Positions 1 to 64,000 of a DNA stretch of 64,000 nucleotides are shown here, piece after piece (the first letter of the stretch is position 1; the number at the start of each line of letters is the position of its first letter). Under the pieces are notes generated by a model. It had not been told where the DNA came from. It saw nothing but the letters and a program-made list of their open reading frames with translations, and did not search any database. Made by a program: the position numbers and the translations under genes. Origin of the DNA: Ophelia neglecta (Eukaryota); the NCBI GenBank assembly GCA_965285935.1, contig OZ260667.1, forward strand, positions 65,782,001 through 65,846,000. The letters are read 5' to 3'.

Positions 1-2687
1 AAAACTATTCGAGACCATTTGCCAAGGTAACTAAGCATGTCAGACGTTTTTGCTTATGACGCCACCAGTAAGCTTCAAACCCATGGAATCATTCTCTTCG
101 GGACGCTAATAAATGGTTTCACCGCATCATATGCAACCGAATTAGCCTCACAAACTGTTCTATGAAGCTCGAGCTACCTGTGAATGCTACAAAACCGGTG
201 GCTAGATTGGCCCAGTCAACTCTCCCAGCTGAAAAATCTATGAATGAACTGTGGTTACTTATTGATATCCACTGTAGTTCAAGGACCTAGCTGATAAAAC
301 TTAGGCAGACAACGTGGTTTTTGAAATTTGACCTTGAACTGGACACCTAAGTCAAATTTGAGAACTCGATAGGATACCCAAGATAAACAATAGGCTTCAA
401 ATGTAGATCTAGGTGTTAGTTGTTCAGTGAAAGGAAGAAATCATGAATGTAGTGAACTGACTTTGACCAATGTCGAATTAAAGAACAACATGTAGATAAA
501 TGTGCAAAATATGCTTTCCAATGCGCTTCCAATATTAGGATCTAGCTATTAAATTAAAGGCAGAAATAATTATTTTAGTGATTTGACAAATCTCAAATAC
601 CATTGAATTCGCAGCATACACTTTTCTATATCCTCAAAATGGGTCTAAATCTCACTTTATTCAATGCGTGAGAATGCTAATAAATCAAGTCATCTTTTTA
701 TTTAAGTAGTAACGGACATTAAATCAATTCGGCAGTGGCTCAAAAACAATGCAAGACAAGATTATGGCATATTATAGTTGGCCAAAAAAACTGAATAAAA
801 AATCCAAGGGTTTTTTATTGTCACAAAAGAATGGAGAAATTGGACAAAATACAACCGATTGCATGCCCAGTAAAAAATAGGTTCGCCTACTACAGATCGG
901 GACATTAGTAGTGCTAAAAATTGCTGATTTGGGGACGGCGAATATAAGTAGTGCTAGAAATTGCTGATTTGGGGAGTTGTACAGTGCTATAGGGAATCAA
1001 AGAAACGAATGCTCAAAAGGCCTTCCTGGCTAGGTCTGGTAAAGTTTTTTTGTAGTGAATGTTTGTTTTTTCTGGCAGCAGTCTCCCTGGCCTCTGACAA
1101 TTAGGGACATAATAGCACTATTGAGATTTTTCCCGTAGGAAAAGGAGTTTCTTTTTAAATTTCAGATATATGTACTGGTTCATTTGTGTCTCCTATGATT
1201 CGTTTTCTATCTTCAATGTAGAATGTGTCAACTACAAAATATTGGCATGCATAATGAAATTTTATGCTTACACACTGCACTGTGTTGATACATATTTTAG
1301 TTTCATCCTTCGTGACTCATATTTACTCCTTACCAGCTGTGAGGGAGTATGTACACCCGTATTGAGGTTAGTTTTAAGCCTCGGACCCATGCCCCGAGGG
1401 GTATATCTGTGCTTTGTACATAGAGATGTAAGTTTACTAATCTTACATACTGTGATGATAAACGAGTTTGAGCAGGTTAAAATTTGCAATTTTTGCGAAG
1501 AATTTATCAGAGTCTCATTTTTTTGAAAAAAGTGCCAATTTATCATGCCGAATATTTACAACTAAGTAATTGTGTCCTCTTTTATTAATTTAGAAGGCTA
1601 TTTTATTTTTACTTTTCGGTCAATATATTTGAAGAAAAAATTTACCTCTTAGATGGGTGTGGCGAGTATCTAGAACTAAAAAAGCTCCTTAAACATTTAG
1701 AAGTACCCCCCCCAAAAAAAAACAACAAAACAAGATGGTTTAGGGAAGGCGAACCGTGGACAGATAAGTTTACGAATAGAACAGTGAGTAAATCTGTTCA
1801 CGTGAACTTTGACTTTACGGATGAAGCAAATAGATATTGTTGTATTAGTGTTGTGGGGATGTTTATTTATTACTGCCAGTATACACACCCGTACCTGTTG
1901 TTAAGTAAGGTGTCTTATTTATTGATGGCTGTCTGCTATTATTAATTTAGCTGCTGCAAGGATGTTGTAGTACTCGCTGTATTAAGTGAGCCTAACTCTG
2001 TCCTTTGTCTGTGATAGGTATATTTAACTAATATCCAGCTAACACTGATTTGTCTGAATTCACTGCTGCCCTCTACCAAATGCCAGGGATACTTATTGGG
2101 ATAATCAAATCTTTGATACTGGGATCTAAGATAGTTGTCCTGGTATCTCATAACCTGCTCTCGAGTGTATCGGAAGAATCAGATCCAACTTTTCTATTCA
2201 CATTGTATTGTTCGCAATTTGTAGTACAACTTCAGAACTATCTGTCTAAAACCGCCAAAGTGAGGCCGAGTTGTTAGAGCGTCTGCCTCACAAGTGGAAG
2301 ATGTTTTGTCACAGGACACTTCACTCACCACGCATGAACATGTATAATATGATTGAATCAAATACAGAGTTTGTCACAAAATAATGACCTTCTCACTTTG
2401 CCATTATATTGCCACCCAACGTCCCTTGCCTTTTTTCGGTCGAGGTGAGCTCTAATCGATGGGCATAACTATTTTATGCGGTTAAACCGGTTTATATTAC
2501 TCCACGCATGTTCAGGAGAGTAACAGGCATTAGACTTTACAAAGTCACATGAGACTAGTAAACAGGAACCTTGTCCAAAAAGACATTCGATTTAAATTAA
2601 CATTGCATCGTGAATAATCAATGGGTTAATGGAAAGTCCACATTCATTAGGCACTTAATAACTTAATATGACATAAATTTGTTCCAG

Positions 2688-5600
2688 ACACCAATACTGC
2701 CACTGAAGAAGAGTTCGGAATTACAGTCTGCAATTGAACCACGTGGTAAGAGAGGTTTTATTCACATATTATATATATAGAGTAAAGGGTATTAAAATAA
2801 AATGTCAAACCTCCGACCCGCGGCAAGCACGGAGTTAAGTCCGATAGCCAGATTAAATAAAAAAGACATTCATGGGACCAAAAAAAAAATCACATATTTC
2901 AACCTAACCTGCTGGGCCTGGTTAAGATTAAGATTAGGGATTAGATTAGCCTATAACAGATTAGCTGAGACTTAGTGAATGGGTGTTTCCATTGACCAGG
3001 ATTAAATGTAAGACAAAAATAGCTTAATTCCAAAAGGTTTAATTCCAAATCCAGCTTCCAGAAACCCCGATTAGCAAGTTGACCCTAGCACTTTATCCTG
3101 ATTTATATCATATTAAGAGTTAATACCGATTCCAGAAAACCGGGCCCTGGCGTCTAATTGTTCTGAGTTGAAAGCACCAAGTAAAATAAAGAAAGATTTT
3201 CACATCCGATTCTGTATGCTTTCACATTTCGGGTATGTGGTTGTCCCAATTTGCAAATTTTATACAAACCAATACATTGCAAAATTAAAACTCCTGACTA
3301 TTGTACTTGAAACAATATGTCACAAAATTGAACCAATACATTGCAACGTTAAAACTCCTGACTATTGTATTTGAATGGTTATATATCTGAAGCCACAAAA
3401 AATAAAACATTTGCATCGTGTTATTTTTGCAAAGGTGCACATTTAAGCTCCCCTGAACATATTTAGCATTACTGTTACACTTTGCTTCTTTCTTTGGGGG
3501 GGGGGGGGGTTGGGGGTAGGCTGGTAAATCATGGCTGCAGTCCCCTACCCCAAACCAACCACAAAAGTGTGGCCGAGTGGTTAGGGTGTCCGCCTCGCAA
3601 GTAGTAGATCGGGGTTTGGATCCCGATCGCGTCAAACCCAAGACATAAAAATAGGTACTGATAGCTCCCCTGCCAGTGAATTAAGACCACCAAAGTGATT
3701 GGCAAGTATTGGTCCGATTATAGAGATGGTCTGCTTACACAGGTTATTTTACACTGATAGATTCTACTAGGCCTGTGGTCTTCATACCAGTGGACTGAAT
3801 TGGCAGGTGGTCTGAATAGGGAGGTGGTCTTTAAGGCAGGTTTCACTGTATCATCTACCAATTGACTTACAACACGGCTTGGATTTGGAATTTTTAGGGG
3901 TTAAACAAAACGCAGCCATCAGAGCTAATCTGAGCCTGGCCTAATATTTGTACATGGTGCAAATAATTAGTATATTGTCCCACTTGGGTGTTGTTTGGTC
4001 TCGGCATTTTGGCTCCCGCCGATTTTGGCACCGAATATTTCGCTCACACCATTTTGTGTCATGGCCTGTTTAGGGTCGCATCATTAGCTACCTGGGGGTG
4101 GAGGGGGGGGGCGTGAAGATTTTGCGATATATGAAGAAAGAAAATGTTTGCTGCTGCACAGTCAGTAAAACGTTTGTCTCTAGGTACAAAAAAATTTGTT
4201 CCAAGTGGGGTGGAAGCCCCTGTTTATTATTTATGGGACAATATAGTAATTACGATCTAGGCTCTTCGTATGAGATATTTTGAGAAGGGAAATATAGATG
4301 TTGTGTTAGTTGTTTGTTTTGTGAATGGCCACTAAACAGGATCATAACGCATCAATGCACGGACAAGCCCCGTAGCTACGTGAGCGGAGCCGAGGACTGG
4401 CGATACGTATTGCCTTACGCCTCACTGTGGTCGACTAAACTAGTCGATGAAGCGCTTTGAAATCAGAAGTAGTTTAAGTAGTATTTTGAGCTTTCGCGCG
4501 AACTTTCGCGTTTGCGTTTTACACAAAGCCCTCTAAAGAGGGCATTGGGCCCACTGTCACAAGTAGGCACTGTGGTGATATGACCATATAAGCAGGGACC
4601 GGCACGATTTCGATTTGAAATCGAAATCGTAATCGAAATGAAATCGTTTTTCCACAATCGAAATCGAAATCGAAATCGTCCATCTGAAATCGTCACTGAA
4701 ATCGAAATCGTATTCGAAATCGTCCATCTGAAATCGTCACATCAAACGATTTCAAACGATTTCAGGCGATTTCATTTGATAATTAAATTTAAAATTGTTC
4801 CGCCAAGACCTAATATTACTGATCAATCGAAATAGTTCATATGAAATCGCCACAGCAGACGATTCCAAACGCATTCAAGTGCGATTTCAACAGATTATCC
4901 ACTCTACTATACTAAATTCCCGTCTTATCGGCCGGTCCACCGGTGCAAATTCGACCCAATTACCTAAAAATATCTTTTATGCTAAGAAGTTTAGTTCATT
5001 TACGCCGAATACGAAGGAATCACGGGCCAAAAGGACGAACATGTTAGTATTACGCCGGCCGCCATGATGGTTTTGCCGCCGCCATTTGCCCTCACATTGT
5101 AGTGTACACTACTTGAAATGACGTCACGCTTTCATGTGTGGGGGAATTCCCTTTGACATGTGTGCTTCAGTTGGGTGACAATGGCACAATTGCAATCGCC
5201 CAGTCTCGGGTATTGTCGAGGATCTGTTGTCACTTTATTGTTGTGCAATCGAAATCGTAATCGAAATCGTTGTGGTGGAATCGAAATCGTAATTGAAATC
5301 GCCGATCTATGAAATCAAAAAGAAACGAAATCGTCCGATTCCACGATTTTCGAAATCGAAATCGCAATCGAAATCGTCACCTCGGAATCGTGCCAGTCCC
5401 TGCATATAAGTGTTGAAAGCCATGTAAAACCCCATAAAACAAAAACAACCCTATCCCCAACCCCTCCACTGAAACAACTTCTGTGAAAAAGTATCAGATA
5501 ATATGTAAAAGATATTGCTAAATTCTATCTAATTGTCTGTTTTTACAGGTATGTGTCAAGATTGCAAAGAACAAGTTATTCGGCTTATTAACGGGGAATA

Positions 5601-6154
5601 CCAACCAAATCCAGATTGCACCAGGGATGGCACTTGCACAATCGAGCACTTCTCAAAGGTTAGAATTAAGAAAAAATACTGTAACTGTACATACGTTTCC
5701 GTGGGTAAACCTGGGATTTCATGAAAAAACCTTGGGGTCTCGAAATTGAACTCAAGAATAGCATATTAAGTCCTAACTATCCTTTGGCAAATTTTTTTTT
5801 TCGCATTACAGCAGCTTCTGAAAAGCACCAATCATTTAAATTGGCATGTTCTAAACTGTCCCAAATGTCATGGCTTTATTAATACATGACCCATATCTTT
5901 TAGTGTTGAAAACAATTCACATAAGGGGACTATTTCTTAAAAATTATTACCAAATATAATAAATAATTACAGCAAGCACACCTTTGTATACTTCTATTTC
6001 AAATTCTCAGCAAATGCATTTATGTGTGCACTTTTATAATTTTTGCTTCACAAAATTATATCCAAGGAAAAAAAATTGCTTATGAAATCATTTATATGTT
6101 CAATAACCCTATTTCTTTAATATTCAGACAGAAGAAAGTGGACATATACCATAA
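2688..6154 (+). CDS. 3' end (last three coding exons: 2688-2745, 5549-5658, 6128-6154) of an unidentified gene with a Cys/His-rich C-terminus
   Basis: Canonical AG/GT sites with compatible phases (0->1, 1->0, 0->stop). Spliced translation: ...TPILPLKKSSELQSAIEPR-GMCQDCKEQVIRLINGEYQPNPDCTRDGTCTIEHFSK-TEESGHIP*. Family not recognised; 5' exons not identified. Confidence 0.6.
3567..3676 (+). mobile_element. tRNA-derived SINE 5' head (truncated)
   Basis: A-box TGGCCGAGTGG and B-box-like GGTTTGGATCCC, followed by non-tRNA body. A related, more decayed head lies at ~2260-2300. Confidence 0.65.
3677..3850. mobile_element. Tc1/mariner/pogo-type MITE (one end truncated), same family as 55434-55611
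   Basis: Ends in ...GGTGGTCTTTAAGGCAGGTTTCACTG-TA and has repeated (A)GACCAC motifs. It matches the 55.4-kb copy in reverse orientation. Confidence 0.6.
4593..5402. mobile_element. Non-autonomous hAT-like DNA transposon (MITE) inserted into a SINE 3' tail
   Basis: TIRs CAGGGACCGGCACGATT / AATCGTGCCAGTCCCTG. Perfect 8-bp TSD CATATAAG at 4585-4592 and 5403-5410. Subterminal (GAAATC)n arrays at both ends. Confidence 0.9.
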
Positions 6155-6499
6155 CCTAGACCGATCTACCTAGCCTTGTTTTTACTGGATGAGAAGTGCA
6201 TATTGGATGCATCAATGTATATTTTTTTTTGTAGACAGAAGTCAAATTATGTCTTTATGCAGGACATGGACTTTTGCCCTGCAAAAAATATTTTTTGTAT
6301 TTGGGTTATATTTATGCTGTACCTTTTTGTTCATCATTATCGCCTTGTGTATAGCTATTATACACTTATATATCTTTTGTAATGTTTATCCATATCATGA
6401 CATTCTATCAATGACCCCCATCTCACTCATTCATCTTTCTCGTTGACCGAATACATGTTTTTCACTTAATTTATTGGTCAGGGGCTCTGAAATACGTAG

Positions 6500-6870
6500 A
6501 TCTATGTAGACAATCTCTGACTAGAGAGATCTAGTCAGAGATCGTCTACATTTACTTAGACGATCTAGTCAGAGATCTAGTCAGAGATCGTCTACATTTA
6601 CTTAGACGATCTAGTCAGAGATCGTCTACATTTACTTAGACGATCTAGTCAGAGATCTAGTCAGAGATCGTCGACATTTACTTAGACGATCTAGTCAGAG
6701 ATCTAGTCAGAGATCGTCTTCATTTACTTTGACGATCTAGTCAGAGAACTAGTCAGAGATCTAGTCTAGTCAGAGATCTAGTCTAGTCAGAGATCTAGTC
6801 TAGTTAGAGATCTTGTCAGAGATCGTCTGATACATCTGATACATTTATGTAGAAGACCTCTGACTAGCAT
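6500..6870. repeat. Minisatellite of CTAGTCAGAGAT (12 bp) interleaved with CGTCTACATTTACTTAGACGAT
   Basis: Near-perfect tandem units are directly visible. Confidence 0.9.
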
Positions 6871-8335
6871 AATAGCACCAATCACTTCATTTGCTACAAT
6901 AATGCCCGCAGTCCTGCTACTGATTTAATATGAGAGGCTAAGGCCAATTCTGACAGTGCTACTGAATAATTAATGGCAAGTAATGATAGTTCTGTATCCT
7001 CTCCTAGTTGGAGGAGACTAATGAAACGTATTTTTGAGGTCACGTTCAGCCACTAGTTCGCCGCCGCTAAACAAAGATTGCACTGTAATAACTGACCCCG
7101 GGCGATGATATGAAATATGTATTTATTGAAGGCGAGCACCTATTCCTGCCAAAATATCTTCGATCTGATAGATTTATGTAATGCTCAAAATATTCTGCAT
7201 ACAGCAAGTTAATAACTTTGGGGATTAGCACATATCCGCTAAGTTGTCAGTTACTGTAAATTATTTCATCATTTAGTCAAAATGGTTCTCATCCTAGATA
7301 CATCCGCCCATTATAGTACCACAAGCTTACTAGTTTACTAACTTATCTCTGATGTGCACCAGGTATTCCTAGCGATATCTATATTATTTCGCTATCATAA
7401 ACTGTTAGGCTCATTCATGTTTTTTATTGACCAGCGCAATATAGACCTATGTGCTGTTCACTACCCTTTAGGCTAAAACCGTGTCCATGGGTGCAAATAT
7501 TGTAGTAATTAATTGTTCTTCCTAGACTATTGGCGTAATTGGATTTCATTTTTGTAATACTCAACATATTCTGTTGGAAGACCATGTAGCATGTTATTAA
7601 CTGCAAATTTTAACACATGTTTCCTGAGTTGTCGGCGATAGTGAACGACATAATCATTAAATCAAAATAATTCTCATTCTAGATATTTCTTTTTGTTACC
7701 ACACAACTATATTTGCAATTTTTGGTAATTTTATCTCTGAAGTGCATTAAACATTTAGAGCTGAAGCATTTAGTATTTTCCAGAAATGTACACTATTTTA
7801 TTGTCTTAAAACTGTGTACGACTATCAATCGTTTTACTGATATGTTTATGGTATTTCAGATATAAATGTGCTGCTCACTTTGTAAAGGCTTAACCATGCG
7901 GGTGCCAATATTTTTGCTCATAATTTTGCTCACTTCTGCTCACCTTGGATTTGGATAGTGTTTAAGCATTCTTCTATTCGTCAGATTTTATATTTGCAAT
8001 AGCTTAAAACCTGAGCAATATATGGTTACCTTGCCTGTTTAATTTATATGCAAGTGCTTCTGTGCCTGGTGCATCTCGTAGTTGTCTGGTCGGCGTATGT
8101 CATGCCCCATCTGCATTTGATGGGGTGTGGTAGGCTTTGGTCTGGTGGCGCCAATGTGTAAGAAGGCCCTATATGTAAATGTTGATCCTTGCATGTTCGC
8201 GTGCATGCATACTAGTGTGCATGCACGTGCGTGAGTATTTCGGTCCTTGAATGAATACATGGCGTCGCCCATCTAACACTTCATGACGCCCTTCATCCCA
8301 TTACCTCATCATCCATTGCATTCCGTTTGACATAT

Positions 8336-8668
8336 TATTATTATTTATTATTATTCAAGCATTTATATAGCACGCTATCTATGAACCTGCATACTCTATG
8401 GTACTTTACAATATCATGGCCAGAAAATGTGCGATTAGATATATTAAAATATCTAAATTTAAACCATAATAATTGATTAATAATGACTATATTGGCTTAT
8501 AATTGACTAATATATTGAATATTTGACTAAGAAATGGCTAATAAATGACTAGAAAAACAAATAGTATTTACAAGTATGCCATTCTAAAAAAGTGTGCTTT
8601 AAGATTTCTTTTAAAATGTCCATAGCTTTCAGAATTTTTAATTGAAAAAGGGAGCTGGTTCCATAAAA
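8336..8668 (-). mobile_element. LINE (CR1/L2/Jockey-like) 3' end fragment
   Basis: Minus-strand translation WNQLPFSIKNSESYGHFKRNLKAHFFRMAY matches the typical ORF2 C-terminus WNxLP...FKxxLK. A (TAA)n-type tail lies near 8336-8355. Confidence 0.7.
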
Positions 8669-10014
8669 CTAAATGTTCTCTATGTTGATATGTTGGAAAT
8701 TACCTTATCTTAAGCCAAAGCCTTTTGTAAGATGCAACATAGAAAAAATAACTATGTTTAAACCAAAATCAGATATATTCTCTGTGTAGCATACAAGATA
8801 TGAAAACAATTTAATCTGATGTAAATATGTTGATATGGTTGCATTAAATAAGGCAAGTGGTGCCTAACTTTATCGTTTGCTAGCTGTAGGTGATATGCAG
8901 CGTCCTTTTGTATGTAAATAAATTCCATGTATTCCTGACTTACAATGGTTGTTTTTCTCTTTAAATGAACATGTAAACAATCCAACAAGAAATAATACAC
9001 TGATGATAATGAAATATCAATAATAAGCCCCTTAAAACACATTTTGACCGGTCCGATGGGTAAAAATCATGATCTGGTGATTGTCATGGGGGTGCCCATT
9101 CACGCATCCGAACTTCGGATATACCGAACCTAATTTAATGGTCCCGTCTGGTTCGGATACGAGGGCTTGTGCTGTAGTCGGTGAAATTTTTGTGTTTCTT
9201 GTAATTACATTCTGCCCAGTTTCCCCAGTGGACACCCGTGATAATAAACACAGCTATTTTTCATGATAACAAAGAACCGTTGATGAAAACCAAAAGGTTC
9301 CATGAGGAAGTTGGCGGGCGGGGGGGGGGGGGGGTATTTGACATAACTAACCTAAATTATTACCAGGGGCAGGAGGTTGGGGATAGGTATTTAAACTTGC
9401 TTGGGGGGAGGGGGGAGGGATTCACTTCAAAGCTAAGGGGTAATAGTATGTGATGTGAATTATCTTTGCTGTTGTTTTATTGTCATGTGTGTAAGTCTGT
9501 CTTTCTGCAGAGTATCTTGAAAACTGCTGACCTTGAAAATTCTAAAAGTGTTTATCTCAGCGCTTTGGGCAATAATTTTTGTAAAAATTCAGCACAAATG
9601 CAGCCAGTAAGCAGTCTTTTGAGCAGAATACTCTGATCTAGATTTGCTGTCAAACTCACAAAGACTTGCATAAATTATAAAGTGGTCATAACATATTAAT
9701 ATGTGTAATAAGGAGGTGATCTAAAGGCCACAGGTTCAAATCAGGCCATATCCAAGACTTTTTTTCCACATTACCATATCATTCAGATTATTAAAAGGGG
9801 ATCAAGAGGTCCTGAGTTCAGCTCCTGCCACATCCAAAACAGTTCATGCCTATCTTCGCTGATCTTTGTTTGGCAGCTCCATTCATTAATATTGAGAAAC
9901 TGGCACAGTGCAAAGATATCATATATGTATATCCAAAAGGAAACGCGTTTATTTCTAAATGGTTTTTATTATGACTGGGTGGGTTGGGGAGGGTTGTAGA
10001 AAATGATGAAAACT

Positions 10015-12315
10015 GGGAGGGAAAATTATGACGAGTGTTTAAGTTGCACCAGAACATTAAACATGAATCTAAGATTCAATCTAAGATTCTTAGTTGGGAA
10101 GAAAAACAATTGCTTGGGGACCAAAAGAACAAAAATTCGTTTGATAAAATAGGCTGGGGACAAAAAGGAGCATACCAATCTTTCCCCTCCTTTATAATTA
10201 AATGGTCCACCCCTAACTATCTAATAGAACCAAAATGTTATAGGCATAATGCACTGTATAGGCAAATCTTAATTTACAGAGCGCAGCGAGGCTCTTAAAC
10301 AGTTAAAGTTACATACGTGTACATAAAGCATTTACCCATATAATGAAAGGGTACCCATACCTATCCCTGGCAATATTCGAGGAGAAATTACCCAGGAATC
10401 ACTTTGGGTTCCATACTGGTTCCGTTTACTGCGATGCCTATTACACCGCACTTGTGGCGTTTTCCCAACCACACGTTATGGCGTACGCGCAGCGCTCGTG
10501 ACCCGACGTTGTGTACATAAAGCATTTACCCATTCATTAATAAAAGAATGAAATACACTTAGCTTAATTAAAGAATATCTAGCTAAAACATCAATAAAAC
10601 ATGTCCACTTCTGCGCTCGGTTTGAGGCTTTGCCCTTTCATATTATTTATCAACATCTGAATATATTTGAATAAAAATCAAATATTTCGCCACCCAGGAT
10701 CTAATTGCTGCGCTCGATCTGAGGCACGCCCTTATTTTAACACATGTCACGCCGATTTTTCGATTTCAATAAACTTCAACTTGGAAAATGTAAACTACTT
10801 AACCACTGTCTGGTGCCAAAGAAATTCCAACTTGGAAAATGAAAACTACTTACTACCACTGTCTGATGCCAAATAAACATTTAAACAGCAAACCTCGAAG
10901 ATATCTTTTCTAAGTCAATTTAAAGCATCAGTCATTTTTTCAGTTACCTCCCATTCTCGCTTCCGATGTAAGGCTGTAAGGTGTAGCAGGAAATGTTATA
11001 CAAAGAAGGTCAAGTTTATGGTGTAGCGGGAAATGTTATACAAAGAAGGACAAGTTACGCTCATTCTACTCGGCCCGCTAATTCGCCCGTAGACTGGGTA
11101 TCAGTCAAACTTGCGTTGTACTCTATTCTTATGATTTAGGCTAATGCAAAGAAAGTTATAATGCTCAGCCAAAACATAAAGATACCACTTAATGGTACAA
11201 TTTTTTTTCTGTGATATGTTCTGTAGGGCTTCTGAGGTATAACTGATGAAAATTTGGAGGGGAAATTATGACGAGAATATGAGTTCAAGTTGCACAAGAT
11301 TATTAAATATGAATCTTAAGATTCAATTTAAGATTCTTAGTTTGAAAATAAAAACAATTGCTTGGGGACCAAAACACCAAAAATTCATTTGATAAAATAG
11401 GCTGGGGACAAAAAGGTGCATATCAAAATAGTCTGATTCCAATTTAAGCGCATAGACCTACCTTTTTATTTTATGGGTGGATGGAAGAATACAAATCTTT
11501 TTTGCAGTGCAGAGGACTTTTTTTTACAAGAGGTGGGAAGACTTTTCTTGGCAGTGAAGGCTATCTAATAGAGAAGAACTTTCCTGGAGGCTGAAGAAAA
11601 TGTCTTGCTGTTTGAGTGGATTATTTTTTTCTGTTTTATTTGGAAGGGTAATGAAACTTTTCTTTGTTTACATCTTTCCCCTCCTTTACAATTAAAGGGT
11701 CCACCCCTAACTATCTAATAAAACCAAAATGTTATAGGCATAATGCACTGTATAGGCAAATCTTTATTATATTTATCGACATCTGAATATATAATTGAAT
11801 ATAAATCAAACATTTCGTCACCCAGAAACTAACTGCTGCGCTGATCTGAGGCACTGCCTTATCATATTGTCACCTGCTGTCACGCCGAGTTTTCGATAAA
11901 TTTCAACTTGGAAAATGAAAACTACTTACTACCACTATCTTGTGCCAAATAGATATTTAAAAAGCAAAGCCCGAAGATATCTTTTCTAAGTCGATTTGAA
12001 GCATCAGTCATTTTTTCCGTTGCCTCCAATTCTCGCTTCTGATGTAAGGCTGTAAGGTGTAGCAGGAAATGTTATACAAAGAAGGTCAAGTTAATGGTGT
12101 AGCAGGAAATGTTATACAAAGAAGGACAAGTTACGCTCATTCTACTCGGCCCGCTAATTCGCCCGTAGACTGGGTATGAGTCAAACTTGCGTTGTACTCT
12201 ATTCGTATGATCTAGGCTAATGCAAAGAAAGTTATAATGCTCAGCCAAACCATAACGATACCACTTGATGGTACAATTTTATTTTCCGTGATATGTTATG
12301 TAGGGCTTCTGAGCT
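10015..12315. repeat. Local tandem duplication of ~1.1-1.2 kb (10015-11235 vs 11255-12315)
   Basis: Long, highly similar stretches, e.g. GGAGGGAAAATTATGACGAG..., GGTGTAGCAGGAAATGTTATACAAAGAAGG (twice per copy) and CTACTCGGCCCGCTAATTCGCCCGTAGACTGGGTAT. Each copy has its own indels. Confidence 0.9.
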
Positions 12316-12797
12316 ATGTATTTCCTCCACACTACTTCCTTAGTACTTAAATTTGTAACTTTTCTAAAACTTGAAATAAATTATAATCCTCTTTTTTCTG
12401 ATTAAATAATACTGCAATATAGGACAACTACTGTCTATTTCAATGTTTCTCTTTTTTACATGTATTATTTAAGTGTGTTCTTTATACTACTTGCAGATTT
12501 AAAAGATCGTAGATATCTCAAAAGCTTGTGACCTCCCACTGTAAGTAGTATTTTATTTCTTTAATATAGTGGCGCGGATAATCTGGTACTCATGATGTTC
12601 CATCATGGGTGCTAATTCACTTCACTGCCCGCACTACTCACCTCCTCGCTCCCGCGTCCCGAGACCATACTCTGCCCCGGACAGCGCCCCACCGTCCGGA
12701 TTCTGGTCATCTCTTGCCTTGCCGGTATGAAGCGGTACTCCGTATACGAAGGCAAATCACATACAAATAAATGTGCCGACACTAGCCAAAACAACCT

Positions 12798-13510
12798 GTG
12801 ATGACAGACCAACAACCAAGGAGGCGCGGTAGGCCTAGAAAGCCAAAGGACACCACCGCGGAATCCCCAGACGAATACGCTGAATTCCGGCAACGGTCTC
12901 CCGCCAATTCTCAGCTGATCCAAGATGGCCTCTCGCCCTTCAGGGCTACTAGGCCTACCCTAGTCACCGCTCCTCTGGAAGAAGAAATCGCAGCACTCCA
13001 AGCCGAACTGACGGCGCTCCCGGGGGGGGTACTTGCCCTAAACATTGGTGGGTATGCTCCACCCAAGGGCCAGATATGGGACCCAAAAAGAGCTGAACCT
13101 CTACAGTAAAACAGACCCAAATAGAGCTGAACATGTAATGAAAAGGAAGCCAACAATAGATGCTTGAAATGGGCAATTCCTAGCCTTATATTTCACAAGG
13201 AATAAGCAATTTTCAAAAGACAAAAGGATAATAATTATAACATAATGACAAAACAATTTTAAACTGAATATATATTCAGCGGCTTGCTCGAAAACAAGGG
13301 TCTAAAAGAGCGGACTTAGCTTCGAAAAGGGGGGTCTAAAGGGCGGAGCATACCCGTATGGCAGTATATAGGGAGTACCCCCCCCCGGGACGGCGCTAAA
13401 GAAGAAGAAATGCACTCCCATACCTCGGGTCTCAGCCACGACCAGCGCGCCAACTCTGCGCGACTTGAGAGACAAGCTATGTAACAAGGAAGAGGCTACA
13501 CTCTTAATAA
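12798..13510 (+). pseudogene. Coding fragment with AT-hook and coiled coil, probably the gag N-terminus of a DIRS/Ngaro-like retroelement, disrupted by a MITE
   Basis: Removing the MITE (13019-13389) and one TSD restores an open frame ...RRRGRPRKPK...LEEEIAALQAELTAL|KKKKCTPIPRVSATTSAPTLRDLRDK. The gag assignment is inference. Confidence 0.45.
13019..13389. mobile_element. MITE with CCCGGGGGGGGTACT TIRs and 8-bp TSD
   Basis: TSD ACGGCGCT at 13011-13018 and 13390-13397, with inverted termini. A second copy lies at 28493-28804. Confidence 0.9.
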
Positions 13511-14864
13511 TAATCTTACTTGTTTTATTCACGAGGAAGATTCTACCTCGTTTCAGTTTGTAAAACACAAGCATCCATGGATGGCCGTAAATAATCGAAC
13601 ATATTTAATGTAATTTCTATCTTTAGTTTCACTAAGCATACCGACTTAAAGAATACATAGCACTGATAGCAATACTTACTATCTAACAAAAATATAACAA
13701 TGTTTAAGCATTTATAAATGTCATTTAAACAAATAATTAAACACAGTAAGGTGGATAAGATAAAGTTTATTAACCAGCTGAGTGGTTGAAAAAAACCCAA
13801 CACAATGAGTATAATAATGGTTGAACAAATTAACGAATTGTGAGATAATAATTATTTCATCCGGAATTTTATTTTATTCAACTTTAAAAAAGCACAAATC
13901 GTGTTTTTAGTGTCGCACTTTCGCAAGTTCGGTGAAGAAAGAAGTTTGTTGATTTAGTACTTATATATACATATACATATTGATCCGAACTATATCAGTG
14001 AATTGGTAGATGTCCGAATCCTTAGAGTGTATATTAGGCATGGTGACATCCTGCAAAAGTTAAACATAATATATGTGAATTGCAGTGTGGAGAATTGATG
14101 AAAATAGAAATGATTTTTTAAATAATAAAAGTATATGATAAAAGACGGTGGTCCATATCAAACTTCGGAAATGGGTGGCATGCTTTCCCCATGATGGTCT
14201 AAGCTCTCTGAAAATTTAGAAACCAAACATATCATTTTCTCAGTAAAGTGGTTCGTGCTTTCGGCGCTGCGCGCGATGTATGACTAGGTTATTAAATCCA
14301 ACTATGTAAACCCTAAAACGGCCCACTAGCTTATTTACTGTCAGGGAGCTTGATTGATTGAATTGAGTTCATTTGGTGCTACTTAGACATCACATCAACA
14401 TGTACAAACGAGCAATGCATTGATGACGGAACAAAAGTAACACCAGGACGCCAGTAATAGCCGAGGCCGTGAGGACAGGGCGCCCTATGACATTTATACA
14501 TATATACAGGGGAGAAATGGACATGACATTTAAAATGATTGATATTGTTTTGAATAATTTTACAATAAAACAGCTATATCTTAAATAAATCAGCAGAAAC
14601 AAAGTATTGTGAAAATGAAGGCAACACTGAAGATATGGTCAAATATGATAATAATAAGTTAACGAGGAGCGCAAAATTCGACATATGAAGATAAGTCACG
14701 ATGGAGCTAGGGATTGGTTGCGGACCCTGATTATAAGGACATATTCTTAACTACCAATTTCGATTTGTCTGCTGGGTATTCGCTCCCATTCAAAAAGGAC
14801 TGTCTGCAGGACAAATATTATATTAGCTGTGAAGTGATGTTATTATGAGAGTAAATTTAGTTAC

Positions 14865-15119
14865 CGGGGACTTTCCTTTCGGCGAACTGGGAATTTGTTC
14901 CGTCGTAGCATGGAGTCGAGTAGTACCCTGGAGAAACAGTCACCGAAGTGTGGCGGGATAGATTACATTTCCCTGTCTCGGGAATATAGTCGATAGAACA
15001 ACACTTCAAGCGATAGGTCTCACAAAGAGCCTTACATGGGGCGACATTGAACTTCTCCACAAACACAACTACGTCATTGTGATATTTAACGCAGCCTTTG
15101 ACTGTGCGAGACCATGGAT
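14865..15119 (-). CDS. PAN/Apple domain exon
   Basis: 255-bp exon with TTTCCAG acceptor and GTAACT donor, phase 1-1. Translation DPWSRTVKGCVKYHNDVVVFVEKFNVAPCKALCETYRLKCCSIDYIPETGKCNLSRHTSVTVSPGYYSTPCYDGTNSQFAERKVP has the PAN pattern CxxxC...CxSxDY...CxLS. Confidence 0.85.
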
Positions 15120-15963
15120 CTGGAAAGAGAAAAAGGAATTCTTCAGCAGAACCAGCATATTCATAGCAACTCTTTCAATGTTGCCTTTTCGGATGCTTTT
15201 TAATTTTTCAATATACTAAATTGACCCATGAATATTGATACGAAAGAGACAATTAAATGTTTTACCGCACTCTCCGAGACATCCGGTTACAAGGCAAAGT
15301 GTGGACAGTACAACTATCGCCGACTTCATGTTTAAGCAGCAGCACAGTAGTAGGCTAAATGACTATCAATTTACTGTGAGAGGAAACAAAACAATCAAAG
15401 AACTTGTTAAATCACAGCAATAAAATATTGCAATATCCCAATGAAACGACTCCAAATATGTAAATAATGAAATTCCCGCTAACTTGTATTTTCGCGATTA
15501 TTTCCAGCTCGAAAAAAACATTCTGTATGAGATAGGAAATCATGACACAGAATAACTGGCACTGTAATACATGAGAAAATAAACAGGCGTAATATGGCCC
15601 TTATTCGAACCAGAGAGCAGAATGGGTTCGAGGGTCAACATTGACAACCTAAATTCATATTAAAGCATGGAGCTGCGTAACTCAACTTTTCATGAACTTT
15701 TCATAACCAAATAGCTGTAAGTAATAACATTACCTAAGTGCGTGTATGTAGATTATTCTCTGAGTATCCTCTTCGCCGGTAATAGTTTAAAGTAACTCCA
15801 CAACAGCCAGTCAGCGAACGCCTCGGTTTCAGTTAACCTAACCTTGTTGAGTAAACACCATGGAGTGTGACGCTAAGCAGAGTGTGACGCTAAGCAGGGT
15901 GTGTCCTGTTAAACTATGCACGAGACCCTATATATAACTGTTACCGTGCAATTCAAATGATAA

Positions 15964-16398
15964 GGGAGCATTCATTATTTAACGCTAGAGGGGGGGGGGG
16001 GCTGCAAACGGAGACCGACAAGCGACAAAATGTTACCGTCCCACCCCTAAAAGACAACCCCCTTCGATGCGCAGGAAAAAAATCATGACCCCCTCCTCCC
16101 CAAATTTGACCAGGCTTCTTCTCAAACATGGCATGACCATTTTTTGCCATTACGGCACAAATTTGTATTTACTTATGGTACTGATCTCTCACCACTGATG
16201 GGGATTATAGCGATTTTAATGAGAAGAAAATTGGGAAAAGATTTGATTTGGCAGAAAAATGTAGAAAATCGTCATCAAATTTAAGTCACCCCCGCCCCCA
16301 GGAGTATGGTAAAAGGTTGTTAACCCCTCTTACCCCTCCCCCCCCCCACTCTGGTGCCCCCCCCCCCCCCCTCCCGGCGATAAATATTGAACGATCCC
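15964..16398. mobile_element. PIF/Harbinger (Tourist-like) MITE
   Basis: Imperfect TIRs GGGAGCATTCATTATTTA / TAAATATTGAACGATCCC, flanked by TAA on both sides (15961-15963, 16399-16401). Confidence 0.7.
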
Positions 16399-17839
16399 TA
16401 AGGGGCTGCACATAGAGCGTCCGGTCATAGCCGACGAATCGTCTGCCAGACGGCTGGAGACTGCGAAGGGCCAGGTTGACCTTATTGAACATACAGCGTG
16501 TCGGTATGTCCGGATCCACATCTCTATTCTAGAAGGTAGCACGTGGACAGACCCCCATATAGAAGAGAACTTGTGGTCTTTACGGATGGGGTGGAGGGCA
16601 ATGGGTCTAGACTCCCTTTAAATGGAATTACTGATTCAGGAAAAAAAACCCTTTCAATCCCATCTTCTTGCCCGATTATACAAATCCCAGGGGGACCCTC
16701 ATAGGGCAGAACTCATGTATATGATCTGTTCATATATACATGTTAATGATATTATAGGTTGGTTCTACTAAGGCTACAGTAAGCAGACGACTAAGTAGTG
16801 TCGCCATTTGGAATTAGATAGGCGTGAGGGCGTGTTTGATGTCAGGGTGCCTATACTCTACGTCCGTGATTGCAGTTTAATGTTTAGAAGTAAGATGGCT
16901 TGACTTCGAGTTTGATATATAATGTTGTGTATATTACTCGTCCGTGATAAGGATGTTGTGTTTCGAAGTTGGATAGGCCAGGAGGCGTGTTTGATGTCAA
17001 GACAACTAATACACGTCCGTGATTGGGGTTTTGTGTAATTGACTGGGCTCACGATATTTAGGCACTCTGCCACCACTAGCTGTGTGTCCATAGGACCACT
17101 GACAATCTGTTGTATCTTTCTCTTGGAAGACCGTCTCTCAGCACTGTGCCCCCCCCTTCATTTATTGATAAACGTTTCTGCAAAATGCAAGGAACAAACT
17201 TTTTTAGAGTCAAATTCTTACTGTCACTTATTAGTAGTATAGCATCTGGTTTCTTGCTACTTATCAAACGTGCAGCCTTATTTTCAGAATGTCTTGTTTG
17301 ATCGTATGTATTTTTCATTTGATGAATCTAATTCATTAAATACCTATCAGATGCTACCCATGTAGAGGCCTTTACAGGATTCAATTCAGTGGTAATCAGA
17401 GTCACATCCTTCAGGCTCGTATACCGAGTGACTAGGTGCTGATAGAGTCCGTTGTATATCATATTTTAGTATTGTTTAGTATTAGTTTAGTATCGGGTCA
17501 CCAAATACAGCTAGGGTGCCCAGGACACGCCGTCCTTCATCATCGAAGCGATTTCATCTGTTGGCCCTAAGTCTCTCCAAGAACAAAAGGAATAAATGTA
17601 AATCAGAAAATTACTGCGTGTGGGATATTATCGTAAATTTTGCGAACTTTTTCTGGTTGAGGACATTTCCTACATTCGCAAATAAAAATCCTGCTTACGA
17701 AAAGGTCCTGTACAGGATTTTCGTTCGTATCTGTCCTCTCCATAGAATAAAATTAATTGTCCCTACTTTGTGAAATTTTGTACGGAAAATATAAATATGG
17801 TGACTAAGGATTCACGAAATGTTCTTTCTCGCGAAACTG

Positions 17840-19062
17840 TGATGGTTAATCCCTGGGAATAACGTAGTGATTATCCCCTGGGATTAAAGTACAGAGATTA
17901 TCCTCTGAGAATAACGTATTGCGATTATCCCCTGGGATTAAAGTATAGAGATTTACCTCCGGGAATAACGTAGTATTCCCCACGAATCATATAAAGTGAT
18001 AATCCCCAGGTAATAACGTATAATGATTATCCCCCGCAATGAAATATAGTGAATATCCCCTGAGAGTAATGTATAATTGTTATTCCCAGGAAATAATGTA
18101 CAGTGAATATCAAGCCGGGTGAAACGTGTAGTGATTATGCCCCGAGAATTGCGTTAAGTGACGTATAGAGATTATCAACAGAGAGAATTAAACGTATGGT
18201 GATTATCCCATGGAGATAACGTTATATCAATAACACCATGGGATTAAGTTCAATGATTACCCCTCATTATGTAAATGTGTTATCAGGGTGCACATTATGT
18301 ACGTGTGTTAGTTTTTTCAGTCTGGTCATTGTGTGTGTTCCTATTGTTTGGAGCAGTCATATTTCAGTGGATAATGTATGCAGTCAAAGTGGTTATGGTC
18401 CAATTCAACCCACTACCGAGAGGCTCAGTTTAAGACGTGTATAGCTAGAGACAGGAGTACTATTTGCTGTGATGCTCAATATCTGTATACGGAATGTTGT
18501 GGTAATGATTCCACAATAGCAGCCTTGGCTGCCACCACTTGGGCAGTAATAGATTAATGCAAGGATACCTAGATGTTCCAGAATGATACATTCAATTAAC
18601 ATGCAAGTCCAAGAGGATGCAATGCTTTATCAGGACCATCTATACAATAACCGAGAAAAACAGGTACGTACCGTCCATCCGGGTTATTAAAGTGATTGTC
18701 CCCTGAGAAAAACCCTGTGATTAATCCCGGATATAATTTTCAGCGATTATTGCCTGGGAATAACCTATAGTGATCATCCCCTGGCAATAACATGCGGTGG
18801 TTATCCTCCGGGAATTAGTTATAGTGATTATCCCCCGGGAATAACGTATAATGATAACCCCCGGGAATAACGTCTAGTGACTGTCCCGGGAATAACGTTT
18901 AGTGATTGTCCCGGGAATAACGTTTAGTGATTGTCCCGGGAATAACGTCTAGTCATTATCCCCCGAGATCATCACCCGGGAATAATTGAAAACAACCAAA
19001 ATAGTTTTTATCCCCCGGGCGTAATCTATAAAACCATATAGTGAATATCCCTGGGAATAATC
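17840..19062. repeat. Degenerate ~27-bp minisatellite with a palindromic core (consensus ~GTGATTATCCCCCGGGAATAACGTATA), split by ~430 bp of unrelated sequence
   Basis: Two blocks of tandem units at ~17840-18265 and ~18690-19062. Confidence 0.85.
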
Positions 19063-20278
19063 GACATTTACCAAAAAATAAATATTAGTGTTCATGCATG
19101 GAACAAACTTTGATAAATGATGTCGGTTGTACGGTTAACTGCTTCACTCAAGTGAACCCTACCTCGTTCCCGAGCTAGTTAAATTTGGTTATTCAGAGAT
19201 CAGAATATAATACAAATTATCAAATATTACAATTGGAGAAAAAGTTATTTGTCAATTTAAAATGCAAACAGTTATGCAACATCGGATGCAGGTTCAGTGA
19301 TAAAACATTCTACGACAGTACACATAGAATGTGATTCAAGCCTGTGCCAGATTTATTGGGGCAGTTATTGTAATATTTTACACATTATGTATACATATAT
19401 TTAACCCTCAGTAACCTTTGTGAAGTGTGGATACCCACACGGTTGTACTTGACTTGATTCCGAGCAGTCAGTTTCCCTTTGATAAAGTATGTAGTTTTGT
19501 ATTCAAAGGGGTCCTCTTTCAATTCAACCGGCATCGGATAGGCTCAGACATGCAGCACTGAAAACAGGAGTACTATAAGTGGTTATGACGTACCCGACTG
19601 GAACCGGGGGTACTATTAGCAGGAAAGGGAGTTCTATTAATGCCTATGACATGCCGCATTGGAATCAGTAGTACCATTACTGGTGATGACGTACCGCCCT
19701 GGAGATGACAAAGCTACATAGCGATAAACACACCTTTATCACATCCATCCCGCTTAATAACAGGTGCAAGTCTGTCGTCCGATCTCATCTGAGCCCTCTT
19801 ACTATCATATTGCTAGTACACTCGATTACTAGCTGACGATATATTTAATGACTGTGAAATATTTATGAGCGTTGTTTTCTGTCCCGTGTTGAATAATGAA
19901 CAAGCCTCTCTTTATAAAAACTGGCTCCATGAAAGTTCAACACCCACATATCGTAAGAACCACACCATCCAGTCCGGTTAACATCCAAGGCAACCTCCTT
20001 GAGAGTACTATAACTGACATGAGTTTGGTCAACCGGTGTCTTTCGAAGACATTTGTCATATATTATTGTTTATTTTTTATCCTGGTTCAACACTACCAGC
20101 GTGGAGAACAGTTCACTGTGTTTTATAAACATTCCAGTACATTTGTTAGAACGTACACATAACCTGAAATTTATGTTGATGCTATATTAATACAAAACCT
20201 AAGATACTATTATGTTATGAAATGGGAATGCCTCTAGCAAATCTTTATTTTCAAGTTATATTTGTCTGTCTTTCTCTT

Positions 20279-20914
20279 TTATTCGTTAACGACATAAGTC
20301 CAGTGGAGAGATTTCATTTGGTATATTTCTTTCCACTGCAGCTCTAGTCGTTTGACATCTGAATGATTCTGTTCCGATGAAATAGTGTGTGCTGGGGACT
20401 GTCTCAGGGCCTTGTGCAGTTTATCTTGCAGAACCTGAATGTCGTGTTGGAGCATTTTGTTCTTTTCACTTATGTTGGCTGTTGGTCTTTGTAGGAGCTG
20501 GAGCTGGAGCCAGGCCGTGTTCTCGCCCGGTCGAGTGATAATACTGTCCATCTCCTTCTTCTCTGTCTTCACCTTCTCCAACCGTGCCCTCTCCTCGCCT
20601 AGCTGATCCAATATATCCTTTCTCAGCTTCTCCGTCTCTAGGATTTGGAACTGAAAGCTGTCTGTGATTTATTTCTGCTATGCAATATCACGCGCCAGCT
20701 CTACCTTCTCCGCCGTTAACATCTCCATTTTTAACAGGAATGCGTCATCGAGGTGCCCCTAAAGTGGGCCAGATCCTCACACAACCGGATGTTTTGTATT
20801 CTCAACGTGAAGACCTCGACTTGGGATGTAGTGAGTTGCAAGGGTTGCTAAAGTGATGCGCTCCTTCTAGGATAATTCGTTCCTGACACACATGCCAATT
20901 AGTTGCACTAATAA
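20279..20914 (-). pseudogene. Decayed coiled-coil protein exon
   Basis: Heptad-like E/K/L/Q-rich translation (...KMEMLTAEKVELARDIA*QK*ITDSFQFQILETEKLRKDILDQLGEERARLEKVKTEKKEMD...) with in-frame stops and an apparent frameshift. Candidate TTTTACAG acceptor at ~20915. Confidence 0.5.
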
Positions 20915-22161
20915 CTGTAAAACATGAATGAAATGCAAATCGATTAAATTGGCTCAAGCCGTTTTAATGCTTCATTCAAAATGGTAAATAAAGAGGCTTT
21001 CCAGTACTAGATTATAGTTTTATATTTTGTGGCATTGATGAATAGTTTTCAAAGGTAGAAATATGATTTAGTCCATCGTGGTTATACTCAAGCCATTACC
21101 CTCTTTCGATGAGTCTCAATTTTGAAATTCATTATTAATATGAAAACGGTTGTCATTATTTATTAGCATTTTAAACCTATGGACGTCATTATTAGTTCTT
21201 TCTTACCTTAAACCTCTCAGAAATAAATCTGAATAAGCGAAACTGGCTTCAAAAGAGCTGTGATAGAGAACCCTGGACCCAGGTAAAATAGAAGTCCTGG
21301 TAACTGTGTAGAAGCCGTCTGAATGCCTCACCCCTCTTTTTGATTCTCGATACAAACATCGTTAGATATTAAATAAGCAATGTTGTGATGTTCGAAATAT
21401 ACAATGGACAAATAGTCTTGACAGCCTAATGTCTACACTGAGGGCCTTGTCAATAGCAAATAGTGTAACTTGTACTTGGTAGTGTACGACTGAATACAAT
21501 CTATTAAGCGGAACATGGTGGTGCATATACTGTGGCGGGTCTCATTATGAAAACTTTTGTGAATGGCACAAACAATGTATAAGTATTATTAGTAACACAG
21601 GGGAAATATGAGCTTTGTGATCACCAATGCTGTGTGGGGCTGTACATTATCTATGTTATCATTTATATTGACGTAACTGTGATTAATCCTAGCGCAGGCT
21701 TGTCTTTGATTGACAGTCAAACCCGCTGGGTGCACACTAAATTGTTTTCACACACAAACGCACTACACTATGGACGCGCTGGTTTTAGCGGTATAATGGT
21801 ACATTCATATTCTTATTACAAGCGGAGTCCAGTCCAAGTTTTAATACATTGGGTTAATTTACTAACTTTAAGGAGGAAATAAAATAATTTATTTGGCTCA
21901 CAGTTGGTCACATAAAAATTTGAAACAAATGAAAGTTACAATTTTTTCTTGCATAAGTGAGCAGATGCCTGATTGAATTTAACACAGGCAACAGTTCGGC
22001 CGTAGTCGATAGCAGGAGCCTTCCTCGACTCTAAGTTCCCTCTTCGATGCCAGAAGCCCTCCTCAGCAGGAGCCCTCCTAGATGGATGGAGGAAAATTAA
22101 AGCATCACAATCAATACGCTATAACAAAAATAGAAAAATGTGCATTTATTAGATAAAGTTA

Positions 22162-22788
22162 CTAACGGTGCCTCCGATAAAGCAATGTGCCTGATGGTGT
22201 CTGATTCTGGGGTCCTTGCAAGAGGGCCATTTGTACTCCGTACAGGAGCTCTTCTAGGATACTGGCGTGGTTGCCATACGGGTGTGAGTAGCGGCGCCTG
22301 GATCTCTGCAGCTGTGCCAACAGATAGTGTGCGTTCTTACTGATCGCCTGGCCCTTGACCATTGATGGTAGGGGGCCACCCTCCGGAGTATGTGTCAACG
22401 CCAGAGCGACCTCTCCTAGGCTATTTCGACGGCCGGCAAAAACTTTCTTCAAGGTTGGAGCAATACCCGGGACGTCACGGGGAATTTGTCCTAAATCTCC
22501 AATTTCAGCCCCCGCCACACTGATATAACGGGAAATAACCGATACTCTTGCCTTAGGAGAAGGCCTTCTTACCCTGACGTCACGAGAATATCCCACCGTG
22601 CTGACGTCACTTGAATTGTTTTTCCCTGGTGAATTTCTCTCCACGTGTTCGGCAGTGATTTCCACGGCCGGATTAGACTCCTCTTGGCCGGAAGCCTTGC
22701 TTGCTATACCATGTCCGTTTAGACGCCTTTCCTGTTCCGGTGTACCGGGTGGAATGAACGCAGGGTTCGTGTATTCGTGTATGAGCGT
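22162..22788 (-). CDS. Probable terminal coding exon (208 aa, largely disordered) of an unidentified gene
   Basis: CTCCTTTTCCAG acceptor, then a 627-bp stop-free, GC-richer frame beginning TLIHEYTNPAFIPPGTPEQERR. TAG at 22162-22164 is followed closely by AATAAA (22145-22150). Confidence 0.55.
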   Translation of the reverse strand, partial: TLIHEYTNPAFIPPGTPEQERRLNGHGIASKASGQEESNPAVEITAEHVERNSPGKNNSSDVSTVGYSRDVRVRRPSPKARVSVISRYISVAGAEIGDLGQIPRDVPGIAPTLKKVFAGRRNSLGEVALALTHTPEGGPLPSMVKGQAISKNAHYLLAQLQRSRRRYSHPYGNHASILEELLYGVQMALLQGPQNQTPSGTLLYRRHR

Positions 22789-23941
22789 CTGGAAAAGGAG
22801 AAAAAAATATAAATCATATCAAAATTAGAGGGTATCGGTAGTGGGGGTTAAAAAAACCACAATCAAGGGGAGGTGGGGGGAAATTCAAAATTCCAGGGGG
22901 GGGGGGGATTAGTGTTCAGAATTTGGGGTATGGAAAAAAGTCGGGAATTGGGTGCTGCAAATTCGGGTTCTGCAAAAAATTCAGAATGGTAATGAAAATT
23001 TTTAAAAATTCGTGGGGGGGGCCAATATTTTAAAATTCAGGGGATGGGTCAGAAATTTGTCCTTTCACCTTTATGTTAAATGGAGTATCCCTCAGGCAGA
23101 AGCATAACTATGTAATGATACATTTAATAGCGTGATACCTTTATTTGTATGCATATGTACATGTATATAGAGGACTTTCAAGCATGGATAGATACTGTTA
23201 CATTTCAGAATTTTTGGTTGTCCTTACTTTTTTCCCAAAAATAGCACACAATATGTAACATGTAACCCCCTGGTTGCCATATTGTACACAGTAGCAAAAC
23301 AGGTGTGTTGATTAAACTACATGTAACTGTCCTTCACAAAACTCTCACTTTTTATTTACAAGTCTACATAAGTTGGTCACCTAAGCTGCTGATGAGAAAC
23401 ATATGCATGAAACATTTACCTATTTCACAAATATTCACACCATAGTATATTTATTATTTGGGAAGCACAACAAAAATTATTTGAAGCAAGTTTGGTCAAA
23501 ATCAATCACTGTAGCAGCGCTTGTGGGAAAAGTACTGGGTTTACAGGCCTGCCAACCGATGCCTTTAACAATGAGGGTATTGTACTATAACTGGAATGCT
23601 GATGCACAAACTCACATAAACCGTAAGTGTTCTAGGCATATCAGTTTAATATTGCACCCTTCCCTCATTAACAAAACTAGATATAACTCGACGCCGACCG
23701 GCGTCGTACGGATGCCTCCGCCAATAGCATATTTTGAAAATGAGACCCAAGAATTCCTTAGATAGGACTTTCTATTAGTTGTCAATACGTCTAAAATGTA
23801 TACCTTGCACTGTAATGTGGTTAGACTTGGGATAAAACATGCTCTCAATTTGACATAGAAGGCGAACAAACTACAAGAGCATTTCTGATGACCACAAAAA
23901 TCACTGAAGTATTGGCATTTTACATGAGCTTCTACATAAAT

Positions 23942-26900
23942 TCATCCCAAAATGTCCAAAAATAAGCTAAAATAGAAATTGATCATATTATCAATGTTTT
24001 TTTTCCCAATCTGCATCCTTCACAATCCTGATGATCTGGGTATCAGAAGGAGTCCAAACAACAAGGTCCGCACAGAATTTTTCAGTGATATACAACTGTC
24101 CCTGAATCTGATGGTAGTATGAGTGGTCTTTGCGAAGCCTCAACCCTTCCGATGTCTCCACTGAAATTTAGTAAAAAATAACAAACTTAACACACTCTAC
24201 ATGAATTTTGATATTTTTGTTGTTTTACGTAGTCTCAAATAAGAAAAGCACCCAAAAATATCAGATACTGAAAAACCCTTCATTTCATGAGTAGGATAAA
24301 AATGGCAAAATTAAAGGGCTTGTGAAAATTAAAGTCTTGTGAGAAACTATTTTCGGTGTCTCTAAAATGCAAAGTTGGAAGAGTGGCAAAATAGTCAAAT
24401 CTCGAATTATAAGGGCTTTACAACAAGTTTGCAGTAATGTCAAGACACTTACCTAGGAAAAAACCTTTAATGCCCCGAATGGCTCCTTCAACAGTGATGT
24501 CCCGAGCTGAATATGGACACTTAATTTCCACTAGGTCTGGAGAATGTAGCTGTGCTTCTGGGGTCTGGAAATGGGGCAGAATACCTGGGCTTTTAGTCAC
24601 CAACCCATCCGGTGAGGCTCCGAGTACACCTGAACTATGAAGCCATATGCCTGAAGCACAAAACAAGTCAACTCAAAAACAAATACTAAATGTAGCATTC
24701 TGGTTGCCAATATAGAACATGTGCTTTCAGAATATAAAATGATTCTTTATGGATCGGGAATGTTACACAGAATAAATTAAAAGCTAATTCTGCAATGAAA
24801 AAACACAAGAATTCAAAGCAATCATGGGTAAATTAAATACAAGAAGGACACTGGGACATGTAGATCATTAACAGAAAATTATACTGCTAATGATGCTGCA
24901 ACAAACTTGAAACCATCAAGGTCATTTTCAAGGTTACCTGTTTTACACCTCATCAAAACAATTTCAAAATAATATCCTGGAATGGTTACAAAGGAGAGTG
25001 TCATATCATGTTCAAGTTTTAACACACACAACAAATATAAAACTCACCTGTGTCACATACTTCTCCACCAAGAGTTCGGTACACAGCCAAAGCCTTTTTC
25101 TCGTGTGTGATTCCCCATATGATGGGAGCAACTTTTTCTAGATTATAGGCTGACAGGAGTCTCTTTTGACAAGAGGCAGTTAACCTGTTTGGAGATAAAA
25201 AATAGCAAATAAGTTATTCTGTGTACATCAAACCCCATCAAATCAAACTATTTAACTGTTCTTAACATTGTTCATCACAACAACTTTTCACACACATGAC
25301 CTTAACAGATCTGTCAGATCATTAAATCAGAAGGGGCAGCTCAAGTGCTACCTTACTGTTACCCGCTTCCCTGTACGATGTGGCTTTTCATACTTTGCGT
25401 ATGAGCAAAGCTCTGCATTACCCAGCGTGTATATTCGCAACATGATTGTTTAACCACATTATTGGTAAGATGTGAGATATATAGTTCAACTGTGCAATTT
25501 GAGTGCCCCCCCCCCCCCAAAAAATTCCGTTCTACCAATCTTGAATCAAAGCATTGATAATAAAGCATCTGAAAGGGTTGTTATTACAAAAAAGAGTAAG
25601 GAGCAAGACAGAAACATTGCACTCAATCTGCCAATTTCTCGCCTGTTAATCCGTCTCCTTTCTTCATGGTGTGGTAAAACAGTAATTATTACCTAAATTT
25701 TTGTATGCATTGTCTAAAGAGGAATATACTACTTTCTTTTGTTGAAAGCCTCTAAAATGATCCCAAAGTTTGATGCTGTAAGTCGTAGTTTTCGCACCAT
25801 TGCCCAAAGAGGATTTGTTCTCTGACCAACAGTCAGCTCTGCAATCTGAAATATAAGGTAAGGTGAAAGCCCCGATTAACCAGAGATACTAAATTGACAC
25901 TATCTGACCACACACTAAAAGAAAACAAGTAGGCCAATTGGCCCATTTGTCTCCCATCGTTATGGAAGTTAATGCCATAGAGGATAAAGCACAGAACAAG
26001 AAATGAAATAAATAAATAAATGCAGACGGAAAAAGCACATGCTGGAGAACATTCCTGGCGACAGGAGACAATAACTAGATGTCCATGGAGAACATGGTGT
26101 AATATTTGACTCATCATCATTTACGTCAAAGGTGTATATAGCAATCTTGAGCCAAAAAGTACCTTCACAATATCAACAGATGAAATTTTTAATTTCTCCT
26201 TCAGCCAGTCTCTAGGAACTGCAGCCTCTAAGTATCCAGGTGACTGTAGTATTTCATCAACAGACGACACTAGTAAGGCTTCTCTGGCAGGCTCTGGTGC
26301 TAACACCCAATGCATTGCTGTAAATCAGACAAAGATGACAAACATAAGCCTTGGCAAGGAAAATAAAGACTTTCATATACCACCTGCCATGTCCATGATG
26401 TCAGCCTTTGTCAGGGCATTTCAAGTTTGCTTTCCTGGCCCTCTCGTTTCGTAAAGAATGGATTTAGACAAAGCCTTTAAGTGATATTTTTTGGAATAAG
26501 GCACATGTGATAATTTTCTTAACAAGACACAAATTCATGTTACACATGAGCTCTAAAAGAGTCCTTTAAAGCATCAGAGAAAATTCCAGGTAATAACTAG
26601 TGATATGACTATCAAAGGATCAGTGTAACTATAAGGAAAGAAATTAAGTATGAACAGACAACACACACCGAATAAACAAACTACTGAAAGCTAGCACTTT
26701 AGGAATAACGAAAGTTTGTGATATGTCAATTTTTTTTGCAATAAATATGCACATTTGAGAACTTGTTGGTTCAACAGTTTTAACAGAACCTTAAGTTAGT
26801 TTGGTAATACAAAATAAAATTTCAAATGGTTGCATATCTATTGAACCTGTGTAGCGGCCAAGCTGAGACAGTTCTTGAAACAGGAAATCTTTATCCGCTT

Positions 26901-29275
26901 GATTAACTGGCCTGTCTAATGCTCTGAAATACATTGACACAATACAGAGACCATGCCTTGGAAGTTACTTGATAAGTTTTCAAAAGAATGTCTATTACAT
27001 ACTTGAAATTTGGTTTTGTGCTCAGATATAGGTCTTCCATGGTCTGTGTTACTTTAGGCGGGGCTGATTTGGGGCGTCTTATCCATGAACACTTAACATA
27101 TGTCTTCGCAACATGGCGATAGCTGAAAATCAAATGACAAAGTCAAAAAACTATGTATTTTGTGAGCACCTTCCTCCGTTGCCAATTATATGGTAAGGAC
27201 ATGAAAAAGAAAAAAACCTGTGGTGAAGTAAAGAGGCTGCACAATTTCCACTGGCAATTTCAAAACTATTTCCATAGGTAACTGGTAGTAAAATTGTAAA
27301 TATTCGGTTGCATCCCAGTGCATGCAAGGGTCCCAAATCAACCTTATTCACATACAGAGAATCTGGGTAGGCAATTCAAGCATAAAGGTGAACCTTGGGC
27401 TGCATACTGCAAATAAAATTACATATTCCAGTAGTCACAGGGAGAAATATTTAGTATCCAAAAGTACCCTTATCTTACCCATGTAGAAGAGCAGCAGCCA
27501 CATGATGACATGAGCTTTCTTGAAGTGGACACTCACATGTGCTATTGGAGATGCCATAGCTGTCTGTCAGATGCACCTACAAAGTTATAATGCACAAAAT
27601 TATAACAAGTTAACAAATAAAAACATTATGACTGAGAGGAGCTGCGGTGGTGAAGGTTGCATACCGTGCAACTCACAGTAACAAAATACAAATTAAAACG
27701 GGTGACCGAGGAGAGTTGTGAGTTACAACCAGATAACGATAAAATATGCAACAGACAATTGTTAAGATCTACTGCTTGTATACAAAACACATTTTTAAGA
27801 CTTCTAATTACTATACATTTTCATCTTCATGCCTTTTCATTTAGGCTAAAAGGCAAAAGGGCTTTGTCTATAGTCTCTTCTCCAAATATGGGGAGGGTCA
27901 GTAGTTAAATACGTATTATAGTTCAGTCTTTTTTTTCTCTCAGGGAAAATATTTCAGTGTTTCCTCTAGAGTTATAGGTATGGGGAGGGTATTATGTACC
28001 CTTATTTTAGAATTTGGGGTATTTTAATAACAGTGTTTTGGTTGAATTTGCCATTTTCTAGACACTCCACAGATAATTGACAAAGTCATGACAATTAATA
28101 TATAATACTTTTTTGTAGGGGGTCCCGAGACATTTTCAGGGCCCAATTTAGCTACAAAAATGCCGCTCTAACGAGCTGCAATGCCAAGCTCTACATTTTG
28201 TGTCAATATAAGCCAGAGTCTTAAAATTGTAAAGTCTGTAAATAGTGATAATGATACGTTCCTTGGCAATTCTGACACATACGTGATATTTGTTGTTCAT
28301 AAATTTCTAATAAAATAACTGTTTTATTTATCTCAGAATTGTAGAATTGTGTAAGAATTTGTGAGTGAAAATGCATCCGCAGATTGTTCATCTGACAGCG
28401 AAAAATGCCAAGTGAGAGCCTTTTTAGCATAAATGACCACCCAAAGTAGCATTTTTCTACATTTTTAAGCATTTGAAAGGCAGAGTATAACATAGGGTAC
28501 TCCCTATATACTGCCATACGGGTATGCTCCGCCTTTTAGACCCCCCTTTTAGAAGCCAGAACTGCTCTTTTAGACCCTTGTTTTCCAGCAAACCGCTCTT
28601 TTTGACCCTGTATTTTAAACAGCCGCTCTTTTTGGGTCTGTTTTGGTGTAGAGGTTTGCTATTTTTGGGTCCCCTATCCCTGGCCCAAGCCGCTCTTTTT
28701 GGGTCCTTTTATCTGTAGAGGTTCAGCTCTTTTTGGGTCCCATATCTGGCGCTTGGGTGGAGCATACCCACCAATGTTCAGGGCAAGTACCCCCCTCCCC
28801 CGGGATTTCACTATTCAGAACAGAAATCTGAACTATGACTTCCATAAAATATGTGGACATAATCTAATAATGTTATTCTGATTAATGAATATATAATCTG
28901 GTAATCGAGTAATTTGAACAGAAACTGATAAACATCTGCATTCGCAGTGCACCTGCTCATCAGCTGATAGTGCATTTGTTCGTACGTATTATTGGGGGCA
29001 TACTGTACTCAGTTAAAGCAGAGGCACCCTAGACCATTTAAAGTATGTGAAAGGGTGGGGAAGGTGATCAAGAAAGAAGTTGTTTAGGGAATATTTACCA
29101 TAACTTTGTAGCTTTTGTCTTTCATCGACGCCTGCACGTGAGCACACACAACTTTGCACTCGTCGTCGTAGACAAAACTCAGCACTCTGCCACAGGCAAC
29201 TGCGGCTTCTGATTTCCGTCTCATTTTGACATTCCCTTCGGTATAGTTAACCCAATACTGTAACGACACAGCCAT
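23942..29275 (-). CDS. SWIM zinc finger + YqaJ-like viral recombinase/lambda-exonuclease (PD-(D/E)XK) protein, 9 exons; ISL2EU-type transposon accessory gene
   Basis: Exons 29275-29099, 27576-27479, 27122-27003, 26923-26847, 26317-26163, 25845-25733, 25184-25048, 24650-24453 and 24160-23942, all GT-AG with compatible phases. Motifs: SWIM CECP..SSCHH; TVGQRTNPLW..VRKLRLTASNFG; WGITHE; LGASPDG; VEIKCP; YYHQIQGQL. An A8 run in the last exon shifts the frame (stop at 23991 as written; at 23942 if the run were A7). Confidence 0.9.
28493..28804. mobile_element. MITE (same family as 13019-13389, opposite orientation) in intron 1 of the SWIM-YqaJ gene
   Basis: Shares GGGTACTCCCTATATACTGCCATACGGGTATGCTCCGCC and GGAGCATACCCACCAATGTT..GGGCAAGTACCCCCC..CCCGGG with the 13-kb copy. 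Confidence 0.85.
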
Positions 29276-29529
29276 CGGGTACTATCTAAATGTATATAAG
29301 CTGCTGAAAACACAGGGACGTCGAGGTGAACACTGTTGTCTTGAAGATGAGGATCGGCAAGCAACCGGACACAGGCCCAGGCCTGACGCAACGTGAGCGA
29401 TAATCAAATAGGTCCAGAAGCCGAAATCCCGCGATGTCTCGCAAAACAATGGAAACCACTTGCGCGCCCTATAGGCAGAATGTGATTCCGGAGAGCTTTG
29501 ATCGAAGCGTCCTTCGGAGGAAGTGAATG

Positions 29530-29825
29530 GAAAAACCAGGGTCTCTCGGAGGGACAAAGGTAAAAAAATGAGGGGTCTTTCAGAGTAAGTCACTCGAAAA
29601 CAAAGGGGTCTTCAGGCAGGGATTTGTGTGAAAGGGGAGTCCTTCAGATGGAATTGTGAAAAGGGGGTCTTTCACAGGGAATTGTGAAAGGGGGGGGGGT
29701 TCAAAGGAATTTATAAAAAAGGGGGGTCTTTCAGAGGGCCTTGTGAGGTCTGAGGGAGCGACAAAAGGGTTATTTTGGGAGGCACATACCCTTATTCGTT
29801 TATATAGAGATTGCCCCCCCCCCAC
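29530..29825. mobile_element. MITE-like fragment with repeated GGGGTCTTTCA motifs
   Basis: Several degenerate GGGGTCTTTCAGAG units, and a GCACATACCC...CCCCCCC end resembling the 13/28-kb family. Confidence 0.45.
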
Positions 29826-30319
29826 ACACACACACACGGGGGGTTTGACACTCAGACATTTCCGATACAAAACAGTACTAATAATAGAACTGCCAAAGTG
29901 GCCGGCGCCTATTTTGATTAGAAAGGCTGACTGAGTACGAATAAGCGGTGATAAGCATCCTTCCTTCTCAGCGAGCAGAGTGACCCCTTTGTTACACTAC
30001 AGAACCATGTCTTGTTGTCAGGGCTAGAGTGTTCCTCCGGGGCGTAGCGCTTAAGACGGGTGTCTTTTTGTGTCACATATGTTTTCGGCCTCGTGGGTTC
30101 GACTCATCCCTGGGGTGGCACACCCTTTTTCATTTTTTACTCTCGAATGTTGCTTTCTATTTAAAAAGGCATGAATCTATAATGTTTCATTTAAGCTTAT
30201 TCTAAGCTTACAATTATATAAAAGATCTACATGAAGTGAAACATCAGTTCGGACCACCAAGCCTTCGTAGGTGATGGTGAACAAAGAAAAACAAGACATA
30301 GAGACAGACATGTGTTGGG

Positions 30320-30605
30320 TTACACTTCGTGGCTTGTTACATTTAGGGGTTCAGGAGACTAGTGTTAATGTAACTAGATGTAACTATCTGAAATGTAACA
30401 GATTGGGGGGTTGGTTACATTTGATGACGGCTACTTACATTTCGAGTTGATGGTTACATTTCGGGTTGGTTACATTTGGAGGCAGCACTAATAAACCCCG
30501 AAATGTAACCAGCCCCAAATTGTAACCGGTTACATTTGGGGGCAGGTTTTATTTGGGGGTTCAGTAGTGCTGCCCCGAAATGTAACCGACCACGAAATGT
30601 AACTG
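30320..30605. repeat. Repeat/MITE fragment built of GGTTACATTT(C)GGG motifs in both orientations
   Basis: Multiple GTTACATTT and AAATGTAAC copies arranged as inverted sets. Confidence 0.6.
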
Positions 30606-33600
30606 CCAATAAGAGATGTGGATGTTTATGGACACTAATAGGAAGTCCTATGCATGTAACCTGATATATCCTATGAATTTGATCTCTTTTCCAAGGTCAG
30701 ATTATATTATTAATAGACTTTTCATGCCACAATATTTGTTTGTCTGTGCTAGATATCAGAAAGAAATACCAGAAATATTCCATTTGGTCCAAGAAAAACA
30801 ACGTATATACCAACAATAATGAGAAGAAAAAAAGAAAGAAAAAGACCAGGATGACCCCACTAAGATTTTGACAAAATCGCTGGCGATAGGCATATGAAAT
30901 GTGTTGATCACCAATTGGAAGCTATATGTTTGGATATGACAGATAAAAGTCAATTTGACGTTTATTTCTTTTATAATTTCCTAGTCAGAATATTAGTCCA
31001 TTGATTTAATTAATCATTCATTCAAGATCCTATTGCATAGGATACATACTTTGTTTGCTATGGGAGTCTATTTGACAACATAACGTAAACATTTGGTGCT
31101 AGACCTGGACAAAGAGCAGACAAAGTCGATTTTTATTGGATTAAAAAATTACAAGCGAATTAATCATTTAGTCTATATACATTATGCAAGTGGTTACAAG
31201 TTTTGTGAAAGTGGTGCACGAGGTGTCTAAACATTGATTTATTGTTTTTTCTTCTTAATCTGTCAATTGAACTGTGTAGGGGCACTAACATATTAATAGA
31301 TTACCCATCAGATGAGACATTCGGCAGATTCTTCTAGTACCAGAGGTATATATTTTGCCATATGATTTGCATATTTTCCACGATTAAGTACATAAAATTG
31401 CCCCTTTGTCGCAACATTATACCAGTTTGTGAATAACAATTTTTATTCCATCGCCTTATTAAAATGTACTATAAAAAAAACCCAGAAAGTTAAGAATAGA
31501 GTGCATAATTATAAATCAATAGTAATATAAACGCTGCAAGACTTCTGATTCCTTTGTGCACACACCACCAACATTTAATTTGGCATTTTACATACAAATT
31601 CCTTGATTTTCATGTCCAGATCTGATTAATACACAGCTTACCAGAATTTGTTAATAGTGTTGGTTCATCACCACGTATTTTGTTTATTTTATTGGATTGT
31701 CTAATACATGTGTGCAATGTGATAATGGGCTTTGGTCCCTCTGGCACAACTCATTACTACTAAACCAATCATTAACACCAGGATTCCGTAAACTTTAGTA
31801 TACTCACTTAAGTGCAGCTAAGAAATATACAGTACATAGACTTCCATTCTCCATGCTCTTTTTTTAATACACGTGGCCAGAAATACATATTCAATAAATA
31901 ATACTCATTGTGTTTTGATTTACATTTCGTAAATCACGATAATTGCCATGCTGTTATAGTTTCTGCGAAATGGTCTGGGACATTCTATGATTGACAATTC
32001 CAAAGGATGTATCCGATACTTCCAGATAATACCTTGTAAAATCCTAACCATCTGAATTATGTTCTAGCTGCTAGAAATAAACTGGGGACCCTGCTTTAAT
32101 TTTAAGCCTTTGTCTTGCTTGGTAAAATTTAGTACGCCTATCCCTCCATAATTGTTATAGTCTGTTTTCCTCATGAATAGCCATGAACTCTCGACTTTGC
32201 GGTCGTCACTGCGTGGTGCTAAACTTGCGTGATATATATACATATATATGTTGTCGCGGAAAACGCGAGTGGAAGCGAGTAAACGAGAGTGAACGCGAAT
32301 CCAAATGCTTTCATATTGACATGGTAATTTCAAAAAGTAATAAAGCTAACTAAGTTATATACCTAACAAACTAAGTCATTTGAGAACATTAATGTAGTAA
32401 AGCTGAGTAATAACAACTACCAATCGTAATGACGATCGAGTGTATATTTGAAAGAATGATATAACTGTGATTTCTTGAATACCTCTTAAAAAGGCAGACG
32501 TTACTCTTACTGACACCATAACCCTAACTTTATAGTCCCCAAGTGTACCGTATTAACTCCTACCCTCACCCTTACCGTGACCCTAAAGTAATTACCACTA
32601 AACTCGGTGGGTAGAGATCATTGTGGGTCGACTTCATTGTCTACCCAAGTGTATTGATACTCTACAATTAGTATATACATTTAGTTTAGGACTGAAAGGT
32701 GACAACACTGTTGATACAGATGGCAGTTCTAAGAAAACGTCCACTGGCCGGTACATATCACAATGCCAGAGTGTCTACATCAAACGGTACATAAGGTAGG
32801 TGACTTCTCATAATGACGCCAGGGTGGCTAGTAACTGCATGCACTAGGCTACTTGTACCCATTCAATGGCCAATACCGGGCTGTAGGGTGGTGTCACCTA
32901 TCGGGCAACTCCTCAAGTTCATCGCTCATCGAAGGCATGAATACACACATAATGCCTGTCTCGAAAAAAAAGACACTTATGCCCTTTGTACCAACAAGAT
33001 ACCGTTTATAACTATCTGTGCTTTCACCTCCTCATTACTACCTCAATGTGTTACTACTACAATATAGAGAGTAAACACTGAATTTTATATGAAGAATGTG
33101 AAGGATTACAGCTCGGCTGTTCTACCTGGTGGATTAACTCCCCAATGGCCAAATAAGGTTATATTTACGCTGTTCTGTTGACATCCCGTACTTTTGAAGT
33201 CTCTATTTATAAAGATAGCTGCTAAAGAATTACCGAAATGTTGTGATTTATGTTATGATTTAATCTTTTAAAACTTCTAAGCATAATATTAGCCACACCT
33301 AACACATATCTCAGTAATACCAACAGTTTGACAGCTGGCAGTAATTGATGTAGGGGTAGGGATAATTTATGCAGGAATGTCTAAGGCTTGCTTTGACTGG
33401 TTCACTCTGACAAAGCAACCTAGTTGATTTAGCAGAGAAAGTGCTTATGATACTTTATTGAAATATTAAATAAAAATAAAAATATCCGACACATTTACGC
33501 GTTTAATATATAAATTAGAAATATTTCAAGCCTGGGAACATCTAAGCTTAATATATTTATGTACTTTGTCCCAAGAAGAACCTGTTTAAATTGACACTTT

Positions 33601-35188
33601 ATAGTCTATGTTGTCCATGTTTGCTAATTAACGGCTCGTCTATATACACATCACATATATACCTAGTGAGCTACCGCTCCGGGCTTTAAACCACAGACAA
33701 ACCTACCCATGAGACTACCTCACTCCCAGGCAGCCACACCAAGGCGCTTCAGGGAGCTTTACAACACAAAATGGCGTTTTTTATTAACGTTTTCTAGTTT
33801 TATTCCAGGTTTTTTTTACCTAAATGTTAATTATTCGGCTTCAGCCGAATAATGACTTTCCCGATTGTACATAACCTGGCACGTAAACATTTTTATAGCT
33901 GCGGACTTTAAAGGTTTGATTAGTTGTATATTTTTCACTTTTTATACCTCAGCTGCAAGGCGCTAGAGGTGTTATGCTTTTGTGCTATCCCGGCGCCTAC
34001 CGTCTGGTGTCCATGAATAATCGGCCTTTTACCCATGTATTGCCTGAAATTTTGATGGAGGGATACTACATTTATTGCTGTCCTCTACCTATTATACGGC
34101 ATTGACATTGAAAGTGTTTAACAGCAGCAAGCCTGTGGGGGGGGGGGGTTGATGGAGGGTGTGTCGGGGGGGGGGGGGGCTGGGGTTGGTGGAGGGTGTG
34201 GTTAGGGGTTGGGGGTCGGGTGTGTTGTTTGTCGGGGTGGTTGCGGGGGCTAATATGTGGGTGGGGTAAAAACTTTTCGAAGATTGGATCCAAATATTCC
34301 GAACCCGCCCCTCCACCCTCTCTTGGTAATCATGAGTGCTATGAACATGATTATACTCAAAAATACACAAGGGTTGTTGATGAAAGCCAAGAGTCCAATG
34401 CACACAAGTTTACACATTGTATGTCGGGAATGGTAATACGATAAAGTCCAATGTACAAAGGCACGTCTTATAGAAGGGCATGACTACTGGGTTGTCATAT
34501 TGTTCAATTCAGTACGAGTGTAAATGGATAAATTCCAGCATTAGTCCTATACGAGAATTTTGGCGGATAGAAAACAATACTGGGCCGTTTGCCGAAATTT
34601 TAGCGTACGACCTAATGCTTATGCCTCAAACACACTAGGATATTTGGACATATAAGCGTTGAACAGTGGCAAGATTTAGGCAGTCACTTGACTACGTGAA
34701 TGCGACTTATATCATAGACTCCACTTTATATACAGGAGTGTACGTAGAATATGTTTTCACAGTCGATGGCCTGGATATGAAATATAGAATTTGAGGTAAG
34801 ATCATTAATTATACAGTTTTTGACGGAGAACCACAGTTGTTTCTAGTAATATAGACAAAATATATTTGCCATACTAGCGAATTTGTACCACGCGGTTTTT
34901 TGGGCCGAGGGCCTACTTCAGTTGCTTTAGATTTTTTTGCGGAAAACTTTTCTAGTCTTCGTATTCCGTTCTGAATTAAACTGATTTTTTTTAATAAACG
35001 CGTTTTTCGAGATTGACTTTCGCCATTCGGCCAATGAGCTTGTCATTCACGCGACAAATTAAGAGCTTTGAAATTCAGAAATTCTTTGAAAAGGCCAGTA
35101 CAGGCCCACAACCATCGCAATATTTAAACCACTTGCAGGCTAAGGCCTATTTTGCATTACATGTATCTGTTGTGGTAATGGACCTGTC

Positions 35189-35208
35189 GCTGCCGTTACC
35201 TAGCGGTC
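35189..35208 (-). promoter_or_regulatory. CTCF-like motif, copy 1
   Basis: Minus strand GACCGCTAGGTAACGGCAGC, compared with the CTCF core CCRSYAGRKGGCRS. Confidence 0.4.
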
Positions 35209-38200
35209 ATTGGACATGCTCTGGTAGCCGTTGAGATACCATTTCAGCCGACAGAAACACCTTCTTAATAGCCATGCATTGAAATGATTCGTATCTGGTG
35301 TTTTTCAAATTATAATTCAGTACACCATGGCTCCTTGCCAAGCACGATTGTAGTAAACATGCCCTGGTACATTGGTCTTGTTGTCAAGCAGTGTAGGGAC
35401 GGATTAACAGGAACAAGCGGATTCCGGGCCATTTTTCTCCAAATAAATTTCCAACAGCCACCCTCTTGATGTAAACAACTATCTAATATCCTTCAAGGGA
35501 AAGTGGAGCCCTTAATCAAACCATAACTCCGTCCCTTATAGCCCCTGTTTAAATAACACTAAATTCATACTGTTTCCTGATAACAGACCGTTGAACATGA
35601 CGCGTTGAGTTTTGGCTGTATTTGCCAGATAAACATGCGACATTCATCAATGAAAACATACAAACCTGTTCAGGCGTGAGGTCTATTGAATGTATGATAC
35701 ATGGGTGTTTCATGTATACTACAGACCCAGCTCTCACCGCATTTAATGTACTTTATTATACTCGTACTGGTCTACTTTGGAAAACAAGTTAAAGATGCAT
35801 GTGTATGCAATAAAAATATACGTATTTGGTGTAACTTTTGCATACTAATGTAAAGATTGAACGATAATGTCAGGATTGGTACTTTGTGCTTTTATTCAGA
35901 GTCACCACAACCTCGGTCGTTTAAATATATTAAGTAGCGTTGACTTCTGAGGGACCCGTGTTAATAGATATACATGTGTTGATAAAAGGCCCCGTTTACG
36001 CATATAAAGTGTATGATTTTATTTCAGTTATAGCCACCAGAAACCATAATTTTTCTGTCAAGTACTATAAACCGGGAAATATTCATGATAGGATATATAA
36101 TGGTTTAAATTAATGTATTGATGCCGGCAGCAGCTGCACCCTGTACCCGGATTACAGTTACACAAAGAAAACAATACGATATTTTCTTGACAGTGAACTT
36201 TTACAGGAGTAGCACACGATGTTTGTTCAGTAGGTAAATCTTGTTTACCTTTTAATGTTAATTGATTGCTGTGGGAAATGCAAATCCCCTGAAAATTGAC
36301 TGCATGTAATAACTTCAGGTATTCTAACGTGGCTGTAAAAACTACACATGTACATGTATATATCAATATGAGCGGGTAAAGAAAAGGCAGCACTAGCGGG
36401 TGTATTGGCTGGCGGCGGTTGAGGATCCAGAACCAGGTATTTACAATTTACTCAAACCCTTGAATGACACATCAATGCTCCCGGACTGACTGTCAAGTGT
36501 CAACCACCTCACAGCCTCCACAGCCTTAAAGAGAAACATAGCTTCGCTCTGCAGACGCTATTAAAGTTATAGTTCAGCACTGTGCGGACAAAGGCTGTCC
36601 TGTCTGTTTTCTCTGGTATCGTAATGGCCATTAGTATTGGAATGTTTCATATATCTTGGCGTAGGTAGGCCGCACCTACTACATGTCCGGGTTTGCTATG
36701 CATATCCTTTATAGTGCACGGACGGATTAAGGGGACAGGCATAGGGGACCGGACCCCTTTTTTGACTATTTATCCCGCAGACTTGAAATACACACAAGTC
36801 CCACAAACTACAAGTGACAGATGACCAAGCATTTCGAGAATCATAGATCCGCCCCGGGAGGACTTTATGTACATTACACTATTTAAACACTGCTACGCGG
36901 TAAATGACAGGTTGTTAAACAGTAAACGGCTGTTAGGCATTGTTTGAACCTCAATGACGTTCATCGTTGTGTGAACCTGGTGACCTTTAGTTGCCTCGTA
37001 TCTTTGTTTTGCTATTGAACTGTTGGATGCTGCCTCCTGGAGGCCATTATAGATAACAACAGCATTCTGTTTATCGACGGCTGTGCTTTGACAATTATAT
37101 ATAATAGAAATAGTATTGCAATCCGATATATATTGTGCAATAGCAATCCTATCATGTTAGGAGGCAGGTTTACCTAGGTCTGTGCAAAGTCCCATTATTG
37201 AAAATATGGCTTGCTATGTTGGACATGCAAATGTATAACGGGTTTCGATAACACGGCAAAGAAGACATAGTAATATTTATTTGCATGAACTTTACTATGG
37301 TCATATTTGTTTTACTGAGCAGTCGATATGATCTTAATCAGTTTTACAATTAAAATGATGTATATCAATAGTCAAGCAGACTATTATATTTAAAGAATGT
37401 CGAATTTGGGCATCTTTGACACAGGAAAACTTATTCTGTTTTAACATGATTATAAAATGAATTCAAATATATCAGTCGTTTTATATGCAATGTTTTATTG
37501 GCTATACTTCTTATCATTCTACCAATCATATTTCCTATCAAGGTCCGATTGCAAATACGAAAAAAAAAACTATTTGCAAGCCGTCACATGTTATAAAGGA
37601 AGACGGTGCTTGAGCAATGATGTCCGATTGGATACATATTTCGTTTTATATTTAGTACGACAATAAGCTATAAGTGTTTTTCAAATTATCTTTAGTTCAC
37701 GCCAGTTGTTAACCTGCATCTGGCAAATTATGGCAGATGATCCTGGGTCAATGTAAGCTTTGTTCACTGGTAAGGGTATTGAAGTTTCTGAACTTCACAC
37801 ACAGCGTAATGGTGGTACTTGTGTTTGAAACGTCTGCATTATCAGACATTTTTATAAGGCATTTAATCGTTGAATATCGGGGCTTTGCCACTTTGCATAT
37901 AGTTTTAATTTATTTTATGATTATTTTCAAAAGGCCATTCCTATAGATATAAGCAGTGTATGCAAATTCTGAGTGAATACTTATCCTCAGGCATAGCTGT
38001 AAGAGATGTACAATAACAAATCTTAGGCAAGGGGGGATGGGGAGGTGGGGGGGATTCTTAGTGGATATTTGTATTCTAGAGCATAACTATAAGAGGTGAA
38101 CAATAAGAAACCTGCCGTAAGGGGGGGGGATTCTGAGTGAATATTTATCCTCAGACATAGCTGTAAGGGATGTGCCATCCTCCATTCTCGAGGGTGACAC

Positions 38201-38606
38201 ATGAGTTGCCAGGTAAGAGGACGGACGTAGACTAGGGTCAATTAACATATTCATGTTTGTTCTTTTATATTTTCTTATCTTTTTCCCCTGAACTTGCATT
38301 TAGCCTTCGAAGAAAGTTTTGATCTTAGGCGACGGCTGTGGGGGCCGAGAGCGCGCATGAGGTTCTAAAGCTTTATATTTGGAATGGTTTTTGCGGTCCT
38401 CGTTTGCCATTCTAATTAAATCTGTTTTTTATAAACCAATTTATTGTTGATTTAATTCTTCGACTTTCGTCATTCCAGGAATAAGCTTGTCCTTTCACCA
38501 CATTCCTTCGCTAGTACAGACGACACCTGTCACAGTGTACAAACAACTAGTTGGCTAAGGCCCGTTTTGCATTAAACTATGTCTCTGTTGTGGTAATGGA
38601 CCAGTC

Positions 38607-38626
38607 GCTGCCGCTACCTGGCGGTC
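38607..38626 (-). promoter_or_regulatory. CTCF-like motif, copy 2
   Basis: Minus strand GACCGCCAGGTAGCGGCAGC, preceded by TGTAGAAC, which resembles the CTCF upstream module. Confidence 0.5.
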
Positions 38627-40742
38627 GTTCTACAATGAATTTTAAAGCCTATCGCCAATAAAATTATTTACTTTTAATGGACAGATAGCAGTCTTTCATG
38701 AACACAAACAGTTTATTGTCATAGGTCTGACATTGCAAGACTAAACCATTATTAAAAATAAAAAAACATGTAAAGCGTTTAATGTTATTTCAGTTGTCCC
38801 CAGACACTTGTCCTAGGCACTTCAGTTGTCCTAGACACTTTACTCCCTGTCGGTTAACCTTGTCTCTTTAAAATAATGTAAACAGGGAAATAGTCACGAT
38901 GGAATATTAGCACAAATAATTTCAAGTTCACATTTCAAGTTGCTTTACAAAACATTGCAGTGTCCATGTTATGACTTTCGGGGATTCTAGATTATCATTG
39001 CCTGTTGTACCAGAACACTTCCTGGATTACAGTATCACAAAGTAAACATAGCTCATGACAGTGCAAGGCCAGTGAATTATTACAGGAGTAGCGCACGATG
39101 TTTGTTCAGTAAGCTTATCCTGCCTAGCTTATACTGTTATGTGACTGCTAAGTGGCAAAGGTCAATCCTCTCTCAATTGAGTGTGTGTTGATCACTACTT
39201 GATTGTATTATCGCTCACATGGCTGTCAAATATTACACATGTATATATCAATAAGAGAGAGAATACTTTTTACTTTATCCTCAGACATTCTACTTTTATA
39301 CGTACAAACCTACCAAAGCTCCTATCACTCTTGTCAACCAGATGTTATTTGGCATATTAATTAGCGGGCGATCAAGCCTGAATTCTTAGCTATAACATCA
39401 TATCATGTTTCCATGACTTCGCTTGAAAGTGTTGTTTAATATATCGATATCACTGTATATTGTTACAAATGTCCTTACCTTAACACGTACGCGTAAACAA
39501 AGCATGCGGTTAGTTTAAAACGCACATCCAGAATGGTCTGTAGACATTTAACTATTTATGTTAGAAATTGTGACAAATATGCCCCGACCTGCGATGTAAA
39601 CAGACTGCGCTCTATCAATGACTGTATTATCGCTCAGTTGTAATGCATTGAGTTAAGCAAGGCGATAAACATAAAAAAATACAGCGCAGGTTATGTTGTC
39701 GTTATGCAAACAATGCAAGGCCAGGTTGGCGGACTTATATTTTGTGTGTTCAAATAGTGCAAGGCTTTATATCTCAAGGCAAGGAAAAAATGTATTCACA
39801 TATTGTAACCCATATTAATTCAAAACAGGACTTATATAGCACAAATCTACTTATGACTTAATACAATTTATACCAATTTTAACTTCGTACGACTCCTAAA
39901 TCATCCGTTTCATAAAAGTTTCGTGTACAAGCATGCTTAATACATTATATCACTGCCTATTTAACTCTGACCCGGGGGTCGCCATTGTTAACCATCATCT
40001 GTTGAGAATACTTCTAATCAAATGTTCGTGCAATGGGTCAAGGAAAGGAAATTTAGGCATTTAAGATAATTGTATGACATTAATTTTGTCGATGTGTTCC
40101 CGTTATGGTTCGACTTTTACATTCATTAGGCCTCGCATTATTGCTACAAATGTTTGTGTGAGCTTGTAACCGGCTTGAGGTCGTGTGGTGTTGCTTTAAT
40201 TACAGTTCACAGATATGAGGCCTTAAGTTTTCTTGGCATATACATAGAGGGATTTGCATGTAATTCGAGTTCCGACAGTGGGGACATTTTACCTTTCGGA
40301 TTTAATATGGCAAGATTCAAAAGTTTTTCCTTGTCCTTAACCACCACACGAATCTTATTAAGGTTTGGTTATGATTTGAGTCCACGAACAAAACAGGCAA
40401 ACATACTACCACCAAGATTCCTCTGTACAACACTCGGATATTTCACATCGATTTTTCTTGATGCATGGTTGTTTGTGATCTACCTCACCTTTTAAGCCCT
40501 GATACTACAATAACCCCCAACCCGACCCTATTAACTAGATTTCACCCAGGAAATTTGAAAACTTATTAAGATACTACTTTCCTTTTGAATTTAATTTAAA
40601 GGTGCTGGTCTTCTGCGCATCAACCACATATATCGCCTCTACAACTTCACACCATGATTAGAAAAAATGAAATCCGATAATATTCGAAGTACACATGATT
40701 GGGAGTAGATACTGATTTTCTGTTATCGGTAATGGACCGGTC

Positions 40743-40762
40743 GATGCTGCTACCTGGCGGCC
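40743..40762 (-). promoter_or_regulatory. CTCF-like motif, copy 3
   Basis: Minus strand GGCCGCCAGGTAGCAGCATC. Confidence 0.5.
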
Positions 40763-42968
40763 ACTTTACATTAGGGATGATTTTCTAAAGCAATACCGAA
40801 ATGTTAGAATAATTGAGATTTCGACGATGATAATCACAAATTGTCTATCTATTAAATATGTCATCGAAGGCTCAAAATACTCCTGCAGTCTGGGGGTTCT
40901 TTGATGAGGCGGACAGTGATACAAATTCTACAAATTGTGCTATAATATATCAAAAGTGTCTCTCGAGTTAGAGGTTAGATGTGTGTCAAGTACCACTATT
41001 GTAAACATGGCAGAGAACGTTAGGCTTGGCCTTTATAGTACATTAGATTAGAGAGGCGGGTTTAGGAAGGGGGCATAGGGTCAGGACCACATTTATGGTG
41101 AATTTTTTTTTCAATAACCTTGATATTGAAAATCGACCCGAAGCCTTCAGGTGAATGGTAACCAACCCCTTCGGGAAACGACAGGCTCCTCGGGAAACGA
41201 CAGACCGTTAAAATAGAATGTATTTTGCCCTTTTTTCTGACATTGGATTACATGTGATAATAGGGCTGGAGGTAGATGGCGGAGATAACATTGTTGTTGA
41301 TAGGCAGTAAAGAGTTATGTAATGTGGTGAGGGATATGGGGTAGTAACATAACCCGCGGATAATAATGGAGATGACGTTAGTGAAAACCAGGAGAATGCA
41401 TTTTAGCACAATGATTTTATGAAAATCAGATACGTTTGTTAAAGTTGTATTGTTTGATGATCATGTATTTACGCGGGGACCGTATAGGGGTAGAATGGAC
41501 TATGAAGGAGAATTGGGAAAGAGAAATAAATGGAGGTGGAAGCTATGTGAATGGAAGTATCAGAGCAGGCAAAACTTTAACAGCAATGATAATCCGTCCC
41601 ACAAGTTGTGTCAAGCCCCAAAGATAAGTGTTTACACAAACTTAACACTAGTCGAATGGATGAGCTTCAAGAGGGTTTAAATACACCTGATGTACACTCA
41701 CTGTATTCATCACCTGCGCAGGTAACGGTGCAGTCCAATGTAAATAGGCTACGTCTTGTATACAATCATGAATAGTAGAACATATTATAACATGCTTGTA
41801 ACAGGTATGGCTTTGCCAATCTTTGCAAGAGTGTTCATCGCTGAGATTCGGAAGTAAATCATTTTTTCTTTAATTTATTACATGAGCATGAGCATTGGAC
41901 AGGGTGAACAGTTTGTTGATATATGTAGTTAGACATATAACACAAAGAAAGACAATTAGTTAAAATAATGTTGGATTAATCACGTCATAACTTCCTGCAG
42001 GATAAGTGTAGGAGTGGGTGATATCGAGGTAAGAATCTAAACAATTTATTACATGACACAGGTGCTGTCATTTGCTTTAGACTACCTTGCTAAAATGACA
42101 GATTTATTGGAGCGCATGGCAATGGCAACTTCTTTTTTTGGTCTATATTTATATAGATAGTATTGGTAATTCGGCCATATTTAATATATAAGTAGTTAGA
42201 TATATACTATACATGTCCATGATATTTACCACTGCCCTGGTCCGCCGCCAAATGTGCGCTGTAAGGCCTCTTACTTGGCGCCTGTGTTATTTTTTCTACC
42301 TGAAAAAGGCTTTTGCTAAAACCGGAGCCTTTGCCGAGGTAAATCCCAAAATTAAAATGGAACACTAGACATGTTAAACTTGTCCCTAACCCTTCCCCTA
42401 ACCCTGAAATTAACCCTCAGCTCAGCCCCAAACCTAGCCTTGCTGACGCTTTTTTTTGCTTCCTGTCACTCTGAAATACCCATGACGTCCGCGTCTGCAT
42501 AGATTCCGCACGTCCGCGTTTAATAAATAGCCCTGAGAAATGCCGATTTAGCATGCTGCCTTCTGTAACACTTAATAAAACTATCCCGTTTTCATTACAC
42601 TAACAGTCAACTAAACAGTACCAGATTCGTGCATGCTGATGATCGATGTCCACCTCGTGAGACAAACCCTGGTCTCATATAGAAAACAATTTTAAGATAC
42701 ACATGTATGCGATAACATATACGTGTTATGCTTTAACATTTCCTTATCATGCTATTGTAATGAATGAACAATCATGTCATGGTTTGTACTTTGTGTTTGT
42801 TTAAATATATTCGAATTTCTTTGAATTCGTCATTCCACATTGCAACAGACCAACAATTTAAGTACCTAGGCTAGTACAAGCTGCAATCTATCACATTATA
42901 TACACACCTAGAACGGCCTATTTTGCATTATATGTGTCTGGTATATGCGTCGTGCTAATGAGCCGTTC

Positions 42969-42988
42969 CCTGCTGCTACCTAGCGGTC
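42969..42988 (-). promoter_or_regulatory. CTCF-like motif, copy 4
   Basis: Minus strand GACCGCTAGGTAGCAGCAGG. Confidence 0.5.
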
Positions 42989-43699
42989 ATTTTATAATGA
43001 AGAGATTTTCTAAAATACAACATGTAGGACCATGTGAATAGGTGTCGATGAATACACGTTGCAGTATAAAGGTCATTAATTGAAATAATCAGTAGTTTTG
43101 AGTACTACAATGTGTTATGTAGAAGTGGAGCGGAATGGCTGTAAACAAGGCTGCTTGATACATTGGTCTTGCTGTCAGGCAGTGCACTAACGGATACACA
43201 GAGAAAAATGGGGTCTGGACTCTATTGGTTCAAAGAATTTCCCCTGACCTCCCTCTGGATAGAAAAACCCATACAGCACATTGCCCTATAAAGTGGACCA
43301 TTCCCCTTTTAAAGCGAAATATAGACCTTATAGGTCTTGTTTAAATTAGTATCGACATACTGGATTAACGTAATGGACATTGATCATTGAAAACATACAA
43401 TCCTGGTCAACGGCAAATTGTGCACCCTATTTAATGATTATACGTTGGTGCCGCAGATACACCGTATATCATATTTAATGTACTTTAGTATATACTCTAT
43501 AGTATATACTATATATTATTATATACTGTCTAATTATATTAGCCATTTGTATCGACTTCCACTGTGCCTGCCAGTGGCGGGTCAAAGAGGTAGCACTTAT
43601 ATATCATTAATAGGGGTCTGTCCCAGAGGTAGACAAGGGTAGTTAGAAATCAGACATCATTTTAACAGATCAAGTTTTATCGAACACTGACGATGGTTT

Positions 43700-44310
43700 G
43701 TTAACTGGTTTTCTACTTGTTGACTTGCAGAAAGCTTTCGACACTGTTGACCATACAATTTTGCTTAGAAACTGGAGACCATTTGGGATGCAAATAACTG
43801 CTTTCATGCTTTAAATCATATCTCGGTGGTCAGTTTATTAATGTAAATGGTATTATGTCAGAGAGCCTAGACGTTCAATGCGGGGTGCAAAAGGGGTCCA
43901 TACTGGCCCCACTAATATTCCTGTTGTATAAGTACGACATGTAAAACTCTACAAATTGTCACCTTATGTTATATGCCGATGGCTCAACTTTAATTGCGTC
44001 TGGTCAGACTTTCGCGAAATTGAGGGTCGACTCACTATAGAGCTCAACTCTTTAAGTGACTGGCTAATCACAGATAAGCTGTCTTTGCATCTTGGAAAGA
44101 CTGAATGTTTTCTATTCAAGGGTATTGCAATTGAATATAAGACTTTTGTCAAGTACCTAGGTGCATTTATTGATCAACATATGTTGGGAGAAAATATGGC
44201 CAAATATGTGATCGATAAGATAAATATGAAACTGAAATTCTGATATCGGAATCAAAGCTACCTGAACAGCAAGGTAAGAAGGTTGTTAGGTTATGCCTTA
44301 ATACAACCGC
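43700..44310 (+). mobile_element. LINE (CR1/L2/Jockey-like) reverse transcriptase pseudogene fragment
   Basis: Motifs VDLQKAFDTVDH, CGVQKGSILAPLIFLLY, LMLYAD, LSLHLGKTE and VKYLG, with stops and frameshifts. Confidence 0.9.
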
Positions 44311-45539
44311 AATATTTTTTTAATTCGAAGGCAATATGTAATTTTCTGGTCAGTGATATTCAATGTCCCAGTCTATGTGTTGCATGTTTATTGATTGTGT
44401 GTCTAGTCAAAGCTATGCTGGGTATGTGGATTATTTTCTCGTTTTTATGGCACCGTCATCAAAATAATCGCCTGCAAATCTCTCTCTCCCCCCCCCCAAC
44501 CCTACCCAGTTACCCACACATATATACTACCCTATTTTCACCATTGCCTCCCTTAACACCTCCCAACCCATCAGCATTTATAAAGCCTCCCCTCGAACCT
44601 TCTGTCCCTCTCTGCACTGGACAATATATTATAATTAAACCACCCTTCCCCTCGGAGTCATATACGGCTGAAACCAATCAGCAGTAGCACATCCTACCCC
44701 TGTCTATTTCCCTCACGTAATTTTGACATTGTGCGACAGAAGCTTTTATAGAGAGCGGTGTTAAAAGATGAGTGTTGAGGAGCTTTATTATTCTGACTAA
44801 AAGTATGATTATATATGAAAATCTACACATTCATCATACAAAGGAATAAGTGTGCATTATCACCACTGTTTGACAGCCGTGTCCTTGACCTCAGATGTAA
44901 ACACACTGACTTGTTCGCCTGGTATTGATTGTCCCGGTGTGATAAATGTATATCAGTACTCTACGAAACGCATTTTCCTTGCGGAACACAATTGGTGCGT
45001 TCAACGACTGTGATCAGATTTGATCATGTTACGGTTCGCGTACATTGAAGAAAAAGGGTAAAAAAACTCGCACTGATTCAGTACCACTGGTAACAATATT
45101 TGGAAATATTGATGAAAATATTCCGTATGAGTATTCGCCAATAGACAATCACTGCCACTAGACAATCTAAAATTTCATATAAGCTGTCCCCATCGGCACG
45201 TGAGAGGGTCGCTTTTTTACTGTTTCCCGTTGAAGCGGTAGACAGATGTGTCATTGGCCTCTGACGGAAAGAAATTAGCGACCAAATGATGGCTACATTA
45301 TTTACTGTATTATCACCCATTTACATTCTATCGCTATATTGTGTAGAGGCTAGCTAGGCACTAGAAAAATACAGCGCGGTTCATATTATCGTTGTGTACA
45401 CAGTGCAAAGCTATATGACCTGGATTTATATTCACTGTATACACAAAGGGGATCGCTTAAACATCAACACAAAGGAGCCGCACATTGAGATTGAAATACC
45501 GGAGCGTATATCTGTGTATGATAGATGAGAAGACATAAG

Positions 45540-46054
45540 TACATACCATAAGGGTTTGGCTTGTTTGATAAAATTTATTACTCCTATCCCTCCATACTTT
45601 CTCGTCAAGTATAGCCTGTTATGTTCTTCTTGCGTTACATATTATTTTTCAATACAATTTTACAATTGTGTTCTTCTAATTCAATACCAATTATAATCTT
45701 CGACATTACAGTTTCCCGACCTTACTCCTATGGTTTTATATGTGTGTGTAATATTGTTTATATCCTTATAAGTCCACCTCTCCGGTGTTAGGCGGCCACA
45801 CAACAAATCTACATTTTGTCCATATTCGTAATTCACTTGTAAAAATGAGTTCATGATATTGAGGGCTTCTAATCCTGATAAGCAATCAGATACACATTCC
45901 CATCATCTGCACATGCCTTGGACTTGTCCTCTTTTGTAGGTAAAATAAACCATATACATTTTCTGGATTCATTTATTGTAATCAGCAAATAGTTTGCCAA
46001 GAGAATATCAAGTAAAGGAGGTAAAGGAGAGCAGTGTCTTATCCCGCTAGTCAA
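45540..46054 (-). mobile_element. L1/Tx1-like LINE RT fragment
   Basis: TSGIRHCSPLPPLLDILLANYLL...KSKACADD resembles the L1-clade RGIRQGCPLSPLLF...QYADD. Confidence 0.65.
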
Positions 46055-48068
46055 ATTAAAAATTTAGTTAGAAAACCATTTGGCATTATTTTTGTTCTGT
46101 CTTTTTACATAAAATGTTTACCCATTTTGCACTTCATCTGCACACCCGAACTTAGTCAGTGCTTTTTAGACCCTGACAAAAAATTATGCCCCCAACCCGA
46201 CCGGCAGCCTTCGCTCTAAGCTTGTAACCGATACACAACCTTCCCGGCTTTCAACACCGAATACTCAAGAATTAATATAACTAACTAGAATCAAGTCATT
46301 AGAGACGAAAAGTTGATTATTATCATCATGATTTCCCTTAAGTTTCAATATAAGAACTCATAAGAATCGCATGTGCAACATTTTATTTATGGCAATGACA
46401 ACTGCCAATTCCTATGTATGTCTGTTATTAAGTATATATTTGACAGGAATGGTGTAACCGTGATTTCTTGGTAACCTCAAAAATAGGTAGACATTATTCT
46501 TGTTAACACTCTTAACAATGACACTTACATTTCAGACCGCAATACTACAGTATTAACACGTACCCTAACCGGTACGCAACCCCTCAATTAATTACCACTT
46601 AACTCAGTGGGTCGAGATCTTTGTGGGTGGCTATAATCACTATAAATGTAGTTTATGAACGGTGACAAACACTGTGGACACAGATGACTGTTCAAAGACA
46701 GTTATGGGACGTTATATATCACAGTGCACGTATACTACATCAAACAGGACATAGGTAGGAACCCTGCTATAATGAGGACAGTATAGTTTATAACTACATG
46801 CACTAGGCAATATGTGCCCATTCAAGAACTTATACCTGAGTGTAGGGTGGTGACACCAACCGGGAAACTCCGCAACCGTTTATCGCCCACAGAAGGCACG
46901 AATGCTCATAAAATACCTGTCTTAAAAAACAAGACACTGATGTCCTATACACCAACAAGATACAGTTAATACCTACCTGTGTGTTCTCCCCTGCTCATTG
47001 CCTCATTACTGAACTTGTTATTAGTACAACACAATTTATAGAGTTAACACTTAATCTTATATGAAGGAAGGGAAGGAAAACAGCTTGGCTGTTCTAGCAG
47101 GTGGATTAACTCTCCAAAAGATATATATAGATTGTTTACGCTGTTACGTAGACACTTTTGAAATATAATATATATAAAGATAGCAGTCAATGAATTACCC
47201 AAACGTTGTATTTTATCTCATCTTTTAAAACTTCTAGGCATAATATTAGCTACACATTGCACATATTTTAGCAAAAACAATAGTTAGACAGCTGGTAATT
47301 ATTTATGCAAGCGGTAGGATAATTTAAGCAGGAATGTCTAAGGCTCGTTTTGAATGGTGCACTCTGACAAAGCAACCGACAGGTATAGTGCCAAATATAA
47401 TATTGACAAATTCCCTCAAATATCCGACACTCTGACGTTTTTAATACTACAGAATATAAATAAACCAAGCCAGGGAACATTTAGGCTTATTATATTTATT
47501 TATTCTGTCCCAGGAAGAACCCGTATATACTGATACTTTATGGTGTATGCTGCCCAGGTTTGCTTATTGACGCTCCAAGTGTAGGGACTGGATCCCCTTT
47601 AGATCTGTCACTGCTAAATGGGGGTTGGGTGGGGCTTGGATTTCTGACGGGCGTCAAGTCCACATCTAGGACAAAAAGTTGTTAATTGGGGGTGGGGGTG
47701 GGGGGGTGGGGGTGAGATTTCTGCAAACCTCCTCTCTAGATCTGTCAGTTGTTAACAGATGTGTGTGGTGGGGGTTAGTAGGCAGGAAACCGGCACTGCC
47801 TACTTTAGCAGACAAGTCATAAGACATTGTCATATTATCCTGATTGTCAACTTCGGCTGACAGTCGTTTATCCCACATACCCCAACACCCAACCCTTCCG
47901 CACACATATACCGTCTTCTTGCAACCTTTGCCTCCCTTAACACCTCCCAAGCCATCAATATGTGTGAAACCACCTCGGCGTTAAATATTTCGGTTTGGGA
48001 CGAAAATCAATACCTTAAACCCGCACTGGTCTAAGAGTTCATTAGGAAACAGCATTGGCAAAATACAG

Positions 48069-48254
48069 NNNNNNNNNNNNNNNNNNNNNNNNNNNNNNNN
48101 NNNNNNNNNNNNNNNNNNNNNNNNNNNNNNNNNNNNNNNNNNNNNNNNNNNNNNNNNNNNNNNNNNNNNNNNNNNNNNNNNNNNNNNNNNNNNNNNNNNN
48201 NNNNNNNNNNNNNNNNNNNNNNNNNNNNNNNNNNNNNNNNNNNNNNNNNNNNNN
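48069..48254. other. Assembly gap (N run), followed by a (TA)n microsatellite at ~48262-48310
   Basis: Directly visible. Confidence 1.
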
Positions 48255-48258
48255 CCCC

Positions 48259-48313
<55 letters not shown>

Positions 48314-49425
48314 TGGCTGTTATTATTTGGGCATCCAAATTTGGCCAATCAGGTACAGGAATCCTTTTCTGTAATTTTGCTAAAACAGGGGCAGGTATGG
48401 GGCCGTTCGACAGAAATACTACATTTCTACTAACCTCCCTCCGTCCAAAGTTTCTAATATTGCATTCCTTACTATCGATGATTTGATGATATCAGTTTGA
48501 GATTTATACGTCAATGGGCCAAACGACTTGCGGAATACAATTGGTTGGGTGCATTAAGCTTTCCGTAATGAGGTTCGGTCATTTTACGGATCTTATACAT
48601 TAAGGAAAAATTAGGACAACTTGTAATGATTCAGTACCATTGGTGAAAATATCATCGGAAGTGTTCTTGAAAAATGTCTATTCCATTGTACTACACGAAG
48701 GACGCCAGTTTACGGGAGTTCGCGTTTGGTGAGGTAGATTACGGATCACTATCACCAGACAAGCTAAACTATAGTTGTACCCATAGGTACGGGGGGGGGC
48801 TTGTTGTATATACTCAATATATTGTCATGGGATGGTCTGCATAGAATTGGCTCAAAGCATAGCTCGTGTGGTTTCTCAGTGACTATTTTGTATCCTCAGG
48901 CATAGCTGTAAAGGAATCAGCATTAGGTAACTGTAGAGGTGAGGGGGGAGGGGGCTGGAAAATAATCTTCTATCAAACTTTTATATAAGTGCATGGGAGT
49001 AAAAGTTAGAATTGCATTCTCGAGGGTGAAATATGAGTTGCTAGGTAAGAAGAGGGACGTTTACTATGGTCAGTTACCAATTTCCTCTTTGTGCTTTAAT
49101 ATGTTCTATTATTTTTCGTCTGATCTTGCATTTAGACTTGGAAGAAAGTTTTGAACTTACGCGGTGGCTGTTGGGGCCGAGAGCCCGCTTGTGTTCTATT
49201 GGGAAAGTTTTCGCGGTCTTCGTTTGCCTTCCTGATTTATCCTGTGTTTTTATAAACCACTTTATTTGTGATTAACTTCTTCGACTTTCGGCATTCCACG
49301 AATGAGCTTGTCATTTCGTCACTTTCCTTCGTTAGTACAGCCGTCACCTATCACAGTATACAACAACTAGTAGGGAAAGACCTATTTTGCATTATTCATG
49401 TCTCTGCTGTGGGAGTGCTCCCGTT

Positions 49426-49445
49426 GCTACCGCTACCTGGCGGTT
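49426..49445 (-). promoter_or_regulatory. CTCF-like motif, copy 5
   Basis: Minus strand AACCGCCAGGTAGCGGTAGC. Confidence 0.45.
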
Positions 49446-50616
49446 GCATTGCGATGCAGTGTTTAGTGTTTAGCAAGTTAGCATATAGTTCACGCTGGCT
49501 CGGTGCCAGGCGCACTTGCAATAAAACATCGCTTGTTACATTGGCAGGGACGGATATCAAGGACACGCAGGATCTGGGCCGTTTTTCTTTAAAGAGGTTT
49601 CCCCAAAACGCTCTATCGATGTGAACAACCATCCTATTCCATTGAAGTGAATGTGGAGCCATCAAGCGAATTATAGCTCCTACCCTTATAGGCCTTGCTA
49701 ACAGACCGTTCTCCACGGCGTGTATGTTGAGCTTCGTCTGTTATTGTCAAATAAACGTGTAAGGGCATTTGGCAATAAAAACAAGGTCAGTGTAAAGTCG
49801 TGAGGCCTATAAAATGGATTAAAGATTTGGATTTCTCGGGTACTCAAGAGACCCAGCTCTCACTACGTGCGACACACCTTAGTATAGGCGCCATGTATTA
49901 AAGCTGTATTGTTTTGACATGTAGATAAATCTTTTCATACGAATGTAAAGTGAAGATATTTGGTCACCAGGTAAAACGGCTTTTTATTTTAACATGTATC
50001 TGACATATTCATTGCTATTAACATTGTCATCTGTGATACCCTGCTTTGTTTATCCTAACCTTATCCAGCAGTTTATGGGTTCGAGAATCGCCGATGTAGC
50101 ATCCTGCCACTTGTTTGCAGCCGAAACTTTCCAATAAAACTATCCTTATTATATTGCATTGAATGAACATACATTTAATAGTTTTTACTTTATGTTTTTT
50201 TTTCATTTCACACATTTAATGCGTTAAATGTTTTTTCAGTTGTCGCCACCAGACACCTTACTCCCTTTCAGTCCACAATATCTGTGTCGAATACTGTAAA
50301 CAGGGAAATAGTTGCGATGGAATATTAGCGCAAAAAATCACCCCCACTTAAATAACGTGTGCAGTCTGGGGGTTCTTTGATGAGAGTAACAGTCTTACAA
50401 ATTATACATATTGTGGTATAATATTTCAGGAGTGTTTATAATGTGAGAGATTATATGTGTGTCAAGTGCATTTGATGGCAGAGGAAGTTAGTATAGTACC
50501 CTGGAGGATGATTTGGAGAGGCGGGTTTAGGAAGGGGGCATAGGGTCAGAACCACATTTACGGTTGTAGTATTGATCTATATCTCATGACCGAAAACAGA
50601 TGTCAGCAGGTTCATA

Positions 50617-50635
50617 GAGATAGACAGAGAGAGAC

Positions 50636-50672
<37 letters not shown>

Positions 50673-50680
50673 GATACAGA
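50617..50680. repeat. (GACA)n/(GA)n microsatellite
   Basis: Directly visible. Confidence 0.9.
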
Positions 50681-52174
50681 CGGATGTAATCAATTGTCTT
50701 TTAAGGCCTACGACCTGGAAAAGTCGGATTTTGAGTAAATTCCATAGTATGCAATGTGTCAATGCTTATCAAAGGCAACCATTACACGATAGAAATAGCA
50801 TCACATAACTCGAAATATCAACAGCACACGCATATGATGCTTTGAAGCAGACATGGATCAGAGAGTCTGGATTTGCATTTTTTCACAAGTTTACAATTCT
50901 TGTCTCAAGTAGTCCAAATCCATTAAATGAATGTAAAGGAAGTGACATTAGCTATAAAGAGAAGTAATAAAAACAAATTTATTGTAACAATAAATGCATT
51001 TCTTGTTTTCATGGGAGTATTTTGTTTTGATAACAGTTATATTACCTATTGTACACACATGCCATTCTATGCTACATTTTACTGGTACAAGCCAGCCTTA
51101 AGGTAATTAGCTATGCAGACTAAACTATTGTGCCAAAGGGGTGAAGGTGGCAAAGCCATTGACCGGATAATAGGCCAGCCCAAAAGCAGCCATGCGGATC
51201 AAGACTGGCCTGTTCTACAGACTATCTGCCTTTCAGCGAGCTTCACTCTTACCAGATAGGTGTGTTTGGAAATTCTCCTACCTATAGCACTGATACATGT
51301 GGTCGGCGAGCAATTGGGTTAGTGTCTCTGCTAGTTTTGGTACTTCTTCATAGCCATTATGTTCACTGTAGAAATATTTGGACATTCATTCATTGCCTAC
51401 TGGGCAAATCCCAAATATACTGATACATTCCATTGGAAGTTTCAGAATACTTTAGTGCTAGAGGCACTTGTACAGTTCTCTCATATTTGGTTGATCTGGC
51501 CTGAGGCTACATGAACTAGCTGCCTGGTGTGCGCCCAAAATTGGGGATCAACGCTATACCATCTGCTGGTTTCCTTATAGAAGGCTAGGGGGTAAAATTT
51601 GTACGCATTTGAACTGTCTTCTAAAGAGGGCTGTATTGTGTTAATACCCCTAGCGATTTCAGTGGCCTTGCTCATACTTGCTATGTTTTACTATACACAA
51701 GGGTGATGAATTAGCATCCCTTGGGAATTTCAATATTGTATTAGTTTGTACCATAGCAAAAACGATAAGATTCTATACGAGCCAATTCACATATTGCTCG
51801 CCGACCACTTCACCTGAATACCCTGGGAGAGTGGTACCTCTACTGAGATATCAGAGGGGCGGTGCCGAAAGCATTTAAATTTCTCAACGACTCGTAGTGG
51901 ACAATATTACTATTATTGAGCATCCATAGTAGAGTGGGCTCACTTTGATTATACAATTATAACCTATTGTAAGTCACAAGCTTGTACCTATTATCAGTAG
52001 ACGAGTGTTCCCCGGTGTAAGCGTGCGTGAAAACTTCGGGCCTGCCATTTATACTATATACAGCACGTATATTATATTTGCCACCTGGATAGTAACCACG
52101 CGGAATGGTTATTATCGGCTATGTTTTTCCACAATGCTGGACTTAGCTAGATATGGCCTATTTCGCCTTATTAC

Positions 52175-52710
52175 TGTTATTTGTGGCTTTATTGGCCTAG
52201 CATATTATAACCATTCTCTATATTTGTGCTCGCCTCGTGCTTGCGCCGGAATGTGTTATATAATCGAACCTATTGGGTCACGCCCAGCCATGCTTTCTAT
52301 AAGCTTGACTTGGCTGGACGGGGTCCGTGCTACTTGCTGGCCAAAATTATTTAACTATGGTTTATCGGCCTGTCGTATTATAACCATTCTCTACATTTGT
52401 GCTCGCCTAGTGCTTGCGCCTGAACGCGTTATATAATTGCACTTATTGGGTCACATCCGGCCATGCCCGTTATAAACGGGACTTGAATGGATGTGGCCCG
52501 TGCTTACGGCGGGCCAAATAACCATATATTTGCACTTATCGGGACACATCCGGCCATGCTTTTTATAAGCTGGATTTCGTTAGATGTGTCCCGTGCTTAT
52601 GGCTGGCCAAATACCCATATAAGTGCACCTATTGGGTCACATCCGGTTATGCTTTTTGTGAGCTGGACTCGGCTAGATGTGGCCCGTGCCTATGGCTGGC
52701 CTACTAGCCA
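52175..52710 (+). repeat. 93-bp tandem repeat, plus a higher-order ~174-bp duplication, inside the Ngaro 5' region
   Basis: GATGTG(G/T)CCCGTGC recurs at 52490, 52583 and 52676; TATTGGGTCAC-like motifs at 52271, 52445, 52537 and 52630. Confidence 0.85.
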
Positions 52711-55433
52711 TACTAATGTGCTGCGTCAGGCAACTGACCCATAGGCCGAATACAATTACACGCTTGCGTCACAGGGGATATTCGTCTTAGGTATAACTAT
52801 GACAAATATACATGTCTCAGGTACATATATTAACACCCTTATTATTAAACGTGACGAGTTATGGACCCTATATCCTTTTTCCTAAGTAATATGTAGGCAA
52901 CTGCTAGTCGGTAATGTACGTACAACACTGGTTGGGTAGCAAGTGTCTAAAGTTGAACAGCTTAGGATATTATACACGCATACTCTGGTCGGTCAGTATC
53001 TGTTTCAGCATGGCTCCGACTAACAAGAAAACAACCCATGGGGACCATCCGGAGAAACGGCCGTATCACACAAGGCAAACAACACCAGATTCCTAAACAT
53101 CCAAGCCCTCAAAAGCATGTCTACAGTTACCCATGGTCCTCAGGACGCCATCAAGGAGGACCCAGCGAATAACCACGATTAGCGGATTTCCGTTTCGAAC
53201 CTGGATATCAACGACGCAACACCGTCGGCATCTGATACACACGAGCCCAGTCGGCCAATTGAGGATTATGACCAGGTCACCGACATACCAGCCAGCAGGG
53301 AACTCACCACTCTAGACTAGAGAAAAACTGCAGTATTGGCACTACAAGGTAACCAGGCGGCTAGTCACGATTCCTTTAATTGGCCAACAACAGCCCAAAG
53401 TTCTAGCATGCCCCTGGGAGGGGGGATAAAATATACCCTTATATCATAGAATAGCGCCAATCAGTACGGAGATCTTGCCTCACTCCTTGCCCATAATGAG
53501 GATATTAACATACGTTTTACGTTAATAGAAAGAAACAATCAACCTTCGATTCCCATTGAAGATTCTAGAAACCTGACAAGATCAATTCCTTCGATGAGTG
53601 GACCCTAGTCTTTGTCACCTACACGGCTACCTATTTAGAGACCTTTCCGTAGGCTGGGCCCTGATTTATGAGATATATCCCAACCATTCGAGAGATCCAT
53701 CACTCCTGCCCAAACGATATATGGTACCAATATGACATTATGCACATAAAGGGCTACCTTTATATTTGAAGGGTTTACAGGGGGTTAGCGCATTGGTTAT
53801 CAGGGGCCACCAAAAGCTAGGATAGTAAAGAATCACACAACAGTTTAAAGAAGCCCAACATAGCGACAAAATCCATTCATATAGAAGTATCCTTAAACAG
53901 AGTAGCAGAACCTGTCCTAGAACCTCTGAGCTGATATGCAGTCCCTTAGGCCTGGTGCTCCTGTCAATTGGTATATACCCGACGAAACCTATTTAGAACA
54001 TTTAAACCTGTTACTAACGTTCTGTGAAGAAGTAAGCATACCGATTAATGAAAGACCTTTAAATGTCGCTATAGCTCATGGTGTCGGATGGTGATACTAT
54101 CTGTATGGAAATCCACATGCCATTAGACAAAATTCGGATAATTTAATCCGCTTTGGTATCAATTGCCCGTCCCTGGGAATTTTGACACTATAGCAGTTGC
54201 CCTGGGCCGTGCCTTCGTCGTGACATGCCACGCTAACAAACCACACCACCATATTCATTTGAATAATGAGGCGAAGCATGGTATTCTTTATTAAGAGTTA
54301 CAACGGTACTACTTTATTCTTAATCCAATATTGCATATCCTCCGATCTGTTGAATCTCTACACGTATGCACCTTCCACGGTAGGGCTAGCTGCACTTAGG
54401 AATACAAAAGGGTTTATTTCCCTTTCCCAAAGTCCTGGGCCGATCTCTCAACTCCATTGTTGGAACTGGTGCCAATCGTCTTGGCGGTAGAAGTTTGGGT
54501 GATGCCTGGCGCATTCAGTGGGTGTTATTTCACACCGATAATAGGGGTACAGTAGACATTATCAATAAACAGACTTCAAGAATCCCCAATTCATGTGTTT
54601 AGTGCAACTCCTCGTACTTGCATATATGAAGTACAATATCTTGTTTCATTCATCCTTTCCTATTCCTACAAGTGTCCTCTGCTCATGCATAGGTCCTAAA
54701 TTTGACCAGGGCTTAGCTCCCGCCACAATAACTTCTCATTGGGCAGCAATTTCCTATTGCCATAAGCTCTACAACCTCCCCGCTCTTACCCAAATGACCA
54801 CTGCATCTAGACCAGTTACATTGCCGATCAGAGAATGCCACGATAGGCATGTGTCCTACAACAGCACTAACGTCTTGTATTAAAGCGAGAGGAACTTACC
54901 CTGGTCCGCTGTTTACCTGCCTAGACGGCAAGCCAGTGTCTAGATACTGCTTTACAGAACATAAGTGCCTGCCTAAATCAGGCGGGCTCGGCCCCAATTT
55001 ATACAAGGGCCATAGTGTTCGAATATGAGATGCTTCGGTCGCAGTTAAACAAGGGAAACCCGACCTAGAAATCCAAGCTACGGGACTGTGGCATTCGAAT
55101 GCATTTCAGAAATACATACGGTTATAATATACACTTGGGTTAAGGTCTATCTGGGGTAGACATGCCCATACCCCCGAAGATTCCACACAAATAGGGGCTA
55201 GCCGCCTGGGGTGCCTATTATTCAATTCTGCACACTTGTCATAAATTGTCACCCAATTTATATTACGCATTTCACTATGTCATACGTAACAAATAGATTA
55301 GGTTTATACACCATGTCATCTTATGTCATACTCTTACTTGTAGATGCCCAACAGGTGTCAGCACGCATGATGCAGGTTTGGTAAAAATCGCAAGTCGACT
55401 CTATTGCATCGATGCTTTCAGTTTTTAGATATA

Positions 55434-55611
55434 CAGTAAAACATGCCTTAAAGACCACCTCTATAATCAGACCACTTGTCAATTCAGACCACTAATACGA
55501 GGACCATGCTGTATACTTTGTATGTCTAATAACATGACTTAACAGACAACCTCCAAAATAAGACCAGCTTTTTCCAGTCCCATTGGTGGTCTTAATTCAC
55601 AGGTTCCACTG
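55434..55611. mobile_element. Tc1/mariner/pogo-type MITE nested in the Ngaro element
   Basis: TA-CAGTAAAACATGCCTTAAAGACCACC ... GGTGGTCTTAATTCACAGGTTCCACTG-TA (imperfect TIRs, TA TSD). Confidence 0.75.
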
Positions 55612-56454
55612 TATACACCTGTTGTAAGCATTGAAATTAATACCGGGGTTAATCACCAATCGGTAGCAACAAGACTAGTAAATCTTTAAAAGCGGGCCTA
55701 TCAGGGGTAGGCACGGCTCATTAGCGTTAAAAATTGAAGCAGCTACACTTGCTTAATTTACTTTTTATTCCAATAAACCTAATATCGTTATATCTTGCAT
55801 GTTAACCCATTTCTTATAGCCTGGGTTGTGTTAATCCAAATATTGTACCCATATACATGTATCTGGCCTGTTATAACCATGATAGTATGTTTAATTTGTA
55901 TACACTAATATTGAAAATATTTTAGTATAGGCGTTCCAAACAAGTATAAAGTATGCTCGAAAATTTAGAAATTGTACTTAGATTTTCCTGCACATGGTAT
56001 ACTATGCCCAGTGTAAACACGTTACATAAAGATGGGTTTTTGGGAGGCTGTGCTAGGTCGTGCCATGCACTTTGCCTTTTTCCTTTTACGAAATGCCATA
56101 TTTGCAGGTGACTAACAAGCCCAGTAGGGCTGGGTGTAATTTGTTTGTCTAGGGTTTACTTTTTATGCTTATAAATATATGCACTATGCCACTATAATAA
56201 ACAATCAATCAATTAACCAATCGTATGATAGACATATTGTCCCTAAATATCTGCAGCAGCAAACGAAGTTGTCCTTAACATATTCCATAAGTCTGAATGC
56301 ATGTCGCTGTTGTATTATTGTGTGCCTTATTAACTGGTAACCCCGCTGGTGGGAGCATTTCATTTTCAGTGGTTGTACATGCACGTATAGTCTTTTTTTG
56401 GAGATGTAAGCAGTAAGCCATGACAACTTGTTCAATAGATCATAAACAGCTGCG

Positions 56455-57670
56455 CATGTAAGGGATACGCAGTGCCGAGCAACGCTAAAACCCTAACATA
56501 GCTGCGATGGAAATCGTCACCAAATATGGGTAACAGCAAATTACGATACTATAATGTATCTTGCACTAGACTAAGCTCACTTCGAATATTATTGTGTGCA
56601 CTATTAATGCCTGAACGTATTCGGAGGAGATGCCCATAGTTACCAGGTCTCGTACCTCTTTTGCCTATCAGGGGTAGGCTAAAGGTACTTAATTCACATA
56701 ATTGGCGTTTGTAAACGCAATATACACATTGTTTAACCAGACAGTTAGAATGGACTATGTTATTGTCCGATGAGTTTTATAATTTCTTAAAAGCCCTAAG
56801 TTATGGTAATGCATAATCCATAATGTTTAAATTTTTATCAAATAATTATAAAGGATAGGTGGATATACACGTTAGGGATATGTAGCGCAGAGCATTGCGC
56901 AAAATCCTGACGTAGCGGTGATAGAAATGGCCACCGAGTATGGGTAACAGCAATTTAGGATTTGTAATTTATCATCCTTTATTATTAGACCAAGCTCACT
57001 GTGTGAATATTATTGTGCGCAGTATGAATTTCTGAATGTATTTAGAGAAGACGCTTATTGTTACCACGTCTCGTATCTCTTTTGCCTATCAGGGGTAGGC
57101 TAAAGATACTTAATTAACATGATTGGCGTTTGTAAACGCAATATACACATTGTTTAACCAGATAGTTAGAATGGACTATGTTATTGTCTGATGAGTTTTA
57201 TAATTTCTTAAAAGCCCAAATTTATGGTAATTCATAATCCATAATGTTTTAAGTTTTATCAAATGATTATAAAGGATAAGTGGATATACATGTTAGGGAT
57301 ATGTAGCGCAGAGCAATGCGCAAAATCCTGACGTAGCTGTGATGGAAACTGTCACCGAGTATGGGTAACAGCAATTTAGGATTTGTAATTTATCATCCTT
57401 TATTATTAGACCAAGCTCACTGTGCGAATATTATTGTGCGCAGTATTAATTTCTGAATGTATTTAGAGAAGACGATCAGGTCTCGTATCTCTTTTGCCTA
57501 TCAGGGGTAGGCTAAAGATAGTTATTTCAGATAAATGGCGTTAGTAAACGCATTGTACTCATTTTGAACCACCAAGTTAGAAGGGACGCTGCTATGGTGT
57601 AGCGAGTTACATAATTGGAATTTCTGAAGTGCCTTAAGTTATGGTAATGCATAATTAATAATGTTAAGTT
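56455..57670 (+). repeat. Three tandem ~413-421-bp units inside the Ngaro 3' region
   Basis: AGGGATA..GCAG..CGC.AAA..CCT.AC.TAGC recurs at 56461, 56874 and 57295; CTTTTGCCTATCAGGGGTAGGCTAAAG occurs three times. Confidence 0.9.
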
Positions 57671-59409
57671 ACAGCAAGGGCACATAAAATGCACTGTATA
57701 CAAACATTAATGGAGTGTCTTCAGCACTATATACAATTTAACAGTCAATTTAATTATAGGTGATAGGCGTATCTATATCTAGGATATCAAAGTTAGCAAT
57801 TGTCTGTCCGTCACTTCTTGGGTGGGGGGCTACTCTTCGGGAGTAGCGGTGGGTTTTCCCCCACCTTTGTAAATTGCCTAATGTTATATTCAATATATAA
57901 CCATTTCAACACAAACATGCGTTGGGTCTTGTTCAATTTACAAATGAACTTCTAAGTGACGGACATGCAAAATAAGAAAACAAATTTATTGTAACAATAA
58001 ATGCATTTCTTGTTTTCATGGGAGTATTTTGTTTTGATAACAGTTATATTACCTATTGTACACACATGCCATTCTATGCTACATTTTACTGGTACAAGCC
58101 AGCCTTAAGGTAATTAGCTATGCAGACTAAACTATTGTGCCAAAGGGGTGAAGGTGGCAAAGCCATTGACCGGATAATAGGCCAGCCCAAAAGCAGCCAT
58201 GCGGATCAAGACTGGCCTGTTCTACAGACTATCTGCCTTTCAGCGAGCTTCACTCTTACCAGATAGGTGTGTTTGGAAACACCCTCCCACCTACCCCCGT
58301 CATCATCCATCAGTACTTATATATTATATATATTATATATATTATGTATTGTTGTGGGTTTTCCCCCACCTTTGTAAATTGCCTAATGTTATATTCAATA
58401 TATAACCATTTCAACACAAACATGCGTTGGGTCTTGTTCAATTTACAAATGAACTTCTAAGTGACGGACATGCAAAATAAGAAAAATCATTTTAGAACAG
58501 AAGCTACAAATTCAATGAAAATAGATGAAATATATGTACAATTTGTGAAACTTGGGTTCTGACTATCATATAAATAAAATGGGTGGTTTTGTAGAAGTGG
58601 GTAGTTGTATGTTGCCAGCTCATAATTACAATAAGGCATATCAATGATTATTTAGTTAAGATACAGGGCTGGATGTGATTGATTGTCTTTTCAGACTTGA
58701 AGCTTAAAGCATGGACCAGAGGGGCTGGCTTTCGCATTTTGTCACAAATCCACATTCCTTTGCCACAAACTATCCAAATGCATTATATGAATGTAAAGGA
58801 AATGCCTTTAGCTGTGTACAAAACTAAAACGAAGATTTTTTTATGATTCTTAATCTTGAAATTTAACGCAAATAAATGAAATACATGTTCGCTTCGTGAC
58901 ATCCTAGTATGTGGTAAAATTAAAACTAGATTAAATACTATATTACTAGATCAAAAACGTGTTTGTATGGCAAATTAACGTAGTAAATAATAAAGAGAAT
59001 AAATGATCATACAAATCTGAATGTAAATTAAAAAAATACCTTGTTAGCCAAACGATTTTTCGGTTCCGGAATGCTCTAACAGAACTCTGCCTAAGTAGTC
59101 ATGATTTGGAAATAAGGATAGGCCATTAAAATTTAATCCTAAAATTGTTGCACACTTAAGTTTTTTTAAATTATGTTATGTCGAAGTAGAGGAGGAAATT
59201 CACTTTTTATTGGGTTGTCCTAAGTAGAGTTCTACACGCACCTACTTTAGGGCGAATTATCCAAGCAACTGTTTACATTATTAATGTCGTCGTAGAACGA
59301 GCAAACCTTATCCTGGTTATGAAATATATTACTCAATTCATTAAAGACAGGGCCCTTATCGTTGGATTATAATCACATATCTGCACGTTCCATAAAACTT
59401 GTTGTAGAC

Positions 59410-59890
59410 AATATGGCCAAATATGTGATCAATATAACTATGAAGCTGAAAGTCTTGTATTGGAATCAGAACAACCTGAACAGTGAGATAAGAAGGTTGC
59501 TAGTGAATGCCTTAAAACAACCGCACCTGGATTATGGTAGTTGTTTTGGTTTCAGATAGTACCTCAAATATCAAAACATGTGCTTCAGTCTGCACAAAAC
59601 AAAGCACTGCTCATGCAGTAAAAACTGAATTGGCTCAAGGTGCAAAGCAGATTAAATACAATATTGTCTGTTTAATATTTAAATGTTTGAATGACCGTGG
59701 TCCTGGTTACCTTATACCTAGCCGTAGAGTATCTCATGGCCACTTAACCAGGAATAGCAGTCACAATGTTGTTTTGCAAAGAACAGGTGTCTATGGTCAA
59801 ATGACATTTGCTTTTTTGAGTGCTGGGTATTGGAATGAGATTCCTGAAAATGTAAAAGCCTGTGATAATTTACTTACTCCAAAGTAATGT
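59410..59890 (+). mobile_element. LINE ORF2 C-terminal fragment (paralogous to and continuing 44190-44310)
   Basis: NMAKYVINITMKLKVLYWNQNNL..IRRLLVNALKQPHLDY and LIFKCLNDRGPGYL...TFAFLSAGYWNEIPENVK. Confidence 0.8.
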
Positions 59891-62800
59891 GCGGCTTCTT
59901 TGTTTGTATTTTATTAGTCGAGGGCAATATCATAATTTTCTGATCAGGGATATTTCATGTCTGGTTGGGCAAGTGGATTAGTTTCTGTTTCTTTAAGGGC
60001 TGGTCATGGAAATAATCACCGGCCAGTCTCTCATCCACCCCCCCCCCCCCTCTACAACCCTACCCCGTTACCCACACATATATACTATCCTATTTTCGCC
60101 ATTGCCTCCCTTAACACCTCCCAAGCCATCAATATGTATAAAGCCTCCCCTCGACCCTGCTGTCCCTCTCTGGCACGGGCTCCCTCGGAGCCATGTACGG
60201 CTGAAACCAGCATTGCCACATCCTACCCCATCTATTTCCCTAGGTTAATTTAGACATGGTGTGGCAGAAGCTCGTGCCTGATAGAGGGCGGTGATAAAGA
60301 ATGTGGTGTTTTATAATTCTTACTAAAAGTCTGTTTTGATATGAAAATCTACGCAATAATCCTGCACAGGTATAAGCGTGCATTACCACCACTGTTTGAT
60401 AGCTGTGTCCTTGACCTCAGATGCAAACAAACTGACTTGCTCGCCTGGTATTGACTGTATCGGCGTGAGAAATGTGAGTCAAAACACTACACAACGCGTG
60501 CAGCATTTCTCTGGCGTTTAGCTACTGTGATTAGCTTTGATCAAGGTACGGATCGCGTACATTGAAGAAAAAAGTGAAACAACCACTGGTACCGATATAT
60601 TTGGAAATATTGAGGAAAATATTCCGTTCTAAAAGGTAACAAACAAGGGAAGCTAATCACTGCCACCAGACAAGCTAAAGTTAGTTGTCCGCATTGGCAA
60701 GTGAGAGGGTCGCTCCATATATTAAATTTATTTTCATAGTGTGGTCTAAAGTAAGTATAGAATTGGCTCAAAACATAACTCGTGTGGTTGGCCTGGAAGG
60801 TATGCAGACAGTAAACTGTTTCCCGTTGAAACGTTCGACAGATGTTTCATTGACCTGGGATGAAAAACTAGCTGCCAAGTCTGGCTATACCATCGACTGT
60901 ATTATCACCCTATTACATTCTATGGCTATAATGTGTAGAGGCTACCTAGGCAATAGATACTTGCAGCGTGGTTGATGTAATTATTGTGTACACGGTGCAA
61001 AGCTACATGATGTGGATTCATATTCCCTGGATACGTAAGATATTGCTTTAAACATCATTACAAGAGGACCAGCACATTGAGATAGAAACACCGCAGTGCA
61101 TGGTAGCTAAAACGAGATAAGTACATACCGAATGGTTATAAATAATCTTGCAACTTTGTTAGTGAATTAATTTCTGCCTCAGTCCATCCTGTGTTACTGA
61201 AATAGCTATGACCTTACTTGTCTGGGAACTCTGTTTTTTTAGTTCCCTCGTTGCCGCATCGAATATTTTAACTTTGGAACTTTTCTCGGTAAGGAGCGTA
61301 TGTTATAAGCCCGTGATAATCCCGTGAACAGAGACTGGATGCACATACTAGTTATACAAATGTCAAATATTGCCTGGTTATGTTTATTTGTTTTTGTTCG
61401 CTAACCCTTGTTAGGAGTGAGATAATATAAAAACGATTTGTCGGGTATTAGGAAGCATTGAAGTTATGTTAGATCAGAAAACAACTGTTTTATACCAACT
61501 ATAATCCAGTGAAGAATATACACAGTTCGTATAATTCCATGCTCTATCTATAGGGGTCTAGGATAATATATGCATGAAATAAAACTCTTTGTGGATGTTT
61601 TAACAGGTGAGATTTAATCAAATAATTGATAATTGTCAATTGTCCTGCGAAACACGTTAACATGACATTTAACAATATAGTTCAACAGTATTAACGATGA
61701 AGTAAAAGGTCCAAAACTTAACCTGTAATAGGTATAAACTAGGTTGTTAATAGTTTCTTTCTAAGCTGTAGAGGATATCAGGGCAAAGACAGTTTAAAAG
61801 ATAAAACAATGAAATAAATGCATCGGCTCGCAATGGTAAATTATAATATAAGTTGTTGATTTAAAAATAATGGCAGAGTTCATAATATAAATTTAGACAT
61901 CGTGCTTAAAGGCTGGCAAACCATTTGGCATTTTTGCTATGTGTCCTTTAATATAAAATGTTTACCCATTTTGAAGCTCATCTGTACACCCGAAATTGTT
62001 CAGTACCTTATACACGAATTTTGATAGACCCTGTCAAAATATTGGCCCCGACCCGACCGGCAGCCTTCGCGCTAAGTTTGTAACCAATACGCAAGTATCC
62101 CAGGCATCAGATGCTGATACCACACCCGCCTTTACTTGCCCCGGTACTAGGTATCGCTACTCCTACCTCGTCTCCAAAAATTGAAATTCCGTGGAAATAA
62201 CTGAAGATGGGCACCAACTCCAATTGTCACTTATTCATGTTATGAAATGTGTATTAATACCAAAGAATTAATTGAACACAACTTTTCGTTCGTCACTGCG
62301 TGATGACATTACTCAATGCCAATGTAGTCACTATTTTGCGTGACGACATATATGTTGTCACTGAAAATTGCGAATGGACGTGACTAACGAGAGTGAACAC
62401 GAATGTAGGTGTGTTCACATTGAGCACTTAAAAATGACACAGGTATTCAGAAGGTAGTCAGGCAGTGATCGAGATGGAAGTCTTGTTTAATATCTCGTAT
62501 ACGAAATGACCCAGTAAACCTAAGAGTGGGTAATAAGATTTCTATCTAATCATATGATTACATTAAAGAAATAAAATCCACTAGAATCAAATCACGTTGC
62601 CTACAAGTCAAGGAGATTTCAAAAAATAATATAAATAACTAGAATCTAGTCATTATGACAAAGTCACCGTAGTAAAGTTGATTATTATCACATCATCATT
62701 ATTTCCCCTTAAGCTGTCAATATAAGCACACATACGAATCACGTGAAGAATATTTTACTTGTCAACTGGCAATTCTTAAGGATTATATATTTGAGATGGA

Positions 62801-64000
62801 AACCTCAAAAATAGGTGGACACTACTCTTGTTAACACCAATAACACTGACCTTAACATTCCAGACCGCAGTACTACCTTTTAAAACATACCCCTACACTT
62901 ATCCTACCCCTTAATTAATTACCCTAAACTCAGTGGGTGGAGGTCGCTGTTGGTCGATTTAACTGTATTCCTTTATTGCAGGGACCGATCGTAATAACAC
63001 TTAAAACAACTGAAAAAATATGCTAATATAATTATATTAATGTAGTTTATTATCGCTTGCAATAACTGTCGTTACAGATAACAGTTAATAGATAACGGAC
63101 GGTCCATATCACAGTGCACCTATACAGCAAGCGACTACATCAAACGCTATATAGGTAGGGAACCTCTTATAATAAGGCCAGTATGGTATATAACTACACG
63201 CACTGGGCTACTTGTGCCCATTAAAATGTCAATACCTGGCTGTAGGGTGGCGTCACCAACCGCGAAAATCCGCAACCCTTTAAGAACCACATTATCGCTC
63301 ACCGACGGCATGAATGCAAACAAAATGCCTGTCAAGAAAAACCACGAAACTTTTACCATTTGCGCCAACACGATACATTTAACCTGCTCATTACCGCATA
63401 ACAACATCGACGTGTTACTTATACAGCACAATATTTAGAGTTAACGCTGAATTTTTTAATATATTTAGATTGGAGTCAATGATTCGTTGCATTACCCAAA
63501 TAGTGTGTTTTATTTTATAATTTCATCCTTTAAAACTTGGTAATAATTTATGCAGGAGTATAGAAAATTCTAGCAGGAATTTCTAAGGCTTATTTCGACT
63601 AGTATACACTGACAAAGCAACCTAGTTGACCAGGAATAGTGCGGTGGGTAAACCAAATCCCGTTAGAATCCTGCTTTGAATCCCACAATGCGCCGTTCCT
63701 TGTAAGCATTATCCACTCCACACATTCATATCGTAATAGGCATGTTATTGTACAATGTAAGCTGTTCAATTTAAAATTCGTGCATTTCTCTTTGCGATAT
63801 AGGCTCGTCAAATGCGAGCCTTAGCATGCACATTCGTTATGAAGCACTCAACATTTACCGATTCACTCTTGTAAAGAAGATATACGGAAAGTTTTTACCC
63901 CCATTGAAACGACAAGAGTCCAATGCACACAACGTACACATTGTACAACACCTGTGTCGAGAATGGTAATTAGGATAACGTCCAAGGTACAAAATGCGCG

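Follow-up and report, generated by a model that had tools for sequence, protein, structure and literature searches.

The five co-oriented, CTCF-like cores in the window (i.e., the whole 64,000-nucleotide stretch of Ophelia neglecta DNA that was analyzed) are not a local feature but part of a duplicon present at multiple loci, whose array motifs look like weakened CTCF binding sites. The best reading of this array, which we favor tentatively and rate slightly short of evenly balanced, is that it may form a weak, additive chromatin boundary of the CTCF type next to one subfamily of Ig-receptor genes.

Architecture and distribution of the duplicon

The window contains a truncated, interstitial copy of a segmental duplicon of >150 kb, which occupies positions 29,463 to 64,000 (minus strand) and runs ~9.6 kb beyond the window end. 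Homology to four other copies begins exactly at 29,463, and unique Logan contigs stop at 29,468; a stretch at ~51.0 to 58.5 kb is absent from the compared copies. The duplicon core (~90 kb) is a non-coding head-to-tail mosaic of scrambled units that are 65 to 85% alike, with a CTCF-like motif every few kilobases, and the origin by tandem duplication proposed in the sequence-only reading holds. Exact cores fall into 16 chromosomal clusters, and all but two of these lie ≤3.3 Mb from an assembly end. The cassette does not belong to a dispersed transposable element, a possibility raised earlier: of 57 candidate matches, the 40 that were scored are all located in duplicon loci or on unplaced scaffolds, and a dispersed transposon with common ends was rejected on this confinement and on the ragged ends of the copies. 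A giant transposon or endogenous virus was also rejected, since shared ends and element genes are lacking and the only ORFs are those of inserted retroelements. Dispersal does characterize a palindromic foldback/MITE-like insertion at the 3' end of the array (30,257 to 30,620; inverted repeat I5), which has 218 matches genome-wide and a summed depth 10 to 50 times that of its neighbors.

Apart from the inserted retroelements, ORFs are absent from the array, and 583 array stretches showed no 3-base codon periodicity beyond chance. The block downstream of the cores that had been described as exon-like is a non-coding repeat module (module X; 32,439 to 33,633, minus strand), separated by frameshifts and stops from its paralogues on the same strand at 46,431 to 47,572 and 63,027 to 63,642. 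A signal-peptide ORF at 63,147 to 63,434 was discarded as a candidate gene because it is open in recent copies only, is broken in older paralogues, and has no Pfam match. An RNA hairpin or ribozyme reading of a G:U-compatible plus-strand stem was dropped as well, given no conserved fold and no Rfam match; 19 representatives, folded on both strands, share no RNA structure (z, -2.1 to +2.1).

Core motifs and their likeness to CTCF sites

As originally reported, the 20-bp core recurs on the minus strand at 35,189 to 35,208, 38,607 to 38,626, 40,743 to 40,762, 42,969 to 42,988, and 49,426 to 49,445, with zero to two mismatches per copy (no match in 100 shuffles; 0 expected by chance). The copy at 40,743 is B-type and the others are A-type. 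The octamer-like TAATGCAAAA does lie downstream of four of the five, all A-type (35,150 to 35,159, 38,565 to 38,574, 42,921 to 42,930, and 49,385 to 49,394; minus strand), and is missing downstream of the B-type core. Three cores had been overlooked, namely, a sixth at 37,026 to 37,044 (minus strand), which belongs to the sibling C-type class with the canonical G at position 10, and two just beyond the window end.

The core matches the CTCF consensus at every position except 10. The claimed resemblance to CTCF stands, but the single G-to-A departure is not trivial, as position 10 is the base read as G through a direct contact with CTCF Arg368. All 124 forward A/B sites, including the five first noted, carry A at this position, with no return to G; G10 is kept only by the sibling C-type and E-type classes (31 C-type placements). 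The other contacts are kept in most A/B sites (C at position 2 in 112/124, G11 in 104/124, and C12 in 123/124), with some erosion of C at position 2 and of G11 that speaks against CTCF sites, A6 and G7 occur in 31/31 and 30/31 class consensuses, respectively, and classes differ mostly at the flexible positions 5 and 13. The 35,189 copy carries a second change, G11>A, which is absent from every other A-type copy; G11>A lowers the affinity of human CTCF 7-fold. An upstream TGCA-type module is expected at only a subset of CTCF sites, and inspection of 19 representatives by eye showed none at the spacing expected, with an optimal CTCF site as the reference (PMC10287918).

Both CTCF and its canonical motif are present in this genome. 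We detected one CTCF gene (C5:3.92 Mb; one stretch scoring 182.9 bits versus human CTCF 309-413) with an intact finger array in which fingers 3 to 7 are conserved. Its finger-4 helix, ELSKLKRH, has vertebrate-like contacts with the Arg kept, and retains the helix E-x-S-K-x-x-R that reads core positions 12, 11, and 10 (PMC10484683). The next-best matches, among 150 scored of 1,566 poly-zinc-finger (poly-ZF) candidates, are ≤50% identical to CTCF, and none of those 150 is a CTCF paralogue whose finger 4 is altered. The canonical 16-mer is enriched genome-wide (82 matches versus 0 for a reversed control and 0.43 expected). The open chromatin of an annelid likewise has CTCF as its top motif (PMC7854359). 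Outside the array, position 10 is G in 82 matches, T in 14, and A in 8, so that A10 is no commoner than T10. Judging from these contacts, the A10 sites are predicted to bind CTCF weakly, with one Arg-guanine contact lost, and the G10 siblings to bind it well; the number of sites would compensate for affinity.

Alternatively, the core may be a site at which another factor marks or silences the duplicon; this could be, for example, a poly-ZF protein specific to the lineage or a ZEB/Zelda-like reader of YAGGTA(G), and the resemblance to CTCF sites would be ancestral or coincidental. AGGTA is intact in 118/124 A/B sites, more often than C at position 2 or G11, and none of 10 changes in recent copies falls at positions 5 to 10, an observation made post hoc. 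The core variants CAGGTAG, TAGGTAG, and CAGGTAA recall TAGteam heptamers. CAGGTAG is a TAGteam heptamer (PMC5515446). The genome is rich in poly-ZF genes, and one lies 33 kb downstream from the C1 array; general linkage of such genes to the array was rejected, as a ZF exon occurs in only 1/15 regions examined. However, Zelda is reported to be confined to Pancrustacea, the G10 sibling classes, which lack AGGTA, still have the CTCF-like frame, two related 16-mers (one of them in an inverted array copy) have T at position 10, and no candidate protein emerged. We consider this explanation unlikely, if worth keeping in view.

Constraint on the core

The claim that the core is more conserved than its flanks stood in part: the constraint appears modest, clear for A-type and weak for B-type cores. 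In recent copies, 14 core alleles were counted versus 31.4 expected (12 of 19 classes). The core/flank ratio was 0.46 compared with a control median of 0.79 (39 usable of 60 random centers), which gives an empirical P of about 0.03. We set aside a Poisson P of 4e-4 in favor of this value, since the method alone depresses the counts at the center. Among old A-type paralogues, identity is 0.88 in the core versus 0.61 to 0.74 downstream; B-type cores scarcely exceed their flanks (0.85 versus 0.71 to 0.86). In matches to flank-only profiles, the core is intact in 37/41 A-type and 27/31 B-type downstream matches and in 16/16 C-type matches, and E-type cores are intact in 13/28 only. CpG retention, which had been offered as a sign of conservation, proved uninformative (0.135 alleles/site at flank CpG versus 0.169 at other G/C sites). 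The five cores do share one direction, as do 183 of the 185 CTCF-like motifs in the array, but other array modules are co-oriented too, local inversions apart, and the orientation is therefore not evidence of function. At echinoderm boundaries, CTCF orientation is without pattern (PMC13317027).

The co-orientation of other modules is also compatible with a neutral relic, i.e., a GC-rich segment of a subtelomeric duplication, with no present function and conspicuous since it was picked as the best-looking window. Also in line with such a relic are the absence of coding or RNA signal from the array, an empirical P of only about 0.03, tolerated core deletions (five copies in the recent-copy comparison and more in the flank-only profile matches), and the rank of the six window cores, which are no outliers array-wide (63rd to 95th percentile of 6,826 windows). 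Against it, the core outlasts flanks that have decayed to chance-level identity, the shortage of changes in recent copies withstands the matched control, and the motif matches one enriched independently in the genome. On this evidence, we regard a functionless relic as rather improbable. For the preferred boundary array, an ancestral cassette bearing a single CTCF-like site would have been expanded by unequal crossing-over into a 12- to 16-kb unit with three to four sites, and such units into arrays with as many as about 20 sites, which may have spread through exchange between chromosome ends; the shared direction would be a by-product of tandem duplication.

Neighboring receptor genes and known systems

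The duplicon is accompanied by one subfamily of a large family of type II Ig receptors: the 10 closest copies are all at array loci, and ~140 more distant receptor matches lie in clusters without these cores. The element thereby draws attention to a large family that has been little described. Protein searches with the PAN and Ig exons gave no match. Protocadherin-like alternative promoters, in which each cassette starts a transcript spliced to a shared downstream exon or receptor gene, are suggested by TAATGCAAAA after the core in 6/7 A-type classes, by array segments that precede some receptor copies on the same strand, and by annelid CTCF motifs, which are mostly at promoters (PMC7854359). 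The TATA-like runs exist in the window (TTTAAATA at 35,121 and TATATAA at 42,896), but the homologous position of the other A-type paralogues does not preserve them. Moreover, module X provides no downstream coding exon or 3-base periodicity, the motif nearest to a receptor first exon is 6.4 kb upstream of it, most of the array is 3' of the receptor genes, and the ~140 other matches do without cores. The earlier suggestion of CTCF-marked alternative promoters is thus unsupported, and we think it very improbable.

A limited literature search turned up no account of an invertebrate array of this kind, and boundary building by CTCF in spiralians is described as an open question in one account (PMC10658181). 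The array offers >100 natural variants of one site (G10 versus A10 and intact versus deleted) at 16 or more loci, which are suited to asking whether, in an invertebrate, many weak sites sum to insulation. Should CTCF fail to bind, the element is a subtelomeric duplication in ordinary decay. The units of D4Z4 are homogeneous and carry genes, unlike the diverged, scrambled, and non-coding units found here. The D4Z4 macrosatellite is similar in being a subtelomeric multikilobase tandem repeat, which bears a CTCF-dependent insulator as outlined in PMC3002039. Human subtelomeric repeat elements, as summarized in PMC4032850, are likewise segmental duplications common to chromosome ends and carry CTCF/cohesin sites and gene families; in contrast, the present arrays lie 0.2 to 3 Mb from ends and are internally multiplied, and a telomeric repeat tract was not seen at the two C2 ends checked. 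The mammalian Pcdh and Igh arrays share with this one many co-oriented CTCF-type sites beside a multigene Ig-superfamily or adhesion cluster, in the outline given in PMC7087399. Unlike theirs, the sites here are putative, most having A at the Arg368 position, and are spaced by kilobases within a decayed mosaic of non-coding sequence; they occur at 16 or more loci and not at variable-exon promoters. We might speculate, with a low expectation of being right, on spiralian chromosome-end "super-boundary" arrays with as many as about 20 low-affinity CTCF sites, purposely weak through the fixed A and interspersed with a few strong ones. Such arrays would insulate a fast-evolving subfamily of Ig receptors or tune it, and would accompany it from one chromosome end to another. 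If true, the Igh and Pcdh tandem-site insulators would have a counterpart that arose convergently in an invertebrate.

Structure and genomic setting of the array

The sequence-only reading had described five co-oriented, CTCF-like and promoter-like cassettes at 35189, 38607, 40743, 42969, and 49426; the core pattern was recovered at all five places on the minus strand (0 matches in 100 shuffles), together with the octamer-like and TATA-like strings. The element is real and larger than described: a tandem array of CTCF-like sites, with a further (C-type) site at 37,026 to 37,044 and a mosaic of blocks, 68 to 84% alike in self-comparison, running from ~32 kb to the window end. The array comprises about a dozen modules, arranged head to tail in an order recurring every 12 to 16 kb. 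Fuzzy-core searches of 15 fetched regions (1.61 Mb) identified 183 matches in the direction of the region and 2 against it (five shuffles, 0 to 2 matches each), and both regions with opposed matches contain local inversions. The proposed co-orientation is thus borne out, but not as a functional sign: the other modules are likewise co-oriented, so core direction needs no selection. No coding content was detectable in the array, the long ORFs listed being inserted retroelements. Module X, a repeat module previously taken for an exon-like block, is frameshifted between paralogues. Codon periodicity did not exceed chance across 583 gapless paralogue stretches, and neither an Rfam match nor a shared RNA fold was found for the array.

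Several insertions accompany these modules. A very high-copy short repeat lies within the array (42026 to 42526; summed depth, 30 to 50 times that of its neighbors), and a palindromic foldback/MITE-like element (30257 to 30620) is high-copy and dispersed across the genome. A perfect 303-bp direct repeat (50970 to 51272 and 57977 to 58279, 7 kb apart) brackets a stretch missing from other duplicon copies; the pair and the enclosed stretch resemble an insertion of recent date, either LTR-type or duplicative.

Across the genome (762 Mb; 96.9% in seven contigs), the cassette is multicopy and its matches are clustered. Exact matches, pooled from two sets (33 and 78) that have some sites in common, form 16 chromosomal clusters of at least two sites, of which 14 lie ≤3.3 Mb from a contig end, a zone representing 6.3% of the chromosomes. 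Since no TTAGGG tract was present at the two C2 assembly ends checked, "subtelomeric" here means only near assembly ends. Further sites occur on eight unplaced scaffolds, which may include haplotigs. The window's copy of the duplicon (the duplicated segment carrying the array), within G000:C12:65,782,001-65,846,000, departs from this pattern, lying 10.4 Mb from the contig end; it starts abruptly at 29,463, extends ~9.6 kb beyond the window, and is 85 to 98% identical to other copies. In three public runs of a single sample, which may be the source, unique contigs stop at 29,468, as expected if the junction at ~29,463 is genuine. Homology between fuller copies spans >150 kb with ragged ends, which fits a segmental duplication rather than a transposon; these ends and the clustering of matches argue against the cassette being merely part of a dispersed transposable element.

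CTCF and constraint on the core

A canonical CTCF 16-mer has 82 genome matches versus 0.43 expected (reversed control, 0); the search patterns follow the CTCF consensus. The CTCF gene is located at 3.92 Mb on contig C5, its product aligns with human CTCF residues 309 to 413 in a single stretch (182.9 bits), and none of the 150 candidates scored, out of 1,566, proved to be a paralogue. Eight identical canonical 16-mers lie on the same strand, 45 to 150 kb apart, at G000:C7:104.44-104.93 Mb, possibly marking a further tandemly repeated set of genes, each unit carrying a single site. In CTCF, Glu362 contacts C12, Lys365 contacts G11, and Arg368 contacts the other neighbor, position 10 (PMC10484683); equivalents of all three are present in this species. 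The suggested CTCF likeness therefore gains from the gene and the enriched motif but suffers at position 10, where the G-to-A change removes a direct contact.

The cores sort into five cassette types: types A and B carry A at position 10, and types C, D, and E carry G. Flank-only profiles found A10 in 124/124 forward A- and B-type sites (another 23 flank matches had no placeable core), and one inverted copy carries T. The defining G is thus absent from most sites of the array, whose function is putative. Outside the array, position-10 variants of the 16-mer number 82 (G), 14 (T), 8 (A), and 3 (C), with 3 matches in the control for the T/C pattern, and the species therefore shows no special preference for A. 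A G11-to-A change carries a 7-fold cost (PMC10484683); our literature search found no measured affinity cost for G10 to A. Fixation of A10 fits weak selection keeping the second-best purine, plain ancestry, or another reader. A different factor reading YAGGTA would suit the fixed A and is a rather unlikely explanation; Zelda is reported to be limited to Pancrustacea (PMC5515446).

Flank-only profiles recovered intact cores in 37/41 and 30/34 A-type, 27/31 B-type (downstream flank), and 16/16 C-type matches, and in just 13/28 and 13/25 E-type matches. Identity among old A-type paralogues is 0.88 in the core versus 0.61 to 0.74 downstream, and among old B-type paralogues 0.85 versus 0.71 to 0.86. 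Recent copies carry 14 variant alleles in the core versus 31.4 expected (12 of 19 classes, the other seven having fewer than four copies each), with a core/flank ratio of 0.46 versus 0.79 in a matched random-center control (P ~0.03). The excess of core over flank conservation is clear for A-type sites and weak for B-type sites; array-wide, the six window cores rank at the 63rd to 95th percentile. CpG retention, noted in the sequence-only reading, is uninformative because flank CpGs are not hypermutable. Constraint on the core is modest. Most of the core is deleted in five copies, as a neutral relic would allow; with the recent-copy deficit set against it, we consider such a relic rather unlikely.

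Receptor genes beside the array

The duplicon carries genes of a predicted type II transmembrane Ig-receptor family, whose architecture suggests an immune role. Exon 1 is long, cytoplasmic, and rich in Tyr and Pro motifs, and ends in a transmembrane segment; an Ig-domain exon and a second, Ig-like-looking exon with no Pfam match follow. One receptor Ig exon had no homologue in the protein database. The family was described from regions L161 to L164 (G000:C1:148.437-148.479 Mb) and L040, one copy having a premature stop. An open NACHT/NLR-type ORF (583 aa; L173:3706-5454, plus strand) lies nearby, at the duplicon edge. The window's surroundings (positions 1 to 11800 and L034 to L038) form a tandem duplication of ~120 to 130 kb, mostly 75 to 93% alike, with divergent receptor paralogues, so this array copy sits within another receptor cluster. 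A PAN/apple-like exon in the window (14857 to 15171, minus strand; Pfam E 0.008, below the cut-off) was not found at other fetched array loci. Poly-C2H2 zinc-finger genes cluster around the C1 array (G000:C1:147.7-149.0 Mb and L170); one of them shares the array's strand and lies downstream of it at a distance of 33 kb.

The receptor genes run in the direction of the motif, and most are located either upstream of array segments or between them. For the Ig-like-looking second exon, at least 150 matches were obtained (150 scored of 295 candidates); among those scored, the 10 closest (80 to 100%) are all at array loci, and most of the other 140 form large clusters on C1 (0.6 to 23 Mb) and C9 (3 to 23 Mb). 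Exact cores are absent from these clusters, save one singleton, indicating that the array goes with a single subfamily and does not serve the family at large as a promoter. Alternative promoters, to which the TATA-like strings had pointed, are accordingly very improbable.

Proposed origin and known CTCF arrays

From the observed repeat structure, genomic distribution, CTCF gene, and modest core constraint, we tentatively favor, as plausible but short of probable, a scenario in which a CTCF-like cassette would have been amplified in tandem, the arrays would then have moved from one chromosome end to another, and CTCF binding, predicted to be weak and additive, would insulate the receptor genes from repeat-rich chromatin. 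Our literature search found no description of such an invertebrate array. Boundary formation by CTCF in spiralians is treated as an unsettled question in PMC10658181, and an optimal CTCF site is given in PMC10287918. CTCF orientation in echinoderms reportedly follows no pattern (PMC13317027), and annelid CTCF motifs are reported to be mostly single and at promoters (PMC7854359). CTCF is present at human subtelomeres (PMC4032850), the subtelomeric D4Z4 macrosatellite carries a CTCF-dependent insulator (PMC3002039), and the Pcdh and Igh clusters contain tandem CTCF sites (PMC7087399). The Ophelia array, a candidate boundary element, differs from such tandem CTCF-site arrays in that most of its sites lack the defining G.
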